The notes beneath the pieces were generated by a model. The model had not been told where the DNA came from. It ran no database searches and saw nothing but the letters and a program-made list of their open reading frames with translations. The translations under genes and the position numbers were made by a program. From a virus (lineage: Duplodnaviria > Heunggongvirae > Uroviricota > Caudoviricetes), in IMG/VR virus record IMGVR_UViG_3300037067_004979, positions 10,733 through 74,732 of that record: 64,000 nucleotides of DNA. The stretch is one strand, 5' to 3'. Every line of letters starts with the position of its first letter. Within the stretch, counting starts at the first letter, position 1. Shown one piece after another: positions 1-64,000 of the stretch.

Positions 1-132
1 ATAGAGGCCCTTGGTCTGAGTGATAGTCAATATAAGGCGGTGAGAAAGTTGGTTTTGTCAGAGATAAATGGCTGTCAGGAAGTAGTCCTTAGATCTCTGG
101 ATGATAAGGTAACAGTTATAGAAAATAAGTAA
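1..132 (+). CDS. 3' end of upstream gene (partial, C-terminal 43 aa)
   Basis: Open frame 1 from the window edge to TAA at 130-132; followed by RBS GGGAGGAAAA for the next gene. Confidence 0.4.
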   Translation: MEALGLSDSQYKAVRKLVLSEINGCQEVVLRSLDDKVTVIENK

Positions 133-158
133 ATCCACCTTAGTGGATGGGAGGAAAA

Positions 159-1376
159 ATGAGTGGAGATTTAAGAAAATCAATCTCTAGGTTGACCGAC
201 ATAGTAGCTGAGCTACAAAAGGGTGAGGTCAAGGCAGATGGAAGGGATGGTCACGCAACAGTTGGTAATCCAATGAAGGATAGCATGCCACATCAGATTG
301 CTAAGCCTGCTGGTATGCCACTGGCTAAGAGTGCCAATTCAAAGATACCAACCCCAAAGAAGGGTATACCTAAGCCAACACATAGAGTACCTGTTAAACA
401 CATAAACCCAACTAAGGAGAGAGCATATCTTAAGGTACAGAAGAGTATTGTTCTCATTAACAGGGAAATTGATGCATCTTCATTTAGACCAATGACTGAT
501 GATATGATTATGAAGTCATTTGGTAACATGCCTGATTTTATGCAGAATGTTAACTCTCGGCCTAGTGTATCATGGTGGGAACGTGGTATGGAGAGAGTTG
601 GTAACTATGAGAGCAAACCAGCTGATTATCTGAGTAATATCTGGTATGGTGATATCAACAAGGAAGCCCCCTGGTCTGAGGAGAGGGGCCAATCCAATGC
701 CCAACAGGAACTTAAGGGAGAAAACAAGGATGATGATCTAAAGAGATGGATTGCAAGCGCTCTTGAGGGTGGTGGTCTAGGTTCTCTAAGAAATCATCCC
801 AGAGCTGGTGATGCTATCAAGAAGGCCTGCTCATATGTAGGTAAGTCTATTCTTGGAAAGTCAAATAATCTGATTAAATCTGGTGTTGGTGATATTGATC
901 CAGAGGTTCTTGGTTCTGCTGTTATTGATGCAATTGATGAGATAGTGAATACCTCTGGTGATGAAAAGTTAGCTAAGGCCTGGTCTGGTACACTTGGTGG
1001 CATCATAACAAAGGATGCTGGTAGTGTTATTGGTACTGGTGTTGGTGGTGTTATGGGTGGTGCTGCTGCAGGTCCTATTGGTGCTGGAGTTGGGGCACTT
1101 GGTGGACAGAAAATTGGTGAACAATTTGATAAGAAATCAATTGATGTTCCAGCTGCTGTGGCTGCTGCTGGTAAGGGTATTAATGAGGGGTCTAAGGAAT
1201 ACAGAACACTGACACAGAAATCTGTTGCTGAACCAATAAGTAGTAAGTTTACCCCCAAAGCTCGTAAGGGCAGATTAGGAGAGGAGTATGACGGTGAGTC
1301 TGCTGTTTCTGGAGATGGCACCAAGCTAAATGTTGGTGATCTAACCAGTAAGAATGAGACAGTAAAGGATATCTAA
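159..1376 (+). CDS. Gly-rich hypothetical protein (possible internal virion/scaffold-like protein)
   Basis: Long ORF; start moved to ATG 159 behind GGGAGGAAAA RBS; Gly/Ala-rich low-complexity middle (GTGVGGVMGGAAAGPIGAGVGALGG); no catalytic motif recognised. Confidence 0.55.
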   Translation: MSGDLRKSISRLTDIVAELQKGEVKADGRDGHATVGNPMKDSMPHQIAKPAGMPLAKSANSKIPTPKKGIPKPTHRVPVKHINPTKERAYLKVQKSIVLINREIDASSFRPMTDDMIMKSFGNMPDFMQNVNSRPSVSWWERGMERVGNYESKPADYLSNIWYGDINKEAPWSEERGQSNAQQELKGENKDDDLKRWIASALEGGGLGSLRNHPRAGDAIKKACSYVGKSILGKSNNLIKSGVGDIDPEVLGSAVIDAIDEIVNTSGDEKLAKAWSGTLGGIITKDAGSVIGTGVGGVMGGAAAGPIGAGVGALGGQKIGEQFDKKSIDVPAAVAAAGKGINEGSKEYRTLTQKSVAEPISSKFTPKARKGRLGEEYDGESAVSGDGTKLNVGDLTSKNETVKDI

Positions 1377-1377
1377 G

Positions 1378-1704
1378 ATGTCTGAAGAAGAGATTGAATA
1401 TGAGGGAGAACCAGTAGATACCATCTTTGTCAGTTATGATGAGGACAACAAGGTCTTCTACATGGAGATCAATGATGATTATGGATTCATTCTTACTCCC
1501 CAGCAATCACTTGAGTTTGTTAATAAGTACATCAAGGTTATAGATGAGATAATAAAGGATGGGTTCAAGACTTCCATGAACTCATTTCTCAATGCACACA
1601 GACAGGCTGCAATGATTAAGATAGAGAGTGGTGATGAATCAAGAGCTGTTGAGGAGATAGAGAGAATGCTATCAGAAAATGACAATGGTACGATAGCGTC
1701 ATGA
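1378..1704 (+). CDS. small acidic protein
   Basis: ATG overlaps previous stop (TAAGATG); strongly acidic 108 aa. Confidence 0.5.
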   Translation: MSEEEIEYEGEPVDTIFVSYDEDNKVFYMEINDDYGFILTPQQSLEFVNKYIKVIDEIIKDGFKTSMNSFLNAHRQAAMIKIESGDESRAVEEIERMLSENDNGTIAS

Positions 1705-1715
1705 GGTGATTTACT

Positions 1716-4343
1716 ATGGGTAGAAGAGGACCACAACCTGGTGATATTGCTGGTAAGGTAAGGGTTATGGTACCAGCAGAAAAGAATGGTAAGAGATACT
1801 ATATACCTAGATATGTAACACAGGAAGCTGCATCAAAATACCAGCAATACACACCTGGTATGGAGGAGCAGGAACAATCCACAGGTAAAAAGAGACCAGA
1901 AAACTGGAAGGATCCAAGATTAAACCAGGTATATAATCTTCCACCAAATGATGAATCTAGATACCATTCTCACCAGGGATCACTAAAGTATCATCCTGTT
2001 CATCTCCCACATGACGATGATAATGTAAGCATAGAGCATCGTAATGAGAAGGATGCCTATGAAAATAGGTATTATGGCTCAAAGATGCAGAAACCTCTCT
2101 ATGAACAACTTGGTTTTGATCTTAATCGTAGTGTGCCAATAAACATGAGGGGATTGAGGCTAAAGGCAGATAAGTATGTGCATCCCAAGATAGGAAACTT
2201 CTATCTGTTTGATCACAAGGGATGGAGTTATGTTGTATCACCAGCCAACAAGATCACAAAACACTTCTATAATAAGTTAGATGGTGAGGATTTCATATTT
2301 AACTTGATAAGAGGGCCAAAGAAGTCATTTGAATCTAAATCACTCATACTAGATAAGATACAAAAGATGATACAGGCTTTCTCAAGTTATACATCTGGTA
2401 ACAATTCAGTCAGGATAGAGTATAATGGTAATGAATACTCTGTTTTGGTAAACAGCAACCCAATTATGCAGAGTGGTGATTTTGGATCAGCAATGTCAGA
2501 GTATTACAGACAGATAGGAGAGATAGTTAGACTGCAGGAGAGTGATCCAGACATCTCACTTAATATATTTGGGGATCAGGTTGTTAGAACAAACAGAGAG
2601 GCCATTGACAAGCTATCAATGATGGGTAAATCCATGGAAGCTGGGATGCTTAAGAATTTTGATTACTCTAATGTCAAGCTACCATTTGAGGATATCATTT
2701 TTAAGTATGAATCCCCCAGTAATCAGATAGGACAGGTACCAATACAGGAAGATATGGGGCAGGCTGCTGCAGAGACTGGTAATAAGCCTCGTAGATTAGA
2801 TGAAAACAGGGAGAGAAAACAGATTGGTTCTAATACATTTGAACTAAAGTCTATAGATAAGGATAGAGCTCAACGTATAGGTAGGAGCATTGGGATTGAT
2901 TTTGATAAGTATAATCTAGATCAATTCACAAGGGGCATAAATGTAGAGAGAGAACACGGTTCTAGGGATCCAGAAACCGATGTTATTGGTGATGACCCAT
3001 TTGCTGCCGGCAAGATTGCATGGGCACACCTAAAGGAAGTGCCAGACTACTACACCAAGTTAGAGATGGTGGAAAAGGAATTAAGAGATCTAGGCATGAG
3101 ACCCGCTCCAGAGGAAGCTCTACAAGATAGACACAGAGATGTTGATAGGCCGCATAAGGTAAGTCGTACCTTTCAACAGAGAAACTCTCCAAGTGAAGAG
3201 GTACCAATGGAGTTCAAGGATTTTCCGATGATGGCAGAGGGTGTACAAGCACATGAGAGTGTTAAGTTAGAGGGAACAGCTGATAAGATCGGTGGTAAAC
3301 CAAAACCAATAATTGGGAAGTCCTTTGGACCCATGATGGCAGTGGATAGAATTGGTGATAATCCCAAGCCAATAGATGGTAGAGACAGTGTTGGTAGCTT
3401 TTCTACAGAGCGTGATACCACATCTGAGCTAGAGAATCAAACTCAGGAGCAGCATGAGGTTGAGGAAAATAAGGAGCCATTCTATCACAAGAGATTTAAT
3501 ACTGATATGATCTATGACCAGTTAGAGGATATCCTTAAATCCCGCGGATTAATAGAGGGATCACAACCAATGGGTGTAAAGAGCATTGGTAATCAGGTAG
3601 AGCATGCAGTTTATCATGGCCTAAGAGATACTGTTAATGATTGGTTTTCTAGGATTGAACCCACCACACAACTTGATAAGGCTGTGCTGGATCTAAAGGC
3701 TGATCTTCTTAAGTGGGAGATTGGGGTGAGTAGAGATGTTGTAACAGATGTTAATGATATCTTTAATAAGGGTATTCAAGCTGGGATGGGAAATACAGGT
3801 ATTGCTGTTCCTGACAGATTAACTGGAATGTTTAACTATCAGATGTATAAACCAACTGGTATATCACCAGCTCTTGAGAATTTTCAAAACAGTGTCTTTG
3901 ACTCACTGTCTGGTATACTGAGAAAGCACTACGATAATGGCTTCCCAATTTACAGCACTAAGAGAGACATTGACTCATATCTCAGGAAAGCTAGATATAA
4001 CACCAGATTAATGATAAAGTCCGAGGTAGCCCAGATGGCCAACCTAGGCCAGATCATAGCATGGGAGCAGGATCCTGATAGGTACATGTATGAGTATTTC
4101 TGGAATGCAATTGATGATGATAGGATTAAGGTTATATCTAAGTCCAGACTGGATGGTAACCCATATGCATATCCTGAGATTCGTTTCCTCTGGGAAAACC
4201 AGATACAGATCATAGATGGTGTTGAGTACAATGACGTATTTAATCAGAGGTGTAGTATTTCCAGGGGTGATCTCCTTAGTAAAAGCTGGGATACAAATAG
4301 ATTTTCCTCTAGTGTGAATCTATTTAAGTCTACAATGATATGA
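1716..4343 (+). CDS. large virion-associated protein with MuF-like C-terminal region and N-terminal copy of the shared RYY module
   Basis: 875-aa ORF, RBS GAGGTGA; C-terminal YEYFWNAIDDDRIKVISKSRLDGNPYAYPE resembles phage Mu F/SPP1 gp7 head-morphogenesis signature (Y.W...D.R......LdG); N-term VRVMVPAEKNGKRYYIP similar to module in downstream paralogs. Confidence 0.55.
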   Translation: MGRRGPQPGDIAGKVRVMVPAEKNGKRYYIPRYVTQEAASKYQQYTPGMEEQEQSTGKKRPENWKDPRLNQVYNLPPNDESRYHSHQGSLKYHPVHLPHDDDNVSIEHRNEKDAYENRYYGSKMQKPLYEQLGFDLNRSVPINMRGLRLKADKYVHPKIGNFYLFDHKGWSYVVSPANKITKHFYNKLDGEDFIFNLIRGPKKSFESKSLILDKIQKMIQAFSSYTSGNNSVRIEYNGNEYSVLVNSNPIMQSGDFGSAMSEYYRQIGEIVRLQESDPDISLNIFGDQVVRTNREAIDKLSMMGKSMEAGMLKNFDYSNVKLPFEDIIFKYESPSNQIGQVPIQEDMGQAAAETGNKPRRLDENRERKQIGSNTFELKSIDKDRAQRIGRSIGIDFDKYNLDQFTRGINVEREHGSRDPETDVIGDDPFAAGKIAWAHLKEVPDYYTKLEMVEKELRDLGMRPAPEEALQDRHRDVDRPHKVSRTFQQRNSPSEEVPMEFKDFPMMAEGVQAHESVKLEGTADKIGGKPKPIIGKSFGPMMAVDRIGDNPKPIDGRDSVGSFSTERDTTSELENQTQEQHEVEENKEPFYHKRFNTDMIYDQLEDILKSRGLIEGSQPMGVKSIGNQVEHAVYHGLRDTVNDWFSRIEPTTQLDKAVLDLKADLLKWEIGVSRDVVTDVNDIFNKGIQAGMGNTGIAVPDRLTGMFNYQMYKPTGISPALENFQNSVFDSLSGILRKHYDNGFPIYSTKRDIDSYLRKARYNTRLMIKSEVAQMANLGQIIAWEQDPDRYMYEYFWNAIDDDRIKVISKSRLDGNPYAYPEIRFLWENQIQIIDGVEYNDVFNQRCSISRGDLLSKSWDTNRFSSSVNLFKSTMI

Positions 4344-7300
4344 ATGATATACTGTCTAGAATAGATGGTTTTCTTGTGAAGGCAAAGAAACATGGTGTAT
4401 CATATGCTGAGTATGTTAATAATACATCAATCAAGAGTGGGCATGATAAATTTAATGAGTATACCCCAAGTACACAGAGTAAAATCATTAAAAATCCTGC
4501 TGAGATATTAGATTATGATCTTGAGATTGGGGTAATTGATCAGGATGATTATGATAATATCATGGCATATCTTAAATCAATAAATAGTGAGCAGGCACCC
4601 CAACCACAGGGCCAAAAGGTATATCTCAAGCCTGGTGAGCACTCTCCTGAGGGTACCAGAGAGTATCAGGGCAAGCGTGGTGGGAGATACTACCTTGCTA
4701 CAGGCAAAACTGGATCAACTGGGGCAGAACAATATGACATTGATGCAGATTTAGATAGACAGATTAGGGAAGATCCTGTATTCTCTGATATGGTTAAGAC
4801 AGGTGGTGTGGGGGAATCAATCTATAGGGATATAGTTGGGTATCTTAAACTTGATAATAACCAACTGTTAGAGACATATCATCTTCGTGGTGATTCTGAT
4901 ATAAGTAATAAGATATTAAATGAGATAATAACTAGAAGAATTGCTAATGGTGATTTGAGTCTCAAGATTGATAAGACATATCTAATAGATTCTAGGCATG
5001 GCCTCATTGGGTATATATGGAGTGCCCCAAAAAACATAAAGATAGACTTTATCAAGAGTAACATAGATACTGATAATGTTAATATAGGTAGAGTTATACT
5101 GGATATTCTTGAAGATAACATAAATCTACCAGGTAGAGATAATCTATATCTTGATCTAGCACATGGATTGGGCTCTAAAAATTTAACTATAATGGAAAAC
5201 ATATTACATCATATCTCTAGTGACCATATCTCTGATAAGATCTTTATAAGAAGTAAATACCCAGAGGTGAGGAGTTTGGCCATGTCTAGAATATCAGATC
5301 CAGATTTAATCAGAAGAATGTTGAACAATGAGTTAGGTATGAGCCTTAAGAGTCCCTATATACTTGAACGAGGGTTATCTAGGGGTGATAAGGATCTGGT
5401 TACCAGCCCAAGATATCTTGAAGCCTGCGCTGCTGATGATAGGGTTAGTTTAGGACGTCTTCTTAATAGGAGTGGTGATCCTCTAACTATACCAGATATC
5501 TATGGTGTATATAAATCAGTACCAAGTGGTACGTTTATATCAATCATCTGGGGTTTAAATAGTGAAGAGGGCATACTTGATTTAATGAGATATAATGATC
5601 CTGTACTAAATAATTTGATTTTTAATAACAGAAATTTTGATAATCAATTCATATCCCAAATTATTGATAGTGATGATATAGATAAAACCAGTGACATGTG
5701 GCGTAACATACTATACGATACAGATAGTGAGGATATCATCAGTGGTAAGCTAGATGATCCTGACATTCAGACATCTCGTATAGCTCTATCTAGATTGATA
5801 GATCTTGGGGGTGTAAATCGTTTTGGTAATGATAACTGGGTGTTAACAGCATATAATCACACAAATGAGGATAATCTAGATTATGTTATATCTAAGAAAA
5901 GCCCAAAGTTAAGTAATCTCCTCTTTGATGAGATATTCATCAGTGATAAATTTAGTGTGGTTGATAAGGATGATGTGTTGGATTACTTTTCTAGATACAT
6001 ACCAGACGATGCCTTTGCAGAAAAGATAGTTGGGTACATGGATATCAATTCTGCTAAGGTAGAATCCATATTTTATGATTTTCCAGGACCAGACCTAGCT
6101 CTAAGGTTAAGAGATACAGAGAATGATGAATTGAGAAGAAAGATAGCTCTGTATCTAAGAGAAGAGGATATCAATGAATCTTATATGTTTGATAGCAATC
6201 TATATGTTAGAAGAGTAATTGCTGATAGATTAATGGATAAGGATAAGATACATCAGATGATAATTAATACTCCCTATGATTCATCTAATAATGAGGGTTC
6301 TCTCTATAATCGCATGATGGATAAATTACTGTGGAAAGCCTCCAGTGAGGATAAGATACATAAGTTTGATGAGTTATTGTCTAACTTTGCTAGGGATGAA
6401 CGTACATATATCTTAACATCAATACTAGCAGATGCTGAATATGATGTACTGTCACATGTTATAAATAACATTAATAACATACCAGATACACATCTTAGGG
6501 ATATCATGACAAACTGCTCTGCTGATGATATCATTAGACTATCTAAAATGGAGAGAATTCCTAAAGATAAAATTCTTACTACCAGATTAAAAAACATAGA
6601 GAATCTCGGTGGTGTTACTGCCATCAATAAATTTAGGGAAACTGGAGAGATTGATACCAATGCTATGAGGAAGGATTTTCTGGATAAGATAAGGAGAGTT
6701 GATGGGATTAATATTCAGGCTGAGGAAATTCATGATGATGATGAACCAGTTGGTCTAGATGAGTTTCTCCATCATCATAGAATTCATGCTGGGTTAAGAC
6801 AGGGATGGCTGTCTAGCTCAAATAGTAGTAAGTCTGCTCTGCTTAAGGAAGCTGCAAGAAGACTGTTTGGTGGGCACGTCTTTTATCATGATAATGCTAT
6901 TGCCAGTGATAAGAAGTGGGATGATGAGGTTACTCAATATAGTAAGGATAATAATATAGATATTGGAGAGGTTGAGAGTTATGTTAGAGATCTATATCAG
7001 ATGACCCAGCAATTACTATCTATTAGATTTCCTGGTAAGGAGGAGTTTACTCTCTGGAGGGGTTCATCTGAGGATGAGATTGCTGAGAAAACTGGAGAGC
7101 AAGATGAGTTTTACTTAACTCCTATTAAGATAAGGCAAAACTCTATCTCATCATGGACACTCAAGAAGAATGTTGCTGCATCATTTGGTAACACAATATT
7201 TGAGATCAAGGTACCCAAGAATGAGATCATAGCCAGCTATCTAATGTACTCATATTCTGGGTTTGAGGCCGAGATTCTTCTACATGGATCTGAGAATAGG

Positions 7301-7360
7301 GATGGATATATAGTACCAGCAAAGGGTATCTGGGAAGATATAACGATAAAGCATGGTTAA
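4340..7360 (+). CDS. polyvalent virion protein with C-terminal ADP-ribosyltransferase domain
   Basis: 1006 aa; KVYLKPGEHSPEGTREYQGKRGGRYYL module (nt 4616-4696); HEAT-like repeats (EVRSLAMSRISDPDLI, YVRRVIADRLMDKD); C-terminal LWRGSS ... SISSWT ... FEAEILL = R / S-x-S / E-x-E ART triad. Confidence 0.65.
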   Translation: MNDILSRIDGFLVKAKKHGVSYAEYVNNTSIKSGHDKFNEYTPSTQSKIIKNPAEILDYDLEIGVIDQDDYDNIMAYLKSINSEQAPQPQGQKVYLKPGEHSPEGTREYQGKRGGRYYLATGKTGSTGAEQYDIDADLDRQIREDPVFSDMVKTGGVGESIYRDIVGYLKLDNNQLLETYHLRGDSDISNKILNEIITRRIANGDLSLKIDKTYLIDSRHGLIGYIWSAPKNIKIDFIKSNIDTDNVNIGRVILDILEDNINLPGRDNLYLDLAHGLGSKNLTIMENILHHISSDHISDKIFIRSKYPEVRSLAMSRISDPDLIRRMLNNELGMSLKSPYILERGLSRGDKDLVTSPRYLEACAADDRVSLGRLLNRSGDPLTIPDIYGVYKSVPSGTFISIIWGLNSEEGILDLMRYNDPVLNNLIFNNRNFDNQFISQIIDSDDIDKTSDMWRNILYDTDSEDIISGKLDDPDIQTSRIALSRLIDLGGVNRFGNDNWVLTAYNHTNEDNLDYVISKKSPKLSNLLFDEIFISDKFSVVDKDDVLDYFSRYIPDDAFAEKIVGYMDINSAKVESIFYDFPGPDLALRLRDTENDELRRKIALYLREEDINESYMFDSNLYVRRVIADRLMDKDKIHQMIINTPYDSSNNEGSLYNRMMDKLLWKASSEDKIHKFDELLSNFARDERTYILTSILADAEYDVLSHVINNINNIPDTHLRDIMTNCSADDIIRLSKMERIPKDKILTTRLKNIENLGGVTAINKFRETGEIDTNAMRKDFLDKIRRVDGINIQAEEIHDDDEPVGLDEFLHHHRIHAGLRQGWLSSSNSSKSALLKEAARRLFGGHVFYHDNAIASDKKWDDEVTQYSKDNNIDIGEVESYVRDLYQMTQQLLSIRFPGKEEFTLWRGSSEDEIAEKTGEQDEFYLTPIKIRQNSISSWTLKKNVAASFGNTIFEIKVPKNEIIASYLMYSYSGFEAEILLHGSENRDGYIVPAKGIWEDITIKHG

Positions 7361-8549
7361 TACATATAACATAGATAACAACACAGATAACTCTGATTGG
7401 ATCCAGACAGTCAGGAGGTTAAATGAATTCAGTGATTTCAGAAAAACCTATCTGAGAACTGGCCAGAAACCTCCTAAGGGAAAGGAACTATATCAGGGGC
7501 CAAGAGGTGGGCACTTCTACCTTGCTAATGAGGATGATAAGTCTGAGGTTGAGTTCATGATTGATAATAATCTTATCTCTGAGTTAAGAGATAGTGTATT
7601 ATCCAACTGGTATCCAGTTATAAATAGGGTAGCATCATCTATACCAGATTGGATTACAAGAGATCTGAGAATACACATCAGTACCAATCTATATCTTGAA
7701 TCCAGGAAGATGTCAGAGGCAACAATTACTGGTAGGTATCTAGGGAAGGATGATATAATTATGATCAATCCACTCCTGCTTGTTATTAGTGATGAGGATG
7801 AATTGAGAATAAAGAGTGTTGATTATAATAATGAGATAAGATCCAGTGCATTTATATGTGTGTTAACTCATGAGCTTGGACACAGGGTAGAGAGAATACT
7901 ATACGATCACAGACCAAGATTGGTGTCTGATCTATTTGTTGAATATGAAAATACACCTGGTGCTGTTACTAGATATGGGAAAACCAATAAGAATGAGAGA
8001 TTTGCTGAGGCCTTCCTCTACTACAATCAGAATCCCAGAATTCTAGCAGGGAGAGACCCAACATCATATAAATTTATGAGGATGCACGTGTTTGATAACA
8101 GAGATATTGATAATCCAGTCTTAAAATCTGCTGATACTGGTGATATACCACTAGGGTCTGCCTGGATTGAGGATAGGGGGGCCTCCCTAAAATTCTTTGA
8201 GAAAGTCATTCGTGGAAAGAAGATTAGTGAATCTAAGAGAGATAAATCAAAGGATAATAAATCAGCTAATCCACCATTCATAACAATAGAGCCAGATCAG
8301 GGATTAATGCAGAAGTCTAAGATCTACTCTGAGATGGGTGAGGATAGCACAAAGACCACTGATGGCCCTAGAGGCCAACCACAGGAAGATCCACTTGAAA
8401 ATCCTGAGTATGGTTATGGTAATGCTGTTGGTAGCATGTCTATTGATAAGAGTGAGGGACTAGATTCTGTGAAGAAAAAAATAAGAGGGATAACACACGG
8501 TGATGCGGATGTTAAGAGTAAGCAAGACTATCCTTCAAGAGGAGAATAA
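7353..8549 (+). CDS. polyvalent protein with HExxH zinc-metallopeptidase motif
   Basis: KGKELYQGPRGGHFYLAN module near N-terminus; ICVLTHELGHRVE HExxH motif (nt ~7856-7894); start overlaps upstream stop. Confidence 0.6.
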   Translation: MVNTYNIDNNTDNSDWIQTVRRLNEFSDFRKTYLRTGQKPPKGKELYQGPRGGHFYLANEDDKSEVEFMIDNNLISELRDSVLSNWYPVINRVASSIPDWITRDLRIHISTNLYLESRKMSEATITGRYLGKDDIIMINPLLLVISDEDELRIKSVDYNNEIRSSAFICVLTHELGHRVERILYDHRPRLVSDLFVEYENTPGAVTRYGKTNKNERFAEAFLYYNQNPRILAGRDPTSYKFMRMHVFDNRDIDNPVLKSADTGDIPLGSAWIEDRGASLKFFEKVIRGKKISESKRDKSKDNKSANPPFITIEPDQGLMQKSKIYSEMGEDSTKTTDGPRGQPQEDPLENPEYGYGNAVGSMSIDKSEGLDSVKKKIRGITHGDADVKSKQDYPSRGE

Positions 8550-8970
8550 GAGGTGGGAATCCTATCAGATTGGTTCAAGAGTAAGCAAGAGAACCAAGTT
8601 ATTGATTGGTAACTCCCTCAGTATCATGGGATCCATCATAGGTAATGCAGATGATAATGTCAGAGCTGTTTATCATGGTGGTGAGTTACAGGGTGCTGTT
8701 GTCTATGGTGTTAGTAATGATGAGATGAGAGTTGCATTTATTGCTGTTGCCCCTTGGAATGTCTATGGTATGCCAGATAGACTGAGTGGGTGTGGGGCAT
8801 ACATGATGAGACATATTTTCAAAATAGTCAGCAGAGATGTTAAAATTAAGGGTGTATCACTGGTTGCCTTTGATGAGGCAGTCAATTTTTATAGGAAACT
8901 TGGATTTACTGAGAGAGGTGCATCAATGTTTATATCAAGAAGGAAGATCAATGGGAAACTGGGAAAATAG
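8500..8970 (+). CDS. GNAT family N-acetyltransferase
   Basis: VAFIAVAPW...RLSGCGAYMMRHI...FYRKLGF matches GNAT motifs A/B; overlaps both neighbours by short stretches (translational coupling). Confidence 0.55.
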   Translation: MMRMLRVSKTILQEENKRWESYQIGSRVSKRTKLLIGNSLSIMGSIIGNADDNVRAVYHGGELQGAVVYGVSNDEMRVAFIAVAPWNVYGMPDRLSGCGAYMMRHIFKIVSRDVKIKGVSLVAFDEAVNFYRKLGFTERGASMFISRRKINGKLGK

Positions 8971-10060
8971 AGCCAGAAAACTAGATTCTAGAAAGAAGCA
9001 GAGGGGATTTAAGACACACAATAAGGGTATGGCTAATCTACATGCTAATATTGCTAGTAAGAGATCCGCTGAGGCTGATGTGGTTCTTGATAAGATAAAT
9101 AGATTAACCAAGGGTAAGGTATACCTCTATGGTGATGAACACTCCCCTGAGAATACCCAGGAATTTAGAGGTCCTAAGGGTGCTAGATTCTACTACAGTG
9201 ATCAGTCAGGTGGTGGAGAAGTCCAACAATCACCAGACATATCCAGTTTAAATAGCAGAGAGATTGATGATAACACACTCCAAATTCTACAGAAGCAATC
9301 TGCTGTATGGAAGCAGTATGCAGAGAAATTTGGAGATGAGAACTCAGTTAATGCTGCATGGTTATTTGATGAGTTGGTTGGTGATATACAGGATTCTCAC
9401 ATACCACGTAGACTTAAATTTATATCATCTGACAGGGGCATTGAGAATGTTGCTGAGTTTAGGGATGTTAAGAAGAACAATGCCTACTACATTGATGTTC
9501 TAGCGTCTTCCCCACTAAATCAGGTTGGTTCAAGAGATAGAAGACCTGGTGGTGGTAATAAGCTACTCTATGATATATGCAGGGAAGCTGTTGATAATAA
9601 CAAGGATTACATCAAGTTAACCACTCTGGATGCTGCAAAACCATATTATCTCCAGAATGGATTTAGGGAATCCCAGACAGAGGGAGACATGATCTTATCA
9701 AGAGATGGTATTATGAGTTTTGTTAAGCAATATGAATCTAAACTTGGTAAGGCCATAGATATTGAGCCTGTCGCAATACCAGAGGGATCTAATATTAGAA
9801 AGGAGTTTGGTATGGCAGCTGATGTTAATACTCCCACATTTGGTGGTGGTTCAAGAAAAATCAGGGATAGAATCAAGATGATACTTGGGAAATCCCAAAA
9901 TCAAATAGATGACATACATGGGGAAGCTAAGCAGGTGGTACCTAAAACCCACATACAGAGAAGGGTTTTACATGAAGTAGAATATTTTGATGATGATAAT
10001 TTAAAAAAGAGTTTAATATTATATGAAGAAGGAGACAAATATTTTGTTGAAGTTATCTAA
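8951..10060 (+). CDS. polyvalent protein with RYY module and GNAT-like C-terminal domain
   Basis: Start placed at ATG 8951 (MGNWENRARK); track start 8837 would overlap the GNAT gene by 130 nt in another frame. KVYLYGDEHSPENTQEFRGPKGARFYY module (nt 9113-9196); YYIDVLAS...RDRRPGGGNKLLYDI...YYLQNGF GNAT-like. Confidence 0.5.
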   Translation: MGNWENRARKLDSRKKQRGFKTHNKGMANLHANIASKRSAEADVVLDKINRLTKGKVYLYGDEHSPENTQEFRGPKGARFYYSDQSGGGEVQQSPDISSLNSREIDDNTLQILQKQSAVWKQYAEKFGDENSVNAAWLFDELVGDIQDSHIPRRLKFISSDRGIENVAEFRDVKKNNAYYIDVLASSPLNQVGSRDRRPGGGNKLLYDICREAVDNNKDYIKLTTLDAAKPYYLQNGFRESQTEGDMILSRDGIMSFVKQYESKLGKAIDIEPVAIPEGSNIRKEFGMAADVNTPTFGGGSRKIRDRIKMILGKSQNQIDDIHGEAKQVVPKTHIQRRVLHEVEYFDDDNLKKSLILYEEGDKYFVEVI

Positions 10061-10796
10061 GAATTGTTTGAAATGTGGGAAAGAAATATTTGTAAAGCCT
10101 TCTATCTATAATAGAAAAAAATACTGTTCTAGAGAATGTAGAAAAACAGTAAAAATAGAACATGAATGTATAGGATGTCATGAGAAGTTTTATGTTTTTC
10201 CTAGTAGTAAAAAAATATATTGTTCACGTAAATGTCTAGATAAATATAGACCTAATGTTTGGCAGAAAAAATGGCCAAAAATATATGAATATGCTAATGT
10301 TAAATGTAATATGTGTGGGTCTCTAATGTATAGATCTTTAAAAAATAAAAATAATTATTATTGTTCTCAAAAGTGTTATCAAGAATATATAAAAAATAAT
10401 CCACATACTATCAGAATTGATCAAATTAACAACCAAGAGGTATTTTTACAAATTCTTTTAGAAATTATTTTGCCTACAGAATGGATATACGTTGGGAATA
10501 ACCAATTAAATATTTCTGGTAAAAATCCTGATTATGTACATAAAAGTGGTAATAAGTTAATAGAATATTATGGAAGATATTGGCATAGGAATGATAATCC
10601 AAATGAAAGAATTAAATTTTTTAGGGAAAGAGGCTATGAGTGTTTAGTAATATGGGAAGATGAATTATTTAAACAAGGCAAGACAAAATTATGCCCTAAG
10701 TGGTTAGAAACATTAGAAAAAATAGTGATATTTTCTGGTTATACAGGAGATAACTATGTAGGAGCTAGTAATGAGAAAAGAATTTGGGAATATTGA
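10023..10796 (+). CDS. free-standing homing-endonuclease-like protein (three zinc ribbons + Vsr/DUF559-like PD-(D/E)xK nuclease)
   Basis: Three C-x2-C...YCS(R/Q)xC(R/L/Y) zinc-ribbon repeats; C-terminal ISGKNPDYVHKSGNKLIEYYGRYWH...RERGYECLVIWEDE resembles Vsr/DUF559 fold and the intein endonuclease at 13563-14579; very AT-rich. Confidence 0.5.
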   Translation: MKKETNILLKLSKNCLKCGKEIFVKPSIYNRKKYCSRECRKTVKIEHECIGCHEKFYVFPSSKKIYCSRKCLDKYRPNVWQKKWPKIYEYANVKCNMCGSLMYRSLKNKNNYYCSQKCYQEYIKNNPHTIRIDQINNQEVFLQILLEIILPTEWIYVGNNQLNISGKNPDYVHKSGNKLIEYYGRYWHRNDNPNERIKFFRERGYECLVIWEDELFKQGKTKLCPKWLETLEKIVIFSGYTGDNYVGASNEKRIWEY

Positions 10797-11361
10797 TGAA
10801 GCCTCTAAATTTTTTAATAAAATGAAAATTAAATCTAAAATAAATTATATTTCTAAAGAATTGGATAGCTGTATTAATGAAGAGGGGATGATTCAAAAGT
10901 TCCTTAATGGTTATAAAAAGCTGGCTTTATTAAGTAAATCTTTTAACGGCCAAGAACTTAAAGATCTAGTAGATTTAGCTAAGTATGTTAATTCCATCAA
11001 GGGATTTAATCTATCTATGTCTGATAATCCAGATAGAATAGATAGGGTGTGTTACATAGATGCTGTTGCTCATAACCTGCACAAGCAGAAGCTGGTTGAT
11101 GGATCCTCAATATATAAGCAATTGGATGAGTTAGCATCAATCTCAAAATCAATTGGTGAGAGTAATAGGGAAGATAGGTTATTATTGTTGCAATCTCCAG
11201 TATATAATATTAATAAGATAAATAGTCTGGGAATAAGCATCCTCCAAAAATCATCTCTATCTCTTTGGGGGTTATATGAAAAAGCTATTAAGATTGGGGT
11301 GGAGAGATTATCAAATAGAGAACTGGTCTTACTCAGGGAATTCCTATGGAGTAAGATCTAG
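10771..11361 (+). CDS. hypothetical protein
   Basis: 196-aa ORF, no recognisable motif. Confidence 0.45.
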   Translation: MRKEFGNIDEASKFFNKMKIKSKINYISKELDSCINEEGMIQKFLNGYKKLALLSKSFNGQELKDLVDLAKYVNSIKGFNLSMSDNPDRIDRVCYIDAVAHNLHKQKLVDGSSIYKQLDELASISKSIGESNREDRLLLLQSPVYNINKINSLGISILQKSSLSLWGLYEKAIKIGVERLSNRELVLLREFLWSKI

Positions 11362-11372
11362 AGGAGGTAACT

Positions 11373-12557
11373 ATGGAAGACAAGAATCTATATAAGTCTA
11401 GGGATTATGATAAGGCTAATCAATTTGACAGGGTATTTCATAAGAGATATGAGTCTGGTTCATCCAAGATTGAGATTGGCCAGAGACCTGATAACATGGG
11501 TGTTGGTGGAAGAGCAATAGACATACTTCTTAATACCCCAATTTCTAAACTAGAATCAGTACTAAAGGCAGTTGGTGGTGTACCTGGTCAAAAGGCTGGT
11601 AGAAGAGTATATGTGGCACCAGGTGAAGCCCCACCCAAGGGTATTACTCTCTATAGAGGAAAGGAGGGTGGAAGATTCTATCTTGAAAACGAGTTTGAAC
11701 AGATGAAGGGATCACCATCTACCAGAGAAAACAAGCCTGATTATAAAAAAGAGCACTCATCTTTGTCTGATAGGGTCAAGTCTATTACTGAGAAGATGGA
11801 GAAGGAATACAACAATCTTGGTAATACTAAACCCAGAAATCCAGTAAATAGGTTTCAACCTGATCTACCACAAAATCAGGGTGTATTTAAGGGTAAGAAT
11901 CTAGCTACTGAGTATACACAAAAACCTGCTTCTCCAAAGTTTGAAGCTCCACAGGGTACTGTAAAGAACATCAAGCCCCCAAAGATTGAGAAGGAAGCTG
12001 GTCTTGGTGATGTTGGGTATAAGTCACCTGAGGTTGTATCTAAATCAATTAGTAGATTTCTGGCTAAACAGAATAATCCCTTTGCAATTGCTACTGCACA
12101 AGCTAAGAAGATGGGCTATCATAATTTTAAGGAGGGTACTCCTGGTGAGAAAAAGGTAGATGATATCTCTGAGGCTATCAAGGGCACAAAGAAGGTAGAG
12201 AAACAGAATCTTCCTAGCTTCAATCCAACTGGTAATCCAATGACTGGTATGGGTAACAAAGTAAAAGCTCAGGGCATAAAGAATAAACTTCTTGCTGGTC
12301 AAGGACAAGCTAAACTTGGTGCGGGTGGCAATATGCCGTCTAGTGCACAGAATGATATAGTAACTACAAATCAGCCACAAATACCTAAGACTATTGATCA
12401 AAGAAATCAAACCTTGTCAAGTAGGTCTGCTGGAATGTCTTCTCCAAAGATACAAGCTCCTGCAATGAGAAGTAGGGGTCCAAGAAATATACCATTTGCC
12501 CAATTTTCTTTGGCTGATAGAATAAATAAGTATATCCAGAAGAATGAAAAGAAATAG
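11373..12557 (+). CDS. Lys/Pro/Gly-rich protein carrying the RYY module (putative internal/ejection protein)
   Basis: RBS AGGAGGTAAC; RRVYVAPGEAPPKGITLYRGKEGGRFYLENE (nt 11601-11681); basic low-complexity C-terminal half. Confidence 0.5.
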   Translation: MEDKNLYKSRDYDKANQFDRVFHKRYESGSSKIEIGQRPDNMGVGGRAIDILLNTPISKLESVLKAVGGVPGQKAGRRVYVAPGEAPPKGITLYRGKEGGRFYLENEFEQMKGSPSTRENKPDYKKEHSSLSDRVKSITEKMEKEYNNLGNTKPRNPVNRFQPDLPQNQGVFKGKNLATEYTQKPASPKFEAPQGTVKNIKPPKIEKEAGLGDVGYKSPEVVSKSISRFLAKQNNPFAIATAQAKKMGYHNFKEGTPGEKKVDDISEAIKGTKKVEKQNLPSFNPTGNPMTGMGNKVKAQGIKNKLLAGQGQAKLGAGGNMPSSAQNDIVTTNQPQIPKTIDQRNQTLSSRSAGMSSPKIQAPAMRSRGPRNIPFAQFSLADRINKYIQKNEKK

Positions 12558-12571
12558 ATCTGAGGTATTAG

Positions 12572-12853
12572 TTGAGGAATCTCTTAAGGAGCCTCCAGGC
12601 GATTCTTTGGAATCCGAGGCAGAAGAAATCATACAAGATAATAAAGTATGTGTCAATAGTATTTGGGCATATAACCTTGCCACTGGACTTCTATGTGGCC
12701 ATAATGTGGGATGATGGAAGATTATTGATGGCATACATCTTGTTATTTACCCTGATTGTTCTGGGAATAATTGATAACATAGCCTGGGTTTGGATAATGG
12801 AGGAGATGGCTAAGGATAAGGTAAACTATGGTAGAAGAGGCAGAAGAAAATAG
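12572..12853 (+). CDS. small membrane protein
   Basis: 93 aa with two hydrophobic helices. Confidence 0.35.
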   Translation: MRNLLRSLQAILWNPRQKKSYKIIKYVSIVFGHITLPLDFYVAIMWDDGRLLMAYILLFTLIVLGIIDNIAWVWIMEEMAKDKVNYGRRGRRK

Positions 12854-12969
12854 TGGGTTGTCAGATCTGTCCAATCTGTGGTAAACCAAAGCCCTGCTAT
12901 GATGATATCTGCTATCAGTGTGAGCTAAGAGGTTATGAGGTACCAAAGAAAGATGATAAATTGGCTTGA
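12853..12969 (+). CDS. zinc-ribbon micro-protein (38 aa, GTG start), not in ORF track
   Basis: VGCQICPICGKPKPCYDDICYQCELRGYEVPKKDDKLA; two CxxC pairs. Confidence 0.25.
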   Translation: MGCQICPICGKPKPCYDDICYQCELRGYEVPKKDDKLA

Positions 12970-13058
12970 AATATTTATTTGTATTCCCGTTTGTTTATGT
13001 GTATGTGTTCCAACATGTTCACTGGTATGCTATCTACTAGATAAGAGGAGACACAATA

Positions 13059-14651
13059 GTGAAAAAGATTCTAAATAGAGTAGAGCAAGAGATTGAGAAC
13101 AGAAATATAGGAGAGGATGAGTTATCTGATATACTATCCTCATTTGAGCCAGCAAAAAATAGACGAATAATTGCAGGGTATGCCTCAGTATCAATTGTTG
13201 ATAGAGAGGGGCATCGAATAAGTATTGCTGCTCTTAAGGATGCTGCCTCAAGATTTATGAAGAGTGGTTATCCCCTTCTAAATGTTTTTCACAGTGATAT
13301 ATCAGTTGGTAAGGTCTTGCCAAGATGGACTGATCCTGAAACAGGTAAGATCTGGGAATCAAGAGTTGATGATAAGGGTTGGTTTGTTGTCTGTGAACTA
13401 AGATCTGACATAGAGATAGCTGATAAGGTTTGGGAAGAGGTTGTTAAGGGTAATCTTAGATCATTCTCCATAGCTGGTTCATCTAAGGCTAAGCATCAGG
13501 CCTATGAGGGTGGCCAACAGTTTACATCAATTGATGAGCTGGATTTGGCAGAAATTACAATTTGTTTACCTGGTGATCAAAAAGTATGGACTAAGTCAGG
13601 TCTTAAAGATATTAAAGACATACAAATTGGTGAGGAAGTTATATCTCATAAAGCTAAATGGAGAAAAGTTACCAAAAAATTTGAAAGGCTAATATCTGAG
13701 AAAATAATTAAGATAACTACTTCAAAGGGATCAGTTATTATAACAAAGAATCATCCTGTCAGAACTTTAATTTATGGTGGACAAAATATTGGAACACATT
13801 ATGAATGGAAAGAAGCTGGTTTTCTTAATGAGGGAGATCTAATATCTTTATTATCATTTAGAGGTGTATGCCCAAGATGTGGTTCTCCGATTTTTATGAC
13901 TAAAGGAAATAGAAATAGAGATTATTGTTCTCTAAAATGTAGATATACTATTGGCAATAGAAGAGGCAAAACATATGCTTCTGGTGATAAAGGAGCTTTG
14001 AAACGTAAAAAGAAAATGGAAGAATTCTATTCTTTTGAAGAAAACAGAAAAAAGATGGGTGCTGGTGGTAGATCAACATGGAATATACGAAAAAATAACC
14101 CAGAAAAATTAAAAGAATGGTTTATGAGATTTAGATCTAAAGATAACTCTAATCATTTTGTGTCTGGAGAAAATCATAAAAAAACTAAACCAGAAAGAGA
14201 GCTAGAGATCATTCTTAAAGAGCTTGGCCTCAGTGAATGGAAGTTTACTGGTGATGGTTCTTATCCTATAGCAGGCAAGTTTCCTGATTTTTATGATGGT
14301 GATAAAAAGATAATCGAGGTATTTGGTGGATATTGGCATAAAAAGGAAGAAGAACAAGAAAGAATAGAACATTTCAGGAAACATGGTTATGATTGTATCA
14401 TTTTATGGGATCATCAATTTGGTGATAAGGCTAGCATTAGAGATACAGTTAGTCAATTTAGCAGAAATAAATTATATAAGATATTAAAGATAGAAGAAAT
14501 GGAATATTCTGGTCTTGTATATAATTTAGAGGTAGAAGAGGATAATTCATTCTGCACAAATATCTGTTTGGTACATAATTGTGAAACTCCAGTCAATCAG
14601 ATGAGTAAGTTTGACATACTATGGAATCCTGGAAGGGTGGATGTTTTTTGA
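13059..14651 (+). CDS. HK97-family prohead protease (S78/U35) interrupted by an intein
   Basis: GTG start behind AGAGGAG RBS; N-extein IIAGYASVSIVDREGHRI...PLLNVFHSD...RSFSIAGSS matches HK97 gp4-type protease (His, Ser); intein begins CLPGDQKVWT and ends LVHN|CETPV. Confidence 0.8.
   Translation: MKKILNRVEQEIENRNIGEDELSDILSSFEPAKNRRIIAGYASVSIVDREGHRISIAALKDAASRFMKSGYPLLNVFHSDISVGKVLPRWTDPETGKIWESRVDDKGWFVVCELRSDIEIADKVWEEVVKGNLRSFSIAGSSKAKHQAYEGGQQFTSIDELDLAEITICLPGDQKVWTKSGLKDIKDIQIGEEVISHKAKWRKVTKKFERLISEKIIKITTSKGSVIITKNHPVRTLIYGGQNIGTHYEWKEAGFLNEGDLISLLSFRGVCPRCGSPIFMTKGNRNRDYCSLKCRYTIGNRRGKTYASGDKGALKRKKKMEEFYSFEENRKKMGAGGRSTWNIRKNNPEKLKEWFMRFRSKDNSNHFVSGENHKKTKPERELEIILKELGLSEWKFTGDGSYPIAGKFPDFYDGDKKIIEVFGGYWHKKEEEQERIEHFRKHGYDCIILWDHQFGDKASIRDTVSQFSRNKLYKILKIEEMEYSGLVYNLEVEEDNSFCTNICLVHNCETPVNQMSKFDILWNPGRVDVF
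13563..14579 (+). mobile_element. intein (339 aa) with zinc ribbon and Vsr/DUF559-like homing endonuclease domain
   Basis: Block A CLPGDQKVW after extein AEITI; block G VHN followed by Cys; internal CPRCGSPIF...YCSLKCR zinc ribbon and GDGSYPIAGKFPDFYDGDKKIIEVFGGYWH...HGYDCIILWDHQF nuclease paralogous to ORF 10023. Confidence 0.65.
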
Positions 14652-14657
14652 TATAAT
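14640..14657 (+). promoter_or_regulatory. conserved phage promoter motif GATGTTTTTTGATATAAT (extended -10)
   Basis: TGnTATAAT extended -10 with upstream T-tract; one of >=9 copies. Confidence 0.5.
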
Positions 14658-14676
14658 ATAAGTGGGCTTGTATCCA

Positions 14677-14720
14677 ATGTCCTGCCGGAAATCCCCTGGA
14701 GTCTAAAAAGATTCTGGGGG
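14677..14720 (+). terminator. rho-independent terminator
   Basis: GGAAATCCCC...GGGGATTTTTATT hairpin + T-run after protease gene. Confidence 0.6.
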
Positions 14721-14730
14721 ATTTTTATTG

Positions 14731-14748
14731 ATGTTTTTTGGTATAATG
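14731..14748 (+). promoter_or_regulatory. conserved promoter motif GATGTTTTTTGGTATAAT
   Basis: Immediately after terminator; drives small-protein cluster. Confidence 0.55.
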
Positions 14749-14844
14749 TGTATATGCCAACTATTGAAATTGAGTTTAATGTTGTGGTGGGGGGTAATAA
14801 GATATAACCTTAACCATAACACTGTTGAGGATAGGGGAAAGTGT

Positions 14845-15027
14845 ATGGCTTGTGGGTATATTTTCCCTAATTACAAGCACTATATGGTAATATGTGATAA
14901 CTGTTTTGATGTGTGGAGTAATAATAGGTTATCCAAGGGGAGAGATCACTTCTTTAGAAATTTTAGGAGAATACCAACCATTGAGGAATACAAGAGATAC
15001 CGATTGCTTGATAGTTTAAGAGGATGA
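14845..15027 (+). CDS. small zinc-ribbon protein (MML-tail family)
   Basis: Start moved to ATG 14845 after AGGGGAAAG; CxxC...CDNCF; C-term EEYKRYRLLDSLRG. Confidence 0.45.
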   Translation: MACGYIFPNYKHYMVICDNCFDVWSNNRLSKGRDHFFRNFRRIPTIEEYKRYRLLDSLRG

Positions 15028-15275
15028 CTAAATTAGATAGAGTGTTATTTGCCTACTACAGGTATCACACAAACAGTCACAGAGAAACTGGTATGTGTAT
15101 ATGCTGTGATGCAAGGTGTAAGAATAACAACATCATGTTTTGTGAGAGTTGTCTCAATATCTATCTAACATTCAGGCAATCACTCAAAAAAAGTGAGCTA
15201 TATACCTTAGCTAAAGCCAGCAGTGATTTTGCTGACTTCAAGTATAAGCTAATGATGCTGAGGTTAAAAGCATAA
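15024..15275 (+). CDS. small zinc-ribbon protein (MML-tail family)
   Basis: CICCDARC...MFCESCL; C-term KLMMLRLKA. Confidence 0.5.
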   Translation: MTKLDRVLFAYYRYHTNSHRETGMCICCDARCKNNNIMFCESCLNIYLTFRQSLKKSELYTLAKASSDFADFKYKLMMLRLKA

Positions 15276-15529
15276 TGGATATTGATATTGCTAGATTAGC
15301 TAGAGCTGTATATTATCATTATAATCAAACATCATATGAAAAGATCAAAGAGTGCGTTGTTTGTGGTAAGGATGTAGCTTCTAATATGATCTTTTGTTCA
15401 GAACATGATAAACAGTGGGAGGATTTTAAGCATTATTCTCTTGGTTTGGAAGATACCTATGCTATGTTAGCTTCATCAGAATCTGAGGATGAGTATATTA
15501 GAAACCTAATGATGAGGGTAATGAGATGA
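15275..15529 (+). CDS. small zinc-ribbon protein (MML-tail family)
   Basis: CVVCGKDV...FCSEHD; C-term IRNLMMRVMR. Confidence 0.5.
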   Translation: MDIDIARLARAVYYHYNQTSYEKIKECVVCGKDVASNMIFCSEHDKQWEDFKHYSLGLEDTYAMLASSESEDEYIRNLMMRVMR

Positions 15530-15601
15530 TAGAGGATTTATGTATCTGTATATTTTTGTTAGTGCCTTGTTTTATCATAGCATTTATATTTTTTTGGCAG
15601 G

Positions 15602-15796
15602 ATGATATATAGATCAATCCTGAGAATCAAGAGAATTCATGAGGTATATCTATTCAGTAGTAAGATACTAGAAGAGGATATTAATGAATATTGTCTCTTG
15701 CCACCATTTAGATATATGGTAGATAGACATGATATACCATTAGAGGATTTTGCTAAGACTGAGAGAATATTATACAGGATGAGAAATAGCATATGA
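15602..15796 (+). CDS. small hypothetical protein, paralog of 15812
   Basis: Shares LLPPFRYMVDRHDIPLEDFAKTERILYRMRNSI-type C-terminus with next ORF. Confidence 0.4.
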   Translation: MIYRSILRIKRIHEVYLFSSKILEEDINEYCLLPPFRYMVDRHDIPLEDFAKTERILYRMRNSI

Positions 15797-15811
15797 GGAT
15801 CTACTAATAAG

Positions 15812-16084
15812 ATGTTTAGTATATTTATTATGATTATTTTTTCTATCATGGTAATTTGTTCAATTCCTTTTATAGTGACTGGTTTTATCAAAATTCATGA
15901 GTGTAATAAGGACTTAAAGAGAAATGAAGAGGTATATGATTACAGAGTAAGGATGATAAAAAAAGATTATGAGGAGTTTCTTCTTCTGCCAAGTTATGAT
16001 AAGATGTTGGAGGATAGAGACACACCCGTAGATGGTTTTGCCATAAGGGAAAGAATGCTGCATAGGATGAGAAAGAGTGTATGA
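15812..16084 (+). CDS. small protein with N-terminal TM helix, paralog of 15602
   Basis: LLLPSYDKMLEDRDTPVDGFAIRERMLHRMRKSV parallels previous ORF. Confidence 0.4.
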   Translation: MFSIFIMIIFSIMVICSIPFIVTGFIKIHECNKDLKRNEEVYDYRVRMIKKDYEEFLLLPSYDKMLEDRDTPVDGFAIRERMLHRMRKSV

Positions 16085-16368
16085 GTATCTGTGAAGATAT
16101 CCACTGCCCAGCCTGTTATTCAGTGAGTGGAGACCATGCAACTTATGAAATAGTACCAAAGTATACCTGTGGGACAATCTGGTGTGTGGGTGAGTGTATT
16201 ACTGGTGAGGCTGGTAACAGACTACAGTGCTGTTATCTATGTAGAAAGAGAGGCAGGTGTGATGAGTATGCACTGGTATATAAGGGTAGTGGACTAGAGG
16301 GTATCATGAGAACAAGAGCTATCAGAAAACACATAAGGAGATACTATAGAGATAATGAGTATATGTGA
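16081..16368 (+). CDS. Cys-rich small protein (CC-x-L-C subfamily)
   Basis: CPACYS...CGTIWCVGEC...CCYLCRKRGRC. Confidence 0.5.
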   Translation: MSICEDIHCPACYSVSGDHATYEIVPKYTCGTIWCVGECITGEAGNRLQCCYLCRKRGRCDEYALVYKGSGLEGIMRTRAIRKHIRRYYRDNEYM

Positions 16369-16621
16369 TGATATTAGGTGTCCCTGTGGTTATGATGTGC
16401 ATGGTATCTCTAGGTATGATCTTCACCCAAAATATGTAGATGATACATTACGATGTGATGAGTCTTGCCCCGATTCAAAGGATCATTTGTATGCATGCTG
16501 TTATCTATGTGATAGCAGAGATAAATGCAGTGTATTTACAGCTACCTTTGGTGGTCTTGAGGGTATAATAAGAGAAAAAAAGATCCGAGATCATCTGAAG
16601 GAACACTATGGTAAGTCCTGA
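16355..16621 (+). CDS. Cys-rich small protein (CC-x-L-C subfamily), tandem paralog
   Basis: MSICDDIRCPCGY...CCYLCDSRDKC; same N-terminus MSIC(E/D)DI as previous. Confidence 0.5.
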   Translation: MSICDDIRCPCGYDVHGISRYDLHPKYVDDTLRCDESCPDSKDHLYACCYLCDSRDKCSVFTATFGGLEGIIREKKIRDHLKEHYGKS

Positions 16622-16694
16622 GTATAGCTCAGTCTGGTAGAGCACTTGGCCTGGGACCAAGGGGTCGTTGGTTCGAATCCAACTACTCAGACCA
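16618..16694 (+). tRNA. tRNA-Pro (anticodon UGG), CCA encoded
   Basis: Cloverleaf read by hand: acceptor CTGAGTA/TACTCAG, D-arm GCTC-AGTCTGGTA-GAGC, anticodon arm CTTGG-CCTGGGA-CCAAG, T-arm GTTGG-TTCGAAT-CCAAC, ACCA 3' end. Confidence 0.75.
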
Positions 16695-16721
16695 AATAGA
16701 TGTTTGTTGTATAATGTAATT

Positions 16722-16982
16722 ATGCCAATAATAAAATTCTTTAGTAGTGATCTAGGATGCAGGATGGAGGATAATTCATCCTGTGAGTATAACACTGACA
16801 CTGGTGAGCTCATCTGTGCTGAGGAGTGTGATAGAATAACTGATAGTGATAACAATCACATCTGTTGTTTATTTTGTGGTAAATTTCCCTGTAAGGGATG
16901 GGATGAACCACTTGGAGCTATTATGATTAAGAACAATGCAATGAAGAAGATAGGTTATTGCATTGAGGAGAAACAACAGTGA
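16722..16982 (+). CDS. Cys-rich small protein
   Basis: Start trimmed to ATG 16722 to avoid tRNA; CEYNTDTGELICAEEC...CCLFCGKFPC. Confidence 0.4.
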   Translation: MPIIKFFSSDLGCRMEDNSSCEYNTDTGELICAEECDRITDSDNNHICCLFCGKFPCKGWDEPLGAIMIKNNAMKKIGYCIEEKQQ

Positions 16983-17278
16983 GTTGTGAGATCTGTGGTA
17001 GTCCTGATAAATTTAAGATCTGTTCATTTACCAGTGGAATCCGTTCAAATAGTTTGTATCATATCTTAGATCTGAAATCAGTAAATAACATGAATAGTGA
17101 GATTACTATACACCACAAGTTTTGCTCAGAACATCTAATTGAATTTTATCGTATGGAACTCATATTAAATGGGTTAAGAGATAATAACCTCCCTGTTGTG
17201 GGTGGTTGTAGGAGATGTAAGGATATACTAAAAAATTTATTTTCTGAGAGGGGACATGATATTACCAATCTACTCTGA
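16979..17278 (+). CDS. small zinc-ribbon protein
   Basis: CEICGSPDKFKIC...CSEH...CRRCKD. Confidence 0.45.
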   Translation: MSCEICGSPDKFKICSFTSGIRSNSLYHILDLKSVNNMNSEITIHHKFCSEHLIEFYRMELILNGLRDNNLPVVGGCRRCKDILKNLFSERGHDITNLL

Positions 17279-17446
17279 GATTATAGATATAATCATAGAG
17301 AGGAGGTTACCACTCCCCATGAATTGCAGTGGGAAAACAAATCATAACATGATGATGCTTCATCTCTGGTTTAACTCACTCATTGCAAGAGACAGGATTG
17401 TTTATCTGGATAGGAATGGTTATATACAGGAGGTTATGTTATAGAT

Positions 17447-17731
17447 ATGATTAAAGAATTAAGGGATTATATTGATATTTTCTTAAAAGTTGAAGAATTA
17501 GAGAATCAAGCAAGAACAGCAACTTCAGAGCTATATGGTATTCGTAATAAGACGTTCAAATTACTACAGGAAATAGGACACTCTGTTGCAATCTGTGTTG
17601 ATAATAAAGTTATTGTGCTTCAATCAGAGGGGACTTCCTCTGTAAAAGTCACTATTCACTACAGTGAGGATGAGGCTATCAAAAAATTAATGTTGGAGAA
17701 ACTGAATGACAAGAATCTGCCCAAAGTGTAA
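17447..17731 (+). CDS. small coiled-coil protein with LMLEKL C-terminal helix
   Basis: No Cys; C-term AIKKLMLEKLNDKN parallels ORF 18938. Confidence 0.45.
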   Translation: MIKELRDYIDIFLKVEELENQARTATSELYGIRNKTFKLLQEIGHSVAICVDNKVIVLQSEGTSSVKVTIHYSEDEAIKKLMLEKLNDKNLPKV

Positions 17732-17987
17732 GACAATTCTGTTTAGGGATGGCAAAAATACATATCATTGTATTGGTTGCTCTCTCAATGGTTCATACAT
17801 TGATATGGAGAGGCAGGCAATACAGATAAGAGATAGGGTAGAGAGACATGCCATCAAGGTCGAGTGTGTTAGGTGTGGTGTGAGAAAGGTACTCAATAAG
17901 GAGATATCCTGCTCTACACTAATCAATAATAACTCCAGATTTATCTGTCATGATTGCCAGAGTATTATCAGAATTGGTAGAAGATAA
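17706..17987 (+). CDS. small zinc-ribbon protein
   Basis: CPKCKT...CIGC...CVRCG...CHDCQ. Confidence 0.45.
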   Translation: MTRICPKCKTILFRDGKNTYHCIGCSLNGSYIDMERQAIQIRDRVERHAIKVECVRCGVRKVLNKEISCSTLINNNSRFICHDCQSIIRIGRR

Positions 17988-18358
17988 TGAGAATATACGC
18001 CAAGTTTAGTGAGATACATAATGTAGAGGTAAATGTGTCACATGTTGGATCATTCCACATGCCAGATTTATTGAAGATCCCTGGCGCTGAGATCACAGTT
18101 ATCAAGTGTAATAAATTTAATATAACCAAGGATAATAAGTATAATCCTAAGATTGTTGGTGATTTAATCAAACACATGAATTATAGATGGCATAGGGTTA
18201 AAGTTAAACTGTGTATTCCTGGTACCAGGTGTACTCTCACATACTCATCAGAGAGACTAATGGCAAGTGAGGTGAAGGCACTTGGGTTAGAGCCAATTGA
18301 ATCTGCTATTCTCAAGGAAGAGCAGTATGCCATGTTTGGAGCTATATCAGGTGGGTAA
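17987..18358 (+). CDS. hypothetical protein
   Basis: 123-aa ORF, no motif. Confidence 0.4.
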   Translation: MRIYAKFSEIHNVEVNVSHVGSFHMPDLLKIPGAEITVIKCNKFNITKDNKYNPKIVGDLIKHMNYRWHRVKVKLCIPGTRCTLTYSSERLMASEVKALGLEPIESAILKEEQYAMFGAISGG

Positions 18359-18533
18359 TTCTAGTGAGATAATCCTAATGATGCGTGCACAGTTAGACAG
18401 ATTACTGATTATCACTGGTGAGCTTGACATTAATCTGAGTGCTAGTGATTCTGTCTATGATGATATCATTCCATCTGTGGAAGCCATAAGAAGAGAACTG
18501 GCATCCATAGAGAGAGTCATCAGTAATGTATGA
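18297..18533 (+). CDS. hypothetical small protein
   Basis: 78-aa ORF, overlaps previous; weak. Confidence 0.3.
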   Translation: MNLLFSRKSSMPCLELYQVGNSSEIILMMRAQLDRLLIITGELDINLSASDSVYDDIIPSVEAIRRELASIERVISNV

Positions 18534-18611
18534 TACCATTGGCTTTATAATCTGGATTATTGTCTTTGTGGTTATTCTTGTGGTGTCTGCTATAGTTGGG
18601 AGGTCAAGCAG

Positions 18612-18896
18612 GTGAACTACGACAGAATAAGAAAGTTAGCATCAATTATAGTGGATTATTGTGAGGATCAATACCATACTGTTAAATATGATGGTAGATG
18701 TAGAGTGTGTGATGTGCTTATAGAACACGAATGTGTGTATTGCTGTAACACATGTTGGGAAACTTATTTTGAAAGTGGTATTTCCTTGATTGGGTGGGAT
18801 CCATCAACAGACTCCCTAATTAATTTCTATAGAAGTTTTAGAAATCTGTCTGATGAAGAAATCAGGTTGAAATTAATGCTAGGATCACTAAGGTAA
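18612..18896 (+). CDS. small zinc-ribbon protein (MML-tail family)
   Basis: GTG start after GGGAGG; CRVCDV...CVYCCNTCW; C-term IRLKLMLGSLR. Confidence 0.5.
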   Translation: MNYDRIRKLASIIVDYCEDQYHTVKYDGRCRVCDVLIEHECVYCCNTCWETYFESGISLIGWDPSTDSLINFYRSFRNLSDEEIRLKLMLGSLR

Positions 18897-18912
18897 GTTG
18901 TTTTTTGATATA
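18895..18912 (+). promoter_or_regulatory. conserved promoter motif GTTGTTTTTTGATATAAT
   Basis: Extended -10 copy; followed by GGAGGATTT RBS. Confidence 0.5.
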
Positions 18913-18937
18913 ATTATCATGTTTGGAGGATTTAACA

Positions 18938-19270
18938 GTGTTTAGAGAGAAATATCATGAGGTAAAAGCCATTGACGAAGAGGTAAAAAACATACAAAAA
19001 GAGATTGTTTCTTTTCTTGCCAAAACCCAGGCTAAATATTCTGATATGCAGATAGAGCTTCGTAAGAAAACTGGTGAACTTATCATGAAGAGAGGGGCTC
19101 TAATTGAATCCCTTGAGAAACTTGGTACAAATGTCTTTATTGAGGATGGTGACAAGAAGGTTATGATTACCTTCTTTACCAATAAGACTGGCAAGAAATC
19201 TGTGTTCTTTAATGAGGGAATTACCCCAGAGGAAGCAGATAGACAACTCATGCTGGAGAATCTAAAGTAG
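18938..19270 (+). CDS. small coiled-coil protein with LMLENLK C-terminus
   Basis: GTG 18938 sits 8 nt after GGAGGA (same RBS spacing as other genes after this promoter type); C-term ADRQLMLENLK. Confidence 0.45.
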   Translation: MFREKYHEVKAIDEEVKNIQKEIVSFLAKTQAKYSDMQIELRKKTGELIMKRGALIESLEKLGTNVFIEDGDKKVMITFFTNKTGKKSVFFNEGITPEEADRQLMLENLK

Positions 19271-19272
19271 AG

Positions 19273-19575
19273 ATGAAAACATACTTTGGGATAATTGATG
19301 ATATGGGCATAGAGAGTTTCATTGATCTTGAGGGTCTAAAGAGGGAGGATATGCTGAGGGCCCTCAAGAATGAGAAAAAATATAAGATGGCCTCTACCAT
19401 AAACTATCTATTACTCAGAGCAAGAATGAATCCACACAGGCACTCTCAGGTATACTGTGTCACTCTGAGTGATGGCCTTGCTAAGAAGATGAATAGCATG
19501 ATAGAGCGTGGTTTATATATGGAAGCTGTTAGGTTTCTTGGAAAGCATGACATAGAGATAGTAAAGATCAAATGA
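19273..19575 (+). CDS. hypothetical protein
   Basis: 100-aa ORF. Confidence 0.4.
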   Translation: MKTYFGIIDDMGIESFIDLEGLKREDMLRALKNEKKYKMASTINYLLLRARMNPHRHSQVYCVTLSDGLAKKMNSMIERGLYMEAVRFLGKHDIEIVKIK

Positions 19576-19793
19576 AGAAATCCGAGTGTGAGTTTGCTGT
19601 GTATTGCCCATTTGGTAATGATAGATACTGTGCTGGGATACCACATAAAACATATCACTGTTTTGAACCCAAAGCAAGTCATCTATTCTGTACTGATCAG
19701 TGTCATGTTAGGGGCGAGGTTATTAGTAATTTTGGCGAGTTTAGGGCTCTGATACTTAGACGCAAGGTGTTGGCATATCTTGAGAAAGCATAG
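19572..19793 (+). CDS. Cys/His-rich small protein
   Basis: CEFAVYCPFGNDRYCAG...HCFEP...CTDQCH. Confidence 0.45.
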   Translation: MKKSECEFAVYCPFGNDRYCAGIPHKTYHCFEPKASHLFCTDQCHVRGEVISNFGEFRALILRRKVLAYLEKA

Positions 19794-20079
19794 GATCATG
19801 TGTTATATCTGCGGTAAGCAGGAGTCTGAGTTTGTTGTATATAGAGACGACGAGATGTTATTCTTCTATTACCCACATAAAACCTACCTCCTATGTAAGA
19901 AGTGTGCTGTGTTGGAGAGGCTGACAAATTCCACATACACCATGTATAAGATACGCAGCATAAGAAATGTTGAGGAACACTCCAAGTGGATTCGTAAGGC
20001 TGTTGTCTATGTTATTATAGAGAATAGAAAACACGTGAAGAAACTCATTAGAGCCTGGGGGATCGATGTCAGGAAGTAA
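19780..20079 (+). CDS. small zinc-ribbon protein
   Basis: CYICGKQE...LCKKCAV. Confidence 0.45.
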   Translation: MRKHRIMCYICGKQESEFVVYRDDEMLFFYYPHKTYLLCKKCAVLERLTNSTYTMYKIRSIRNVEEHSKWIRKAVVYVIIENRKHVKKLIRAWGIDVRK

Positions 20080-20182
20080 GTGCCCAGTCTGTAATAACTA
20101 TTGTAGTGATCCTGGTGGTGTATGTGTTTATTATTGTTGTAATCATGAACAAACCTGTTGTCTGGTCTGTGATCATTTTTAA
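20066..20182 (+). CDS. Cys-rich micro-protein (38 aa, 10 Cys), not in ORF track
   Basis: MSGSKCPVCNNYCSDPGGVCVYYCCNHEQTCCLVCDHF; contains CC-L-V-C motif of the local family; competes with overlapping ORF 20106-20324. Confidence 0.35.
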   Translation: MSGSKCPVCNNYCSDPGGVCVYYCCNHEQTCCLVCDHF

Positions 20183-20329
20183 GAGAGTTGCTGCAAAGAA
20201 ACTTAGGGGACACTGTGGTCTTCTTCAGGGTGGCCTCTACAAGAAGGTATTTGAAACATATAATATCACTGATTATTGTTTTCCCCTGAAAAACCCAAAG
20301 AGCAAGAGAGAGCTTAGTAAGTAGTATTA

Positions 20330-20347
20330 ATTGTTTTTTGGTATAAT
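20330..20347 (+). promoter_or_regulatory. conserved promoter motif TTGTTTTTTGGTATAAT
   Basis: Extended -10 copy followed by GGAGGATTT RBS. Confidence 0.5.
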
Positions 20348-20366
20348 TTCAAGTGGAGGATTTCAA

Positions 20367-21083
20367 ATGATTGAATTAACGCCAATTGAGAAAAAAATAC
20401 TGAGTGTATTTAAGGCTAGGGGAGCAGATGATGCTCTTAACATTGTTAAAGCACTAAAACAGAAACCAATCTACTATCAGGTGAGTGGCCTGAGACAGGA
20501 ATATAACCTAAGATTTGTTAAGGCTCTGATGAAGACATCCAGTCCAGCTGGAGCCAATGAGTACATCATATACTCCAATGGTGATTTGGGTAGTTACCAC
20601 AATGAAAAATACTTCTCAGGTTCGTTTACTGTGGGTGGATATCACAGAATCTATAATGGTTCTAATATCTCAGCTATTGAGACACCCAGCTGGGTATCTT
20701 CCTGCTTTGGCAAGACTGTTTCTGATGAGATCATTCAATACATAACAGATAATCTAAAAAGAGAGCAGGTTGTGGGAAGTCTGATTAGTAGAATTTGTGC
20801 AGGTTTAATTAAGAATATGGGTGAGGAGGATTGGGGATACACAGTGTTTAAGTATCTCATGACTGATGAGCATCTAACTGCACTGGATCTAACACTAGAG
20901 AATCTAATTCAACCTAATAAGAAATATGGTGCGCGTGACCTACAGGAGTATATCAGTGATATACTTAAGGGATACATCAATGATAACTTTGAGAACTACC
21001 TATCTGGGGACAGGTCATTTATGAATGTATCTCTGTCAGAGTGTTTGAGAAAATCAATGATGCTGAGTTTACTAAGAAGGTAG
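20367..21083 (+). CDS. hypothetical protein
   Basis: Start placed at ATG 20367 after GTGGAGGATTTCAA; 238 aa. Confidence 0.5.
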   Translation: MIELTPIEKKILSVFKARGADDALNIVKALKQKPIYYQVSGLRQEYNLRFVKALMKTSSPAGANEYIIYSNGDLGSYHNEKYFSGSFTVGGYHRIYNGSNISAIETPSWVSSCFGKTVSDEIIQYITDNLKREQVVGSLISRICAGLIKNMGEEDWGYTVFKYLMTDEHLTALDLTLENLIQPNKKYGARDLQEYISDILKGYINDNFENYLSGDRSFMNVSLSECLRKSMMLSLLRR

Positions 21084-21100
21084 ATATTTTTTGATATAAT
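21083..21100 (+). promoter_or_regulatory. conserved promoter motif ATTTTTTGATATAAT
   Basis: Extended -10 copy; GGAGGATTT RBS; ATG 21121. Confidence 0.5.
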
Positions 21101-21120
21101 TAAAAAATGGAGGATTTATT

Positions 21121-22152
21121 ATGAAACCATCACAAGTACTGGAGGCAATGGCTGTCTCCTACAAGAACAACGGACCACGTATCATTCTCATTGGTAGCCC
21201 CGGCACTGCAAAGACAAGTCTGGTAAATCAGCTGCCAGCATACATGAAGAAACCCAATCTTCCTGTATACACATTCCAGGCAACACTCTATGCACCTGAT
21301 GAGGTAAAAGGTTTACCCACTCTTGTTACCAAGTCTGATGGTAGGCAAGAGGCTGTATTCCTTCCGTTTCAGGATATGCCATCTGCACCGGAGGGTATAC
21401 TCAACATTGATGACCTGCCACATGCACCGACAGCTACACAGAATGCCTTTATGAGACTGATTCTTGAAAACATCTGTGGGGCATGGAATCTGGGTGGTAT
21501 CAGACCATTTGCCACAGGAAACCGGTCAAGTGATCGAGCTGGTGCAAAGGATCTGCAATCTGCAATGGCCAACAGGTTTACCAGAATAGAGGTAGACATC
21601 AACTATGAGGATTGGAGATCCTGGGCAATAGGACAGAACATACGACCAGAGATCATATCATTTCTTGGTGCTCCCTATGGAGCAGAGTGGCTCAACAATG
21701 ACAAGTTTGATCCTGGTAGGCAGGTCAATCCCACCCCAAGGTCATGGGAGTTTGCCTCAAGGTGGTTTGAGGCCTTCAAGGGACAGGGTGAGGTGCTTCA
21801 TGAGTGTCTGAATGGATGCATTGGTGGAGCGGCTACATCAAAGTTCATGGGCTGGTTGAAGGTCTACTCTGAGTTGCCAGATCTTAATCTGATCATGCAG
21901 GGTGCTAAGACATACCCTGAAAAACTTGACATCTTCTATGCCTGCATATCTGGTCTGGTACAACTAGCCAGAAACTCAACAAAGAGAGCACAGGCTTTCC
22001 AGACTCTGGTTGATTATGCCACCACCATACCTGATAAGTATATTGAGATGGGTGCCATGCTCAGTAAAGACCTATTTCTTTTGGATGAGAAGGTCTTTAC
22101 CAAGTGCAACATCAGCAAGTGGCAAAACAGATATGAGGATGTAATTCTCTAA
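21121..22152 (+). CDS. MoxR-like AAA+ ATPase
   Basis: Walker A LIGSPGTAKTS, Walker B LNIDDL, sensor/arginine finger region; size 343 aa typical of MoxR/CbbQ family; GC-richer than flanks. Confidence 0.7.
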   Translation: MKPSQVLEAMAVSYKNNGPRIILIGSPGTAKTSLVNQLPAYMKKPNLPVYTFQATLYAPDEVKGLPTLVTKSDGRQEAVFLPFQDMPSAPEGILNIDDLPHAPTATQNAFMRLILENICGAWNLGGIRPFATGNRSSDRAGAKDLQSAMANRFTRIEVDINYEDWRSWAIGQNIRPEIISFLGAPYGAEWLNNDKFDPGRQVNPTPRSWEFASRWFEAFKGQGEVLHECLNGCIGGAATSKFMGWLKVYSELPDLNLIMQGAKTYPEKLDIFYACISGLVQLARNSTKRAQAFQTLVDYATTIPDKYIEMGAMLSKDLFLLDEKVFTKCNISKWQNRYEDVIL

Positions 22153-22206
22153 TATTCCAACGCAGTCCATCATTCACATGGTGGACTGAATGGAGGATTA
22201 AAGAAA

Positions 22207-23373
22207 ATGGATAAGAAAGTAATAAGAGCTAAGGTACAACTGATGTTGAAGTACCCCTTCTTTGGGGCTCTGTCAGCTCTTCTTGAACTTGTAGATTATG
22301 ATGGTAATACCTTTGCTACTGATGGAAAGCACATCTTTGTACCACCGAAGGAATACTATGATGGCACCAAGGGGCTTCTCTATGATGACTCACAACTGAT
22401 AACAGTCATAGCCCATGAAACTGCTCACTGTGCATTCCTGCATAGCTACAGAGAGGGCAATCGTAACCACATGGGATGGAATGTAGCTGGTGATCTTGCC
22501 ATTAATCCAATCCTGAAACAGGCAGGGCTGAGTGTTAATCCGGCCTGGTTATACAACAAGGATTATGAGGGGATGACTGCAGAGAGAATATATGAGCTTC
22601 TACCAAAGGTTTATGTTTCCTCTTCAGGTGGTGGATCTGGGTCTGGATCTGGGGGTGGCATGTCTGTTCCAGGAAATATGAATGACATCAAGGACTCAAA
22701 GGGTCAGAATAAGTCTAAGGGTAAGGACACTAACGATAGATACATGACTGAAAATGACTGGAAGGATGCTGTTGCTCAGGCTGCTCAGGATGCAAAGCAG
22801 AAGGGAAAGCTACCAGGTGGTCTTGAACAGTACATAGAGGAATTTCTTAATCCAAAGATTCCCTGGCAACAGGTGCTCATGAGATACCTGCAAACATCAA
22901 GGGGATGCAGTGACTATCGTAGTTATCCATATCGCCGGGCTCATCTTCACAGAGGATTATACATGAGTTCACTTGCTGGAGACAGCATTGAGTTGGTCTG
23001 TGCAATTGATACCTCTGGATCCATTGGTGATGTTGAGTTTAAATCATTCCTGGGTGAGATATGTGGAATATGTCAAGCCTTTGGTGAATATCAGATACAC
23101 CTATTTCAGTGTGATGCTCAAATTCATGAGTATACTGTGATAGAATCAGAGGCTGATGTTCCTCACAAGATGAAGGGTCGTGGTGGTACCAGTTTTGTAC
23201 CGGTATTTGAGAAGGTTAATGAACTTGAGCTTGATGATCTACCCCTGGTGTACTTCACCGATCTGTGTGGTGATTTCCCATCAGAGGGTAAATCTAACAC
23301 ATATTGGGTTGTTAGGGAGGAGTTTGCCAAGCAATTTAAGCCACCATTTGGGGAGGTCATCGAGCTAGACTAA
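22207..23373 (+). CDS. VWA-domain protein with N-terminal HExxH metallopeptidase-like domain (DUF2201-like partner of MoxR)
   Basis: AHETAHCAFLH HExxH; Gly/Ser linker; MIDAS motif CAIDTSGSIGD; adjacency to AAA+ ATPase. Confidence 0.65.
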   Translation: MDKKVIRAKVQLMLKYPFFGALSALLELVDYDGNTFATDGKHIFVPPKEYYDGTKGLLYDDSQLITVIAHETAHCAFLHSYREGNRNHMGWNVAGDLAINPILKQAGLSVNPAWLYNKDYEGMTAERIYELLPKVYVSSSGGGSGSGSGGGMSVPGNMNDIKDSKGQNKSKGKDTNDRYMTENDWKDAVAQAAQDAKQKGKLPGGLEQYIEEFLNPKIPWQQVLMRYLQTSRGCSDYRSYPYRRAHLHRGLYMSSLAGDSIELVCAIDTSGSIGDVEFKSFLGEICGICQAFGEYQIHLFQCDAQIHEYTVIESEADVPHKMKGRGGTSFVPVFEKVNELELDDLPLVYFTDLCGDFPSEGKSNTYWVVREEFAKQFKPPFGEVIELD

Positions 23374-23386
23374 ATCCTCCATTAGT

Positions 23387-23434
23387 ATGGGTGCTGGGGT
23401 ATATCTCTAGCACCCATATTCTCTCTTTATTTGG
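23387..23434 (+). terminator. rho-independent terminator
   Basis: Perfect 9-bp stem ATGGGTGCT/AGCACCCAT then T-rich tract. Confidence 0.55.
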
Positions 23435-23446
23435 TGAGGAAATCAA

Positions 23447-23749
23447 ATGAAAAATTCAGATAAGATTAAGACAATCCTAACAATCCTAGATGAATACTAT
23501 TCCTGTCATGAGACTAGTGATTCCTGGAGTCTTAGTTATACCAGAGAAACCAAATGTAGATGTTGTGATAAGATTCTGGAAGATCATGACTTTCCTATTC
23601 TATGTACTAGATGTTATCTATATATGTGTGATCAGGTTATTCGCAGTTTTCCTCATTTTAGTGGTTGGTTTTGGAAGGACATATTCAAAGAGTTTACAGT
23701 AGAGGAGATATATAAATCAATTCTCACGAGGAGTCTTTCTGGTGGATAG
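23447..23749 (+). CDS. small zinc-ribbon protein
   Basis: CRCCDK...LCTRCYLYMCD. Confidence 0.5.
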   Translation: MKNSDKIKTILTILDEYYSCHETSDSWSLSYTRETKCRCCDKILEDHDFPILCTRCYLYMCDQVIRSFPHFSGWFWKDIFKEFTVEEIYKSILTRSLSGG

Positions 23750-23999
23750 AGCTATCTGTTGTAGACTATTTTTGTGCAAGCAAGCAGAAGAAAGGCCTGA
23801 GGCACAATTAAAAATTATCAATGGATCCCTCTATTGTGGTAGTTGTGATAGGTATACTGGAATACACTCATGCTGTGTGTATTGTAATACAGATAGATAT
23901 TATGGTTGTAAGACACTTACCAAATACATAAGCAAATCTTTCATAGAAGAGAAAATACCTGAGATAAAGCTCGCCATGATGCTGAGAAATCTATCATGA
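23742..23999 (+). CDS. Cys-rich small protein (CC-x-Y-C, MML tail)
   Basis: CCRLFLC...CGSC...CCVYCNTDRYYGC; C-term KLAMMLRNLS. Confidence 0.5.
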   Translation: MDRAICCRLFLCKQAEERPEAQLKIINGSLYCGSCDRYTGIHSCCVYCNTDRYYGCKTLTKYISKSFIEEKIPEIKLAMMLRNLS

Positions 24000-24256
24000 A
24001 CAGACAGATTTGTTATGATCTGATTAAGTGTAAACAAGCCGAAAATGCCCTATATGATGAATTGATTCTCATTAATGATATGTTACATTGTGGTTACTGC
24101 TCCAATCTTGGACTTTTGCATCCCTGTTGTGTTTTCTGTAAAGAGAAATGTAAGGGTAGAGACTATGTAAGAGGTATTAATAAGAGTATGATCATCAAAG
24201 CTCTTCCTAAGATAAAGAAAGCCATGATGTTGGAGGCCTTGAATGATAGAGACTAA
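23996..24256 (+). CDS. Cys-rich small protein, tandem paralog
   Basis: CGYC...CCVFCKEKC; C-term IKKAMMLEALNDRD. Confidence 0.5.
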   Translation: MNRQICYDLIKCKQAENALYDELILINDMLHCGYCSNLGLLHPCCVFCKEKCKGRDYVRGINKSMIIKALPKIKKAMMLEALNDRD

Positions 24257-24551
24257 CAAGGTTAGATATGTGTTATCTACAATGGAGAAATTCTATCAAG
24301 ATAAAACTTACAAGACAGTTTGGGTTATTGGAGAGAATAATACAGATGTCTGCCCAACTTGTGGGAAACATGTCAAATATAAAGAATATATTTATGGGGT
24401 TTGTACACCATGCTATATAGATGTTTGTGATTTAGTGCGCTCAGCTATTGGTAGCTTTGAATATGGATACTGGGATGAAATTATAAGTGGAATAGGTGTT
24501 GAGAAACTGGTTGAGCTCTGCATGCTTAAGAAACTTGGGAGTACAGAGTAG
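24243..24551 (+). CDS. small zinc-ribbon protein
   Basis: CPTCGKHV...CTPCYIDVCD. Confidence 0.5.
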   Translation: MIETNKVRYVLSTMEKFYQDKTYKTVWVIGENNTDVCPTCGKHVKYKEYIYGVCTPCYIDVCDLVRSAIGSFEYGYWDEIISGIGVEKLVELCMLKKLGSTE

Positions 24552-24666
24552 ATGGTTGAGCTACTATTTGTGATATCAATCATCTCATTCATAGTTCAGT
24601 GCTATGCTAAGAAGAGAGAGAAGGAATGCAAGCATGATGAAAACAGAGAGGCTATGCTAAGGAAAC

Positions 24667-24888
24667 TTGGTGGTGATGACTAGTTTCTGTAGGATGGCCA
24701 GATGTACTATTAGTAGTGACTTCTTTAATGTTGCAACAAGAGAGTGCAGTTTTTCCTGCGGTAATGGTTCACGGCTGACTTGTTGTGTATTTTGTGGTAA
24801 GGAAAAATGTAGTCTCAGATGTGCTAAACAGATTATGGATACTCAGGAAATAAAAAGGATGATGATGCTATGTCAGTTAAGTCAGTAA
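24667..24888 (+). CDS. Cys-rich small protein (MML tail)
   Basis: CSFSCGNGSRLTCCVFCGKEKC; C-term IKRMMMLCQLSQ. Confidence 0.45.
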   Translation: MVVMTSFCRMARCTISSDFFNVATRECSFSCGNGSRLTCCVFCGKEKCSLRCAKQIMDTQEIKRMMMLCQLSQ

Positions 24889-25136
24889 AATGTCATGACG
24901 TGATTGGTAAGTGTGATTATGTCTTTACACAACATGGTGAGATATTAGAGGGAGCCATAGTTTGTAATAACTTAGCATATCAGTCAACCAATAATTCATG
25001 TTGTAAGACCTGCTGTTATCTATGTAAAAGTGATCGTAAGTGTCTGACTATAACAGGAGAGGGTGAGGGATTGTCTCTACTAATGAAAAAAAGAAAGATT
25101 ATGAAGATAATCAGAGACATGAAAAGATGTTTATGA
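24870..25136 (+). CDS. Cys-rich small protein (CC-x-L-C subfamily)
   Basis: CCKTCCYLCKSDRKC. Confidence 0.45.
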   Translation: MSVKSVKCHDVIGKCDYVFTQHGEILEGAIVCNNLAYQSTNNSCCKTCCYLCKSDRKCLTITGEGEGLSLLMKKRKIMKIIRDMKRCL

Positions 25137-25157
25137 TAAGATATCAATTGGAGGATT

Positions 25158-25403
25158 ATGAACATGAAAACAGAGAAAGAACTTGAATTAGCAGCAACAC
25201 TAATCAATGCTGTTTCAACAGAAGCCTCAAGGGGATTACCAACCTCAATCACTGAGGTATCACTCATGTGCCCCGGTGTGCTAACAGCCCTGGAAGCAGT
25301 TTCTCAATCAGAGGACAATAGGATTGCTCAGGCTGGATTCAGGATTGGAGCCTACGTTGGATTCCTTCTTAGCATTCAGATTGCCTTCGGGCAGAGGAAG
25401 TAA
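25158..25403 (+). CDS. hypothetical small protein
   Basis: RBS GGAGGATT; 81 aa. Confidence 0.45.
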   Translation: MNMKTEKELELAATLINAVSTEASRGLPTSITEVSLMCPGVLTALEAVSQSEDNRIAQAGFRIGAYVGFLLSIQIAFGQRK

Positions 25404-25697
25404 ATGAATATCCCAACCTTTGATGAATTGACCAGAAAATATAACATCACTGAACCAAATAGGGTACAGAAAGCCATTGACTTTGCCACTACCATGACAG
25501 ACTATGATGAGGCTCTTACACTGCTTATCATCACACATGATGAACATACCAAAGCTTTTAGAAATTCAAATTTAACAAAGCTTATGGAATCACCATTAGC
25601 AAATTATATCTTAAAGAATTTGCAGGATCACCCCATCTTTGTACAACTTCATGGTTGCCCTGTGTATATTGAAAATATAAAAAATATGGATGATTAA
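25404..25697 (+). CDS. hypothetical protein
   Basis: 97-aa ORF. Confidence 0.45.
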   Translation: MNIPTFDELTRKYNITEPNRVQKAIDFATTMTDYDEALTLLIITHDEHTKAFRNSNLTKLMESPLANYILKNLQDHPIFVQLHGCPVYIENIKNMDD

Positions 25698-25700
25698 AAA

Positions 25701-25985
25701 ATGTTAAAGAAAATATCAAATGTGATCAAAGAGTACCAAGGTAGGAGGAGGAATTTTAAATCTCTGCAGTCTGAGTATCAAAAGAAATTGAATGTCCTGT
25801 TACAAGATACATCAATGGATATTCAATACAGGCTTCTCTTTATCTGTCGCATGCGCATAGAGAATGAGAAGTTATTTGACAGTTTGGATTTATCTGTTTT
25901 TCAGGAGATATATGAGCAATATGTCCTTGATAAGAAATTCTATGATGGTTGGCTTGCCTGGGTAAGAGAAAATAAACTCGTCTAG
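25701..25985 (+). CDS. hypothetical protein
   Basis: 94-aa ORF. Confidence 0.45.
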   Translation: MLKKISNVIKEYQGRRRNFKSLQSEYQKKLNVLLQDTSMDIQYRLLFICRMRIENEKLFDSLDLSVFQEIYEQYVLDKKFYDGWLAWVRENKLV

Positions 25986-26002
25986 ATGTTTTTTGGTATA
26001 AT
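25985..26002 (+). promoter_or_regulatory. conserved promoter motif GATGTTTTTTGGTATAAT
   Basis: Exact copy of motif at 14731. Confidence 0.55.
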
Positions 26003-26041
26003 ACAGAATATAAAAATATTTTAAAAGGAGGAATTTAGAAT

Positions 26042-26686
26042 ATGTCAAAGAAAAACAAGGTCACTCATGCAGGGGGCATGACAGTAGAGCGAGTTGACAA
26101 TCTCCAGGAAATTCTGCCTGAGGTAGAGAAGTCAACAGCAAACTCTGTAGAACATACAGAGACAGACACCAAGCAAATGTATGATAGCTTTTTCGAGAAG
26201 CTCATACAGAAACTTGGCATTAAGCCTTCATGGGCCGGCACGCGTCATCTCAGGATATTCAATTCTGAGAAAGGCAGCAATTACTTCGTGGTTGTTTTCC
26301 ATCCAAAGACAGGACTGGTTGGCTGCGAGTTCTGGATGAGAGGAAAGAGGTCATTCACAGAAGAGATGCTGGAGAGGCTGCCCAGTCTCGGTCTAAATGA
26401 GGAAGTTGTACCAAAATACAACAACGGGAAGGATGCACACATCCAGGTCAGCATGGAAACAAAAAATGCCACCCCTGAATGGGCATCAAAGACATTGAAA
26501 AAAATGATGGACATCATCAACCCGCTTCTCAAAGTTGAAGAGACCACAGCGCCGGCGGCAACAGAAGAGAAAAAATCACATAAAGGCAAGGCCAGGAAGG
26601 TAGCTGAGGTGACCACTCCGACTGAGGAACACCTTGATGTTGAGGTTACTGATCAGGGTGCGGGGGAACCCCTTCTGATTAAATAG
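26042..26686 (+). CDS. hypothetical protein (compositionally GC-richer gene)
   Basis: RBS AAGGAGGAATT; 214 aa; visibly higher GC (e.g. GGGCCGGCACGCGTC, CAGCGCCGGCGGCAAC). Confidence 0.5.
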   Translation: MSKKNKVTHAGGMTVERVDNLQEILPEVEKSTANSVEHTETDTKQMYDSFFEKLIQKLGIKPSWAGTRHLRIFNSEKGSNYFVVVFHPKTGLVGCEFWMRGKRSFTEEMLERLPSLGLNEEVVPKYNNGKDAHIQVSMETKNATPEWASKTLKKMMDIINPLLKVEETTAPAATEEKKSHKGKARKVAEVTTPTEEHLDVEVTDQGAGEPLLIK

Positions 26687-26760
26687 AATTCCCAATCACA
26701 ACAAGATATTTGGGTAGGACAATAACAGTCCTACCCATTTTCTTTGTCTGTTGAGAACTA

Positions 26761-26778
26761 GATGTTTTGTGATATGAT
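26761..26778 (+). promoter_or_regulatory. variant of conserved promoter motif GATGTTTTGTGATATGAT
   Basis: Degenerate copy followed by ACGGAGGATTAG RBS. Confidence 0.4.
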
Positions 26779-26814
26779 ATATACATCTTAATAAAAAAAC
26801 GGAGGATTAGATAA

Positions 26815-27015
26815 ATGGCAAAGAAAGTACAGACACAGGAAACTGAGACCAAGACAAAGGCCATCAAGGTAGATATAACACAGATGGTAATAACTCACGC
26901 CTACCAGAGAAATTACAAAACTGGTTCAACTGGGTTCTTTGGCCAGGGAATGGATCCACAGACTGGAAAGAAGTATCAGATTCTCGGTTGTGTTGAGGTC
27001 AAACCGAAAGCATAA
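26815..27015 (+). CDS. small basic protein
   Basis: 66 aa, own promoter and terminator. Confidence 0.5.
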   Translation: MAKKVQTQETETKTKAIKVDITQMVITHAYQRNYKTGSTGFFGQGMDPQTGKKYQILGCVEVKPKA

Positions 27016-27035
27016 ATCAATTCAATTCATAATTT

Positions 27036-27068
27036 GGGGGAGTTGAAAGATATTCCCCCTTTTTATTG
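27036..27068 (+). terminator. rho-independent terminator
   Basis: GGGGGA-loop-TCCCCC followed by TTTTTATTGTT. Confidence 0.6.
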
Positions 27069-27069
27069 T

Positions 27070-28290
27070 TATTAAAAACTAGTCATATATGAACATCATA
27101 TTATATGAAGCTAATCATCCATCAATATAGACTCCAATCCAAATCAAATACGCAATATAAATGATGCCACAATAGCCAAGAGACACACACAAATACAAAA
27201 CCAATATAAACCTATATCAATAAAATGTGGGGCAAAAGAAAGATAGAACAAATGTATTAAACCTAGATACATGACAATATGATCAAATAAGAAGAGTACG
27301 ATTGAGACAGAATCAAACCAATTCAAAGCCAATTCAAAGTTGCTACCTCATCTCTCTGCCAACAGGTTCATATAAGACTATTTTTATCCAGGCGGACGGA
27401 GAAAGTACACTTTAGAACAAATGTATTATAATATTACCAGGTAGCAAATCGTATCCAAAACACGATCAATTATACAACAAATTTGCGCTCAGAATGACCA
27501 AGAATGATGCCGAAGTCATTTATTAATGATAGTATATTGATAAACACTTGTTCTATTAATCTTGAGCAAACGGGGCATTAAAAAGAACAAATACGTATGG
27601 ATGACTAGAACACTTGTATTATTCATATATGACTGTTTCTGAGACATCTTTATTGTAAAGCTGGAATTGGAATCAAATTCTATTCACGCCGTCAATGATA
27701 TAATATCAACAAATATGACTTTGTATTTGGTTAGAGAGTTCATTTATGACCATCAAAAGTTACTCAATTTGATCGTAATATTGCCAATTCCTAATTCAAG
27801 TATGTTTCTTTGACGCCACGAAGCTCAAGGATGATGCCGAGACAAGTTATGCGCTAGATTCTATTGGTGGATGAAATATATACTTATTTGCGCTCCAGAA
27901 GACCCTGATTAATAGCACAATTGTGTTGTCATATATGACTATTTGATCGTATCCTTATGTAAAGAAGCACACTTGTACTAGTTTGTTATAGAACAAATGG
28001 GCTAATTAGAACAGATGTGCTGTGTATCATTATGTAATGTAATTAACTAACTATCATATATGACATACATAATAACAAATATGGTTGGTTAATTAATACA
28101 TATATGACTATCTCTATGATATATGCTATATGACCATCATATATGACTGTCTTCCATGATTGTCTCATAACCCCCCATTATGTCAAATGCTTACTATATG
28201 ATATTCATATGTGACTATTGACCTGCAAGTCAGGGACTTACTTGAAAATTTTTTGACCTGAATTTATATCTGGGAACAATATATGATATC
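27070..28290. repeat. 1.2-kb non-coding divergent region with iterated motifs (TCATATATGACT x>=8; ACACTTGTA; AGAACAAATG)
   Basis: No ORF >62 aa; copies at ~27084, 27624, 27942, 28055, 28103, 28130, 28139, 28205; candidate origin/regulatory hub. Confidence 0.55.
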
Positions 28291-28544
28291 TATTGATGGT
28301 ACTCCTGTCGACTGTATTTTAGATATCTATGATACTTCTTGATGAATATTATGTGTGACAGTGGTTCAACACCCTCTAGTTTACCATCACATTTCTTTAT
28401 ATTTTTACATAGCATACAACACTTACACATATTTCTGTTGTGTATTTCCCAGACCACACAGCTAACAATACCATTCTCCATTCTATACCTACCATACATA
28501 CACCCCACTGATAGACAGTCTCTTGGATCGATTGGATTATTCAC
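28290..28544 (-). CDS. Cys-rich small protein (CC-M-L-C subfamily)
   Basis: CLSVGCMYG...CKCCMLCKNIKKC. Confidence 0.5.
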   Translation of the reverse strand: MNNPIDPRDCLSVGCMYGRYRMENGIVSCVVWEIHNRNMCKCCMLCKNIKKCDGKLEGVEPLSHIIFIKKYHRYLKYSRQEYHQ

Positions 28545-28557
28545 TGTGATCTACTCA

Positions 28558-28818
28558 TCATGTTAATTTAGATCTACTGTATCTTCTATACTTGAGATAT
28601 TTTTGGGAGAACATTAGACGTGCTAGGGGTTCTACCATTGCTAGGATGTTATGTTCTCTATCACATTCCCCTATATTCCTACATATCAGACAGCACTTGC
28701 ATTGATCTTTTTCACTTGTATTCCATATCTCACAGCTAAAAATACTGTTATTCTTTCTTGTTTTTCCATACTTGCATCCAACTGAGATGCAATCATCTAT
28801 ACTAATTGGGCTCTTCAT
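28558..28818 (-). CDS. Cys-rich small protein, tandem paralog
   Basis: CISVGCKYG...CKCCLICRNIGEC. Confidence 0.5.
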   Translation of the reverse strand: MKSPISIDDCISVGCKYGKTRKNNSIFSCEIWNTSEKDQCKCCLICRNIGECDREHNILAMVEPLARLMFSQKYLKYRRYSRSKLT

Positions 28819-29098
28819 CTCTAACCCCCAGATATTTTTGTCTAAAGACTAGTAGCATCAGTGGATCAACATCACTCATTTTCCCAACAACATTCCTGTG
28901 CCAGTTGCATGTGTCATCACACAGCAAACAGCACCCAGTTATACTGTTCATTCTATTAGAAATAGTGGGGGGATAGACTTTAAATCCATCACCTCTTCTA
29001 CAAACCTTTCCACAGTCATGTAAAGTTTTCATACTTGGTATTAACTCACTGTGTGGGCATCTGAGAGATTCACAGTCCTCTCTTCTTATAAATCTCAT
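28802..29098 (-). CDS. Cys-rich small protein
   Basis: CESLRCPHS...CGKVC...CCLLCDDTC. Confidence 0.45.
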   Translation of the reverse strand: MRFIRREDCESLRCPHSELIPSMKTLHDCGKVCRRGDGFKVYPPTISNRMNSITGCCLLCDDTCNWHRNVVGKMSDVDPLMLLVFRQKYLGVRDEEPN

Positions 29099-29439
29099 CT
29101 CATGTTCTCAAGTATTATTATTTTTTTAAACTCATCAAATGATATATTAACTACTTCTTCCATACTCATCCTTGTTACTCTTATTAATATATGATATATC
29201 ACATTTATCTCATCCCTAAATATCCTAGCTAATTTATCATGACAATGCAAGTGCATTTGATATGGCCATGATGACATAAAATAATCTGATTTACGTATAT
29301 GCACCGGATTATTACAGTAAATACATATTTGATCATATGATAGTGGTTGAACACGAGCGGACATCTTTTGAGATATCAGATATTTCTTTATCTGTATGAA
29401 GTCATTGATATCAATCACTCTAACCCCCCATATTTCCAA
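29095..29439 (-). CDS. hypothetical protein
   Basis: 114 aa; C-term IIILENMR. Confidence 0.4.
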   Translation of the reverse strand: MEIWGVRVIDINDFIQIKKYLISQKMSARVQPLSYDQICIYCNNPVHIRKSDYFMSSWPYQMHLHCHDKLARIFRDEINVIYHILIRVTRMSMEEVVNISFDEFKKIIILENMR

Positions 29440-29671
29440 TCATCAAGACCCTTCTATAATCGGGATCTGTTGGTAGTATTCCTTTATTTCTATAGTCACC
29501 AATTGCTGATATAAAACTAAAGATCTCATTATTGTGCTTATGAAAACACTTTTTGCAGCTGTAGAAGACTCTATCATGATGACAGTCTCTACCACAGATA
29601 AGGCACCTGCGGAGAGGTACAGCCCTGGTAGTATGCTGCTGATATATACCTAGTAATATCTCAAATTTCAT
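29420..29671 (-). CDS. small zinc-ribbon protein (MML tail)
   Basis: CLICGRDCHHDRVFYSCKKCFHKH; C-term RRVLMIGNMGG. Confidence 0.5.
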   Translation of the reverse strand: MKFEILLGIYQQHTTRAVPLRRCLICGRDCHHDRVFYSCKKCFHKHNNEIFSFISAIGDYRNKGILPTDPDYRRVLMIGNMGG

Positions 29672-29882
29672 TACTGCCTCATCCTTAAAAGCATTATCAG
29701 TCTTTTTACAGTATCTTCATTATTTTCTGTTATCTTTAAATTAACCTGAAAACATACTTGTCTTTTATTAACATAAAGACACTCATAACAGCAAACATAA
29801 TCATTGCATAACTACTGTCCACCAAAACAGTCCTCTCTGAATGAACAATTAAGCTTATCACACAATTCATTTCTCATTGTTT

Positions 29883-29957
29883 TGGTACCCCCGGCAGGAG
29901 TTGAACCTGCATTCTCTGTTTAGAAGACAGATGCTCTATCCACTGAGCTACGGAGGC
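29883..29957 (-). tRNA. tRNA-Arg (anticodon UCU), CCA encoded
   Basis: Reverse complement GCCTCCG-TA-GCTC-AGTGGATA-GAGC-A-TCTGT-CTTCTAA-ACAGA-GAAT-GCAGG-TTCAACT-CCTGC-CGGGGGT-A-CCA. Confidence 0.8.
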
Positions 29958-29962
29958 ACACA

Positions 29963-30214
29963 CTATCTTGACTCCAACTTTCCGAGCATTATTACTCTTC
30001 TGTATGTCTCATCATTTGGCAGTATTTGATATGAGTAATATAGATCGATTGCTGAGATAAACTTCCTTGCCTCATTACCATGAATAGCCCAACAGTCATT
30101 ACACATAAATATTGTTTGATCATCCCTACAGTATTTACCACAGACTGGGCAATCTTCTATTATCCCATAATAGTAGCATCTTCTATATATGTGTTGCAGT
30201 ATTGAGATATCCAT
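29963..30214 (-). CDS. small zinc-ribbon protein (MML tail)
   Basis: CPVCGKYCRDDQTIFMCNDCW; C-term RRVIMLGKLESR; close paralog of 29420. Confidence 0.5.
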   Translation of the reverse strand: MDISILQHIYRRCYYYGIIEDCPVCGKYCRDDQTIFMCNDCWAIHGNEARKFISAIDLYYSYQILPNDETYRRVIMLGKLESR

Positions 30215-30221
30215 GTATTTA

Positions 30222-30584
30222 CTAGATCCTCTTTCTGACAGGCCTTGTCTCCCTTACTGTTTTAGAGACCACCTTATTGGTTTCCTTAAATAAACCGGAT
30301 TGATAAAATCTGATTTCCTCACCACAAAATGGGCAGAATTTAATTTTCCTGGTTGAGGATTCATCATCAAAATAGGCATGACCAAGATATATCTCAATGA
30401 TTGGCTTGGGGTCTTCCATGGTGTCATAATAGGCACCAAAAGATACATGATGATCTGAATAGGCTTCCTCTAATTCATCACAGCAAAACTCCCTGGTCTT
30501 ATACTCTTCTAGGTAGGGTAGTTCCCTCTTGGATTTCCCTCCATCCATAACCTCTCTGATAACTCTATTGTATTCAAAAATCAT
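30222..30584 (-). CDS. hypothetical protein with C-terminal zinc ribbon
   Basis: CPFCGEE; RBS GAGGTGA; preceded by conserved promoter motif. Confidence 0.5.
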   Translation of the reverse strand: MIFEYNRVIREVMDGGKSKRELPYLEEYKTREFCCDELEEAYSDHHVSFGAYYDTMEDPKPIIEIYLGHAYFDDESSTRKIKFCPFCGEEIRFYQSGLFKETNKVVSKTVRETRPVRKRI

Positions 30585-30602
30585 ATATCACCTCATGTTA
30601 TT

Positions 30603-30619
30603 ATTATATCAAAAACATC
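30603..30619 (-). promoter_or_regulatory. conserved promoter motif (minus strand) GATGTTTTTGATATAAT
   Basis: Reverse complement of + strand attatatcaaaaacatc; followed by GAGGTGA RBS and ATG of 30584. Confidence 0.5.
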
Positions 30620-30855
30620 TATTCACTTTTTCTCAGTTGGTTGAGCATGGCTAGCTGTATTAGTTCACTCTCAGATAAATTTTGTAGAGTGGTGCACTCT
30701 TCCAGTACATGATAATTATTTTTTATGACAAGCATGAATTTTCTCCAGCAATCATCACAGGCAAATACTCTTGGCATCTTAATACCACAGTATGGGCACT
30801 CAGTGTGATTAATGGGGCTTTTGCTAAGCATTTCACTTATTATTTCCCTGTACAT
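30619..30855 (-). CDS. small zinc-ribbon protein (MML tail)
   Basis: CPYCGIKMPRVFACDDCW; C-term LAMLNQLRKSE. Confidence 0.45.
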   Translation of the reverse strand: MYREIISEMLSKSPINHTECPYCGIKMPRVFACDDCWRKFMLVIKNNYHVLEECTTLQNLSESELIQLAMLNQLRKSE

Positions 30856-30878
30856 CAGCTATCTTAATCCATCTTTAC

Positions 30879-31130
30879 TCATTGTGTAAAGTTACTTATT
30901 ATTGCTTCCTGTATTGTGTAATAGGTTGGATTACCCTTTTCCAATTTTATTTGACTATCATAAGAATCAAGATGATATGTATGAGCTGATTCATACCTTA
31001 CGAAGGCTCTCTCAAGCCAGATTATTCTCCCATCATTTAAGTTGTGTGGGAGAAAACAAAACACCGTATAACCAACTTGTAATCTCATTACCTTTTTGTT
31101 TATATCTTCTTTACATTTACCAATTATCAT
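30879..31130 (-). CDS. hypothetical small protein
   Basis: 83 aa. Confidence 0.4.
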   Translation of the reverse strand: MIIGKCKEDINKKVMRLQVGYTVFCFLPHNLNDGRIIWLERAFVRYESAHTYHLDSYDSQIKLEKGNPTYYTIQEAIISNFTQ

Positions 31131-31402
31131 TTTAATATCCCTATCTTTATAAACATCTTAATTTTCTGTATGAGTGATTGTGATTTACCTTCATATTGAC
31201 TTTTCTTGCACACTATAAAAAACATAAATTTTGTGTCTTTATCAACCTCTCCGGAAAAAAAACAGTAATCTGTGTCATTATCTATGTGACATTTAACACA
31301 ACAGATATACTTTTTACTTTGTCCACATAAGTGAGTTCGACAATGTAACATATTTTTTTGTGGACAAATAATTTGACATTGTTTTTCTGTGGGTACAAAC
31401 AT
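31127..31402 (-). CDS. Cys-rich small protein
   Basis: CQIICPQ...CRTHLCG...CCVKCH. Confidence 0.45.
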   Translation of the reverse strand: MFVPTEKQCQIICPQKNMLHCRTHLCGQSKKYICCVKCHIDNDTDYCFFSGEVDKDTKFMFFIVCKKSQYEGKSQSLIQKIKMFIKIGILK

Positions 31403-31428
31403 ATTATATAACCTCTAGTTAATATGAG

Positions 31429-31515
31429 TGGCGGAGTCGGTGAGATTTGAACTCACGATGCTGTTAGCATGACCGCTTTCAAGACGGCTCCGATAAACCA
31501 CTCCGGCACGACTCC
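31429..31515 (-). tRNA. tRNA-Ser (anticodon UGA), type II, CCA encoded
   Basis: Reverse complement GGAGTCG...GCCGT-CTTGAAA-GCGGT, long variable arm CATGCTAACAGCATC, T-arm GTGAG-TTCAAAT-CTCAC, CGACTCC-G-CCA. Confidence 0.75.
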
Positions 31516-31590
31516 TGGTAGGGAGTGCAAGATTCAAACTTGCGTCTCCGAGATATAAGCTCGGTATCCTAATCACTGAACTAACTCCCC
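31516..31590 (-). tRNA. candidate tRNA-Ile (anticodon UAU), CCA encoded; weak D-stem
   Basis: Reverse complement GGGGAGT..CCGAG-CTTATAT-CTCGG..GCAAG-TTTGAAT-CTTGC-ACTCCCT-A-CCA; anticodon loop has U33 and A37; D-stem has 2 G-U pairs. Confidence 0.55.
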
Positions 31591-31598
31591 CCATCAAG

Positions 31599-32387
31599 CT
31601 AGTCTGTTGGTAATACAATAGGCATGCCCTGTGGTACAACAACAATCTTTGCATCAGGAGCAAGCTTATTAATGTATAGATACTGTAGATACTCCCTTGT
31701 CAATGTTGATTGTAATACCTTGATGGCCTCTGCCTGTCCCTTGGCCTGAGCAACAGCCTGTTCTGCCTCTACTCTTATTTGGAGTAACTTATTTTCGGCC
31801 TTTAAGACATCCTGTGCAGCAGCTACCTTTGATTCAATTGCAGCAGAGAATTCCTTGGAAAAGGCAAAATCAGTAAGACTGACAGTCTCAACAACTATGT
31901 GTCTTAGTGCTAGACGCTCAGTTATAGCCTTTGCAATATCATCCTTAACCTGGGCTCTCTTGGTAATCATCTCCTCTGCAGGATACTTTGCAGTGATTTC
32001 CTTTAGTGTTTCCTGAATCATGTTGTGCCCAACTGTATTCATATAACTAACACCCAGTTGATTGTAGACATCAATGGCATAGTTCTTATCAAGATGATAG
32101 TTTATCTTTATGGTAGTTTTTACTTCCTGAAGGTCCCTGGTACCAGCAGATGATTCTGGTTCCTCATATAGCTGTGTTTGAAGTGATATGAGCTGTAAGC
32201 CCTCAAACAATGGCATCTTAACGGAGTATCCAGCCTCTCTCACACCAACAGCCTTACCACCCTGAAGAACAATATTTAGGTGTCCTGCAGGTGTGGTTAT
32301 GATACCACCAACAAGGGTAACAATGAGTAATATAACTATTACCACTGCCCCAAAAATGATTAAACCGACCTTAGTATCTTCGTCCAT
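31599..32387 (-). CDS. SPFH/band-7 (prohibitin/HflK/C-like) membrane protein
   Basis: N-terminal TM helix; SPFH core ...IVLQGGKAVGVREAGYSVKMPLFEGLQLISLQTQ...; C-terminal coiled coil AEQAVAQAKGQAEAIKVLQ; GC-richer. Confidence 0.7.
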   Translation of the reverse strand: MDEDTKVGLIIFGAVVIVILLIVTLVGGIITTPAGHLNIVLQGGKAVGVREAGYSVKMPLFEGLQLISLQTQLYEEPESSAGTRDLQEVKTTIKINYHLDKNYAIDVYNQLGVSYMNTVGHNMIQETLKEITAKYPAEEMITKRAQVKDDIAKAITERLALRHIVVETVSLTDFAFSKEFSAAIESKVAAAQDVLKAENKLLQIRVEAEQAVAQAKGQAEAIKVLQSTLTREYLQYLYINKLAPDAKIVVVPQGMPIVLPTD

Positions 32388-32557
32388 TTTTCTTTTCTCC
32401 TATTTATTTTATTTGTTGCTAGTTCTGGTTAGAGACTTGTTGTATGTATGAAAATAACACCTCCTGAAATTTTTTACAGTAATTAATCAATTCAGCCACA
32501 TATAAAAAATTTTACAAAACATAAAAAATATGATACAATAAATTCTGTCCTTCCAAC

Positions 32558-32821
32558 CTAATATAATCTATTTAACATTATTGTCTTCTTTATTTTTCTA
32601 TTAGATATACCCTCTCTACATAATCTAATTATCTCATACCTTTCACTCTGAAATTCACTAGATAAATCCAAGTATATACCAACACAATCATTACACAAGA
32701 TAAAAGCTCTTTCTCTTGATACTTTACACAGACAAAAACAGCAAACACTCCTATCAGAAGTTGGTGATGAATAATTAGTCATTGACCTAATCATATTAAT
32801 ATATTTATCTATACTACTCAT
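32558..32821 (-). CDS. small zinc-ribbon protein (MML tail)
   Basis: CCFCLCKVSRERAFILCNDCV; C-term KKTIMLNRLY. Confidence 0.5.
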   Translation of the reverse strand: MSSIDKYINMIRSMTNYSSPTSDRSVCCFCLCKVSRERAFILCNDCVGIYLDLSSEFQSERYEIIRLCREGISNRKIKKTIMLNRLY

Positions 32822-33086
32822 TATTTAGCCTATGCAGCATACATTTCTTTACTATATCATCAATACTATATCTTTCTAGTAGACCCTCAATACTAGTAGT
32901 ACCAGGAAATAACACAATATTAAGATCTCTTAGATATTTATTTCTGCAACTACCGCAGACAGGGTATCTTGTTAATACAAAACTATTATTCTTCTCACAC
33001 AGTATACAAACATCAGGTGGATCTATCTCTCTATTTGTGGCAAAGAAATCTTTTATCTTTTCTAGAACTTCTCTAAAAGACATCAC
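32814..33086 (-). CDS. small zinc-ribbon protein (MML tail)
   Basis: CILCEKNN...CGSCRNKY; C-term VKKCMLHRLNNE. Confidence 0.5.
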   Translation of the reverse strand: MMSFREVLEKIKDFFATNREIDPPDVCILCEKNNSFVLTRYPVCGSCRNKYLRDLNIVLFPGTTSIEGLLERYSIDDIVKKCMLHRLNNE

Positions 33087-33529
33087 TTATCATTCCAAAA
33101 TTTAGATTTTCTGAGATACTGCTGTTGTCTCTTATCATTCCAAGAGTCCATTCTTGATAGATTAGATAGTCTGTCTGCAAATTTCAGCATAATAGCCTTT
33201 TTGGTGTGGAGTCTGGGGAAGTAATATCCATGTTCATCATTGGTGCCATCATGCGTTACCTCATTCACAAGATCTGCTATCACAGGACCAAAATTCTCTG
33301 TTAGTTCCTCAAGAGTGGTGTCTGTATCTTCCAGTGTATCATGTAGATATGCAGCACAAATTATGTCATCATCATCAGTTACCATGGATAGTATACGTAC
33401 CACATTAAGTATGTGAGCAGATAGATAATCTCTATTATCATCATCTACCTGTCCATGATGTTTTACCATGGCAAAGCCATATGCTTTTGATCTTAGGGAT
33501 AAATCTTTTTCTGGAAATCCAACTTTCAT
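33083..33529 (-). CDS. small HD-domain phosphohydrolase (RelA/SpoT-like HD, candidate small alarmone hydrolase)
   Basis: HGQ...H...AAYLHDTLEDTDTT matches SpoT/Mesh1 HD motif (HD..ED); 148 aa. Confidence 0.6.
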   Translation of the reverse strand: MKVGFPEKDLSLRSKAYGFAMVKHHGQVDDDNRDYLSAHILNVVRILSMVTDDDDIICAAYLHDTLEDTDTTLEELTENFGPVIADLVNEVTHDGTNDEHGYYFPRLHTKKAIMLKFADRLSNLSRMDSWNDKRQQQYLRKSKFWNDK

Positions 33530-33536
33530 ATATTAC

Positions 33537-33552
33537 ATTATATCAAAAACAT
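33537..33552 (-). promoter_or_regulatory. conserved promoter motif (minus strand) ATGTTTTTGATATAAT
   Basis: -10 ends 7 nt before ATG 33529: near-leaderless, or true start is downstream. Confidence 0.4.
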
Positions 33553-33665
33553 TAAATTGTCTGTAATATTTTAGAAGTTTGAGTTTCTTTAATATAATAA
33601 AGAGTAGGAGACGGGTCGATTCCGCCTCTATTTTTTATTATTAGGAGGTATCAGAGAAAGAACCT

Positions 33666-34451
33666 ATGGCTGATAATGCTTTATGGGGTGAAATGTTGGA
33701 TGTCCTTAAGGACATTGGAGAGTATTTGAATAAACAAGATGCTCATCAAGAGCAGGCTAAGATAGATAAACCTCCCAAGATAGGTGAAAATCAGGCTAAA
33801 CAACCAATCAAGGGTGGTGAAGCTCCTGGATTTGGTCCTGGTAAGGATGCTCTAGTACAAAAAGAGTATCCTGGTGTAGTTAATGAACCAAGGGTAAATG
33901 ATAGTGAGCCTATAGATGCTAAGGAAGGAACTCTTCTAAAGGAAGATAATCTTGAAGCCTTAGAGGAAGATGGAGAGAATGAGGATTATAGGGATGATGA
34001 ACCATCTGAGTATCAATCTCTGAATAGAGAAGATCGTGGTGATGAGGATGAGGAACTGGAGCTTAAATCTATATTAAAGGACATCAGAAGTGCTCTGAAT
34101 GTTATTAAGAGTTCTAAATCTACTGAATCATCTAAGACCAAGGAAAAATCTACTAAGAGTTCAGAATCTGTTTCAAAGTCTTTGGTGGATGGTGTTGTGA
34201 CTGAGATTAAGAAAGCTCTGCCTTCTATAGTTAGTGCAGAATCTCATAGAATGCTTAGAAAGATGGGATTTTCTCCCTCTAGGCCAGATATTGTAAAGTT
34301 TGGTTTGGATGAAGACATCAAGAAAAGTGAAGATGTAAAGGATGAATCCAAAGAGGTTGAGAAGGTCGTTAATGAGCTCTCCCACAAATCATGGGGAGAA
34401 CTTGGAGCTCTTAGAGAGAGTACTGGTGGATTCAACGCCTTCAGTAGATAA
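33666..34451 (+). CDS. acidic coiled-coil protein, putative scaffolding protein
   Basis: RBS AGGAGGT; very acidic (EEDGENEDYRDDEPSE..); sits immediately upstream of capsid-like gene. Confidence 0.45.
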   Translation: MADNALWGEMLDVLKDIGEYLNKQDAHQEQAKIDKPPKIGENQAKQPIKGGEAPGFGPGKDALVQKEYPGVVNEPRVNDSEPIDAKEGTLLKEDNLEALEEDGENEDYRDDEPSEYQSLNREDRGDEDEELELKSILKDIRSALNVIKSSKSTESSKTKEKSTKSSESVSKSLVDGVVTEIKKALPSIVSAESHRMLRKMGFSPSRPDIVKFGLDEDIKKSEDVKDESKEVEKVVNELSHKSWGELGALRESTGGFNAFSR

Positions 34452-34473
34452 ACATAGGAGGTGAGTTTATAAA

Positions 34474-35847
34474 GTGGCAGATATTTCATTAGGTGAATAT
34501 TTAGCGCAAGCACAGAGATCCATGGGTGGAGGCCAATTCGGAAGAGTTAGTGGTCCTCTTAGTGGATATCTCTTTGGTCCGGATTTTTTTAGGAAACAGA
34601 CCTATCTTCAGGTAGCGGATACATTTACTGCTACATATGGTAAAAAGGTTTGGGATGCCCTAAATAACAAAACTGTAACATTCAATGCAATTAAAAAAGT
34701 TGATTGGGGTCCTACGGTTGGTTGGCGTCTTAGGACAGATCGTGGTAAGACTGGTGCTTCTTCTGAAACCATAACAAAGCGTTCTCGTCCTGTTACAGAG
34801 ACAGGGTCTCTTCCAACTATAGATGTATCAAATTATGTTGGTGTCTATAGCTATCCAAAGAACATAGTGTCTACCTTTGGTGTGAGCTTGAAATCTCAGG
34901 CTGTGTCAGCACTTGAAGGCGGCATTGGGAACCAATTTGCTGTGGAGCAGGAGGGTGCATCTCGTGACCACATCAAAGAAATAAACCAGGAAATAATGGC
35001 TTCTGGTGGATATCTGATGTCTGGTGGAAGTTCTGATTATGGTATAGTTGGTACTGCTACTGCTACCTTTGCTCTGGCTGATCACTTTAAGATCGGTGAT
35101 GGAGTGGCAAAATCTGGTACTGATACATCCAGGACAGTTACATATGTTACCACAGCTGATGGACATGTAAATGCAACATCTCTCAGTGGTGCAGATGGTT
35201 ATACTGTTTATGTAAAATCAAGGGCTGGTCTTACTAGCATTGATGATATCGTAGCAGATGATTCTCAGAAGATTGGCAATGTAACAACCCCCATAGATGT
35301 ATATAATCTTACCACAAGAACAGCTGGTGGGTATGCTGCTGCAGCCTACTGCAGTGATAATGCAGGTTCTGGCAGAGATCTTACTCTAAAGTTAGTTGAT
35401 CAGTGCTTTGAGAATATACGTCAGAATGGTGGTGAACCAAAACTTATCATAACTGGTCTTGATCAGTATGATAACTTTAACCAGCTTTTACAGGCTCAAC
35501 AGAGATTTGTAGATGTGACTGATTACATTGTTGGTGCTGGGGATGAGAGGACCTACCCTGGAACAAGAGCAGGCTTCCAGCTTGCTACCTACAGGGGTGT
35601 TCCCATTCTTCCTGATCCTGATACTCCAAAATCAATGAGTTCAGCAGATGCCTTACTTGGTAGTAATTTATATGTACTGGATACTGATTATCTGGAAACT
35701 GCTGTCATGTATCCTACTCAGTACATTGAAAATAGAGACTACTTTGCGGCAAATGCTCTTGTGATAAGAGGCATGTTTATCACAATGGCAGAAACCAGGG
35801 CTCTTAGGTTTGATGTACATGCAAAGCTGTCTGACTTAAATACATAA
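34474..35847 (+). CDS. putative major capsid protein
   Basis: 457 aa after scaffold-like gene, RBS AGGAGGTGAG, followed by strong terminator; family not provable by eye. Confidence 0.5.
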   Translation: MADISLGEYLAQAQRSMGGGQFGRVSGPLSGYLFGPDFFRKQTYLQVADTFTATYGKKVWDALNNKTVTFNAIKKVDWGPTVGWRLRTDRGKTGASSETITKRSRPVTETGSLPTIDVSNYVGVYSYPKNIVSTFGVSLKSQAVSALEGGIGNQFAVEQEGASRDHIKEINQEIMASGGYLMSGGSSDYGIVGTATATFALADHFKIGDGVAKSGTDTSRTVTYVTTADGHVNATSLSGADGYTVYVKSRAGLTSIDDIVADDSQKIGNVTTPIDVYNLTTRTAGGYAAAAYCSDNAGSGRDLTLKLVDQCFENIRQNGGEPKLIITGLDQYDNFNQLLQAQQRFVDVTDYIVGAGDERTYPGTRAGFQLATYRGVPILPDPDTPKSMSSADALLGSNLYVLDTDYLETAVMYPTQYIENRDYFAANALVIRGMFITMAETRALRFDVHAKLSDLNT

Positions 35848-35884
35848 TCTGATATTTTAGCATAAGCTAAATAAGTTATATAAT

Positions 35885-35918
35885 ATAGAGAGGCTTAATA
35901 ACCTCTCTATATTTTTGT
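35885..35918 (+). terminator. rho-independent terminator
   Basis: ATAGAGAGG-cttaataa-CCTCTCTAT + TTTTTGTT. Confidence 0.65.
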
Positions 35919-35929
35919 TCAAGGAGATT

Positions 35930-36445
35930 TTAGTGTATTCAAGAGAATTGATGGGAGAAGAAAGATATAATAAAATTAATGAAAAGAGGAAATTAAAAAT
36001 AAGTTTAAATTCAAACAAAGAAGGATGTAGAAATGGACAGAGATTGGGTGTTGAGTCTAGAAGAAAAAATGGTACTAAATGGTCTGTTTATGCAAAAGGT
36101 AGAACAAGTGAAAAATATAAGGGAAGAGTTCCTTGGAATAAAGGACTAACAAAACTAACCGATGCTAGAATTAAGAAACTTGCTGACTCTAAAACTATTC
36201 ATCATGAAAAAATAAATCGCAAGGACTATGGTTGGACTCTTGAACTACGTCAGAAAATTCGTACTAGAGATAATTGGTGTTGTACAAAGTGTGGTAAGAA
36301 TCAACATCATCTAAGGTGGGTATTATGTATACATCATATTGATCTTAACCCTAAAAATAATTCTGAAGATAATCTTATATCAATGTGTAGAGCTTGTCAT
36401 AATGCATTTCATAGTTCTTTATTTCCAAAGCGAAAAAAGTTTTAA
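35930..36445 (+). CDS. HNH homing endonuclease with AP2-like VPWNKGL motif
   Basis: GRVPWNKGLTK; CCTKCGKNQ...HHIDLNPKNN...CRACHN = HNH; very AT-rich insertion between capsid and decoration genes; start ambiguous (TTG 35915 / GTG 35930 / ATG 35951). Confidence 0.65.
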   Translation, partial: LVYSRELMGEERYNKINEKRKLKISLNSNKEGCRNGQRLGVESRRKNGTKWSVYAKGRTSEKYKGRVPWNKGLTKLTDARIKKLADSKTIHHEKINRKDYGWTLELRQKIRTRDNWCCTKCGKNQHHLRWVLCIHHIDLNPKNNSEDNLISMCRACHNAFHSSLFPKRKKF

Positions 36446-36532
36446 GTGTATCGGTTTATCAATATATAATGAATAATCACATCCAGTATGGATGTCTAGA
36501 TTATGGCTATGAGATATTAGGAGGTATAATTA

Positions 36533-36874
36533 ATGGGTGCTTTATCCTTAGGTAGTCCCACAATTGTATTTAAGTCTGTTTTTGGTAATAAGAGAGTTGT
36601 GGTTTGTACTCTCACATTTGGGGATGGTTCCTCAACCTGGACATCAGGTGGTTTTGCATTTACACCATCACAGGTTGGTATGACAAAGTTTGAATTTGTG
36701 GCAATTGATGGTGATGGACAGCAATTCTATATCTATGATTACACAAATGAGAAGATTAATGCTTACTTACCTGGGTCTACTACAGGTGCTACATATGTAA
36801 TGGGTTTGGCTAGTGCTAGTACACCTGCTGCAGGAACAATAAGACTTCTTTGTATTGGATATGGTGCATTTTAA
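36533..36874 (+). CDS. 113-aa structural protein (possible head decoration/fibre), tandem duplicate A
   Basis: RBS TAGGAGGT; LTFGDG...FTPSQVGMTKFEFVAIDGDG...TIRLLCIGYGAF. Confidence 0.5.
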   Translation: MGALSLGSPTIVFKSVFGNKRVVVCTLTFGDGSSTWTSGGFAFTPSQVGMTKFEFVAIDGDGQQFYIYDYTNEKINAYLPGSTTGATYVMGLASASTPAAGTIRLLCIGYGAF

Positions 36875-36892
36875 TTACGGAGGTGAAAATTA

Positions 36893-37234
36893 ATGGCTGA
36901 TGTAACTTTAGGTAATCCAACCACAATTTTCAGATCCGTATTTGGTAACAAGAGAATTGTAACTGCTACCCTAACTTTTGGTGGTGGTACACTTGATTGG
37001 CCAAAAGAAGGGCTCTCTTTTACACCATCACAACTGGGATTGACTAAATTCGAATTTGTTAAGATAGATTCTGATGGAGAATTTCTCTATTGGTATAATT
37101 ATACAAGTCAGTTAATCATGGCTTTTACAGCGGCTTCAGTTCCTGGTGCTAGTGTATTAAATGTAGTGGTGGATGATGCTCATAAAACATCTTGTACTAT
37201 AAGATTGTTATGTGTTGGTTATGGTGCTGGATAA
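36893..37234 (+). CDS. 113-aa structural protein, tandem duplicate B
   Basis: Colinear with A: LTFGGG...FTPSQLGLTKFEFVKIDSDG...TIRLLCVGYGAG. Confidence 0.5.
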   Translation: MADVTLGNPTTIFRSVFGNKRIVTATLTFGGGTLDWPKEGLSFTPSQLGLTKFEFVKIDSDGEFLYWYNYTSQLIMAFTAASVPGASVLNVVVDDAHKTSCTIRLLCVGYGAG

Positions 37235-37251
37235 GGAGGAGGTGATATTTA

Positions 37252-37815
37252 ATGGCTACCAAGATCCTTAGAGTTGTACAAGACATAGCACATGATCAGC
37301 TAACTGTATATAGCACTCTACAGAATCTGATTAATACCAATCATGTATATTCAGATGAAATAAAGGACTATGAGGTAACTCCATTTGGAGCTAATCAATT
37401 TCTCATATCTCTGATATTCCTGTGGTTACAACAGGAGTGGGCAGAAGGAATGATAAAGCTCCAAGTTGGTGTTGCTAGACGGCTTAAAAAGAGATGTACT
37501 AAGGCAATTGGATTTGTTGTGAAAACAATAAAGACCTTTCAGGTTAATCATCTCATGAGTAAAACCTCTACACTATTACTAACTGCTGTTAAAGCCTTTA
37601 GGATTAGATATAAGAGATCAATAAATACAACTAGTGTGTTAATCACAGCTGTACTGGTGCATCTTGTAAGGCACTATTGGTCTGCTGATACTCTACTTGT
37701 GGTGATTAAGACATTCCTGAGTGGATTTAGTCGTAGTGGTACTAATCTTAATCTATATTGTGTAACAACAAATTATAGAGCTTGGTATAATGGAGTAGAA
37801 GTAGAGCAGGGTTAA
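37252..37815 (+). CDS. basic hydrophobic hypothetical protein
   Basis: RBS AGGAGGT; 187 aa. Confidence 0.45.
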   Translation: MATKILRVVQDIAHDQLTVYSTLQNLINTNHVYSDEIKDYEVTPFGANQFLISLIFLWLQQEWAEGMIKLQVGVARRLKKRCTKAIGFVVKTIKTFQVNHLMSKTSTLLLTAVKAFRIRYKRSINTTSVLITAVLVHLVRHYWSADTLLVVIKTFLSGFSRSGTNLNLYCVTTNYRAWYNGVEVEQG

Positions 37816-37827
37816 AGGAGGTAAATA

Positions 37828-38010
37828 ATGACTGTTAAGAAGGAAAAGGGAATATCTGTTGGTAAGGTAGTTAAATCTAAGAAAAATAATAAATACCTTG
37901 AGTGTACTTTTTGTGGTAATAAACAAACCACTCTTAATAACCTAGATGAAACTGCATTCTGGTGTACAGTATGTGGTAGATGTAATTTGGCGAGGTGGAA
38001 AGAGGATTAG
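37828..38010 (+). CDS. small zinc-ribbon protein
   Basis: RBS AAGGAGGT; CTFCGNKQ...CTVCGRC. Confidence 0.45.
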   Translation: MTVKKEKGISVGKVVKSKKNNKYLECTFCGNKQTTLNNLDETAFWCTVCGRCNLARWKED

Positions 38011-38384
38011 GCTTAATGGAATGGAGAGATCTAGTACCAATACTGATATCAATATTTACACTAATAATAGGATTTGTTATTCAGTACTTTACCATAATCA
38101 GTAAGATAACTGAGAGATTAAAAGAGGTTGAGATAAAGGTTGAACCATTCTGGAAGATAATTGAGCAGGAGATACCAAAGATACTACACTCTCCCCACAC
38201 TCCAGAATTAGACAGTCTACTGGAAAAGATGATGGCTGGTAACCTAACCAGTGGTGAGGCCTATACTCTAAAGTGTATTTTAAAGAGAGATCTTGATACG
38301 GAATCTGATAAGGTTAGGGCTCTTTCAATGGTTCTTTTAATGGCTAGATTGGAACAATATGATAAGAGGATGTGCATAAAGTGA
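37995..38384 (+). CDS. membrane-anchored hypothetical protein
   Basis: N-terminal TM helix. Confidence 0.4.
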   Translation: MERGLGLMEWRDLVPILISIFTLIIGFVIQYFTIISKITERLKEVEIKVEPFWKIIEQEIPKILHSPHTPELDSLLEKMMAGNLTSGEAYTLKCILKRDLDTESDKVRALSMVLLMARLEQYDKRMCIK

Positions 38385-38698
38385 TACCAATACTAAATTT
38401 AATAGATGTTTTTGCTCTATTGATTGTTACGTCATGTACAATTGTATCATGGAAGATGTATCGATTAATACCAATAAAGCATCTCTTATTTCTATTTGTG
38501 GGGTTTTTGTTACTGATAATAACAAGAATTGGATTTGTTGTTATCAATTATCTGCCTCTTGGTGAGGACGTTATGATAAATAGATTTATTGGTGAAAACA
38601 TGGTGGCCTTTGCAGTAGTTCCCTATACATTTATATTACTTGGATTGTACTTTCTTTATCAGGCGATCAATACATTTATTGGAGGAGATGGTGAGTAA
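38372..38698 (+). CDS. multi-pass membrane protein (holin-like candidate)
   Basis: Three hydrophobic helices in 108 aa. Confidence 0.35.
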   Translation: MHKVIPILNLIDVFALLIVTSCTIVSWKMYRLIPIKHLLFLFVGFLLLIITRIGFVVINYLPLGEDVMINRFIGENMVAFAVVPYTFILLGLYFLYQAINTFIGGDGE

Positions 38699-38984
38699 GA
38701 CACGAGAGAAAGTTGTTTTAAAAGTTAGAATACCTAAATTTATAATTAGTATGTTAGATAGGAGTGGTCTGCTAGGTCTTGAGAAAAATATAACTGAGAG
38801 TGAATTTCAGCAGATTGCTCTTTATAACTATGAACATAGAACTTCCGAGGGAAGGATTAAGGCCTCAGGTAAGTCCTATGTTGACTGGCTTGGAAATGTA
38901 CATTTTATACAGAGGGATGCTAAGGGTAGGAAGATATCTGAATCAATTCACCTACCTGATGGGCGCATATTAAATAGGAGGTAA
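38640..38984 (+). CDS. hypothetical protein
   Basis: 114-aa ORF. Confidence 0.35.
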   Translation: MDCTFFIRRSIHLLEEMVSKTREKVVLKVRIPKFIISMLDRSGLLGLEKNITESEFQQIALYNYEHRTSEGRIKASGKSYVDWLGNVHFIQRDAKGRKISESIHLPDGRILNRR

Positions 38985-38990
38985 TTAAAA

Positions 38991-39392
38991 TTGGCTGTAG
39001 TTATTAATAGTGGTTTTACTGAGACTGCCTTACTTATGATCGGTGGGTCTGCTACTGCATTTAAGATCATGGGTCTTGGTACTGGATCTCTAGCAGATAG
39101 TGTTGCACAGACTTCAACAGCTCTTGCTACTCTAATTACTGAGGATAGTGGTTTGTCAAAAGCTACCGCTACCACAGCAGTAGCAAACAGTGCGGTAACA
39201 GGTGATACCTCAACCTTTGAGTATACCTGGACTTCAACAAAGGGTTCTACCGTTAATGTGAAGGAGTGTGGTGTATTTAACAGTGCTGGTTCGCCTGTTG
39301 AGTTATGCTATGGTACCTTTGCAAACGCAATACCTATGGAATCAGGTGATACTCTTAAGGTTTCTTGGTCTGTACAAGTTAAGGGTCCGTAA
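38991..39392 (+). CDS. Ala/Thr/Ser-rich structural protein
   Basis: 133 aa followed by terminator. Confidence 0.45.
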   Translation: MAVVINSGFTETALLMIGGSATAFKIMGLGTGSLADSVAQTSTALATLITEDSGLSKATATTAVANSAVTGDTSTFEYTWTSTKGSTVNVKECGVFNSAGSPVELCYGTFANAIPMESGDTLKVSWSVQVKGP

Positions 39393-39431
39393 AACAAATA
39401 GTTAAAAAAGAGCAGGGTGTTGCTCTATAAA

Positions 39432-39475
39432 ACAGGGTGGAGGTTGATGAGACTTTCGCCCTGTTTTTATTTTTG
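39432..39475 (+). terminator. rho-independent terminator
   Basis: ACAGGGTGG...CGCCCTGT + TTTTTATTTTT. Confidence 0.6.
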
Positions 39476-39490
39476 AAAGGAGGTATAGCT

Positions 39491-39622
39491 ATGAATATAG
39501 AATTACATGCAGTTAGATATAATCCTAATGTTGCAGGGGATGCCATCACTATAAAAATTAATTGTGATAAGGATGAGTATGCCGCTGCTATGAAACTAAT
39601 AGACAAATTTAAGAATAGTTAA
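39491..39622 (+). CDS. small hypothetical protein (43 aa)
   Basis: RBS AGGAGGT; track ORF 39437 trimmed to this ATG. Confidence 0.35.
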   Translation: MNIELHAVRYNPNVAGDAITIKINCDKDEYAAAMKLIDKFKNS

Positions 39623-39633
39623 GGAGGTAGGTT

Positions 39634-41679
39634 TTGAAACTCATTTGGCATAGTACCGCAAATTTTGTGGGGACTGGTTATGGTGTAATAACCAGAGACC
39701 TTGTGCATAGAATAAAGAGTCTTGGTCATGATGTAGATATCTACACAAAGCACTTTCTAGGTGGAAACATAGTTGTTGAGGGTGTTAATAACTATGATGG
39801 TACTCAGATGGATGTAATTAATCATAAACTTGAGAGTGAGGGGTACGACTACATTATTACCTTTGGGGATGCTTGGGTGTATCCAGATAGAGTAAATTAC
39901 TACTTTACAAAAAACAAGTGGGTGTCATCTATGTTTTTGGATGTGCAATTTATGCATCCAAGAATGGTAGAGGCCATGAATCAGTGTCAATACCAGTTAA
40001 CTCTTACAAAGCACGGTAAGAGTGAGTTGGAGAGATCTGGATTTAAGCCACTCTATGCACCACTTGGTGTTGACATGAAGAAATTTAGGCCAGATGAGGA
40101 GCTACGTAATTCATTTAGGAAGAAGTATGGTTGGGAGGATAAATTTGTTTATGGTTTTTTAGGTATCAACTATGGTACAGATAGAAAAAATATCATAAAT
40201 CTAATAAAGGCCTTCCAGGCAATAAACAAGAAGCATCCAGAAACAATCCTATACTTGCATACATCTTTGAATGGTGCACCAACAAGTGGTTTACCAATAG
40301 ACTGGATACTTCAATCATGTGGATTTCCAGTAGATAATACTGGTCCAGTTAGGTTTTGTAACCAGGATGACTACAGGACCTGGGTTATATCTCAAGATGA
40401 ACTTGTTGGTCTCTATAATGCATTTGATGTATTTGCATTCCCAACACAGGGTGAGGGATTTGGTATGCCAATTGTTGAGGCTCAGGCTTGTGGTTGTCCG
40501 ATCATAACAACTGATACCACAAGTGGTGGGGAGCTATTTAAGAGTGGTTGGTTAATTCCAATTGATGATGATGATTATGAGTTCTCCACACATAAGTCAT
40601 GGTTTGCCAAGGTTAGATTAAATAAGATTTATGAATATATGGAGAAATCCTATAATGATGTTAAAGCTGATACTGATAATATTCTAAGAAAAAATGCAAG
40701 AAATAATATACTTGAGTATGATATAGATACAGTATTTAATAAGTATTGGGTACCAATGCTAAACTTCCTTGAAGAGGCCAAGAAAACCCCTGTTAAGTTA
40801 CCAAACTGGACAAAGGAGATATATAGTGTTTGTGGTGGTAGAATATATCCTGACGCAGGGGATTGTGGGGCCTATCACTCATGTGATAGACAGTGTGATA
40901 AATTAAATCTATTTAGATTTCCATGTGAACCTCTTACAGAGGGTAGAAGTTTAATGATGAGAAGTTATCCATTATTCCCAGATAGAGATATGAAGGACAT
41001 GCTTATAGATTCTAGATGTCCAATGTCTAAGTGGGTAGCTGAGAGATTTACAGATGAGGTAAATGCTGCATGGGATAGAGTTATTGAGTACCCATCTCTA
41101 AGAAGATTCTATAAGGATAAGTGTGATGAGGGATTCTTTGATAACTTTGTTACCTCTAAATTGAAAGATAGAAACCTTAATTTTGATTCTGAGTATTCAA
41201 GGATCTTTTCTCTGCCATGGACAACCATATTTCAGGTAAGTGAAGAGGTTATAAATTTCTTTAGTGATTGCAAGCAGGTTCTTGATATTGGTTCTGGGGA
41301 AGGCAAGATAGTTAGAGCTCTTAATGATAGAGGAATAAATACAAAGGGTCTTGAGATAAACAGGGATAGAGTTGATAATAATCTAATTCTTTATGGTAAT
41401 GTTACAGATATACCATATGGGGATAAGACAATAGATGGCATAATTTGTATTGATACACTAGAGCATATCAGTGATCCTATCAAGGCCTTAAGAGAGATAT
41501 TTAGGGTAGCTAGAAAACGTGTTTTAATACAGGTTACATCTCTTAATTCGTGGGCTTTCAGAGAGGATCCTACACACGTTGTAAAGTGGCAGGATTACAG
41601 ATGGTGGAGAGAGATAGCTGAATTTGGTAGGATTATCAAGAAGGACGGCCAGAGGTTCTATGTGGAGGTAGTAGACTAA
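39634..41679 (+). CDS. GT4 glycosyltransferase fused to C-terminal class I SAM methyltransferase
   Basis: TTG start after AAGGAGGT; EGFGMPIVEAQACGCPIITTD (GT4 E-x7-E); Cys-rich middle; VLDIGSGEGKIV...D methyltransferase motif I. Confidence 0.65.
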   Translation: MKLIWHSTANFVGTGYGVITRDLVHRIKSLGHDVDIYTKHFLGGNIVVEGVNNYDGTQMDVINHKLESEGYDYIITFGDAWVYPDRVNYYFTKNKWVSSMFLDVQFMHPRMVEAMNQCQYQLTLTKHGKSELERSGFKPLYAPLGVDMKKFRPDEELRNSFRKKYGWEDKFVYGFLGINYGTDRKNIINLIKAFQAINKKHPETILYLHTSLNGAPTSGLPIDWILQSCGFPVDNTGPVRFCNQDDYRTWVISQDELVGLYNAFDVFAFPTQGEGFGMPIVEAQACGCPIITTDTTSGGELFKSGWLIPIDDDDYEFSTHKSWFAKVRLNKIYEYMEKSYNDVKADTDNILRKNARNNILEYDIDTVFNKYWVPMLNFLEEAKKTPVKLPNWTKEIYSVCGGRIYPDAGDCGAYHSCDRQCDKLNLFRFPCEPLTEGRSLMMRSYPLFPDRDMKDMLIDSRCPMSKWVAERFTDEVNAAWDRVIEYPSLRRFYKDKCDEGFFDNFVTSKLKDRNLNFDSEYSRIFSLPWTTIFQVSEEVINFFSDCKQVLDIGSGEGKIVRALNDRGINTKGLEINRDRVDNNLILYGNVTDIPYGDKTIDGIICIDTLEHISDPIKALREIFRVARKRVLIQVTSLNSWAFREDPTHVVKWQDYRWWREIAEFGRIIKKDGQRFYVEVVD

Positions 41680-42806
41680 TGAAGATAATGTGGTCTTTTA
41701 TATCTCCATTAACACCATTTGGGTATGGTGTTGTTAGTAAGAACATGGTTCCAAGAATGATGGCAGATGGGCATGAGGTCATTGTTTGTGCATCACAGTA
41801 TGTTGGTCATCCAATGCAATATAATGGCATGAATATGATTTCCTTTCTTGATTGGCATGTGGTTAGGAATCTGTGTGATCACTTTGGTGTGGATTATATC
41901 TTTGATCTGTATAACTATAAGTTACCAGAGCAGCCACACTATAGAGACTGGGTAATGTGTGCAGCAATGGATTTTCCCTTTATGTATGATAGATATGCTG
42001 GACACATAAATGAGTTGGCTTCTCATGTGATAGCACCATCTAAACATAACATTAAGGAAATAAAGAGATTTGGGTTTAATCCTACATATGCTCCCTGGGG
42101 AGTTGATACAAAGTTATATAGACAGGATATGGATGCCAGAAAGAGAAAGAGAGATTCACTAAAGATAGATGATGATGTATTCATTGTTGGTACTGTGGGG
42201 GCAAACATATTTGATGATAGAAAAAATCTATTCAATACAATAAGAGCATTTAATAAGTTAGCCTCAGTTCATCCGGATGTGGCTCTATATATACACTGTT
42301 ATTTACATTCATCTTTACCATTGCTTAGATTTATTCAAACCAGTGGTTTTTCAGATAGAATTTACTATCCAGATCAGAGAAAGATAGAGCTGATGTCTAT
42401 ACAGGATGAGGAGATGGTAGATACATATAATGCAATGGATGTATTTGTCTGTGCTTCAAAGGGTGAGTCCTTTTGTTTACCTCTTGTTGAGGCACAATCC
42501 TGTGGTGTACCAGCCATAGTGACTGATACAACTGCCTTACCAGAGATGCTATATGGTGGATGGAAAATACCAGTTGATGAGGACGACTATGAATGGGCAT
42601 ACTTTGGTGGATGGTGGCCTAAGGTAAGGGCACAAAGTATATATGAACAGATGGAAATAGCTTATCAGGAGTGGAAAACTGGGACCATACAGTGTGAATC
42701 AGAAAGAGCTGAGCAGATCAGAACAGAGTTTGATTGGGATGTTGTCTATGATAAGCATTGGAAGCCTCTTTTAAAGGATCTGGAGAGTAAAAAATGCACC
42801 TTATAG
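41679..42806 (+). CDS. GT4 glycosyltransferase
   Basis: GESFCLPLVEAQSCGVPAIVTD; paralog of N-domain of previous. Confidence 0.65.
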   Translation: MKIMWSFISPLTPFGYGVVSKNMVPRMMADGHEVIVCASQYVGHPMQYNGMNMISFLDWHVVRNLCDHFGVDYIFDLYNYKLPEQPHYRDWVMCAAMDFPFMYDRYAGHINELASHVIAPSKHNIKEIKRFGFNPTYAPWGVDTKLYRQDMDARKRKRDSLKIDDDVFIVGTVGANIFDDRKNLFNTIRAFNKLASVHPDVALYIHCYLHSSLPLLRFIQTSGFSDRIYYPDQRKIELMSIQDEEMVDTYNAMDVFVCASKGESFCLPLVEAQSCGVPAIVTDTTALPEMLYGGWKIPVDEDDYEWAYFGGWWPKVRAQSIYEQMEIAYQEWKTGTIQCESERAEQIRTEFDWDVVYDKHWKPLLKDLESKKCTL

Positions 42807-43588
42807 TATTCCCAACTTTTAGATGTGGATTAAACTGTCCTTACTGTAGTTATATACATGATGGTGATAAATTGATCTTTCGTGGTTCTGGCATGGAGTT
42901 CGATCAGAATAGTATAATTAGTGCCAGTGAATGGATAGATATTTTCAATCAACAAAGAGCAGATATAATTGAATTTTCAGGGGGAGGTGAGCCATATAAA
43001 CATCCAGAGATACTTTCCATATTATCAGGGGTTCCTAGTAAATGGGCAATCACATCAAACACTCTTAATTCAAAAATTAATGAAACAGATTTATCTAAGT
43101 GTTGTTTATGGACTGCTAGTTTTCATCCACAGGTGTCAGACAAGGCAAAAATAACATTTTTTAATAATATACACTTTATAGCATCAAAAGTACCAACTTC
43201 TGTTACTCTAGTAGCAACACCACAAAGAATACAAGAGACTCTCCAGTGGGCTAATAGAATTCATAATATGGGTTTTAGAGTAAATATACATCCCTACTAT
43301 GATGATAGGGAGTTTAGTTGGTATGATTATCCAAACGAACTAGCCTTTCTTAAAAGATCAAAATTTGTGGTTTATGATGAAATGATGTTTAAATATAGTG
43401 GATATAAGAGTCCTAGATTATGTGGGGCTGGTAACAATTATAAGATGTACGGACCAGATGGAAAATCATACAGATGTATGTCTGATTTGATGTTTAAAAG
43501 GGATTCAACAGAAGCTGTTTTTTGTGATAATTTTTGTCCTTTCCCTTGTGATTGGAGTCAAGTGATTAAAGATGATAGAAACATTTAG
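42794..43588 (+). CDS. radical SAM enzyme with Cys-rich C-terminal region
   Basis: FRCGLNCPYCSY (CxxxCxxC), SGGGEP motif; C-terminal C...C...C-x3-C-x3-C. Confidence 0.65.
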   Translation: MHLIVFPTFRCGLNCPYCSYIHDGDKLIFRGSGMEFDQNSIISASEWIDIFNQQRADIIEFSGGGEPYKHPEILSILSGVPSKWAITSNTLNSKINETDLSKCCLWTASFHPQVSDKAKITFFNNIHFIASKVPTSVTLVATPQRIQETLQWANRIHNMGFRVNIHPYYDDREFSWYDYPNELAFLKRSKFVVYDEMMFKYSGYKSPRLCGAGNNYKMYGPDGKSYRCMSDLMFKRDSTEAVFCDNFCPFPCDWSQVIKDDRNI

Positions 43589-44270
43589 ATTTAGAGGTAA
43601 GTCAAATAGTGGTGTTTTCTTTTTTAAGGGTAAACCCTATCAATATTACAATCATACATATAATGCTGTTGGTTTAAATGAAAGAACTATAGAAATACCA
43701 ATAATTAATGGCTACTTTGAGAAATACAGAGGAAAAGATGTATTGGAAATAGGACACACTCTTGGACACTATCTAACTAAATATGATCATGATATAGTTG
43801 ATAAGTGTGAAGAAGCTCCTGGGGTAACCAATGTTGATATAGTAGATTTTGAGCCCACTAAAAAATACGATTTAATATTTTCTATATCTACTATGGAGCA
43901 TGTTGGTAATGATGAGGCTTTTGAGGAAAGCCCAGATAAAGATAAGGTTAAAGTGGCCTTTGATAGGTGTGTATCTTGGTTAAAGCCAGATGGAGCATTT
44001 ATCTGTACTTTCCCACTAGGGTTTAACTATCACCTTGATACTAGAGTTATGAATGGTGAAATAAAGTTTGATGAGTTGTATTGTTTTGGTAGGGAGAGTT
44101 CTACTATCAATCATTGGATATTTACCTCCTTTGAAACAGCTTATAAATCAGATCTTAAGGTAATGAGGACTTCTATTAAAGATATAAATGGTGTTTTACA
44201 GCCATTTACAATATGTTTCTTTGTAGCTATAGGTATAATTTATGGAGGAAATAATGACAGAGAAGAATAA
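43572..44270 (+). CDS. putative SAM-dependent methyltransferase-fold protein
   Basis: DVLEIGHTLGHY, DLIFSISTMEHV, LKPDGAFI resemble MTase motifs I-III; tentative. Confidence 0.4.
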   Translation: MIETFRFRGKSNSGVFFFKGKPYQYYNHTYNAVGLNERTIEIPIINGYFEKYRGKDVLEIGHTLGHYLTKYDHDIVDKCEEAPGVTNVDIVDFEPTKKYDLIFSISTMEHVGNDEAFEESPDKDKVKVAFDRCVSWLKPDGAFICTFPLGFNYHLDTRVMNGEIKFDELYCFGRESSTINHWIFTSFETAYKSDLKVMRTSIKDINGVLQPFTICFFVAIGIIYGGNNDREE

Positions 44271-44913
44271 ACATATTCCATGGAATAGAGGTCTTACTAA
44301 GTATTCAGACAACAGAATTATGAAAGTTTCTATTGAAATGTCCGGGAAAATTAGATCAAAGGAACACAGTTTAAATATTTCTCTATCTAAAATTGGTGTA
44401 AAAAATATAAAAAAATCTATACAAATGAAAGATAATTCTAGTGGTTCTAAGAATTTATTCTATGGTCATCATCATACACAAGAAACTAAAAACAAGATTA
44501 GTATTGCAAATAAAGGTAGAAGATACCCAGGCAGAAAATTACCCTCTCTTATGGGAAATAATAACCCATCTAAACGTCCGGAAGTAAGATTATTGATAAG
44601 TAAGAGAGTTAGTGAAACTCATTGGAATACTTCCTTAGAGAAAAATCCTAACTGGAGAGGAGGTATATCTTTTTTACCTTATAAACCTTATAGACATCTA
44701 AAAAATCAAATTATTCATAGAGATAAATCTGATAGATGTCTTTTATGCGGAGAGGACACTAAGGTCCGTGTTATTCATCATATAGATTATATTAAGGTAA
44801 ATAATAATTTAAATAATCTATGTATATTATGTAATAGTTGTAATTCTAAAGTTAATAAAAATAGGTCTTATTGGGAAAACTATTTTGTTGGGAGGATTAA
44901 AGATGGAGTATAA
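44242..44913 (+). CDS. HNH homing endonuclease (AP2-like IPWNRGLTK)
   Basis: IPWNRGLTKYSD; CLLCGED...HHIDY...N...CNSCN HNH motif; AT-rich insertion in glycan cluster. Confidence 0.6.
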   Translation: MEEIMTEKNKHIPWNRGLTKYSDNRIMKVSIEMSGKIRSKEHSLNISLSKIGVKNIKKSIQMKDNSSGSKNLFYGHHHTQETKNKISIANKGRRYPGRKLPSLMGNNNPSKRPEVRLLISKRVSETHWNTSLEKNPNWRGGISFLPYKPYRHLKNQIIHRDKSDRCLLCGEDTKVRVIHHIDYIKVNNNLNNLCILCNSCNSKVNKNRSYWENYFVGRIKDGV

Positions 44914-45910
44914 ATTTACTTCAGAAGTACAAATGAACTATGAACACAGTAAGAAAAAATTAATTTCTTGTATATCTGGGGTTAATGGACAAGATGGTTC
45001 GTTTTTGGCTGAAATATTGTTAGAAAAAGGGTACGAAGTACATGGGATACTGCGTAGAAGTAGTGTTTCTAATACAAAAAATATAGATCATATAAAGAAT
45101 AATATATACTTACATGTGGGTGATGTAAATGATTCTAATTTTATTAATACTATACTCTATGATATACAACCAAATGAGTTTTATCATTTAGCTGCTCAGA
45201 GTCATGTCGGGTTAAGCTTTGATATCCCCATTTATACAGCTGAAACTGTTGCTATAGGTACATTAAATGTTCTCGAATCTGTAAGAAAATATTCCCCATT
45301 CACTAAAATATATTATGCGGGGACTTCTGAGTTATATGGCTCAGCTAAACCTCCTCAGAATGAAAATACTTTAATGCATCCCAATAGTCCATATTCTATA
45401 TCAAAGTTATTTGGTTTTGAGATGTCTAGATTATATAGAAAATCATATAATTTATTTATATCATGTGGCATACTTTTCAACCACGAATCTGAACGCAGAG
45501 GTGATGAATTTGTAACACAAAAAATTGTTAAGGGGTTGATAAACTGTAAATTAGGCAAACAAAAAAAGTTATACTTGGGCAATCTAGATGCTAAGAGAGA
45601 TTGGGGTTATGCAAGAGATTACTGTGAAGCTATGTGGATGATGCTTCAGCATGGAGAAGCAGATGATTTTGTTATAGGGACTGGAGAATCTTATTCAATA
45701 AGAGATTTTTTAAATGTTACTGGAGACTATGTTAAGATAGATTGGAAGGACTATGTTGAAATTGATTCTAATTTATTCAGACCCACTGAAACTGAGTACC
45801 TATTGGCAGCTCCCGGTAAGGCCTTCAGTAAGTTGGGTTGGAGACCTAAGGTTAGATTTGAACAATTGGTAAGAATTATGGTTGATGCACAGATAAATTT
45901 GGAGGTATAA
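44903..45910 (+). CDS. gmd: GDP-mannose 4,6-dehydratase
   Basis: ISGVNGQDGSFLAEILLEKGYEVHGILRRSS (Rossmann GxxGxxG), YSISK, catalytic region; start moved to ATG 44903 after GGAGGATTAAAG. Confidence 0.75.
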   Translation: MEYKFTSEVQMNYEHSKKKLISCISGVNGQDGSFLAEILLEKGYEVHGILRRSSVSNTKNIDHIKNNIYLHVGDVNDSNFINTILYDIQPNEFYHLAAQSHVGLSFDIPIYTAETVAIGTLNVLESVRKYSPFTKIYYAGTSELYGSAKPPQNENTLMHPNSPYSISKLFGFEMSRLYRKSYNLFISCGILFNHESERRGDEFVTQKIVKGLINCKLGKQKKLYLGNLDAKRDWGYARDYCEAMWMMLQHGEADDFVIGTGESYSIRDFLNVTGDYVKIDWKDYVEIDSNLFRPTETEYLLAAPGKAFSKLGWRPKVRFEQLVRIMVDAQINLEV

Positions 45911-45911
45911 T

Positions 45912-46631
45912 ATGCCAGGTTTTGGTTGGGTTAAGGATAAATTTGATATCAGAGATTTTAATGTCAGGAGTTTAATTACTCCAGAGAAAAAGCAAGCTCT
46001 GCTACCAAATCACTTCGTTGTCTATGATGGTACAATCATATATGATCAGGGTCAGACATCAAAGTGTGTTGCATACTCTGCTAGTGGTGTTAAGACAGAT
46101 CAGGAATTTATACAGTATGGTAAGCAATATCGATTTGATGCAAACTGGCTCTATTCTGAGTGTAAGAAGATAGATGGCATACCAAATGAAAATGGCACGT
46201 ATCCCAGAATAGCCTGTAAAATACTTCAGGAAAAGGGTGATAAACTAGATACATCAAATCTGTGCTTTCTTAAGAAAATGGTATCTGGTCCAGATAAAAA
46301 GTGGGGCATAGATTCCTACTATAGGATAGATATATCAAATACAGATGAGGACATCAAGCAAATTCTGTTTTCCTATGGTAGTTTTATAGCTGCATCATCA
46401 TGGTATAGCAATTGGATGGATAAGTTTACTGAGTTTCCAGAACCAAATGGCATTGTTGATGGTGGCCATGCCTATCGAATAATTGGCTGGAATGAAAAGG
46501 GCTGGATAATTGCTAACTCATGGGGTACCATTCTATGGGGTGACGGTGGTAAGGCAACAATGTCATATGATATTTTTAGAAGAAGGGTATTGTCTGAAGG
46601 CGACTGCTGGAAGCTAGTCGATTCAAAATAA
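45912..46631 (+). CDS. papain-like (C1 family) cysteine peptidase
   Basis: QGQTSKCVAYSA (Gln...Cys), GGHAYRIIGW (His), NSWG (Asn-Ser-Trp). Confidence 0.6.
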   Translation: MPGFGWVKDKFDIRDFNVRSLITPEKKQALLPNHFVVYDGTIIYDQGQTSKCVAYSASGVKTDQEFIQYGKQYRFDANWLYSECKKIDGIPNENGTYPRIACKILQEKGDKLDTSNLCFLKKMVSGPDKKWGIDSYYRIDISNTDEDIKQILFSYGSFIAASSWYSNWMDKFTEFPEPNGIVDGGHAYRIIGWNEKGWIIANSWGTILWGDGGKATMSYDIFRRRVLSEGDCWKLVDSK

Positions 46632-46640
46632 GGAGGAAAA

Positions 46641-47414
46641 ATGAAGGATAATTTAGATCAAATCATCGTAGCACTGTGTTCACTTGCTGCGGCAATAATT
46701 CTGTTTGTTTGGCCAGATAAGACACAGCTTGCAGGGTTGATAACCAGTACAGTTGGTCCTACTCTGTCAATTGTTGTTGGTATAATCTATACCTGGATTG
46801 CTGGTAGTCAGAAGATTGAGGTTGCTAAGCAGAGGACTGCTGAATTGCAGTACAAGTTAGCAATGCTTAGTCCGAAGGGAACTGGTGCAAAACCATCTGC
46901 AAGTACAATCCCAACATATACCTATACCAGTAAGGATGTTGAGATTGTTGAGAGTGAGGCAAAGGCAGATATTCAAGGTAACTCTCTAACTGTAGATAAG
47001 CTAAATTTTGCAGAGTATAACTATACTCACATGTCTAACTATGACTTGAGGCCTGTTGCAAGGGAGTTAAGGGTAGACCTAGCTAAGGAATTTCTTGATA
47101 ATGAGGTCTCACTGTTGAACGATGCCTGGGTGTTTGCTACAAACATTCAGACTCCACCAACTCCAGAGCAGGCGGCTAGTAAGTCAACAAGCATGTACTA
47201 CTTCAAGAAGGAGTGGGAAAAGGCAAATGGTCTTAAGTGTGGAGACAATGTGTATACCACAATGTCTACGCTGCTTGGGTACTACAATGGAACATACTCA
47301 GCTCTTTCTGGTGTAGAATCACTCATAGGCAAGACTGTTGATTACAGTGTGTTTGGGGGTGGTATGTTTAGTCCGACCTCACTGGGTTGGGAAGCTGCAA
47401 ACCTAGTTGTATAG
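46641..47414 (+). CDS. membrane-anchored hypothetical protein
   Basis: RBS AGGAGGAAAA; N-terminal TM helix. Confidence 0.45.
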   Translation: MKDNLDQIIVALCSLAAAIILFVWPDKTQLAGLITSTVGPTLSIVVGIIYTWIAGSQKIEVAKQRTAELQYKLAMLSPKGTGAKPSASTIPTYTYTSKDVEIVESEAKADIQGNSLTVDKLNFAEYNYTHMSNYDLRPVARELRVDLAKEFLDNEVSLLNDAWVFATNIQTPPTPEQAASKSTSMYYFKKEWEKANGLKCGDNVYTTMSTLLGYYNGTYSALSGVESLIGKTVDYSVFGGGMFSPTSLGWEAANLVV

Positions 47415-47427
47415 ATAAAGTGTGATG

Positions 47428-47464
47428 CCCGGTGATATAGATTTTTTCATGTCACCGGGTATTT
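47428..47464 (+). terminator. hairpin, possible terminator
   Basis: CCCGGTGA...TCACCGGG 8-bp stem, weak T tract. Confidence 0.35.
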
Positions 47465-47474
47465 AGGAGGATGA

Positions 47475-48968
47475 ATGGCAACAACCTTTCTGGTACCAAA
47501 GAATAATGCTGCTACAACTCTAAATGGGGATATAAATAACTCTGTAACCTCAATAGTGGTGACAGCTAGCTCTGTGTTTCCAACTACCTATCCATTTCAT
47601 ATCACAATTGATAGCGAGATCATGGAGGTTAATAATAATAACACAGGGACAAACACACTCACAGTTGAGGCCAGAAATGGTGATGCAGCAAAGTGTGAGG
47701 GTACTGCTGCAGCAACACACTCAAGTGGGGCTGTTGTTAGGTTAAATATCACAGCAAAGGCTATCAGTGATATCAGTACTGCAGTAAATACATTAGAGGG
47801 CTGTGTTTATCCAAGTGGTTCTACTTTTCCAACTGGTTCTACCGGTATGCTCTTTACACACTCTGTTACTGGAAGAAGTATCCTATATGAGTATGATGGT
47901 TCTTCGTGGATACCTTTATATTCTATTGGAGCCATGACGGTTTATGTTGATTCTACTGATGGAACAGATGATAGAGACCATGGTACTGCAGTAGATGCTT
48001 CAGCATTTAAAACTATACAATATGCTATAAATCAAATACCGCCTATATTTACTGGTAATGTATCTATTTATATAGCTGCTGGTACATATGCTGAAAGTAT
48101 TGGTGTTGTGGGTAAAACACCAAGTGGTTCTTATACTATTTCAATATATGGAACATTAATTGCTCATGATGCTGAAAATCAAATAATGGATGGTGATGGT
48201 GTAAAAGGAGCAACTACTTCTCAATCTTCAGTACATAAGCATGGTCTATCTGCTGATCATTATCAGAATCAATTAATTAAGTTTACAAGTGGTACAAATA
48301 ATAATTTATATAGAATAGTAGACAGTAATACTACTACAGATTTAATTTTGGTTGGTACCACATTATCAGCACAGCCGTTAACTGGTGATACCTTTACTAT
48401 CTACGATTGGGGAACTATAATAACAACCGTGACTATATCAGATTCACAAAATTTTGTTTATTTATATGATTTAAAGGTAGATGCTAGTTCAGCAGCAGCA
48501 CTTACGGTCGGTTTGAATGCTGTGGTTTATATAAATCGTTGTTGGTTTAATGGCTCTGGATTTTTATTTTATTCACAACGGAGAGGATCAATAAAACCAT
48601 ACTGGTCATTTCTTTCTTCTACCACAGGTAGCGTAGTTGGATATCATTGTGAAAATTCTCTTTGTGAATATAAAAGTTGTAAGGTTACAGTTACAAACGG
48701 TACAGGATTAACTTCTGCTAGTTGTTCATATGTAGATATTAATGCTTGTGTGATAGACGGTATTACGAAAGCAACTCAAGTAGGAATATCTTCAACTGGT
48801 GTTTCTTCATTTGTTTGTTCAGGTAGCCCTTATAATATTATCAGACATTTAGGAACAGGTGTAACTGCTTCTACAGGAGGTCAAGTTACAGGTACATCAG
48901 CTAATGTTTATACTGATAATACAGCAGATGAGTCTGCTACAGCGGCTTCATATGGATATATAGATTAA
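47475..48968 (+). CDS. putative tailspike/fibre with right-handed beta-helix (pectate-lyase-like) domain
   Basis: RBS TAGGAGGATGA; TIQYAINQIPPIFTGNVSIYIAAGTYAE; Thr/Ser/Gly-rich. Confidence 0.45.
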   Translation: MATTFLVPKNNAATTLNGDINNSVTSIVVTASSVFPTTYPFHITIDSEIMEVNNNNTGTNTLTVEARNGDAAKCEGTAAATHSSGAVVRLNITAKAISDISTAVNTLEGCVYPSGSTFPTGSTGMLFTHSVTGRSILYEYDGSSWIPLYSIGAMTVYVDSTDGTDDRDHGTAVDASAFKTIQYAINQIPPIFTGNVSIYIAAGTYAESIGVVGKTPSGSYTISIYGTLIAHDAENQIMDGDGVKGATTSQSSVHKHGLSADHYQNQLIKFTSGTNNNLYRIVDSNTTTDLILVGTTLSAQPLTGDTFTIYDWGTIITTVTISDSQNFVYLYDLKVDASSAAALTVGLNAVVYINRCWFNGSGFLFYSQRRGSIKPYWSFLSSTTGSVVGYHCENSLCEYKSCKVTVTNGTGLTSASCSYVDINACVIDGITKATQVGISSTGVSSFVCSGSPYNIIRHLGTGVTASTGGQVTGTSANVYTDNTADESATAASYGYID

Positions 48969-48976
48969 AGGGTTTT

Positions 48977-50128
48977 TTGATGTACAATGCTTACTTATAT
49001 AATGAAGCAGAATATAATAAACACTCATTTGGGGCAATTAAGACTACTGTTCTCATTGTCTCTTCTATATCCACACTCCTAAAAAACATAACAAAGAATT
49101 CAAATAGAGTAATTACATCTCTTATAACAGAAATGCATGGCTGTATAGCTACTATATTAAGAGCTATATTACTACAAGCTATTAATAGGAGTTCTAATAT
49201 TGAATTCAATAGATATCTAGATGTAATTACTGTTATGAGCTCTGTAATAGATATTCTCATTTACTATGGCAGATTAATCTTCGTAGAATTGATAATTAAT
49301 GGTGTGGATAGCCATACCACAAAATTTACTCGTATCATAGAAATATATGTTGATCTAATTCTCAACAAGATTCAACAGATAAATTTCAATATCACAAGAT
49401 ACTTAAGTATCATTATGTATACTGTGATCTATAGAATCATAGGTATAAATAGATTAATATTAATTGTCTTGAATATTCTAGATGTATTTAATAAGAAATA
49501 CGCAGATATTGAAGAGATAATCACAGCAGCAAAGGTAATGACTGCTAACAATGACTTTGTAATAAACTATAACAGAGACATAGATGATCTAATATATGCC
49601 GTATCTAACTTACTCTACAGAGGTAATCTGGTAAGAGATATAAGGGTATCTGAATTGATGGAATCTATGCTGATTAGATATATTAACATCAATAGAATCA
49701 GTGCAATAATATCTGTTATTGCTTGTATTGTATGGATAAACACTACCCTACATAGAATAATCACATCTAATCTATTGATATCACAGGTATTATCTAACTC
49801 AGTTAGATATATGAGATCAAGTGGGTTGATCATAAGGATGGAATCCAGATTAAGAAGAACATTACATGATATTGAGGTAATAATCATAACTGGTTTTGCG
49901 TTTATGGTTAGGATAACCAGGGGTTTTAGGAAATATCTATTCTCAATTGGTGTGTTAAGCCCAAGATTAACCAGGATATTAAACATAAAAAAGACGGTGA
50001 TAACTATTATTAAATTGGGGGTATTACCATTGTCATATTTTCTTAGTAGGAAGGGCTTGAAATGGATGAAATTCTGGGTTAGGGATTACTCTGTTAGTAT
50101 AAAGAAGACCTCAGTGAGATCATATTAA
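48977..50128 (+). CDS. Ile/Leu/Arg/Tyr/Asn-rich hypothetical protein (IRYN family member 1)
   Basis: MMYNAYLYNEAEYNKH N-terminus; extremely AT-rich. Confidence 0.45.
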   Translation: MMYNAYLYNEAEYNKHSFGAIKTTVLIVSSISTLLKNITKNSNRVITSLITEMHGCIATILRAILLQAINRSSNIEFNRYLDVITVMSSVIDILIYYGRLIFVELIINGVDSHTTKFTRIIEIYVDLILNKIQQINFNITRYLSIIMYTVIYRIIGINRLILIVLNILDVFNKKYADIEEIITAAKVMTANNDFVINYNRDIDDLIYAVSNLLYRGNLVRDIRVSELMESMLIRYININRISAIISVIACIVWINTTLHRIITSNLLISQVLSNSVRYMRSSGLIIRMESRLRRTLHDIEVIIITGFAFMVRITRGFRKYLFSIGVLSPRLTRILNIKKTVITIIKLGVLPLSYFLSRKGLKWMKFWVRDYSVSIKKTSVRSY

Positions 50129-50928
50129 TGACTACATATAATGATTATCTATACAATGAGGAAGTATATAACATACACCCTATAAGATATATTATCTCAT
50201 ATGTAAAATCACTTATTAATAAGATAAAGTTAATAATTCATGGTAGATGGTCAGAGGAATTTTTAATATCAGTAATTACCAGCGGGGTTTTAAGAAGGAT
50301 TGCGCCATCTAGCGTGCTATTTAATATTCTATTTAGATTAGATAATGTATTTATATTTAGAGGTTCAAGGTATGTTGAGTTTGATTTGATTGTATCTGTG
50401 ATACAATCAAATCTAAAAAAATCTAAGGCATATATTAGATATATACTTCTAGAGCTTATTCAGTTAAGAAAATTAGTGAGAAATATATCTATAATTAGGG
50501 GATATATATTATATATAACCTTTGCCTGGTATCATAGGGTAGAGAATACTATAGAATTCAGTAATATTCTGTATATCATTAACAAGATACATATTTATAC
50601 AAGATATATCAGGATAAATAATATATCTACTAAGCTATCTCTGGTATTATCAAGAAGATTATATAACTTTAGCCGTAAGATGGCTATTAGATACATATTT
50701 ATTATATATAAGAGAGTAAACTATACCGGTATATTCAGGTCTGTAATATCTTTGATATCATCAATTATAAAAATCTATGGCTCTAATGTTATTATTAAGC
50801 TAGTAGTTAGACGTGTTTGTTCACTTATAGGTCTGAAATATGGTGTTATAGAAGAACAGAGAAATACAAAATTTTTGGGAAGAGAGTATGTTGTGGATAT
50901 AAAGATAATATATGAGAGAGATTATTAA
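50128..50928 (+). CDS. IRYN family member 2
   Basis: MTTYNDYLYNEEVYNIH N-terminus paralogous to member 1. Confidence 0.45.
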   Translation: MTTYNDYLYNEEVYNIHPIRYIISYVKSLINKIKLIIHGRWSEEFLISVITSGVLRRIAPSSVLFNILFRLDNVFIFRGSRYVEFDLIVSVIQSNLKKSKAYIRYILLELIQLRKLVRNISIIRGYILYITFAWYHRVENTIEFSNILYIINKIHIYTRYIRINNISTKLSLVLSRRLYNFSRKMAIRYIFIIYKRVNYTGIFRSVISLISSIIKIYGSNVIIKLVVRRVCSLIGLKYGVIEEQRNTKFLGREYVVDIKIIYERDY

Positions 50929-51707
50929 TGACAACTGACACATTCTATGCTGTTGCTGATGATTCTATAGATAGATCAACTACAGAAGAAACTTGGGCTG
51001 CTAAGCATGATGCAGCCAGTGGTAGTACATTATATCAGTATGGATCTATAAATTTACTTTGTGGTTTGAGTGGTTATGATAGTCTTAGACGGTATATATG
51101 TACATTTGATACATCTTCAATTTCAGATACAGCTAGAATTACATCTGCTACTCTGTATATTAGGGGTTATTCTAAAACCAATGATCAAGCTGGGAGCTGG
51201 TTTCCTACCATAAATGTTGTTTCCTCAACACCAGCTTCAAATACAGAAATAGTAATTGGAGATTATGATCAATTAGGTACTTCAGCTCTTTCTTCAGCCA
51301 TAAGTTATTCATCATTTAGTAGTTCTGGCTGGAACAGCTTTTCTTTAAACTCTACAGGTTTGGATTTGATCAGTAAAGTTGGGTATACCAGACTAGGTAT
51401 TAGAGAAATGGTATATGATGCTGCGAATAGCCCTCCTTATATTTTTGGTGGAAATAGATTTGAATTTAGATTTTATGGTAATGAAAATGGCACCTACCCA
51501 ATACATTTGGAAGTTATATATTCCACACAAACCGATTATACAGAGTCTTTAAGCACACAAATTTTAAGGAGCTCTTCTTTTTCTAGAAAAGTGCCACCCA
51601 ATATTCATTGGTCTATGCCAGAAACTAAATCTGTGATAGATAGGGCCTCACTAAAAAAGAAAACAAATTATCATAGAGACTCAAAATATTGGAGATCAAG
51701 GTGGTAA
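50928..51707 (+). CDS. Ser/Thr-rich structural protein (fibre-like)
   Basis: 259 aa, ATGA overlap with previous. Confidence 0.45.
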   Translation: MTTDTFYAVADDSIDRSTTEETWAAKHDAASGSTLYQYGSINLLCGLSGYDSLRRYICTFDTSSISDTARITSATLYIRGYSKTNDQAGSWFPTINVVSSTPASNTEIVIGDYDQLGTSALSSAISYSSFSSSGWNSFSLNSTGLDLISKVGYTRLGIREMVYDAANSPPYIFGGNRFEFRFYGNENGTYPIHLEVIYSTQTDYTESLSTQILRSSSFSRKVPPNIHWSMPETKSVIDRASLKKKTNYHRDSKYWRSRW

Positions 51708-51710
51708 TGA

Positions 51711-52247
51711 ATGTCAGCTATTATAACAGTTTGTGAAAAGAACGGTGTTAGTGGTGTGGTATCATCTCTGGTTAATAACAACATCAGGTATTGTACATCT
51801 GATGCATTTAATCCAGGTACTCAATACACAATCCCAAATCCCACATCAGGTATACAGAGAAGTTACTGGAAGAGTATCTGTCTAGCCATATCTGGTACAT
51901 ACACACAGATTTCAAATATAAGATTATATATTATGGATCTGGTATGGTCTAATATAAATATATACATAGGTAGTCCTACTCTGACTACAGCACAGTATTC
52001 CATTGCTACTGGTACGCCAAGTGTATCTGGTAATGCCATGGTAGGTAGTCACCCAAACATAACCTCAAGAACATCATTATTTTCTTACACATCTAGTAAT
52101 ACATTTCTGGTTGATTCTAGTACATACACATATTCACCCTCTGTAATATACACCAAGCATGTTGTTTTACAGATGGAGGTTTTACCAGGTGTTTCTAATG
52201 GTCCTATTGCAGCAAAAAATTTAACCTGGATTTATGATGAAGTATAA
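51711..52247 (+). CDS. Ser/Thr-rich structural protein
   Basis: 178 aa. Confidence 0.45.
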   Translation: MSAIITVCEKNGVSGVVSSLVNNNIRYCTSDAFNPGTQYTIPNPTSGIQRSYWKSICLAISGTYTQISNIRLYIMDLVWSNINIYIGSPTLTTAQYSIATGTPSVSGNAMVGSHPNITSRTSLFSYTSSNTFLVDSSTYTYSPSVIYTKHVVLQMEVLPGVSNGPIAAKNLTWIYDEV

Positions 52248-52587
52248 GATTGGATGGCGTGTGTATTTTGATGATAATTCAGTACTCTCTCAATATAAGA
52301 TAAATTCATTAACTGAAACGTCATACTCAGAGGTAATAGAAAAGAGTAAAGCCTGTAATATAACTAGAATTGATTGGTTATATTACATTGGTATGGACTC
52401 CACAAATATTGAGATATTCTCTACTGTGGTTGAAGATGGGTCTGTTGCAGAAGTATTTAGTAGACACTATATTACCGGATCTAATGAGGTTATTGAATAC
52501 TGTGTTGCACTAAGTAAAAATGGTGTAAAGACAGTCTATTATATTTCACCAGATGGTAGTATCAAGACTGAAGTAACAAATGGATAA
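52234..52587 (+). CDS. hypothetical protein
   Basis: 117 aa. Confidence 0.4.
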   Translation: MMKYKIGWRVYFDDNSVLSQYKINSLTETSYSEVIEKSKACNITRIDWLYYIGMDSTNIEIFSTVVEDGSVAEVFSRHYITGSNEVIEYCVALSKNGVKTVYYISPDGSIKTEVTNG

Positions 52588-55500
52588 CATTGAAAAGTTA
52601 AGACAGATAAAAAAAGACAAGCGAGACGCTGTATTTAAAAAACCCAATGTAGTAGGCTTGTCTGTTGGTTATAAGGAAATACAGGGTATCCTAACTGATA
52701 CTCCGTGTATAAAGGTATTTGTCTCTAAAAAGATAGATAAGAAGAAAATCAAGAAGAGTGATCTAATACCAGAGTCAATTGATGGTGAGATGACTGATGT
52801 TATAGAGAGCATGCCAGAAGCTCTGGATGTTAGAACATCTAAGCAAAGACCTGCCTTTGGTGGTATTTCCATAGGACATCCAAGTATAACGGCTGGTACA
52901 CTTGGATGTTTGATTAATACTGGTGGCTCAAATTACATCATCTCAAATAATCACGTGTTAGCTGCTGTAAATACAGCAACCATTGGTGATTACATATATC
53001 AACCAGGTGTTTATGATGGAGGTACTGCCTCTGATATAATAGGCCGTTTAACAAAATTTGTACCAATAACTCTCTATGAAAATATAGTAGAGGATCCAAC
53101 TGTAAACTATGTTGATGGAGCATTGTGTTTACCAACAACTCAATCACTTGTAAATAACACAATCTATGAGGTAGGTACTTACTCAGGATTAGTTGTAGAG
53201 CCATACCTTGGACAGACAGTTACAAAATCTGGTAGAACCACAGGTGTTTCTGTTGGCACAGTCTCATCCATAGATTTTGAGGGCTGGGTTTCATACAGTA
53301 CACATGGTTATGGATATTTTGTTGATCAAATACAGGTTAGTGCTACAGTAGCTGGTGGTGATTCTGGTAGTGCTGTATTAGATAGTTCAATGGGGTTTGT
53401 TGGGCTTCTGTTTGCTGGTGGTGGTGGATATTATGTTGCAAGTAAATCTGGTCAGGTGTTTACTAGACTAATATATGGTAACTTTTCACAGTCTTCTATG
53501 GATTCAATCATAGGTGGTTTAGTACAAACCAATACAATGGATGCCTTTATAGGTACATATAACATGACTGTCATAACTCAGTATATGTCTGGGTTTAACA
53601 TAGATACATATACAGCATTGCGGTCAATTGTAAGAGATTCCAGTGGTACTCTTTGGTATGCAGATAAATTAGGTAGAGGGGCTGTTGGTGGAACCTGGGG
53701 TATTGTTAGAGTTTTTAACTCTGTTGATAATGGTGTTACCTGGTCTTATGAGAATTTAGCAGTGCCGGTTTTTCCATCTGGGGAGGGTATTGGTAATTTT
53801 TTCTATAATCCACACATAATCACCAATGGCCTAGATATATATGTTGTGGCATATGGATGGATTTTGCCTCACTATAATACATACCCAGTTGATTATGGTA
53901 TTTATGGATTTTATAGGAATCACACCACTGGTGTATGGAGTGGTCCTGAAGCTGTAGCATTAGCATCAGAAATAGGTATAAGCACATTTGGTAGTTATAC
54001 CATTGAACCAGCTGCAATATATGATGAGTTTGATAATATACATTTTGTCTGGTCAAATCTAGGCACCATACCATTTTATAGAAAAAAGAGTTCATCTGGG
54101 GTATTTTCTGCTATAGAAATACCAAGTGTTACTTACAAGGTACCAGGGGCTTTCTTTAATTCAGTGGCTCCATTAATCTTTATGGATAAAATTACAAGAG
54201 ATATATATCTAGTTATGCCTGGTTGTATCTATCCAAATTCAACTCCCTTTGTAATTTATTGTTTTGTTAAGGATTACATTACAAATCAATGGTCCACAGA
54301 GGTAGTGGATAGCTATCTAACAAATATATCTTTCTGGTCTTCTTGTATGGATAGTGATAACACCATACATGTTGTATATGGTGGTTCAAAGGGTAATCCA
54401 TATCTAGATATATACTATACAAAGAGAACTACATCAGCTGGGTGGTCTACACCCATAAAATTAGTTACAAATACAACGGGAGACGTATTTGATGCAGATA
54501 GTATATCATCTGATATAAATAACAATCTGTATGTTTTATATAATTCAAGATCTGGTGAATTACCAGACACCACAAAACCAACATTACACTTGATTAGATG
54601 TGTTTCTAATGTATGGCAAAGTCCAGAGATTATCATAGATAGTTCTGTTGGTGGTCATAGAGGTAGACTAATACATCAAAATACTCCAAATAATTATAAT
54701 TTGACAAAGAGTGGATATTATGGTAGTGCAGAAGATAGGATTGATTCTGGTACTATGACAGGATATTCAATTATGGCTATACCAGATAGTGCTATATTTA
54801 CTTCACAAACTACTAATTATACCAAGATAGTTGCAGCACCATTGATATTTTTAAATAGAATGGTTAGAAAAATTGCTGGTAAGAGAATAGAGAACATTAG
54901 ATTAATATTAACTAGAGTCTTGTCAAAACACACAAAGAAAAATGCAGAATTCCTTGTTGGTGTGTTGTCTTTTTATAATTTATTAACTAAGAAAGATAAA
55001 AATTCCCCAGAAGAATTCATAAGAAATTTTATAATCTCTATGAAGGTAATCCTTAATGATATATCTATAAATGAGATTGCTAGTTTCATTGTTGGTGTTA
55101 TAGTTAATCAAGTGAAGAAGAGGACTTCTGGTAAATTGATTACCAAACAGATATCACTATCAAAGAATATACAGAGTAGCCATGGTTTTATAAGATCTAT
55201 TCTATTACAATTAAAGACAAAGAGTTTAGAGACTAAGTTAATGGCTATATCAAAAACCATTCTTACCAGAATATACATGACAAACACTAGATTAATAAAG
55301 TTTATATCTAAATTAATTAGGATATCCATATATACACGTAATGATCTGGATTTTGATAATAAAAATATAAAGAGGTTTAGAGTAACTGGTTTTATTAGTT
55401 CAAAGATAAATAGATCAGTTAATTTGAGTAGTATCTATAAACCACCTATAATATTCAGTTCTGTTAAGAGATTGAATTGGCCTACAAGTGTTCTGATTAC

Positions 55501-55609
55501 ATTGTTATTTACCAGTGGTTCTAGACTTATTTATCTATATATAAAAGGCAGATTTATAAGTGTGTCTATATATCTTAACTCTAGCATGGATAGATTTTCT
55601 GCTATTTAG
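52580..55609 (+). CDS. 1009-aa multidomain fibre protein: trypsin-like serine protease + BNR/Asp-box domain + IRYN-like basic tail
   Basis: NNHVLAA (His), DGALCLP (Asp), GDSGSAVL (Ser) protease triad; SVDNGVTWSY Asp-box; last ~250 aa of IRYN composition. Confidence 0.55.
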   Translation: MDNIEKLRQIKKDKRDAVFKKPNVVGLSVGYKEIQGILTDTPCIKVFVSKKIDKKKIKKSDLIPESIDGEMTDVIESMPEALDVRTSKQRPAFGGISIGHPSITAGTLGCLINTGGSNYIISNNHVLAAVNTATIGDYIYQPGVYDGGTASDIIGRLTKFVPITLYENIVEDPTVNYVDGALCLPTTQSLVNNTIYEVGTYSGLVVEPYLGQTVTKSGRTTGVSVGTVSSIDFEGWVSYSTHGYGYFVDQIQVSATVAGGDSGSAVLDSSMGFVGLLFAGGGGYYVASKSGQVFTRLIYGNFSQSSMDSIIGGLVQTNTMDAFIGTYNMTVITQYMSGFNIDTYTALRSIVRDSSGTLWYADKLGRGAVGGTWGIVRVFNSVDNGVTWSYENLAVPVFPSGEGIGNFFYNPHIITNGLDIYVVAYGWILPHYNTYPVDYGIYGFYRNHTTGVWSGPEAVALASEIGISTFGSYTIEPAAIYDEFDNIHFVWSNLGTIPFYRKKSSSGVFSAIEIPSVTYKVPGAFFNSVAPLIFMDKITRDIYLVMPGCIYPNSTPFVIYCFVKDYITNQWSTEVVDSYLTNISFWSSCMDSDNTIHVVYGGSKGNPYLDIYYTKRTTSAGWSTPIKLVTNTTGDVFDADSISSDINNNLYVLYNSRSGELPDTTKPTLHLIRCVSNVWQSPEIIIDSSVGGHRGRLIHQNTPNNYNLTKSGYYGSAEDRIDSGTMTGYSIMAIPDSAIFTSQTTNYTKIVAAPLIFLNRMVRKIAGKRIENIRLILTRVLSKHTKKNAEFLVGVLSFYNLLTKKDKNSPEEFIRNFIISMKVILNDISINEIASFIVGVIVNQVKKRTSGKLITKQISLSKNIQSSHGFIRSILLQLKTKSLETKLMAISKTILTRIYMTNTRLIKFISKLIRISIYTRNDLDFDNKNIKRFRVTGFISSKINRSVNLSSIYKPPIIFSSVKRLNWPTSVLITLLFTSGSRLIYLYIKGRFISVSIYLNSSMDRFSAI

Positions 55610-55623
55610 AAAAATTTTGAATA

Positions 55624-55859
55624 CAATGATATACTCTATAAATAGGAGAGTATTAATTGGCAGAAATAGAAAACTGTCATCAATTCTTAAATATATCAAT
55701 ACACTATGGTCTGAGCACATACGTTTACCCAAGGTATATTATTTTAAATTTGAGAAGAGCTTAATTGTTATTAGAGCTTCTAATTCTGTGCAAAAATTAC
55801 TTGTACTAGGAAAAACCTGGGTCAAGTTCTTATATGATAATAAGACATTTAGATCTTAA
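55624..55859 (+). CDS. small IRYN-like basic protein (uncertain)
   Basis: Fills 270-nt gap; composition like IRYN family. Confidence 0.25.
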
Positions 55860-55882
55860 TGATAGGGGTTTTATAATTAACT

Positions 55883-56302
55883 ATGGCTAATGAGTTAAAG
55901 CATGCAGATCCAGGTGGTTCCTTACCAAAAGCTACATATACGAGTACAAGTGCCCATATAGCTGATGGACAGATTCTAGGGGATACATTTTATTTTAATG
56001 GTTCTACCTGGATCAGAAGACCCATAAATTATCAGAATGTAACTATTCAAACTGGTGGTACTTATTCTGTACAACTAAGTGATTTTACGGTTATTTGTAA
56101 CAATGCTACTGCAATTACAGTATCTTTACCAGCTGCCACTGGTACTGGAAGGATAATAGAGATAAAGAATATTGGGGAAGGTAATACCACAATTGATGGT
56201 AATAGTAGTGAAACAATTGATGGTGATTCTACACAGACATTATACCAGTGGGAAGGAATAAAAGTTGTGGATTATTCAGCTGGTGCCTGGATAGTACTAT
56301 AG
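55883..56302 (+). CDS. structural protein (fibre/baseplate-like)
   Basis: 139 aa, Thr/Gly-rich. Confidence 0.45.
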   Translation: MANELKHADPGGSLPKATYTSTSAHIADGQILGDTFYFNGSTWIRRPINYQNVTIQTGGTYSVQLSDFTVICNNATAITVSLPAATGTGRIIEIKNIGEGNTTIDGNSSETIDGDSTQTLYQWEGIKVVDYSAGAWIVL

Positions 56303-56311
56303 GAGATAATT

Positions 56312-57139
56312 ATGGCAGATATTCATGGGATAAAATGGATTGACACAGATGGTGTAGTAAGATCATTTGAAAATATTGGTGGTGATCCTTGTGTGGCGTC
56401 TCACGATTACTTGTATCAGATGTCACAAGGCAATGTACCGGGTCATTCTCCATGGTTCAAACTAGGTTATAATCCAGATGTAGGTACCACAGAAGAGGAC
56501 ATATGGCCTGTTGGTGGTATATATGTTCCTCCCTCAGCTGAAATGCAAATGAGAGTATTGGGAGCTAATGCTTCAGATACCTCAGCAGGTACTGGTATAA
56601 GGACAGTAAGGCTGAGATACTTAGATGATTTATACGCCGAAAAATATGAAGATATAACTCTCACTGGGACAACTCCGGTAAACACAGTGGCAACAGATAT
56701 TTTTAGAGTTCAAAGTTTTAGAGCTCTTACTGTTGGATCAAATGGTTCTGCAGTGGGTAATGTATACCTACAGAATACAGGTGGTACTACATACTATGGT
56801 CAAATATCTGCTGGAAGAACAAAGGCTAGGACAATATTTTACACTGTTCCAGCAGGAAAAGTCTTATACATAACCAGTGTTAAGTTTAGTGCTGGTTCTT
56901 CACAGTCAGGGAAGCATGTTGTTTTTACTACAAAGGCTACATATGATGATGCCACGGCCTCAGTGAATACCTTTTTTATGAGCTATCATGAAATGGGTGT
57001 ACAAGATGGGGCTTTTACAGTTGATCTAGAACTACCTACTAGGTTTCCAGCTACTGTGGATCTAAAAGTTAGTGCTATATCTGATAGTTCTGGTGCTGTT
57101 TGTACTAGTGCTCTAAGAGGTTGGTTAGAGACTGCCTAA
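56312..57139 (+). CDS. structural protein
   Basis: 275 aa. Confidence 0.45.
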   Translation: MADIHGIKWIDTDGVVRSFENIGGDPCVASHDYLYQMSQGNVPGHSPWFKLGYNPDVGTTEEDIWPVGGIYVPPSAEMQMRVLGANASDTSAGTGIRTVRLRYLDDLYAEKYEDITLTGTTPVNTVATDIFRVQSFRALTVGSNGSAVGNVYLQNTGGTTYYGQISAGRTKARTIFYTVPAGKVLYITSVKFSAGSSQSGKHVVFTTKATYDDATASVNTFFMSYHEMGVQDGAFTVDLELPTRFPATVDLKVSAISDSSGAVCTSALRGWLETA

Positions 57140-57148
57140 GGAGTAATA

Positions 57149-58246
57149 ATGCCTTTTCCTTATGACTGGCCAATAATATGGGACCATGAAGAGAGTGGTT
57201 CTTTTGAGATAGATTTTAATTCTGTAAATTCAAAGAGATCTATACTAAGTAGAATCAAAAATGCCTATCTGTATTATCCTTCTTACATAGATAGATTGAT
57301 TAATAGTAGTATAATAAAATCCTCTAATTTCAAAGAAACAGCCTTATATTTTAATGATAATTGGTATATAAGAAGCTTATCTAAATATCTGTCATTAGAA
57401 ACAAAGACACTAAAAGATATATTTCTACATTTTGTAACATCGTTAAATATTAGACCTGCTTTAAATAAAACAGCAAATTATGTAAAAGCTTCTGCAATAC
57501 AAATTTCTAATGGTATAGAAAATGTAATATCCTTAAGTAAGTCATTTATTTCTGAATTTAATTTTAGTGGCTTGTTAAACCGTAATATTAATATAAATAA
57601 TGTAATTATATCTACTGTAGGCTACTTTACTATGTATATAGAAGAGAGCTTTTTGCACAATGGCTTATATACATATATGAGAAATATCATATCTACTGTT
57701 AAAGTAGAACACAATATAGGTAGATTGTTGTTTTACTATAGGCTATATACCATAAATATAATAAGTGCCTTTCTTTTAATCAAGAACATAACCAAATCGT
57801 TTAAAGCATATAAGTTATTAAGTGGCATTAAAAATTCGATATCTTGGTTCTCTAGAAACATGTTATCTAATATTGTAACAGAGATAACACTAGGAAGGTC
57901 ATATAGAAAAATATCAGTTTATAGACTTGTATTACAAAATAGTATATCCAAGAAAATTGGGCAAGGCAAGAAACTTAGTGTTCAATTCTACCTGCTTAGC
58001 TTGAGAGAAGACTTAGCTGGATATTGGGAACACCCTGTTGTGTATATGATTACAAGATTAACTGTATTAAGAAATATAGTGGTTAATCAACTTTATAGTA
58101 TTAGAGTTAGTGTTAGTCCTAGAGAGTATAAGTATGCTAATATATATAAGAGATTCAGAATATATCTATTGGTGTTATCTAGTGTTATTTCTGGTATTAC
58201 AGATAAATACCTTAAGAGAATATTGAGTGCTGTATTTATTAGATAG
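57149..58246 (+). CDS. IRYN family member 3
   Basis: 365 aa of same composition (ILRNSYK-rich), AT-rich. Confidence 0.45.
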   Translation: MPFPYDWPIIWDHEESGSFEIDFNSVNSKRSILSRIKNAYLYYPSYIDRLINSSIIKSSNFKETALYFNDNWYIRSLSKYLSLETKTLKDIFLHFVTSLNIRPALNKTANYVKASAIQISNGIENVISLSKSFISEFNFSGLLNRNININNVIISTVGYFTMYIEESFLHNGLYTYMRNIISTVKVEHNIGRLLFYYRLYTINIISAFLLIKNITKSFKAYKLLSGIKNSISWFSRNMLSNIVTEITLGRSYRKISVYRLVLQNSISKKIGQGKKLSVQFYLLSLREDLAGYWEHPVVYMITRLTVLRNIVVNQLYSIRVSVSPREYKYANIYKRFRIYLLVLSSVISGITDKYLKRILSAVFIR

Positions 58247-58285
58247 AGTTTTTAAATAATGAACAGGAGGAATTATAATAAGTAG

Positions 58286-58633
58286 ATGGCTACTGATTCA
58301 ATAAGTATAAGAGAGGGCACTACCTCTGACATAGAGATGCAATTATTATCTGGTTCTACTCCTATTGACCTGTCTGGGATAGACCATCTAGAGCTAGAGA
58401 TGAGAGATTCAAAGAGAAAGGTATATAGATATAGTACCAGTGATGCCTCACCAAAGATATCAATAGTTAGTGCATCACTTGGGAGAGTAAAGTATTCACC
58501 ACCAAATAATAAGATATTTCTGGCTACAAACTCTCCATATAGGGGATATTGGATAATATATGAAACATCTACTAAGGAATACACTGTGCCTGAAGATAAT
58601 GAATGGGAAATAAAGATCAGGGAGGATTTTTAA
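58286..58633 (+). CDS. hypothetical structural protein
   Basis: 115 aa. Confidence 0.45.
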   Translation: MATDSISIREGTTSDIEMQLLSGSTPIDLSGIDHLELEMRDSKRKVYRYSTSDASPKISIVSASLGRVKYSPPNNKIFLATNSPYRGYWIIYETSTKEYTVPEDNEWEIKIREDF

Positions 58634-59713
58634 TTGCTGCGTCCTGAGGCTGTATGGAAGTATTCAGCTGGTACACCAAGTGGAACATATACTGACTATA
58701 CAAACAATGTCAGAGTTAATTCAGATATAACTTTTTTGGGGTTAACCACAGACTACTTTTACATAGGTTTCCCAAGAAGATTTACTGGAATCTATGTTGA
58801 TTTATCAACAAATGGGTCATATTCTGGATTAACATATGAATTCTATGATGGTACTCAATGGGTCAGTTTATCTCTGATAGATACATATACATTTTCAGAG
58901 TCAAAGTATCTTAGATGGGTTATGCCAGATCAGTGGCAGAAATATAGATTATCAAGTGAGGAACCTCACGTAGGTATTACCCCACCAGACAGCACAGAGA
59001 GATATTGGGTTAGAGTTAATGCAGCAACATCAGTAACAACTGCTGCAGTGATCAGTAAGATAAGAGTTATACCCTATTCAATGTATACGACTCCAACAAA
59101 GGTATTTCAGATGCTCCAGTTTAAGAAGGACTTTGATCACAGCACCACTCCCAGTGATCTAACTGTAGAAGATATAATTAGAAGGGCTGAGGATAGGATA
59201 GATTATTTAACAACTAAATCATGGCGTGCAAATGTTATAGATAGTGAATTAGTATCATATAATAGATATGGTTTATTCCCAAGATATAAAAATTTTATAA
59301 AGATATATTCTATAAAGTTATGGAATGGTAGTGGTTGGACAACAATGACAGAGGGTAGAAATAATGATTACTTTATTGATTATGATAGAGGTATGATTTA
59401 TTTTACTAGACTATTCTTATTGCCAGCTTCCTATGGGATAAGTGGGAGATATTTTCACTATGGTTTTGGAGAATTCGCTTATTCATGTCAATTAAATTAT
59501 ATATATGGTAGAGATATAGAAAAAGATTCTCAGTTTTTTCTTGTTGAAGATGTAGCTACTAAGATAGCTGCTTTGGACATACTCAAACATCATGATTACT
59601 CTACAATGGTTGTTAGTGGTACAGATAAATTTGATTTACCATCAAAAGTTAGGTTTCTTGAAGAAGAAGTTGAGAAAAAGATTGAAGACTTGAAGGGTGT
59701 AACACTATGGTAA
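58634..59713 (+). CDS. hypothetical structural protein
   Basis: 359 aa. Confidence 0.45.
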   Translation: MLRPEAVWKYSAGTPSGTYTDYTNNVRVNSDITFLGLTTDYFYIGFPRRFTGIYVDLSTNGSYSGLTYEFYDGTQWVSLSLIDTYTFSESKYLRWVMPDQWQKYRLSSEEPHVGITPPDSTERYWVRVNAATSVTTAAVISKIRVIPYSMYTTPTKVFQMLQFKKDFDHSTTPSDLTVEDIIRRAEDRIDYLTTKSWRANVIDSELVSYNRYGLFPRYKNFIKIYSIKLWNGSGWTTMTEGRNNDYFIDYDRGMIYFTRLFLLPASYGISGRYFHYGFGEFAYSCQLNYIYGRDIEKDSQFFLVEDVATKIAALDILKHHDYSTMVVSGTDKFDLPSKVRFLEEEVEKKIEDLKGVTLW

Positions 59714-60504
59714 TATGTAAGATTTGTGGACAGAAAATGAAAAGATTACAATCTCATTTAAGAATTCATGGGATTAATTCTATTAAATATCTTGAAAAAT
59801 TTCCAGGTTCAGAAATTGAATCAATAGAAACTAGAAATTTGAGAACTGGTATTTTAAGAAAATACTGGGATAGTAATGATTATAGATCTAAGTTGAGTGT
59901 TGTCCATATGGGAATAAAACCTTCAAAGGAATCTATCATAAAAAGAACAAATTCAAGGAGACGTAATGGTTGGTATTCTGATAGAGATAGTACAGTAGCT
60001 AAGATATCTGCTGCAAATAAATCACAGGTACCATGGAATAAGGGTTTAAGAATAGAAGATCACTCATCATTAAAATCTTGGCACGAAAAAATGAAAAAAT
60101 ATTATGGTGATCAAGACTGGATAGAAAATAGACAGAGAAGAATCAAACATTCAGGTATAGGTAAGAGTGGTTTTAGAGAAGATATAGGACACTTTGTCAG
60201 ATCTACTTGGGAGGCAAATTTTGCTAGATGGTTAAGATATCTAGATATCCCATATATCTATGAGCCAAAGGGTTTTAGATTATCCAATGGTAAGGTATAC
60301 ATATTAGATTTTTGTATATATCCAGATAGTGATATACCAACTTATATAGAAATAAAGGGTTACAAGAATAATGAATTTATGGATAAATATAATTTATTTT
60401 GTAGTGATTATCCTAATATAGAAGTTGGATTGATCTGTTCTGATGATTACAGATGTATAGAAAAACAATGGTCTTCCAAAATAGAATTATGGGAGAAATC
60501 TTAA
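59707..60504 (+). CDS. homing-endonuclease-like protein (C2H2-like finger, VPWNKGL, PD-(D/E)xK-like C-terminus)
   Basis: CKICGQKMKRLQSHLRIH; VPWNKGLRIEDH; ILDFCIYPDSD...YIEIKGY (D...E-x-K). Confidence 0.5.
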   Translation: MVICKICGQKMKRLQSHLRIHGINSIKYLEKFPGSEIESIETRNLRTGILRKYWDSNDYRSKLSVVHMGIKPSKESIIKRTNSRRRNGWYSDRDSTVAKISAANKSQVPWNKGLRIEDHSSLKSWHEKMKKYYGDQDWIENRQRRIKHSGIGKSGFREDIGHFVRSTWEANFARWLRYLDIPYIYEPKGFRLSNGKVYILDFCIYPDSDIPTYIEIKGYKNNEFMDKYNLFCSDYPNIEVGLICSDDYRCIEKQWSSKIELWEKS

Positions 60505-60505
60505 T

Positions 60506-60958
60506 ATGCCATATACTGCAGAATTTGATCCCGTATCCACAATGAGAGATCTATTAGAGGATAACTGGGTTCCCTATAATGAGTGCCCAGCTCCATCTAT
60601 TGTTGTTGGTAATGAGGCAGAGGAACCATATGCAAGAATTGATATAAATCTCGGTGATTACATTGTTATAAGATCTGGTGGGGGAGAGATATTTAAGGGA
60701 CGTGGTAATCTTAAATACTTTGATAAGGAGTATCCAATAACACTAGATGTCTGGACTAAGTATAATCGTCAGAGATTAAGAGATATATATAGAGAGATAA
60801 AGGCAATATGCATGGCTAATAAGTTTAGCTTTACTGGGTTTCAACTTATTCTCCCAGTTTCCTATACAGAGATGGTTAATGAGCAGTTGAACATATGGAG
60901 AGCAGAGGTACAGATTAAGGTTACCTCAGCAGGAGTGTGTGTGGATACAATATCATGA
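60506..60958 (+). CDS. hypothetical protein (tail-completion-like position)
   Basis: 150 aa. Confidence 0.4.
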   Translation: MPYTAEFDPVSTMRDLLEDNWVPYNECPAPSIVVGNEAEEPYARIDINLGDYIVIRSGGGEIFKGRGNLKYFDKEYPITLDVWTKYNRQRLRDIYREIKAICMANKFSFTGFQLILPVSYTEMVNEQLNIWRAEVQIKVTSAGVCVDTIS

Positions 60959-61100
60959 TGGAACAGAAGATATGTCCTCATTGTAATACCTCTAACCCAA
61001 TTGATATAATATACTGTGTATCCTGTGGTGCTAATCTTAAGTATCTAAGGGTGATGGTTGAGGCTGAAAAAATTCTTAAGAAGAAGAGGGGTGATAGATA
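60955..61100 (+). CDS. zinc-ribbon micro-protein (48 aa), not in ORF track
   Basis: MMEQKICPHCNTSNPIDIIYCVSCGANLKYL; ATGA/TAATG overlaps both neighbours. Confidence 0.4.
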
Positions 61101-62147
61101 ATGGGCTATGTGATTCGTGGAGAGAATTTTAAGGTAACCTATGCAGTGGAATCAGCGTATGGCACAGATCCTGGTACTGCAAGTCTGGTAAATTCATTTG
61201 GTGTGGTTCAAACTGCTAACATAACTGATCCACAGATTGATTACATGCCATTCTGGGGTATGAGTACTGGACAGTATAGAAACTGGTGGATTACCTACAA
61301 GGGTAAGATATCACTGGGTATGTCAATTCCAGATATAGTTCTTCTTAATGGTGCCCCCCTGTTTCTTCCACTAGGGTCTTGTACAACCACAGGAACAAAT
61401 CCATATACTCACACAATGGCAGAAACATATGATCTGCCAACAATAACAACTCATGTTACGTATACTGATACCAATGATGCTGACGTACTCATGAGAAGAT
61501 TCTGTGGGGGTAAGGTTGGTAGAGCTACATACTCTGCCACAGAGGGTGGATTCCTGACAATGGCTTTAGAGGATATACAGTTTAAGAATCTTTATCATAA
61601 TAAATCTGGACATACTTGGTATAGTGCAAATGTTGCAGATGTAACACCATCATATCCTTGCACAGAACCATACCTATTTTCATATGGGTCTCTTACACTA
61701 GATGGATCAGAGTTTGCTCGTGTCAAGGAATGGAGATTAAGTGTTGATAATGCTCTAGAACCAAAATACTATGTTACCAATGATGCAATTAGTCAATTAC
61801 CATATGAGCATAGAGAGGGTAGAAGGCAATATCAGATGTCAGTAACATGTGATATAGAGGATGCCGCCTTATATCAGGAACTAATTGACCAGGGTACATA
61901 CTCAAGTGTATATAAGGGATTTGTAGCAACAATGGTATTTACCAGGGGATCAAATGATACAATCACATTCACCACACCATCAAGTGGTTCAGTTGCTTGT
62001 GGTGGTGGTAATATGGGATGTTTAATAAAGACTGCACCTCACTCCATAGTGTCTGATCCTATAGTTCCAGTATCATTAGATATAATTTGTAGAAGCTTAA
62101 GCATTGTTTCTGTTGATGCAGTATCTACCTATAGTGGTAGTGTTTAA
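61101..62147 (+). CDS. putative major tail protein
   Basis: 348 aa immediately upstream of G/GT chaperone pair. Confidence 0.45.
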   Translation: MGYVIRGENFKVTYAVESAYGTDPGTASLVNSFGVVQTANITDPQIDYMPFWGMSTGQYRNWWITYKGKISLGMSIPDIVLLNGAPLFLPLGSCTTTGTNPYTHTMAETYDLPTITTHVTYTDTNDADVLMRRFCGGKVGRATYSATEGGFLTMALEDIQFKNLYHNKSGHTWYSANVADVTPSYPCTEPYLFSYGSLTLDGSEFARVKEWRLSVDNALEPKYYVTNDAISQLPYEHREGRRQYQMSVTCDIEDAALYQELIDQGTYSSVYKGFVATMVFTRGSNDTITFTTPSSGSVACGGGNMGCLIKTAPHSIVSDPIVPVSLDIICRSLSIVSVDAVSTYSGSV

Positions 62148-62163
62148 TAATTAGGAGGTAAAG

Positions 62164-62505
62164 ATGGATATAAATGATATCTTCGTAAAAGAGGATGTTC
62201 AAGAGGTGTGGCTGGATTATCGAGAGCAGAAGATAGGACCAATTAAGGTTAGATCTCTTTCCTGGAGTCGCAAGAATCAGATACTAACTAACTGTTTTAC
62301 ATATGGTCAGGATGGTCAAATGAAGTTTAATTTTGATAAGTATATGAAAGATATGCTTTCAGAGATAATCATTGAAGCTCCATGGGGAAAAACAGATCAG
62401 ATATTTCTAAGTAGGATCAAACCAGACTTTGGAACAACACTAGAGAAACTTGTACCGAAGGCGTTTGAGGAGATAGCTAATGCGGATTTTTTCGCAAGAG
62501 AGTAA
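62164..62505 (+). CDS. tail assembly chaperone (G-like)
   Basis: RBS TAGGAGGTAAAG; 113 aa; slippery T_TTT_TTC 4 codons before stop. Confidence 0.55.
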   Translation: MDINDIFVKEDVQEVWLDYREQKIGPIKVRSLSWSRKNQILTNCFTYGQDGQMKFNFDKYMKDMLSEIIIEAPWGKTDQIFLSRIKPDFGTTLEKLVPKAFEEIANADFFARE

Positions 62506-62714
62506 GAAGGCTACTGTCTGGTGGAATACAAAATCCAGACATGTTTGATGGACTATTATCTCGTAAGTTAGTTGATGTTTATCTAATGAAGAGAGGCATA
62601 TCTTATAATAGCATAAATCAAATGTGTGAGAGAGATGTAATGGAGTATTACTTCATATTACAGGAAATGGACAAAATAGAGATGGAATCCATGGAAAAGA
62701 ATATCAGGAGATAA
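62164..62714 (+). CDS. tail assembly chaperone -1 frameshift fusion (GT-like)
   Basis: -1 slip at 62487-62493 opens a 74-codon extension ending TAA 62712-62714, 2 nt before next gene. Confidence 0.45.
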
Positions 62715-62716
62715 GT

Positions 62717-63676
62717 ATGGCAGAAGAAACCTGGAAGGTAATTTTAGAGGAAGGTACTGCTGGGACTGGTTCTACCACAGGTTCAGCTGGGGGAACATCA
62801 GGTGGTAAATCACCAGTAACACAGAGCAAGACCTGGGGGGATATAGGTAAGATAGCCGGTGCTGTGGCAGGATTTGCTTCTGCTATTGGATTTATCATAC
62901 AAGCATTGAGAAGAAGTAAGATTCTCTCTACCTTTACAGATAATCTATTAACCATAATGGGTGCTGTTGTTGATATGCTATTGATTCCACTCATACCAGT
63001 ATTAGTTCCATTCCTTCAACTAGCAGTGAAGTTACTGCCAATAGCAAAGAAAATTGGTGAAATGGTGGCTCCAGTACTTGAACAATTAGTCAAGGCTATA
63101 GGGGTTTTACTAGATACTGGTGATCTTGGCCCAATAGTTCAATGGTTTGATGATCTTTTTAATAAATATTTGATACCATGGATTAGGGATTTCTTTACTA
63201 ATGTTATGCCTAAGGTAATGGAGTTTTTAAAGGCTGTTATACCAAAGGTTGTGTCATTTTTATCTGAGATAATACCAGTAATAATTAAGACCTTGACTGA
63301 GTTGTGGCCAATGATAGTTGGGGCTCTTGTTGGTTTATGGAATTTAATAGCACCATATGTAAACGACTTTTTAATTAACATAGTTTTGCCGACCATAAAA
63401 ACTCTAATAGATTCAATATTATCTTATACCATAGAATTTATCAAAAATATGGCAGATTGGTTACCAAAGGTAATCGGTGTGGCCATAAATAATAATCTAC
63501 CAGATGTACTTAAAATACCTGGTTTTTGGAAATCACAAGAAATGCCTGATTTTCAAATGCCAACATTCAAGATAGATCTTCAGATAAATGGCCAGAAAGT
63601 AAAGAGCACAACATCTACATCTGGTGGTACATCTCTGAGTTGGGAAGATTCATTTTTTAGTTCAGCTTTAGGATAG
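62717..63676 (+). CDS. tape-measure-like protein (short)
   Basis: Gly/Ser/Thr N-terminus then long hydrophobic helical region; downstream of chaperones. Confidence 0.4.
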   Translation: MAEETWKVILEEGTAGTGSTTGSAGGTSGGKSPVTQSKTWGDIGKIAGAVAGFASAIGFIIQALRRSKILSTFTDNLLTIMGAVVDMLLIPLIPVLVPFLQLAVKLLPIAKKIGEMVAPVLEQLVKAIGVLLDTGDLGPIVQWFDDLFNKYLIPWIRDFFTNVMPKVMEFLKAVIPKVVSFLSEIIPVIIKTLTELWPMIVGALVGLWNLIAPYVNDFLINIVLPTIKTLIDSILSYTIEFIKNMADWLPKVIGVAINNNLPDVLKIPGFWKSQEMPDFQMPTFKIDLQINGQKVKSTTSTSGGTSLSWEDSFFSSALG

Positions 63677-63680
63677 TAAG

Positions 63681-64000
63681 ATGTCATTATTAGTAAATAT
63701 ACAAAAGACAGGTGAAACACCTAGTTCATATAATTTGAAGGTAGATACTGTTCAACACAGTATGGTGAGGATGCCCATACAATCTGGTTTACCAGGTGAT
63801 ATAGACAATAATTCCATTAATTTGTTTGGGCTGGATCTTGGTCAATGTATAGAACAGATAACAATAACTGGTGTGGTTGATGAGGTTCCAGAATCAGGTG
63901 AACCCTCAAAAAAGAATCTAGAAAGTGTGGTTAGATCATGGTGGTCAGAGGAATGTAATGATCAATCAACTTGTACTGATGGTATTGGATTAACAATTGA
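63681..64000 (+). CDS. hypothetical tail protein (partial, continues beyond window)
   Basis: Open to window end. Confidence 0.4.
   Translation, partial: MSLLVNIQKTGETPSSYNLKVDTVQHSMVRMPIQSGLPGDIDNNSINLFGLDLGQCIEQITITGVVDEVPESGEPSKKNLESVVRSWWSEECNDQSTCTDGIGLTI

Follow-up and report, generated by a model that had tools for sequence, protein, structure and literature searches.

A glycan-gene cluster within the structural module

What would a tailed phage make with a run of sugar-active enzymes encoded among its head and tail genes? The question is raised by the virus record IMGVR_UViG_3300037067_004979 (Caudoviricetes), of which a stretch of 64 kb, here called the window, was analysed. ORFs on one strand fill positions 39634-46631 at the coordinates given below, and this glycan-gene cluster lies, as a first-pass annotation had proposed, within the structural module, with the gene for the major capsid protein (MCP) on one side and that for the tail tube on the other. 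The gene identities given there are likewise borne out by Pfam and PHROG profiles, motifs and folds. The features are:

34474-35847: MCP, SU10-type
38991..39392, + strand: p133, a virion fibre protein (Pfam Gp80, 'podophage GP4 fiber I' family), from Pfam homologues
39429..39475, + strand: intrinsic-terminator-like hairpin, a 17-bp stem followed by TATTTTT
39492..39622, + strand: 43-aa ORF with a strong SD site
39634..41679, + strand: GT-MT fusion, with a GT4-type glycosyltransferase (GT), a Cys-rich linker and a class-I SAM methyltransferase (MT); Pfam, phrog_2170, motifs
41679..42806, + strand: second GT4-type GT; Pfam, phrog_2170, EX7E motif
42794..43588, + strand: twitch-type radical-SAM enzyme (rSAM), 264 aa; motifs, PHROG, fold
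43572..44270, + strand: p232, a class-I methyltransferase-fold protein, from its fold
44242..44913, + strand: HNH homing-type endonuclease, between p232 and Gmd; PHROG families
44903..45910 (first listed as 44885-45910), + strand: Gmd, GDP-mannose 4,6-dehydratase; Pfam, PDB similarity, motifs
45912..46631, + strand: papain-family C1 cysteine peptidase; Pfam, phrog_16701, active-site motifs
61101-62147: tail tube

The first-pass annotation had treated the seven enzyme genes as one cluster. All seven are real, but the conserved unit comprises five of them, with the HNH and C1 peptidase genes standing outside it. The five-gene core of GT-MT, GT4, rSAM, p232 and Gmd recurs at 38-74% identity in six related loci (L001, L002, L003, L005, L006 and L013), again with the gene of an SU10-type MCP on one side and the tail-tube gene on the other, and directly after a fibre gene.

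The HNH protein matches seven PHROG HNH families (up to 7.5e-8), with NUMOD3 borderline at 20.2 against a cut-off of 20.4. Its HNH residues are visible ('CLLCG...HHID...N...CILCNSCN'), including the CxxC pairs, and its presence is sporadic, the p232-Gmd junction of L001 and L002 lacking it; we thus class it as an HNH homing endonuclease. The GC minimum of the cluster (0.29) falls in the 44-45 kb bin that holds this gene, which is a selfish insertion specific to the window and no functional part of the module. The C1 peptidase scores 30.9 bits against Peptidase_C1 (PF00112; cut-off 20.7) and 1e-16 against phrog_16701, and its 'QGQTSKC', 'GGHA' and 'ANSWG' motifs align to 3ois and cathepsin B, giving the Gln/Cys/His/Asn set; it has neither a signal peptide nor a TM segment. 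Among the related loci a homologue was found only in the distant L006, inside the cluster there and at 25% identity, and the peptidase is a variable accessory.

Two paralogous glycosyltransferases

In the GT-MT fusion the GT4 domain spans approximately residues 1-380, followed by a linker with four conserved Cys and the MT domain at approximately residues 540-681. The fusion matches Glycos_transf_1 (1e-13), Methyltransf_11 (3.7e-13) and phrog_2170 (8e-37), and the second GT4, a paralogue of its GT domain (E = 7e-71), gives similar values (Glycos_transf_1 8e-13; phrog_2170 1.8e-36). Both score 48-52 bits against gathering cut-offs of ~26-27 (PF00534/PF13692) and both have conserved EX7E motifs ('EGFGMPIVE' in the fusion, 'ESFCLPLVE' in the second enzyme), as for GT4-type (GT-B) enzymes. 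The C-terminal domain of the fusion is a class I SAM-dependent MT with an invariant motif I pattern ('VLDIGSGEG'), scoring 50.4 bits against Methyltransf_11 (cut-off 21.2) and 47.1 bits against Methyltransf_23 (cut-off 27). Orthologues of the fusion in L001-L006 and L013 are 38-72% identical.

A phage radical-SAM family

The signature gene of the module is that of the rSAM, a member of a family seen on phage or viral contigs alone; pattern-seeded scans of 185,579 cellular species genomes gave no confirmed match. The window protein has no Pfam match, the gathering threshold of PF04055 not being reached, and its relatives match this family weakly or faintly, so that radical-SAM membership rests on motifs and fold. 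The motifs are CX3CX2C at residues 11-18 and GGGEP, with C11, C15, C18 and G64-G65-E66-P67 invariant among 23 sequences, and the family has a Cys signature of C103, C210, C228 and C244-x3-C248-x3-C252. Distant members keep the CX3CX2C and GGE motifs, while the fused rSAM domains have CX9CX2C. The protein matches a PHROG radical-SAM family, and its predicted structure shows, at high confidence, a radical-SAM fold with a partial TIM-barrel and a C-terminal Cys-rich auxiliary-cluster domain, as in twitch/SPASM enzymes.

The closest fold is that of the sugar-acting BlsE, and DesII also matches. Twitch/SPASM enzymes that modify peptides or proteins, namely SkfB, PqqE, SuiB, anSME, CteB and EpeE, are close in fold as well, and the N-terminal sequence matches are to PqqE. 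Together with an rSAM gene immediately beside the MCP gene, and a weak match to NCBIfam TIGR04157, a GT family whose name refers to an associated rSAM, this would suit a protein substrate: the rSAM would, for instance, form a thioether or C-C crosslink, epimerise a residue or carry out an oxidation of the formylglycine type, and GT4 would glycosylate the same capsid or fibre protein. We consider this quite unlikely. An RRE (PqqD-like, leader-binding) domain is absent from the rSAM N terminus, since the Cys triad already starts at residue 11, and no conserved small precursor ORF common to the loci was found; a RiPP maturase was rejected on these two grounds. Furthermore, in some fusion proteins the rSAM domain has a GT domain on either side, which fits glycan assembly more easily, and the adjacent MCPs belong to two families (SU10-type and HK97-type) between which no shared motif was noticed, short of a dedicated search.

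The first-pass annotation had also allowed for a C-methylated sugar. To judge from sequence and model, C-methylation by the rSAM is unlikely: neither Pfam, NCBIfam nor fold searches detect a cobalamin-binding domain, and we know of no cobalamin-dependent radical-SAM C-methyltransferase that this 264-aa protein resembles.

The constant pair and its variable partners

Phages of another lineage, unrelated to the first and with HK97-type capsids, have an rSAM+GT4 pair that follows the MCP gene at a distance of 0-1.2 kb and, where the sequence reaches, precedes a gp6-like head-tail connector. This is so in at least 10 loci, with MCPs 30-41% identical to each other, and the pair stands there without Gmd or MT. 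In addition, the two functions are fused in several proteins, as GT4-rSAM (P0114) or as GT4-rSAM-Anp1-like GT-A (L026, P0077, P0109), and phrog_2170 takes in all GTs of these loci. The universal core is the rSAM together with a phrog_2170-type GT4. Around this constant pair the tailoring genes differ by locus: the window has an MT, L019 has a gene resembling those of sulfotransferases, and a further locus has genes of the lectin-like and GDSL kinds; such variation is typical of glycan diversification. The GT4 subfamily is also found behind capsid genes in cultured, unrelated phages: Mae-JY09 and phiPsal1 have a phrog_2170 GT right after the MCP gene, and phiPsal1 adds a SAM-MT and a GT2. In one distant locus (L007) the pair stands beside ParB-like and JAB genes, with no identified capsid gene.

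Gmd and p232

The match of Gmd to GDP_Man_Dehyd (2.5e-114) covers positions 2-332 of the 332-position profile, and its best 11 PDB matches are all GMDs (4e-100 to 7e-88); RMD enzymes come next, at 2e-35. Its score against NCBIfam gmd (TIGR01472), 384.5 bits, is just under the equivalog cut-off of 415, and the GxxGxxG, T-x-E and YxxxK motifs are present as GVNGQDGS, GTSELYG and SPYSISK; by these measures it is divergent but clearly closest to GMD. Translation likely starts at the ATG at 44903, with GGAGG 7 nt upstream. The absence of an Fcl partner, remarked on in the first-pass annotation, holds across the 64-kb window, where no second SDR and no partner reductase or epimerase for Gmd was found.

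The p232 protein has an MT fold, and its C-terminal hydrophobic stretch forms beta-strands in the predicted model. Its methyl transfer is uncertain, because the glycine loop is non-canonical ('LEIGHTLGHY', family consensus 'LEIGNVLSHY') and the score against Methyltransf_23 (18 bits) is below the cut-off of 27. SpnF and SpnL, which have the MT fold and are not methylases, are among its structural neighbours.

The genes for rSAM, p232 and Gmd are neighbours in the window, L001 and L002, and in one further locus rSAM is followed directly by Gmd. This arrangement is what one would expect if Gmd, rSAM and the MT(s) acted in series on a nucleotide sugar, giving a C-/O-methylated or rearranged GDP-6-deoxyhexose for subsequent GT transfer, a coupling much like that first proposed for the locus. 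BlsE, the best fold, and DesII act on nucleoside- or nucleotide-linked sugars, and with no reductase at hand another enzyme must process the 4-keto intermediate. We nonetheless regard such a series as unlikely. The constant partner of the rSAM is GT4: the pair occurs without Gmd, p232 or MT in at least 10 loci, and the rSAM is fused to GTs and not to Gmd. Because of this, the conserved rSAM function must be independent of the Gmd product. The missing cobalamin-binding domain also speaks against C-methylation in such a series, and a lone viral GMD can give a usable donor: the GMD of PBCV-1 is bifunctional and alone can yield GDP-D-rhamnose (PMC5408694).

Virion proteins as the probable acceptors

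Directly upstream of the enzyme genes lies the gene for p133, and a p133-type gene occupies the same position before GT-MT in L001, L005, L006 and L013. The window copy reaches E = 0.019 against PF23140, and the homologues P0055, P0057 and P0059 pass the cut-off. The protein is 95% identical to its L001 orthologue (MCP: 85%), and Ser/Thr make up 27% of its residues; we consider it a candidate glycan acceptor. The hairpin at 39429..39475 parts it from the enzyme genes, and on the + strand between 33 and 50 kb the sole comparable hairpin (35882-35913) follows the MCP gene. Co-expression of the enzymes with the late genes is for this reason an assumption. The 43-aa ORF behind the hairpin has no BLAST homologue in related loci. 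No obvious Ser/Thr-rich acceptor tails were seen on the adjacent capsid proteins.

Virion-protein glycosylation, one of two purposes considered in the first-pass annotation, is the leading reading: the head-side position is kept in many phages, the GT4 subfamily is found post-capsid elsewhere, and mycobacteriophages provide a precedent (PMC11600133). The other purpose, conversion of host surface glycans, survives as a rival, in which O-antigen, capsule or S-layer would be altered, for instance for superinfection exclusion or to block re-adsorption of progeny; GT and Gmd genes in hypervariable structural regions of cyanophages and pelagiphages are usually given this explanation. Gmd is a common phage auxiliary gene, and cyanophage gmd genes are the sole nucleotide-level matches of the region to deposited phages; a cellular p232 homologue sits in a surface-glycan locus with Gmd-like SDRs; and for pelagimyophages, GTs encoded in structural or hypervariable regions have been read as enzymes that modify the O-chain (PMC7029224). 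Yet the membrane components expected for such a function are missing. Pfam and NCBIfam searches revealed no GtrA/B/C-like protein, Wzx/Wzy, priming phosphoglycosyl transferase or ArnT/PMT-like protein, and apart from the C-terminal hydrophobic stretch of p232 the five core proteins lack TM segments, so that the locus does not resemble an O-antigen or seroconversion module. Host-glycan remodelling would also leave unexplained why rSAM+GT4 is found between MCP and connector in two capsid lineages, and why an enzyme presumably useful to cells, if it makes a surface sugar, has no confirmed cellular match. We therefore believe it to be rather unlikely.

DNA could also be considered as the acceptor, with GTs and rSAM placing sugars on phage bases against restriction. 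Phage GTs are known to glycosylate DNA (PMC12619734). QueE-type radical-SAM enzymes occur in phage DNA-modification pathways, and one distant homologue of the rSAM has a weak match to phrog_2076 ('QueE-like'). However, the genes lie in the head/tail module and not in the replication module, QueE is not among the NCBIfam matches of the rSAM, and Pfam and NCBIfam show no adjacent QueC/D, DpdA, hydroxymethylase or other base-modification gene. Nor are we aware of DNA modified with 6-deoxyhexoses that derive from GDP-sugars, and we hold DNA hypermodification to be highly improbable.

Proposed mechanism

From sequence, predicted structures and gene context we suggest, with a probability of roughly 0.55, that the region is a glycosylation island whose enzymes would act in the cytoplasm on virion surface proteins, the rSAM editing a sugar. 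The glycan is most likely an unusual methylated deoxy-sugar, and the acceptor is probably p133, the capsid or capsid decoration proteins; here we infer the protein acceptor, the identity of the sugar, what the rSAM catalyses and when the genes are expressed. Gmd would convert host GDP-mannose to GDP-4-keto-6-deoxymannose, feeding a 6-deoxyhexose donor, and the reduction would be the work of the host or, as in PBCV-1, of Gmd itself. Both GT4 paralogues would assemble the glycan on the protein. The twitch rSAM, with GT4 as its obligate partner, would make a radical edit of a sugar, which may be an epimerisation, oxidation, deoxygenation or decarboxylation in the manner of BlsE, HygY, NeoN and BtrN; its substrate may be the nucleotide-sugar donor or the first protein-linked sugar. 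The GT-fused MT domain, and possibly p232 too, would O-methylate the glycan, as PBCV-1 A064R does. Neither the selfish HNH nor the optional C1 peptidase would play a part.

Relation to known systems

Phage-encoded GTs and an MT within the structural genes make the locus a candidate for the mycobacteriophage-type systems. In mycobacteriophages, MT and GT genes modify capsid and tail-tube proteins (PMC11600133), and clusters F, O and others have, as here, tandem GTs and an O-methyltransferase that are cytoplasmic and encoded in or near the structural genes (Freeman et al. 2023, in the summaries of PMC11600133 and PMC12619734). These summaries mention no radical-SAM or Gmd-like nucleotide-sugar enzyme, both of which are present here. 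The mycobacteriophage glycans are attached at the C-terminal ends of the capsid and tail-tube subunits, but the window shows no evident acceptor tail of this kind. The mycobacteriophage hosts are actinobacteria.

The GT domains of the chlorovirus PBCV-1 are, to our knowledge, not of the GT4 type. With the domain order GT-GT-MT, its A064R first lengthens a capsid glycan that contains 6-deoxyhexose and afterwards O-methylates it (PMC7826918), and PBCV-1 thus has, like this phage, its own multidomain GT-MT enzyme and its own GMD; it differs in being a eukaryotic giant virus that encodes a GMER partner, with no radical-SAM enzyme reported (PMC7826918, PMC5408694). For the rSAM, the relatives are carbohydrate-acting twitch enzymes at 13-14% identity: BlsE (7vob), BtrN (4m7s), DesII (8hzy), SpeY (7wzv), HygY and NeoN (PMC10991966). 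The substrates of these enzymes are small-molecule intermediates of antibiotic pathways in actinomycetes and Bacillus, whereas members of the present family were found only on phage contigs, each with a GT4 as partner or fusion domain, and share a Cys signature of their own. Finally, cyanophage and pelagiphage GT genes also lie in structural or hypervariable regions; the gmd and GT genes of these phages were interpreted as host-LPS modifiers, and no rSAM+GT4 organisation beside a capsid gene was described (PMC7029224).

On the reading preferred here, the island would be a variant of the virion glycosylation already known from mycobacteriophages and chloroviruses.

Organization of the cluster

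The ORF listing of the window shows a tight array on one strand, and each of its seven genes has exactly the coordinates proposed in the first-pass annotation:

39634-41679, plus strand, fusion of a GT4 glycosyltransferase and a methyltransferase (GT-MT), 681 aa
41679-42806, plus strand, GT4 glycosyltransferase, 375 aa
42794-43588, plus strand, radical-SAM enzyme (rSAM), 264 aa
43572-44270, plus strand, methyltransferase-fold protein p232, 232 aa
44242-44913, plus strand, HNH endonuclease, 223 aa
44885-45910, plus strand, GDP-mannose 4,6-dehydratase (Gmd), 341 aa
45912-46631, plus strand, C1 peptidase, 239 aa

Between adjacent genes there are overlaps of 1-29 nt or gaps of 1-9 nt, and GGAGG Shine-Dalgarno sites precede most of the genes. 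The major capsid protein gene (MCP, 34474-35847) lies on one side of the array and the gene of a tail-like protein (47475-48968) on the other, with the tail tube gene further on (61101-62147); the cluster is thus placed inside the structural module, as had been noted. When deposited phages were searched with the DNA of the whole region, the only matches were short cyanophage gmd segments; there is no close cultured relative.

The assignment of two GT4 enzymes, one of them fused to a class I SAM methyltransferase, is borne out: the fusion matches Pfam Glycos_transf_1 and Methyltransf_11/23 and has both the GT4 EX7E motif and methyltransferase motif I (VLDIGSGEG) intact, while the second GT4 (Glycos_transf_1, EX7E present) is a paralogue of the GT domain of the fusion (E = 7e-71). 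Gmd matches Pfam GDP_Man_Dehyd at 2.5e-114, keeps the catalytic motifs and has only GMDs as top matches in the PDB (about 1e-100), with a score slightly below the NCBIfam equivalog cut-off (384.5 vs 415 bits); its translation likely starts at the ATG at 44903. That Gmd comes without an Fcl partner also holds, in that no second SDR (Fcl, Rmd or epimerase) is found anywhere in the 64-kb window; since the window covers 64 kb of a 106-kb contig, a reductase partner could be encoded elsewhere on that contig. The C1 peptidase is above threshold for Pfam Peptidase_C1, and its Gln/Cys, His and Asn motifs align to solved enzymes; the HNH gene has matches to seven PHROG HNH families. The rSAM carries CX3CX2C and GGEP motifs and has no Pfam match, and p232 has a sub-threshold Pfam match to Methyltransf_23 only.

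A five-gene core with passenger genes

The rSAM family is rare, with 24 clusters among 5.8 billion proteins in a word-indexed search. When all window proteins were compared by BLAST with the contigs encoding rSAM homologues, GT-MT, GT4, rSAM, p232 and Gmd were found to be orthologous and co-located in the loci L001, L002, L003/L004, L005, L006 and L013, with identities of 38-74%; in loci with enough flank, the five genes lie 3' of an MCP of the SU10 type and 5' of tail genes. Of the seven-gene unit initially proposed, these five are therefore conserved, whereas the HNH endonuclease and the C1 peptidase are not part of the core.

The HNH gene, already described as inserted in the middle of the cluster, is indeed missing between p232 and Gmd in L001 and L002. 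Because of this absence, its position in the bin of lowest GC within the cluster (0.29) and its distant paralogy (E = 6e-6) to another window-only HNH located after the MCP, we identify it as a homing-type selfish insertion. That second HNH (35915-36445) is directly 3' of the major capsid gene and missing in the syntenic relative L001; both HNHs flank highly conserved genes, as is typical of homing endonucleases. Vsr/DUF559-like endonuclease genes occupy differing junctions of the same cluster in two relatives (L005:10888-11628 and L013:5028-5696), mirroring the window HNH, and selfish nucleases appear to be drawn to the island.

A counterpart of the C1 peptidase occurs in L006 only (25% identity) and at another position within that cluster; we treat the gene as a variable accessory. 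Accessories in other loci include lectin-like and GDSL esterase-like genes and one for a CxxCxxCC protein. This last, a metal-binding protein (PF03692), is found in distant clusters (L005:13462-13944; L006:4332-5324; L013:10851-11291) and is fused to the p232 homologue in L006; L003 has an additional, larger radical SAM (399 aa; L003:7844-9043), and the window has neither of the two. The protein p257 (46641-47414), encoded directly 3' of the C1 peptidase, carries two TM-like segments at its N terminus and lacks homologues in the related loci; the two genes could form a lysis cassette.

The rSAM and GT4 pair beside capsid genes

A single-sequence viral scan with the window rSAM found nothing, and the family profile recovered 13 further viral loci; L012 was added as the most distant word-search match. 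In L012 and L015-L025 the order is an HK97-type MCP (Pfam Phage_capsid), an optional gene, rSAM, GT4 and a gp6-like head-tail connector; of these loci, L015 and L022 are truncated and have only part of that order. These MCPs share only 30-41% identity with each other and belong to a family unrelated to the SU10-type MCP of the window. None of these loci has Gmd, p232 or a methyltransferase, and their GT4s share PHROG 2170 with both window GTs. The nearest cultured members of PHROG 2170 also lie directly 3' of the MCP, in Microcystis phage Mae-JY09 (MCP, hypothetical gene, GT) and Pontimonas phage phiPsal1 (MCP, GT4, SAM-methyltransferase, GT2, neck). In L015, L017 and L018 the protein encoded between MCP and rSAM (190-214 aa) has no family or PDB match. 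In L019, from the HK97-type lineage, a sulfotransferase-like gene (L019:6801-7397, Pfam Sulfotransfer_1, 6e-6) stands between rSAM and GT4, which suggests that the glycan of that lineage may be sulfated, not methylated.

In L014 and L026 (L026:3218-5995), one protein of 925 aa unites GT4, radical SAM and a GT-A domain that is Anp1-like and has a DxD motif; it is followed by a second rSAM of the family and then the tail tube. The same architecture, at about 920 aa, is seen in the proteins P0077 and P0109; P0114 is an independent GT4-rSAM fusion of 654 aa. The radical-SAM motif of the L026 fusion is CX9CX2C in place of CX3CX2C.

Among 1.84 billion representatives (full sensitivity, 50% clustering) 60 proteins belong to the rSAM family at E <= 1e-30, and the number rises to 472 at E <= 1e-10; P0077, P0109 and P0114 come from this search. 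The counts leave out lower-scoring giant B12/SPASM/TPR proteins, which are other rSAM families. One member, P0067 (566 aa), is split by an intein (Intein_splicing, 1.6e-12). Pattern-seeded scans of bacterial and archaeal genomes (185,579 species, one genome per species), in which divergent members can be missed, gave no confirmed cellular member; for the GT-MT family the only match from such scans was a weak one to the GT part, in a Patescibacteria MAG, and its profile had no confirmed matches in IMG/VR.

At least two capsid lineages, unrelated to each other, thus have the rSAM paired or fused with GT4 beside a capsid gene. Because the pair recurs in this position across lineages with varying tailoring enzymes, we conclude that rSAM and GT4 are the conserved functional unit, associated with capsid genes; all contigs on which it was found are from phages or viruses, and the window holds its most elaborate version. 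The pathway initially proposed, in which Gmd, rSAM and methyltransferases would act in series on a nucleotide sugar, is accordingly possible in the window phage but not the conserved function of the family, as most rSAM and GT4 loci lack Gmd.

Fold and possible substrate of the radical-SAM enzyme

The family alignment has the invariants C11/C15/C18, GGEP, TSNT and C103, and an invariant C-terminal cluster, C210...C228...C244-x3-C248-x3-C252; the Cys signature is also kept in distant members and fused domains. A PDB sequence search was not informative, so that a fold search was needed; the AlphaFold model has high confidence (pLDDT 89), and its matches include enzymes acting on sugars, peptides and proteins.

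Fold matches of the rSAM model (enzyme, score, substrate)
BlsE, 17.0 (239/264 residues aligned), nucleoside-sugar (decarboxylase)
SkfB, 15.7, peptide
MoaA, 15.4, small molecule
PqqE, 14.7, peptide
SuiB, 14.4, peptide
DesII, 14.2, TDP-deoxysugar
anSME, 13.7, protein
BtrN, 11.6, aminocyclitol

A BFVD fold search returned generic phage radical SAMs only (TM-score <= 0.64). By itself, the modelled fold would be compatible with either a sugar or a protein as substrate, and an rSAM that crosslinks, epimerizes or oxidizes a capsid or fibre residue would agree with these data. Such a protein-directed enzyme fits less well with the remaining evidence: the window rSAM is without an N-terminal RRE, there is no precursor, and the fusion architecture is harder to reconcile with it. 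No cobalamin-binding domain was detected in the window rSAM. The domain order GT4-rSAM-GT-A favours an rSAM step in glycan assembly, and among the enzymes treated in PMC10991966, carbohydrate radical SAMs of similar size (NeoN, HygY, BtrN) catalyze epimerization, dehydrogenation, dehydration and decarboxylation.

Candidate acceptors and other features of the window

The best-conserved protein of the neighbourhood is p133 (38991-39392), with 95% identity to L001 as compared to 85% for the MCP; it immediately precedes GT-MT in L001, L005, L006 and L013. At family level it matches Pfam Gp80, 'podophage GP4 fiber I protein' (GP4 fibres are among the subjects of PMC11445570), and p133 is on this basis a predicted virion fibre component. 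A tblastn search against phages gave no match and a PDB sequence search nothing informative; the 132-aa protein between MCP and GT of Mae-JY09 was tried as a homologue and is not homologous. Of the terminator-like hairpins on the plus strand, the two strongest lie 3' of the MCP and 3' of p133, a placement that would fit abundant structural transcripts followed by enzyme genes at lower expression.

Tandem paralogues of 113 aa (36533-36874 and 36893-37234) follow the MCP and are kept in L001, L005, L006 and L013; they have no Pfam or PHROG family and are probably capsid decoration proteins, possibly also glycan acceptors. Ser/Thr-rich p133, the MCP and these paralogues are all candidate acceptors, with none singled out; no Ser/Thr-rich C-terminal acceptor tails were found in the adjacent MCPs.

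Two small multi-TM proteins (37995-38698) are encoded 5' of p133. A 1006-aa protein (4340-7360) with a C-terminal DRAT-like ADP-ribosyltransferase domain is followed by a gene (7353-8549) with an anthrax-lethal-factor-like (ATLF) domain; lying among putative virion genes, both may encode ejected effectors. A 530-aa ORF (13059-14651) has an intein splicing domain (Pfam Intein_splicing, 7e-9), and in the tail region a 1009-aa protein (52580-55609) begins with a protease domain (phrog_20754, 3e-61; Pfam NAL1_N). A minus-strand block with inverted GC skew, at about 27000-33500 in an otherwise plus-strand genome, encodes a Band-7/SPFH protein, an HD_4 hydrolase and three tRNAs (Arg-TCT, Ser-TGA, Ile-TAT); outside the block, 16618-16694 is a tRNA-Pro gene.

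Proposed mechanism and alternatives

Based on sequence, predicted structure and gene context, we propose that the island is a cytoplasmic system that glycosylates proteins of the virion surface while virions are assembled. Gmd would provide a GDP-6-deoxyhexose precursor, reduced by Gmd itself or by a host reductase; the two GT4s would transfer the sugars, the rSAM would make a radical edit to a sugar that is still on the donor or has been through the first transfer, and the fused methyltransferase, perhaps with p232, would O-methylate the glycan. A lone viral Gmd can suffice, because the GMD of the chlorovirus PBCV-1 also reduces its own product to GDP-D-rhamnose (PMC5408694); the PBCV-1 enzyme A064R (GT-GT-MT) O-methylates the terminal rhamnose of the capsid glycan (PMC7826918).

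Phage gmd and GT genes are usually read as remodelling host surface glycans (PMC7029224). This explanation is weakened here by the lack of membrane machinery in the module, by the strict linkage to capsid genes across lineages and by the lack of a confirmed cellular rSAM homologue; the core proteins have no TM segments, which is more in keeping with a soluble protein as acceptor than with a lipid-linked glycan of the envelope. The genomic context and the lack of base-modification genes make DNA hypermodification by these enzymes unlikely.

Within the proposed virion glycosylation, we speculate, with a chance of roughly one in four, that rSAM and GT4 represent an undescribed chemistry, so far seen in phages only and dedicated to virion proteins, in which the rSAM acts on a protein-bound sugar or nascent linkage between two glycosyl transfers, as the domain order GT4-rSAM-GT-A suggests. 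If so, the product would be a sugar or linkage beyond ordinary nucleotide-sugar pathways, for example a radical-epimerized, deoxygenated or C-linked residue. We know of no earlier case of a radical-SAM step in protein glycosylation.

The nearest cultured relatives of the MCP are archaeal tailed viruses (haloarchaeal and Methanofastidiosa viruses, 26-29% identity). A bacterial host nonetheless appears to fit better than an archaeal one, because of the strong GGAGG sites before most genes and the canonical intrinsic terminators. The only cellular relatives found for p232 (L010/L011, Ca. Paceibacterota MAG) and for the GT domain (L027, Patescibacteria MAG) are from Patescibacteria/CPR, a weak hint as to host or gene origin.

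Implications for virion glycosylation

Among phages, glycosylation of the virion by the phage's own enzymes has to date been demonstrated in mycobacteriophages, where it affects antibody recognition; among other viruses it is known from the chloroviruses. In the mycobacteriophages, the role of phage-encoded GT and methyltransferase genes is established (PMC11600133, PMC12619734). Judged by its genes, the window locus resembles both systems; it adds a dedicated radical-SAM partner to each and, compared to the mycobacteriophages, also a nucleotide-sugar enzyme. A full-text literature search found no paper on an rSAM and GT4 pair beside capsid genes, and this small twitch radical-SAM enzyme is not known to have been linked to protein glycosylation before.

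If confirmed, the series MCP, rSAM and GT4 would be a simple genomic marker predicting glycosylated virions in metagenomes, and the compact enzymes (264-aa rSAMs and single-chain GT4-rSAM-GT-A proteins) would be available for glyco-engineering of phage particles. Radical chemistry would likewise join the repertoire of protein and glycan tailoring. The locus points to a much wider, environmentally distributed virion glycosylation that may be centred on a small twitch radical-SAM enzyme.

Follow-up and report, generated by a model that had tools for sequence, protein, structure and literature searches.

AT-rich open reading frames of a tailed virus as a probable drifted form of a 20-residue-repeat stalk module

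A group of AT-rich open reading frames (ORFs) in a 64,000-nt stretch of DNA from a tailed virus (here called the window) probably represents a drifted form of a very basic stalk module, made of 20-residue repeats and occurring with or without fibre-like heads, from uncultivated tailed viruses. The AT-rich sequence would form the C-terminal portion of fibre-like proteins of the virion or, in headless form, stand alone (Table 1). The module is envisaged as having three pieces, namely a short junction after a globular head with the consensus x-Y-[TDE]-[KR]-S-x-[TS], very basic 20-residue repeats (pI 10-12) in varying number, and a short conserved C-terminal end. Of these features the AT-rich virus would have kept no more than the period, the pattern of hydrophobic and basic residues, and the ends.

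Table 1. The AT-rich segments and adjoining genes of the window
Feature	Positions	Strand	Remarks
497-aa fibre-/tailspike-like protein	47475..48968	+	directly upstream of ORF A; ordinary composition
ORF A, 382 aa	48980..50128	+	standalone 'tail-only' protein; GC 0.30
ORF B, 266 aa	50128..50928	+	paralogue of A; start overlaps the stop of A (TAATG)
259-aa protein	50928..51707	+	globular head and short tail, from junction alignment
1009-aa ORF	52580..55609	+	protease, BNR-like middle and odd tail
Displaced C-terminal tail end ('small ORF')	55560..55859	+	+1 frame relative to 52580
Two ordinary genes, 139 aa and 275 aa	55883..57139	+	between the protease fibre and ORF D
ORF D, 365 aa	57149..58246	+	standalone tail-type protein; own Shine-Dalgarno TAAGGAGTAATAATG

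Judged from their sequence, the AT-rich ORFs are genuinely protein-coding and should be translated. Not one in-frame stop codon occurs in ORF A, ORF B, the tail of the 1009-aa ORF or ORF D, where composition-preserving shuffles predict 33.1, 25.4, 22.7 and 32.7 stops, respectively (P(0) ~1e-10 to 1e-15), and each of the other five frames contains 4-60 stops across the AT-rich segments. The initial annotation was therefore correct in regarding these frames as maintained rather than due to chance, and a test of codon use gave a concordant result. Under a codon model of the virus itself, scored with stop codons ignored, the annotated frame was best in five of five segments by +0.05 to +0.20 nats per codon, and both alternative frames were negative in all of them. 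Synonymous usage is close to that of normal genes, with ATA providing 0.55 of Ile codons (vs 0.52) and AGA 0.74 of Arg codons (vs 0.65). A non-coding reading was rejected on the strength of the stop-free frames, the superiority of the annotated frame and the normal codon choice.

The frame is also kept in a near-identical strain, and tails of this type occur in other relatives. Over 13.9 kb the near-identical strain L043 differs from the window solely by two indels, both inside AT-rich segments. In ORF B, L043 lacks 6 nt (50348-50353) without loss of frame; at 55600 it carries 2 extra nt, which join the 1009-aa ORF and the 'small ORF' into a protein of 1093 aa ending ...KTWVKFLYDNKTFRS, the window's version being shortened by a 2-nt deletion relative to L043. 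The possible small ORF originally placed at 55624 (its ATG is at 55626, and no Shine-Dalgarno sequence is visible upstream) does consist of the same kind of tail sequence, but it is not an independent gene. The 1009-aa ORF itself starts with a trypsin-like protease (NAL1_N/phrog_20754), continues with a BNR/Asp-box-like middle (NSVDNGVTW) and passes, at the junction NYTKIVAAP, into a tail of ~260 aa that begins at aa 746 (nt 54815). Its closest homologue found, 39% identical over the N-terminal half, belongs to L001/P0002, a partly syntenic contig in which the tail is 405 aa long; P0140 differs from P0002 by 10 substitutions in this tail vs 25 in the 736-aa head, and the tail of this pair decays no faster than the head. 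A second relative, L002, is syntenic with the window (flanking protein 63% identical) and carries four consecutive fibre-like genes, each encoding a lectin-like or protease head and a tail (~720, 260, 50 and 280 aa). The head-plus-tail architecture thus recurs in relatives, with a junction motif common to them and the window, and L001, L002 and P0002/P0139/P0140 all retain such tails. Headless equivalents of A, B and D were not seen in L001 or L002.

ORF A most likely begins at ATG 48980 (MYNAYLYNE...), 7 nt past AAAGGG, rather than at the listed TTG 48977. At the N-terminus, MYNAYLYNEAEYNKHSFG, it looks like the last strand and junction of the head-tail fusions, and its C-terminus reads ...KFWVRDYSVSIKKTSVRSY; among 1.84e9 representatives it has no homologue but itself. 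The near-identity first noticed between the N-termini of A and B corresponds to a 15-aa motif (67% identity, E 0.009), and the two proteins also have in common a C-terminal stretch of 19 aa (47% identity). A post-hoc regular expression finds the C-terminal motif nowhere else in the window's 340 ORFs; only this expression singles out the C-termini of the window, and an HMM of the motif does not. The tail of the 259-aa protein (~55 aa) starts with the junction DYTESLSTQILR at aa 203 (nt ~51534), ends ...NYHRDSKYWRSRW, and aligns over its full length with the short tail of a 214-aa L002 protein (34% over 53 aa; E 0.01, from a very small database). ORF D, identical in two other assemblies, has a stretch that resembles a junction at aa 27-37 (NSKRSILSRIK) and another, PREYKYANIYKRFRIY, close to its C-terminal end. 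Its Shine-Dalgarno sequence is AAGGAG, and it is followed by a 39-nt gap with no overlap. Every homologue of the 275-aa protein terminates at ...LRGWLE, and none is fused to a tail.

The cluster as a whole lies downstream of the major capsid protein gene (34474) and upstream of those for the tail tube (61101), tail chaperone (62164) and tape measure (62717). Its placement among tail-fibre genes is therefore an assumption. The gene that adjoins ORF A encodes the fibre-like 497-aa protein (phrog_4577 'tail protein', E 3e-9; weak pectinesterase match; GC1/2/3 0.42/0.49/0.17).

The AT-rich tails have a 20-residue period. The BLOSUM autocorrelation of A, B, the 1093-aa tail and D, summed at lags 20/40/60, was 20.9 (z 6.1; 0/400 shuffles), and 20 was the best base period by far, with control genes flat. 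At lag 20 alone z was 3.2 for ORF B and 6.0 for the L002 875-aa tail, and ORF A (pI 10.0) had a hydrophobicity power of 8.7 at period 20. Order-dependent similarity over shuffles was found between A and B (z 4.4), between D and the L002 875-aa tail (z 6.0 by Smith-Waterman) or the P0002 tail (z 4.1), between A and the L002 tails (z 3.3-3.6), and between the 1093-aa and P0002 tails (z 3.1). The ORFs can accordingly be called a family in a loose sense, on the basis of the common period, the A-B similarity and the likeness of A and B at both termini, and the earlier view that they do not resemble ordinary structural proteins is borne out with respect to globular ones.

These properties bear on the idea that A, B and D are spacers whose translation yields nothing functional, that is, former head-tail genes drifting freely in a frame held open only for the coupled expression of downstream genes. 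Survival of the period, retention of both termini by A and B (with a C-terminal motif unique in the window), order-dependent similarity to the L002 and P0002 tails, and in-frame fusion of same-kind sequence to heads in the window and relatives all argue against it, as does the independent ribosome-binding site and non-overlapping end of D. In its favour are the 1-nt stop/start overlaps that link A, B and the 50928 gene, near-equilibrium composition at all codon positions, the lack of homologues, and the nature and location of both inter-strain differences. On balance we consider such spacers quite improbable.

A crisp version of the module occurs in GC-richer viruses as exact tandem arrays (…TRSKTALLGLKxTAxRxIxL…), spaced at exactly 20 aa and with two near-invariant Arg per unit. 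Thirteen proteins with differing heads have the same junction, array and C-terminal 11-mers. The head of L002-885 shares 43-49% identity (E 1e-41 to 1e-47) with heads that precede arrays in L039 and P0124, and the tails of all three proteins start at the same point after the head; the AT-rich tails hold a position equivalent to that of the crisp arrays. In P0122 and P0003 a baseplate-type domain replaces the terminal 11-mers after the array, which fits a linker role, and in P0123, P0130 and L039 arrays sit between globular domains of one protein. L019 has an acidic variant of the array (pI 4.4), so the positive charge of the module is not universal. Neither sequence nor profile comparison connects the window's ORFs directly with the crisp repeats; against an HMM built from three crisp units, the AT-rich tails did not outscore shuffles. 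What ties the two together is accordingly the period, the architecture, the position and a single orthologous head domain. The genes that flank crisp tails do not detectably resemble those of the window. The module has no match in Pfam, PHROG or PDB. AlphaFold2 predicted ORF A alone as all-helix (pLDDT 38) and the crisp P0126, with 13 sequences, as three short strands per repeat (pLDDT 35-48).

Cleaved C-terminal intramolecular chaperones are known for fibres and spikes, as in the Peptidase_S74 domains of endosialidases and T5 pb1. The tails might similarly be assembly chaperones or scaffolds kept out of the virion, which would help the acidic heads to fold, oligomerise or dock, in cis when fused and in trans in the case of A, B and D, and would then be cut off. 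Like the tails, fibre chaperones and Peptidase_S74 domains are found downstream of or C-terminal to fibre proteins and are often poorly conserved, and the sites of A and B after a fibre gene and of D after the 275-aa gene are usual for fibre chaperones. K+R amount to 12-24% of residues in tails vs 4-7% in heads, and a protease domain is present in the same cluster and the same polypeptide; K and R keep fixed positions from repeat to repeat (as with the two Arg of each crisp unit), so that the trypsin-like protease of the 1009/1093-aa protein might do the cutting. Most tail-bearing proteins, however, are without a protease domain, and the tails match neither Peptidase_S74, Tfa nor any other chaperone family. 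They are also repetitive, polybasic and much longer (up to ~720 aa) than known chaperone domains, and arrays that lie between domains or before a baseplate-type domain suit a permanent linker. A chaperone or scaffold role is for these reasons unlikely.

Membrane-active or nucleic-acid-binding basic proteins were also suggested initially; entry/ejection proteins or DNA condensers would be examples. The pI of 10-11, the GRAVY of up to 0.43 and the richness in Ile/Leu/Val are in keeping with this. Stretches free of K, R, D, E, H, N and Q nevertheless extend to at most 11-15 aa in the window's segments and <=17 aa in any tail, and no more than a few 19-aa windows exceed 1.6 on the Kyte-Doolittle scale. 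No hydrophobic stretch reaches transmembrane length, and the membrane-protein reading was rejected on these grounds. Fusion of the module to lectin-, sialidase- and protease-like heads, which would be sensible only outside the particle, and the acidic array of L019 make the suggestion as a whole highly improbable.

The stalk module can be compared with several known systems. In T4 Hoc the capsid-binding domain is at the C-terminus and the adhesive Ig-like domains are N-terminal, which is the orientation proposed for the window's fibre modules. Hoc, the phi29 head fibre gp8.5 and SPP1 gp12 are fibrous decoration proteins, accessory components dispensable for capsid stability, in which one end binds the capsid, the stalk is long and repetitive, and the distal part mediates adhesion to carbohydrates (PMC7602432). 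The window's cluster, for comparison, lies between capsid and tail-tube genes. Its tails have no sequence or family match to these three proteins and, unlike them, would be polybasic, C-terminal stalks of 20-residue repeats that extend over 50 to ~720 aa and might attach at the head, the neck or the baseplate. Among viral repeat shafts, the triple beta-spirals of adenovirus and reovirus have ~15-residue repeats. Triple-stranded beta-helices such as the T4 gp5 C-terminal domain provide another example (PMC4576200). Such shafts share with the module short tandem repeats, a conserved hydrophobic pattern, a conserved Gly at the turn, and variable copy number that sets length, with otherwise low sequence conservation. 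The module differs in its period of exactly 20 aa, its near-invariant Arg pair and its location, since shafts are normally N-terminal to the receptor-binding head; its structure has been modelled, for the crisp version, as a low-confidence monomer.

The GC content of the AT-rich segments (0.265-0.30) is slightly higher than the ~25% first estimated, but the sharp difference from the neighbours holds in that it is even over codon positions (GC1/2/3 ~0.24-0.33), whereas neighbouring genes have GC1/GC2 of 0.34-0.50 and GC3 of 0.17-0.26. The ORFs contain 12.6-18.4% Ile, 9.8-11.0% Leu, 8.4-12.4% Ser and 12.6-18.7% K+R; tails are polybasic (pI 10-11) and heads acidic. Tail GC varies by virus, from 0.21 in L002 through 0.27-0.30 in the window and 0.29 in L001 to 0.40 in L039 and 0.49 in L019. 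GC1/GC2 of tails track genomic GC, those of heads hold at 0.41-0.52, and the amino-acid make-up of the tails depends on genomic GC. Selection on the tails would work on pattern rather than residue identity, so that codon positions 1 and 2 would have drifted to the genome's mutational (AT) equilibrium, and this drift would account for the sequence rich in Ile/Leu/Arg(AGA)/Lys/Asn/Tyr/Ser, the flat GC1=GC2=GC3 and the ORFan status. Of the four guesses made initially, fast-evolving spacers thus comes closest, in the sense of a low-constraint repeat stalk between the head and the C-terminal end. We infer the stalk or anchor function of the tails, their incorporation into virions, their oligomeric state and their fold. 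The extended stalk or spacer would hold carbohydrate-binding or enzymatic heads (lectin/DUF4082-like, BNR/sialidase-like or trypsin-like protease) off the particle, the C-terminal end would dock these heads to it, and A, B and D may belong to the same assembly as subunits or partners that lack a head.

The AT-rich open reading frames singled out in the initial annotation are all present in the window, with slightly corrected coordinates (see the first table). Three of them, A, B and D, are genes of their own, and a stretch of the same kind forms the odd C-terminal part, or tail, of a 1009-aa protein that begins with a protease head. A most likely starts at the ATG at 48980, which has AAAGGG 7 nt before it; one-base overlaps (TAATG) are found at A/B and at B/50928, and TAAGGAGTAATAATG stands upstream of D as a Shine-Dalgarno sequence. 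The lack of stop codons had been judged improbable by chance, and this judgment is borne out by composition-preserving shuffles: 0 in-frame stops are found where a mean of 22.7-33.1 is expected (P(0) about 1e-10 to 1e-15), and the other five frames of these segments contain 4-60 stops each. The sharp contrast in base composition with the neighboring genes is also real, but the GC content is 0.265-0.30 rather than the claimed value of about 25%. GC is almost the same at all three codon positions, with positions 1 and 2 down to about the level of position 3; in the adjoining genes, GC1/GC2 is 0.34-0.50 and GC3 is 0.17-0.26. The encoded proteins are very basic (pI 9.9-11.0), with abundant Ile, Leu, Ser, Arg, Lys, Asn and Tyr. 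A and B do have the N-terminal motif in common that had been described for them, and they share a C-terminal stretch as well.

Features of the cluster, its relatives and other parts of the genome; positions are those of the window unless another locus is named
Feature	Position	Description	Junction
ORF A	48977/48980-50128	382 aa from 48980	
ORF B	50128-50928	266 aa	
Head-plus-tail gene	50928-51707	globular head and ~55-aa tail; same layout as L002 genes	DYTESLS(TQ)
1009-aa ORF (1093 aa in L043)	52580-55609	protease head and odd tail; short ORF next	NYTKIVA(AP)
Protease domain	52580-53500		
275-aa gene	56312-57139		
ORF D	57149-58246	365 aa	
L001 (P0002)		405-aa tail; partly syntenic, 177/178-aa and 139/141-aa neighbors in common with the window	AYTSSLS
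L002 (NCBI JBGGHD010000809.1)		consecutive genes of 875, 425, 214 and 885 aa; closer relative, 359-aa flanking protein 63% identical	AYSKSAS, NYTRSFS, AYTKSLS, NYTNSLS
L046 region with 275-aa homolog	L046 834-3224		
Antisense ORFs	48991-49260 (-), 49615-49986 (-), 55108-55329 (-); L002 5987-6907 (-)	facing tails	
Capsid gene	34474		
Glycan-related genes	39634-45910	between capsid gene and fiber cluster	
Tail-tube-like gene	61101-62147		
Tail chaperone gene	62164		
Tape measure gene	62717		
tRNA-Ile(UAU)	31516-31590 (-)		
tRNA-Arg(UCU)	29883-29957 (-)		
tRNA-Ser(UGA)	31429-31515 (-)		
tRNA-Pro(UGG)	16618-16694 (+)		
Negative GC skew	27000-33000	holds minus-strand tRNA genes and ORF 31599-32387 (-)	
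Homing-endonuclease-like ORFs	10023-10796, 44242-44913, 59707-60504	HNH-/Vsr-like motifs by eye	
Same, in relatives	L002 13062-13787; L004 1-663; L047 8956-9507, 11991-12572	HNH_3 in L047	
Intein-containing ORF	13059-14651	530 aa; Pfam Intein_splicing, E 7e-9	
Putative effectors	4340-8549	1006-aa protein, then 398-aa protein	

The strongest evidence for coding comes from comparison with L043, a near-identical strain on a 31.8-kb contig (Logan SRR18595300). Over 13.9 kb there are only two differences, both of them indels within the AT-rich segments, and zero substitutions. The first removes 6 nt from B in frame (50348-50353). The other is an additional AA in L043 at 55600, which joins the 1009-aa ORF to the frame of the ORF that follows and creates a 1093-aa protein (P0135). 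The possible small ORF at 55624 was previously listed as a separate item, but the L043 fusion argues that it is the displaced C-terminus of the tail rather than a gene; its ATG at 55626 has no visible Shine-Dalgarno sequence. In the window, the indel at 55600 cuts the 1093-aa protein to 1009 aa with loss of the C-terminal end, and this shorter form is either a natural frameshift variant or an assembly error. Both indels could likewise reflect real variation in stalk length or phase, or errors of assembly.

A codon model that was fitted to 30 ordinary window genes, and that ignored stop codons, favored the annotated frame in 5/5 of the AT-rich segments (+0.05 to +0.20 nats per codon, compared to +0.25 to +0.31 for ordinary genes), and both alternative frames of all five segments were negative. 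Synonymous choice resembles that of ordinary genes, with ATA making up 0.55 of Ile codons (ordinary genes, 0.52) and AGA 0.74 of Arg codons (ordinary genes, 0.65). The frame is kept in relatives, as seen in the in-frame 6-nt indel of L043 and in the like tails behind the heads of P0002 (from L001) and of the L002 proteins. P0002 and the related protein P0140 differ by 10 substitutions in the 405-aa tail and 25 in the 736-aa head, with no stops or frameshifts, arguing that the tail does not evolve faster than the head at short range. The codon model, the synonymous choice and the strain comparison exclude a non-coding reading, and A, B, D and the tails are very probably translated.

Two alternative gene structures were considered. 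For a frameshift fusion of the 497-aa fiber protein to A, the 37-nt overlap contains no slippery site. D could also be viewed as a tail split off from the preceding 275-aa gene, which is in the same frame with only TAA and three codons between. This view was rejected: nine homologs of the 275-aa protein, including the longest, end at or within ~35 residues of LRGWLE, and D has a Shine-Dalgarno sequence of its own. The additional length of the homologs is N-terminal, and the two homolog neighborhoods that were inspected contain no D-like gene. The homolog in L046 is encoded two genes past the major capsid protein, which suggests that the 275-aa family belongs to the head, as decoration proteins, and not to the tail fibers. 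A promoter and terminator scan gave results at chance level. Within the cluster, a scan for tandem repeats at the DNA level gave nothing of note; the repeats discussed below are visible only as protein patterns. The antisense ORFs that face the tails, which reach 306 aa in L002, are most likely not genes but a side effect of the composition of the sense strand; one antisense frame is stop-poor (4-13 stops versus 23-33 expected) because antisense stops require Tyr, His or Gln codons on the sense strand.

Searches against Pfam and PHROGs (E<=0.01) returned nothing informative for A, B, D or the tails, and in the relatives only the heads were matched. The one marginal match was between D and phrog_24953, a family of unknown function (E 0.0036 over 27 residues). 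A HMMER scan of 1.84e9 cluster representatives with A found only A itself, and no GenBank phage matched the 12-kb cluster in a megablast search. The 275-aa gene detected no relatives when used as a query against viral contigs. A profile of the 359-aa gene detected one viral locus, whose start lies just past the region of interest on its downstream side, along with zero matches in genomes and only two short contigs in metagenomes. The NAL1_N/phrog_20754 trypsin-like protease at the N-terminus of the 1009-aa protein has many homologs, and P0002, P0003, P0004 and P0013 among them carry long, odd, repetitive C-terminal tails that cannot be aligned with one another.

The same architecture is repeated in L002, where 4/4 consecutive genes encode a globular head followed by an Ile/Leu/Lys/Arg/Ser-rich tail, the tails being about 720, 260, 50 and 280 aa long. 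The heads are lectin/DUF4082-like, carry an 'LRPNAxGD' domain, or combine a protease with a DUF4082-like domain. A junction of the form x-Y-[TDEV]-[KR]-S-x-[TS] directly follows the globular head in the 1009/1093-aa ORF and the 50928-51707 gene of the window, in the four L002 genes, in P0002 and in the proteins with exact repeats described next. A and B have only a remnant of this junction (EYNKHSFG, VYNIHPIR), and D has a junction-like NSKRSILSRI that fits in part. The pI of the tails is 9.9-12.0, versus about 5 for the heads, with the exception of the acidic L019 array.

The clearest form of the tails was found by scanning viral contigs with the protease profile, which identified 36 loci, two of them (L039 and L019) with long tails built of exact, or "crisp", 20-aa tandem repeats. 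The 1962-aa protein of L039 contains ~25 units of the type …(L/Y)xR(S/T)KxxLLGLKxTxxRxxx…, with exactly 20 aa from one anchor to the next. In L019, 14 units of exactly 20 aa (LAEGFKLSDSPSGQINAFNx) occupy aa ~745-1040 of a 1048-aa protein (12100-13000), behind a protease and DUF4082-like head; this variant is acidic (pI 4.4), arguing that positive charge is not universal in the module. The L039 array as query detected 13 further proteins with diverse heads (BNR propeller-like, lectin-like, FN3-containing), all 13 with the junction Q-x-Y-x-R-S-x-T-A-L-L-G-L and with 20-aa units that have an LLGL core and two near-invariant Arg residues. Six of these proteins (P0123, P0124, P0126, P0127, P0128 and P0130) end in two or three 11-residue units of the VLTSQYRKIKV type, which are also clear in L039 and looser in P0129 and P0131. 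In place of 11-mers, the array of P0122 and P0003 leads into an apparent N-terminal domain of a baseplate protein (in P0003 a weak match to phrog_22322, 'tail protein'), and in P0123, P0130 and L039 arrays also lie between globular domains. The crisp module matched no Pfam family, a tblastn search of the GenBank phage collection with a crisp tail did not find it in cultured phages, searching PDB sequences with the L039 protein yielded nothing relevant, and the same was true of the literature on 20-residue fiber repeats or NAL1-type protease fibers. Two of the viruses with crisp tails, L047 and L048, have gene sizes like those of the window without detectable protein similarity to it.

The AT-rich ORFs of the window probably belong to this 20-aa-repeat tail architecture, and the case rests on period, residual similarity, position, junction and charge. 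When BLOSUM autocorrelation at lags 20/40/60 was added up for A, B, D and the 1093-aa tail, the value was 20.9 (z 6.1, 0/400 shuffles), with period 20 far ahead as base period in the range 8-31 and no signal in four control genes; taken singly, the window ORFs give weak signals, with z values of 1.0-3.2 at lag 20. In hydrophobicity spectra, the power at period 20 reaches 8.7 for A and 8.1 for the 1093-aa tail. Autocorrelation gives z 6.0 (lag 20) for the tail of the 875-aa protein of L002 and z 3.8 (lag 19) for that of the 885-aa protein. Smith-Waterman comparisons of the window ORFs with the L002 and P0002 tails exceeded shuffles in 14/16 cases, including D with the L002 875-aa protein (z 6.0) and P0002 (z 4.1), A with the L002 425-aa protein (z 3.6) and the 1093-aa tail with its P0002 counterpart (z 3.1), which marks them as weakly homologous to the AT-rich tails of the relatives. 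A bridge to the crisp arrays is provided by the DUF4082-like head of the L002 885-aa protein, which is 49% identical to the L039 head that precedes the crisp array (E 2e-47) and 43% identical to that of P0124 (E 3e-41); in all three proteins the tail starts at the same point past …FMFEEWG. However, an HMM of three crisp units (TRSKTALLGLKxTAxRxIxL) scored the AT-rich tails of the window and L002 no better than shuffles, so that these tails are classed by shared architecture and period and not as demonstrated homologs of the crisp unit. An HMM of the C-terminal 11-mers, run against all window ORFs, did not pick up the window C-termini. A post-hoc pattern, KF.{1,2}R[DE].{0,1}Y, is found among 340 window ORFs only at the ends of A and B, and the end of the L002 875-aa protein (KFIREDY) fits it by eye.

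The five loci compared in the second table indicate that the tails, and not the heads, track genomic GC. At equivalent positions, tails have Ala, Leu, Gly, Thr and Arg in the GC-richer viruses and Ile, Leu, Asn, Lys, Arg (AGA), Ser and Tyr in the AT-rich ones. Such a result is expected if selection keeps the pattern (hydrophobic/basic, period 20, open frame) and leaves residue identity free, which would explain why GC is level across codon positions, why complexity is low and why homologs are lacking. Block duplications within the L002 875-aa protein, together with the two strain indels, suggest that arrays probably also change by expansion and contraction.

Base composition of tails and heads at five loci
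Locus	Locus GC	Tail GC	Head GC1/GC2
L002	0.29	0.21-0.22	0.41-0.52
Window	0.36	0.27-0.30	0.42-0.49
L001	0.35	0.29	0.43-0.45
L039	0.43	0.40	0.45-0.47
L019	0.51	0.49	0.45-0.49

The codons most enriched in the AT-rich ORFs are ATA (85 vs 39 per 1000 codons) and AGA (56 vs 30). The virus encodes tRNAs for Ile(UAU), Arg(UCU), Ser(UGA) and Pro(UGG), and a genuine UAU-anticodon tRNA-Ile is uncommon; these tRNAs may serve the entire AT-rich genome rather than these ORFs specifically. The region of negative GC skew at ~27-33 kb looks like an inverted segment within an otherwise plus-strand genome.

What the tails might do is suggested by their company. The heads include lectin/DUF4082-like and CBM-like domains and a trypsin-like protease, and the 1009-aa ORF contains NSVDNGVTW, which we take to be a BNR/Asp-box motif. 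Since heads of these kinds bind or cleave glycans or proteins on surfaces, and since the array lies between heads and a terminal or baseplate-type domain, the simplest reading is that the repeat array would be an elongated stalk or spacer for display of the heads, and that the C-terminal end would dock. That the AT-rich ORFs and tails form a permanent stalk or anchor is given about even chances. A, B and D might then be headless subunits or partners within the same assemblies, which is the least supported step of this account. The cluster lies between the capsid gene, with the glycosyltransferase/methyltransferase block that follows it, and the genes for tail tube, tail chaperone and tape measure; this placement suggests that the appendages could be head or neck fibers rather than distal tail fibers. 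If so, the closest functional analogs would be phi29 gp8.5, T4 Hoc and SPP1 gp12 (PMC7602432).

The fold of the stalk could be helical or beta. A 3.5-residue peak is present in A (10.5) and in the tails of P0002 (8.3) and P0003 (9.9) but absent in D, and the spectrum of the crisp arrays consists only of harmonics of 20; spectral analysis does not separate alpha from beta structure. AlphaFold2 modeled A alone as all helix with a pLDDT of 38, which is uninformative, and a monomer prediction for P0126 with 13 sequences gave the pattern EEEEE-----EE--EEE every 20 aa at low confidence (pLDDT 35-48). Beta-formers (IVYFWT) make up 36-44% of the window tails.

Membrane-active proteins had been offered as one possibility for the AT-rich ORFs, but no hydrophobic segment of transmembrane length is present, and this reading is rejected. 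Stretches that lack K, R, D, E, H, N and Q reach at most 11-15 aa in the four window segments and 6-17 aa in other tails, and the maximum mean Kyte-Doolittle value over 19 residues, 1.63-1.97, is reached in only a few positions. Nucleic-acid-binding proteins also fit poorly, given that the heads are of external type and the L019 variant is acidic. The main rival to a permanent stalk is a cleaved chaperone or scaffold: the Lys/Arg-studded tails adjoin a trypsin-like protease or share a chain with it, and A, B and D occupy the customary position of a chaperone gene. Nevertheless, the length of the tails counts against this role, as do the arrays found between domains and the lack of a protease in most carriers; in Pfam and PHROG searches, neither A, B and D nor the tails matched a profile of the chaperone families Tfa, gp38 or Peptidase_S74. 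A translated spacer without function would leave unaccounted for the kept period, the fact that A and B retain conserved termini, and the similarity to the tails of the relatives.

The stalk reading can be extended to a universal plug-in docking system in which nearly the only properties under selection are period, charge and length, although this seems rather unlikely. Any head (lectin, sialidase-like or protease) placed on a polycationic 20-residue-repeat stalk would become a virion appendage, indels and block duplications would tune stalk length from 50 to ~720 aa, the headless copies A, B and D would co-assemble as fillers or partners, and the trypsin-like protease that the system itself carries may trim its Lys- and Arg-rich stalks. 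If true, a long protein would be held in frame over hundreds of codons as its residues drift near-neutrally to the genomic base composition.

Other parts of the genome bear on the nature of the virus. Glycosyltransferase, methyltransferase and GDP-mannose-4,6-dehydratase-like genes separate the capsid gene from the fiber cluster, and the corresponding place in L002 holds a radical-SAM enzyme, a methyltransferase and an epimerase, which suggests that the virus encodes enzymes for making or modifying glycans in connection with the appendages. The tail-tube-like protein shares 28-29% identity with its counterparts in the haloarchaeal siphoviruses HHTV-2 and HCTV-2, and the protease domain is 33% identical to a putative serine protease of Aeropyrum coil-shaped virus; these similarities hint at an affinity to archaeal viruses. 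Homing-endonuclease-like ORFs are scattered in the structural operon at sites that differ between relatives, and the first of them explains the second GC trough in the window (0.257), which has no relation to the tail family. An intein splicing domain is present in a 530-aa ORF, and inteins/LAGLIDADG domains also occur in several protease-fiber homologs elsewhere. A DRAT-like ADP-ribosyltransferase domain (E 4e-16) is present in a 1006-aa protein, and the 398-aa protein that follows weakly matches an anthrax lethal factor domain (E 1e-6); both may be virion-delivered effectors.

Repetitive fibrous stalks of virion appendages are already known, but this particular module, which has no Pfam, annotated PHROG or PDB counterpart, appears to be undescribed. 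Its marks are the exact 20-residue period, the Y-x-[KR]-S junction and two conserved Arg per unit, along with the C-terminal position, the terminal 11-mers, a copy number of ~2 to ~35 and an extreme compositional plasticity. It embodies no new biological principle and is of moderate interest. If this reading is right, the module would be a recurrent, unannotated building block of fibers or decorations, defined by the junction, the 20-aa period and the C-terminal end. These rules would help annotators to recognize 'ORFan' or 'low-complexity' genes near receptor-binding genes, which look non-coding to composition-based gene finders, and to part the heads that determine specificity from the stalks. 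The tails, with GC of 0.21-0.49 across five loci, would also provide a natural example of compositional drift with genomic GC in which function is kept. Finally, the heads and neighboring genes would point to glycan- or S-layer-directed adhesion in a group of large uncultivated viruses with some affinities to archaeal viruses.

What the first reader, a model, noticed from the sequence alone, without database searches (positions are those of the whole stretch)
62164..62714. Programmed -1 frameshift (U_UUU_UUC) in the tail assembly chaperone, missed by the ORF track
Four codons before the stop of ORF 62164-62505 lies GAT TTT TTC (heptamer T TTT TTC at 62487-62493). Slipping to GGA TTT TTT CGC opens a 74-codon extension that ends at TAA 62712-62714, exactly 2 nt before the next gene. 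This matches the conserved G/GT arrangement between major tail and tape-measure genes. It supports calling 61101-62147 the major tail protein and 62717-63676 a tape-measure-like protein.
Basis: seen in the sequence. Interest (0 to 1): 0.6.

Follow-up and report, generated by a model that had tools for sequence, protein, structure and literature searches.

The report
Frameshifted tail assembly chaperone gene
A tailed virus, probably one that infects archaea, carries the textbook arrangement in which some ribosomes slip back one base on TTTTTTC near the end of a small tail-chaperone gene to make a longer second protein; the call is correct and well supported, but this kind of feature is already known.

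Summary
ORF 62164-62505 (113 aa) ends ...GAT TTT TTC GCA AGA GAG TAA. The heptamer T_TTT_TTC (62487-62493) lies in X_XXY_YYZ phase inside a 22-nt overlap with a -1 frame. That frame is open only from 62481 to TAA 62712-62714, 2 nt before the next gene.

The flanking genes are a tail tube protein (Pfam Phage_tube_2) and a short tape-measure-like protein. The modelled fold of the 113-aa protein matches tail assembly chaperones (HK97, HHTV-2).

I collected 72 related loci, 62 of them distinct. Every one has an in-phase slippery heptamer in the same overlap: A_AAA_AAA in 53, T_TTT_TTC in 8 and T_TTT_TTA in 1. The codon that supplies the first base encodes seven different amino acids but always ends in the run base.

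The -1 extension is 63-90 codons and is conserved as protein. It has no conserved start codon and ends at the start of the tape-measure gene.

The fused product aligns colinearly across the junction with the annotated frameshifted chaperone of haloarchaeal virus HVTV-2. The window has no downstream stimulatory structure, although some relatives have a covarying hairpin.

Verdict: a real lambda G/GT-type programmed -1 frameshift, a new member of a known kind, and unannotated in all relatives fetched.

The parts
61101..62147 (+). Tail tube (major tail) protein gene, 348 aa
   Evidence: Pfam PF18906 Phage_tube_2, E 1.2e-14, above the cut-off. tblastn hits genes annotated 'tail tube' in HHTV-2, HCTV-2, HVTV-2 and HCTV-5. 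Relatives have the same gene in the same position.
62153..62158 (+). Shine-Dalgarno-like AGGAGG, 5 nt upstream of the G start codon
   Evidence: Read directly from the sequence. It shows that genes here carry a ribosome-binding motif, which ATG 62541 lacks.
62164..62505 (+). G: tail assembly chaperone ORF read in the 0 frame, 113 aa, stop TAA 62503-62505
62467..62472 (+). GAGGAG (Glu-Glu codons), SD-like, 14 nt upstream of the heptamer; a candidate upstream stimulator, unproven
   Evidence: Sequence. The same GAGGAG is present in L001, L002, L003 and L009. An SD-core 5-mer lies 9-20 nt upstream of the heptamer in 22 of 62 relatives, against 5.6% of background windows. The result is confounded by the conserved KAFEE peptide.
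62487..62493 (+). Slippery heptamer T_TTT_TTC (U_UUU_UUC), the site of the -1 shift
   Evidence: It lies in phase within the 22-nt 0/-1 overlap. It is conserved as T_TTT_TTC, T_TTT_TTA or A_AAA_AAA in 62 of 62 distinct relatives.
62493..62714 (+). T: the -1 frame extension, 73 codons plus TAA 62712-62714. It is joined to G residues 1-110 to give GT of 183 aa (junction ...ANADFF|RKRVRR...)
   Evidence: Translations. Codon-position mismatch pattern 3>1>2 in this frame. The other two frames carry on average 8.6 and 6.3 stops across relatives. There is no conserved start codon. The first T residue is Arg in 59 of 62. The fused protein aligns across the junction with HVTV-2 gp130 and with PHROG tail assembly chaperone profiles.
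62717..63676 (+). Tape-measure-like protein gene, 319 aa, starting 2 nt after the T stop
   Evidence: PHROG tape-measure families, best E 1.3e-8. It sits in the same position as the tape measure genes of HHTV-2 and HVTV-2.

Best explanation
Gene 62164-62505 encodes a lambda gpG-type tail assembly chaperone. Most ribosomes read it in frame and terminate at TAA 62503, giving G (113 aa). A minority slip back one nucleotide, with tRNA-Phe in the P and A sites on U_UUU_UUC (62487-62493). They re-pair on UUU UUU and continue in the -1 frame with CGC (Arg) to TAA 62712-62714. This gives GT (183 aa, junction ...ANADFF-RKRVRR...).

By analogy with lambda, the G part of both proteins coats the tape-measure protein encoded immediately downstream. 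The rarer T domain recruits the tail tube protein encoded immediately upstream. The frameshift rate thus fixes the G:GT ratio needed for tail assembly.

Shown here: the sequence anatomy, the identities of the neighbouring genes, the chaperone fold, family-wide conservation of an in-phase slippery heptamer, and conservation of the -1 frame as protein. Inferred: that the shift is ribosomal, how efficient it is, and what the proteins bind.
For: (1) Anatomy. The heptamer is in X_XXY_YYZ phase inside a 22-nt overlap, and the -1 frame opens only 6 nt before it.
(2) Context. The order tube, G, T, tape measure is confirmed and is the same in nine fetched relatives.
(3) Conservation. All 62 distinct G+T sequences from 72 loci have an in-phase heptamer in the overlap: A_AAA_AAA in 53, T_TTT_TTC in 8 and T_TTT_TTA in 1. 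The codon supplying X1 encodes I, V, L, A, T, D or N, yet its third base always equals the run base. Selection is therefore on the nucleotide, not the amino acid, and the site has switched between two different slippery sequences.
(4) T is coding in the -1 frame. It is open for 63-90 codons in 62 of 62, while the other frames carry about 6-9 stops. Mismatch by codon position is 0.56/0.43/0.64. The motif R-x3-[FL]-[LI]-[RK]-G begins at the first post-shift codon.
(5) There is no conserved start codon in T (first ATG at index 1 to 68). In the window there is no ATG, GTG or TTG between 62481 and ATG 62541, and that ATG has no SD.
(6) None of the 38 protein homologues is an in-frame G-T fusion.
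(7) The window's fused GT aligns in one colinear HSP across the junction with HVTV-2 gp130 (E 2e-9). That protein is annotated 'putative programmed translational -1 frameshift', and its overlap holds the heptamer G_GGA_AAG. PHROG tail assembly chaperone profiles match residues 4-159 of the fusion better than they match G alone.
(8) The G fold matches tail assembly chaperones.
(9) Established knowledge: G-T -1 frameshifting is conserved in long-tailed dsDNA phages and is predicted in the haloarchaeal siphoviruses HVTV-1 and HCTV-1, -2 and -5 (review PMC5009743).
Against: There is no protein-level evidence; nothing here shows that GT is made or at what rate.

The window has no downstream stimulatory structure. 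MFE z is -0.18 and -0.14, the best helix in the canonical position is only 4 bp, and RNAalifold finds no consensus. Lambda G/GT also works without one (my recollection of the lambda literature; not checked in a paper here).

Every heptamer in the family is built on a homopolymer run (T6 or A7), so slippage by RNA polymerase would give the same product and is not excluded.

No Pfam family matches G or T, and PDB sequence searches find nothing.
Confidence: 0.85

Rival explanations
1. Transcriptional slippage. RNA polymerase stutters on the T6 run (A7 in most relatives) and adds one extra base to a fraction of mRNAs. Ordinary translation of those mRNAs then yields GT.
For: All 62 distinct family members use a homopolymer-based site: exactly A7 in 52 of 53 (one A8) and T6 in 9 of 9. 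None uses a mixed heptamer such as G_GGA_AAG, which HVTV-2 has. The window lacks an RNA structure of the kind that usually accompanies ribosomal -1 shifts. A7 and T7 runs are known slippage and indel hazards (PMC4066793).
Against: The runs are short compared with the longer runs that I recall characterised transcriptional slippage sites using (about 9 bases; from memory, not checked in a paper here). They are held at the minimal heptamer length and never extended. The run is always in exact X_XXY_YYZ phase, including after the T-to-A switch, and phase is irrelevant to the polymerase. About a third of relatives have a 10-13 bp hairpin starting 4-8 nt after the heptamer, with compensatory changes in one subclade. 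That is the classic geometry of a ribosomal stimulator.
Confidence: 0.08
2. Two separate genes. T is an independent small protein (57 aa) initiated at ATG 62541, with no recoding.
For: An ATG-started ORF 62541-62714 exists. Gene callers predicted small ORFs of 41-73 aa in this gap in five relatives.
Against: ATG 62541 has no SD, whereas the neighbouring genes do. The position of the first start codon in T is scattered from codon 1 to 68 across relatives, and one relative has no ATG at all. The best conserved T motif (Arg at post-shift codon 1 in 59 of 62, then [FL]-[LI]-[RK]-G) lies upstream of most of those starts. In four relatives no gene was called in the gap. This rival also leaves the invariant in-phase heptamer unexplained.
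Confidence: 0.03
3. Artefact or decay. A homopolymer-length sequencing or assembly error, or a real frameshift mutation, has split a single G-T gene.
For: The break lies in a T6 homopolymer, a typical place for indel errors.
Against: 62 distinct sequences from independent assemblies (JGI, ENA, Logan, NCBI, IMG/VR) all need the same -1 shift at the same place. All have a 0-frame stop, only 3-6 nt after the heptamer in 50 of 62. No in-frame fusion exists among the 38 homologues.
Confidence: 0.01

Closest known systems
Bacteriophage lambda gpG/gpGT tail assembly chaperones (programmed -1 frameshift at G_GGA_AAG) and the conserved G-T frameshift of long-tailed dsDNA phages (Levin 1993; Xu, Hendrix and Duda 2004, 2013, 2014, as summarised in PMC5009743)
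   Different: There is no detectable sequence similarity to lambda G/T or to any Pfam tail assembly chaperone family. The heptamer is U_UUU_UUC rather than G_GGA_AAG. The host is probably archaeal. The product ratio and binding partners are untested.
Tail assembly chaperone of haloarchaeal siphoviruses: HVTV-2 gp130/gp131 (MZ334523.1, annotated 'putative programmed translational -1 frameshift'), and the equivalent genes of HVTV-1, HCTV-1, -2, -5 and HHTV-2
   Same: The proteins are homologous. The fused products align colinearly across the junction (23% identity over 157 aa, E 2e-9). The fold matches the HHTV-2 chaperone (TM 0.73). The gene order tube, chaperone, tape measure is the same. The tube and capsid proteins of the window have their only annotated relatives in these viruses and in a Methanofastidiosa virus.
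   Different: HVTV-2 uses G_GGA_AAG and a longer T of about 125 codons. The window has 36% G+C and belongs to an uncultured lineage that uses only T6- or A7-based heptamers. No host is known.
E. coli dnaX -1 frameshift (A_AAA_AAG with an upstream SD-like element and a downstream hairpin)
   Same: It has a homopolymer-type heptamer. There is a possible SD-like GAGGAG 14 nt upstream. Some relatives have a hairpin 4-8 nt downstream of the heptamer.
   Different: The gene and function are unrelated. In dnaX the shifted product is the shorter one. In the window the hairpin is absent, and the SD-like element is confounded with conserved Glu-Glu codons.

Membership tests
Lambda-type G/GT tail assembly chaperone with programmed -1 frameshift | The gene lies between the major tail (tube) gene and the tape-measure gene | tested here: met
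   Upstream is Phage_tube_2 with tail tube tblastn hits. Downstream are tape-measure PHROG hits. Nine relatives have the same order.
Lambda-type G/GT tail assembly chaperone with programmed -1 frameshift | A second ORF overlaps the 3' end of the first in the -1 frame and has no start signal of its own | tested here: met
   The -1 frame is open from 62481 to 62714. There is no start codon before ATG 62541, and that ATG has no SD. No start is conserved in 62 relatives.
Lambda-type G/GT tail assembly chaperone with programmed -1 frameshift | A canonical X_XXY_YYZ slippery heptamer in 0-frame phase inside the overlap | tested here: met
   T_TTT_TTC at 62487-62493. About 0.04 such heptamers are expected by chance in the overlap.
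Lambda-type G/GT tail assembly chaperone with programmed -1 frameshift | Relatives conserve the shift site and the extension as coding sequence | tested here: met
   62 of 62 distinct sequences have an in-phase heptamer. The third base of the preceding codon is invariant across seven amino acids. T shows a coding substitution pattern and conserved motifs.
Lambda-type G/GT tail assembly chaperone with programmed -1 frameshift | G has the tail assembly chaperone fold | tested here: met
Lambda-type G/GT tail assembly chaperone with programmed -1 frameshift | Two proteins, G and GT, are made in a fixed ratio (about 30:1 in lambda). Both are needed for tail assembly and both are absent from virions | not testable with these tools
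   This needs proteomics or genetics on a cultured virus-host pair.
Lambda-type G/GT tail assembly chaperone with programmed -1 frameshift | G binds the tape-measure protein and the T domain binds the major tail protein | not testable with these tools
   Inferred only from gene order and homology.
Pfam tail assembly chaperone families (sequence membership) | A match above the gathering threshold to a Pfam tail assembly chaperone model | tested here: not met
   No Pfam family matches G or T at E up to 0.1 apart from one spurious sub-threshold hit. Membership is supported only at PHROG level (phrog_35486 at 1.8e-5 for the fusion, best family member 1.9e-10) and at fold level.
-1 frameshift sites with a 3' stimulatory RNA structure (dnaX, IS elements, retroviral type) | A stable stem-loop or pseudoknot starting 5-9 nt after the heptamer | tested here: not met
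   Window: MFE z -0.18 and -0.14, best helix 4 bp, no consensus structure, no Rfam match. The feature is met in some relatives, including a 12-bp helix with 98.7% of cells paired and 3 compensatory pairs.

The most novel reading that the evidence does not exclude
This uncultured family appears to be archaeal. It uses only homopolymer-based sites (A_AAA_AAA or U_UUU_UUC/A), and a hairpin is present in some lineages and absent in others. The most novel reading not excluded is that the recoding works differently from the bacterial model. It could be slippage by the archaeal RNA polymerase on A7 or T6. Or it could be a ribosomal shift with archaeal-specific site rules, for example two tRNA-Lys species favouring A_AAA_AAA over A_AAA_AAG. 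In that case the family would be the first large comparative data set for -1 recoding in Archaea.
Probability: 0.1. Interest if true: 0.55.

Novelty: new member of a known kind. Interest (0 to 1): 0.3.

Why it matters
The main practical value is correct annotation. The 183-aa GT product is missed by ORF callers here and in every relative fetched, where the gap is left empty or filled with spurious 41-73-aa ORFs.

The frameshift also anchors the tail module (tube, G/GT, tape measure) of an uncultured virus of about 106 kb and 36% G+C. That virus's structural genes resemble only those of archaeal tailed viruses.

Experimental evidence for -1 frameshifting in Archaea is thin. The 2016 review calls the haloarchaeal virus cases 'very likely' (PMC5009743). 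A family of 62 distinct sequences with an invariant in-phase heptamer, two interchangeable slippery sequences and a lineage-specific covarying hairpin therefore offers ready-made constructs. They could be used to test shift-site rules in archaeal translation systems.

None of this overturns current understanding.

Tried and rejected
- A viral-contig scan with the single G protein found nothing. It worked only with the alignment.
- P0032 could not be traced to a contig.
- RNAalifold on the downstream 100 nt gave no consensus in either the T6 clade or the A7 clade. A hairpin was found only with a direct helix search and a subclade alignment, and it is absent from the window.
- The Rfam scan of 62100-62900 gave only a spurious sub-threshold lncRNA hit.
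- PDB sequence searches with the G and GT profiles found nothing meaningful.
- Pfam has no model for G or T.
- A search for natural in-frame G-T fusions, which would have proved the junction, found none among 38 homologues.
- +1 frameshifting is rejected because the +1 frame closes at 62546.
- Host assignment from MAG labels is rejected as unreliable. Two MAG contigs of about 109.5-109.9 kb that share the same heptamer context and chaperone C-terminus are binned as a CPR bacterium and as a Woesearchaeote.
- The upstream GAGGAG as a stimulator is left open. It is enriched relative to background, but it coincides with conserved Glu-Glu codons, and GAG is 54% of Glu codons.
- Liu et al. 2021 (PMC8651126) does not discuss the chaperone frameshift in its text. 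Only the GenBank annotation does.

Full report
**The observation**

ORF 62164-62505 (113 aa) ends GCG GAT TTT TTC GCA AGA GAG TAA. T TTT TTC at 62487-62493 is a canonical X_XXY_YYZ heptamer in 0-frame phase.

The -1 frame is closed by TAA 62478-62480. It opens at 62481, only 6 nt before the heptamer, and runs to TAA 62712-62714, 2 nt before ATG 62717. The post-shift extension is 73 sense codons, or 74 with the stop. The +1 frame closes at 62546.

In-phase heptamers of this form occur at 0.0067 per codon in the window's + strand ORFs. About 0.04 are therefore expected in the overlap, and T_TTT_TTC in phase occurs only twice among 15,767 codons. TTTTTTC occurs six times on the + strand of the 64-kb window.

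**The genes around it**

- The upstream gene 61101-62147 is a tail tube protein. It matches Pfam Phage_tube_2 at 1.2e-14. Its tblastn hits fall almost entirely on archaeal tailed viruses, and genes annotated 'tail tube' lie under the match in HHTV-2, HCTV-2, HVTV-2 and HCTV-5.
- The downstream gene 62717-63676 (319 aa) matches fourteen PHROG families, eleven of them annotated 'tail length tape measure protein', best E 1.3e-8.
- The 113-aa protein has weak PHROG 'tail assembly chaperone' hits (2e-4) and no Pfam hit.

**Relatives**

The protein database holds 38 homologues at 46-71% identity. All are 109-150 aa, and all end shortly after a DFF, NFF, DFL or [IV]KK motif. None is an in-frame G-T fusion.

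I fetched DNA for nine of them. A scan with the alignment added 59 IMG/VR loci and 3 MAG contigs. Together with the window this gives 72 loci and 62 distinct G+T nucleotide sequences. The survey shows:

- Every one has an in-phase slippery heptamer inside the 0/-1 overlap: A_AAA_AAA in 53, T_TTT_TTC in 8 and T_TTT_TTA in 1.
- The codon that contributes the first heptamer base encodes Ile, Val, Leu, Ala, Thr, Asp or Asn, but its third base always equals the run base. Selection therefore acts on the nucleotide.
- The family has exchanged one slippery sequence for another at the same position and in the same phase.
- The 0-frame stop follows 3-6 nt after the heptamer in 50 of 62.
- The first -1 codon is Arg in 59 of 62.
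- The extension is 63-90 codons and ends within about 14 nt of the next long gene in nearly all.

**T is a protein made only by recoding**

In the -1 frame the extension is open in 62 of 62. The other two frames carry on average 8.6 and 6.3 stops. Pairwise mismatches by codon position are 0.44/0.34/0.59 in the window's clade and 0.56/0.43/0.64 family-wide, which is the coding pattern.

A motif R-x3-[FL]-[LI]-[RK]-G begins at the first post-shift codon. Further conserved positions follow, including E, LL and G[IL].

The first possible start codon in T lies anywhere from codon 1 to 62, and the first ATG anywhere from 1 to 68. In the window there is no ATG, GTG or TTG between 62481 and ATG 62541. 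That ATG has no Shine-Dalgarno motif, whereas the G and tape-measure genes have AGGAGG and AGGAG.

**Link to known cases**

HVTV-2 (MZ334523.1) is a haloarchaeal siphovirus. Its gene between tail tube and tape measure is annotated 'tail assembly chaperone, putative programmed translational -1 frameshift', and its overlap holds the heptamer G_GGA_AAG.

The window's fused GT aligns with the HVTV-2 fused product in one colinear HSP that crosses the junction (23% identity over 157 aa, E 2e-9). PHROG tail assembly chaperone profiles match the fusion over residues 4-159 with better scores than they give G alone. Nine of 15 family members match, best 1.9e-10.

The review PMC5009743 states that low-level G-T -1 frameshifting is widely conserved in long-tailed dsDNA phages. 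It adds that it 'also appears to be utilized' by HVTV-1 and HCTV-1, -2 and -5. The feature is therefore a new member of a known kind.

**Stimulatory elements**

The window has none that I can detect downstream:

- MFE z-scores are -0.18 and -0.14.
- The best ungapped helix starting 2-10 nt after the heptamer is 4 bp.
- RNAalifold finds no consensus.
- There is no Rfam match.

This is compatible with a low-efficiency, lambda-like site.

About a third of relatives do have a 10-13 bp helix starting 4-8 nt after the heptamer (21 of 62 at p<=0.05 against codon shuffles). In one subclade of 13 distinct sequences a 12-bp helix is paired in 98.7% of cells and has compensatory changes at three pairs.

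An SD-like GAGGAG lies 14 nt upstream in the window and in several relatives. SD-core 5-mers are enriched 9-20 nt upstream (22 of 62 against a 5.6% background). This coincides with the conserved Glu-Glu codons of the KAFEE motif, so it remains only a lead.

**Rival explanations**

- Transcriptional slippage on T6 or A7 would give the same protein, and sequence alone cannot exclude it. Three things favour the ribosome: the runs are held at the minimal length, the phase is strictly kept across the T-to-A switch, and many relatives have a hairpin at the ribosomal spacing.
- Independent initiation of T is contradicted by the lack of a conserved start and by the conserved residues upstream of any start.
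- Sequencing error or pseudogenisation is contradicted by 62 independent sequences that share the arrangement and by the absence of any fused form.

**What kind of virus**

The tube and major capsid proteins find annotated relatives almost exclusively in archaeal tailed viruses: haloarchaeal Druskaviridae and Saparoviridae, and a Methanofastidiosa virus. The window has about 36% G+C, so it is not a haloarchaeal virus.

MAG labels for the related contigs (Woesearchaeota, Nitrosopelagicus, Daviesbacteria) are inconsistent. Two contigs of about 109.5-109.9 kb that share the same heptamer context and chaperone C-terminus are binned in two different phyla. An archaeal host is a reasonable inference but is not shown.

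**Verdict**

It is a lambda G/GT-type programmed -1 frameshift in the tail assembly chaperone of an uncultured, probably archaeal, tailed virus. It is well supported computationally and unannotated in all relatives fetched, but it is of a known kind.

- Confidence in recoding at this site: about 0.93.
- Confidence in a ribosomal mechanism specifically: about 0.85.
- Interest: 0.3.

Noticed in passing
L031:3115-3161 and the equivalent positions in L038-L044, L048, L052-L054, L064, L068, L071: In one subclade of relatives a 12-bp helix starts 4 nt after the A_AAA_AAA heptamer. It is paired in 98.7% of cells, with compensatory changes at three pairs (UA/CG, CG/UA, AU/UG). Other lineages (L001/L002, L008, L012, L029, L033, L046) have unrelated 10-12 bp hairpins at the same spacing. 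The window has none. The stimulator therefore seems to be gained and lost lineage by lineage.
   Followed up: partly
window 39634-47414: An unbroken run of + strand ORFs. The first two are a 681-aa glycosyltransferase/methyltransferase fusion and a 375-aa glycosyltransferase. The other ORFs in the run were not scanned. A glycosylation module would be unusually large for a virus.
   Followed up: no
window 13059-14651: A 530-aa protein with an N-terminal region matching head-maturation-protease PHROGs and an intein splicing domain over residues 196-507. This may be an intein inside a virion-maturation gene.
   Followed up: no
window 4340-8549: A 1006-aa protein with a C-terminal DRAT-type ADP-ribosyltransferase domain, followed by a 398-aa protein with an anthrax lethal-factor-like (ATLF) domain. 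Liu et al. 2021 list an ADP-ribosyltransferase in HVTV-1 and HCTV-5.
   Followed up: no
window 16618-16694, 29883-29957, 31429-31590: Four tRNA genes: Pro(TGG), Arg(TCT), Ser(TGA) and Ile(TAT). The last two are adjacent on the minus strand.
   Followed up: no
whole window: TTTTTTC is strongly strand-biased, with 6 copies on the + (coding) strand against 23 on the - strand. The total of 29 compares with 14 expected from shuffles. This could reflect avoidance of oligo-T in the sense strand or simply Lys-rich coding.
   Followed up: no
window 60937-61101: A 54-aa zinc-ribbon ORF (CPHC...CVSC) lies just upstream of the tail tube gene. Relatives L001 and L002 have a 47-48-aa ORF at the same position.
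   Followed up: no
window 54700-55609 and 57149-58246: The C-terminal 300 aa or so of the 1009-aa trypsin-like ORF, and the whole 365-aa ORF 57149-58246, have an odd composition rich in I, S, N, K, L and R, and no family hits. They may be miscalled frames or very divergent fibre-like proteins.
   Followed up: no
L012 (JACOXG010000010.1) and L013 (CAYSNL010000001.1): Two MAG contigs of about 109.5-109.9 kb share the same heptamer context and the same chaperone C-terminus. One is binned as Candidatus Daviesbacteria (a CPR bacterium) and the other as Woesearchaeota. They are probably whole viral genomes swept into MAG bins, so the labels cannot be used for host assignment.
   Followed up: partly
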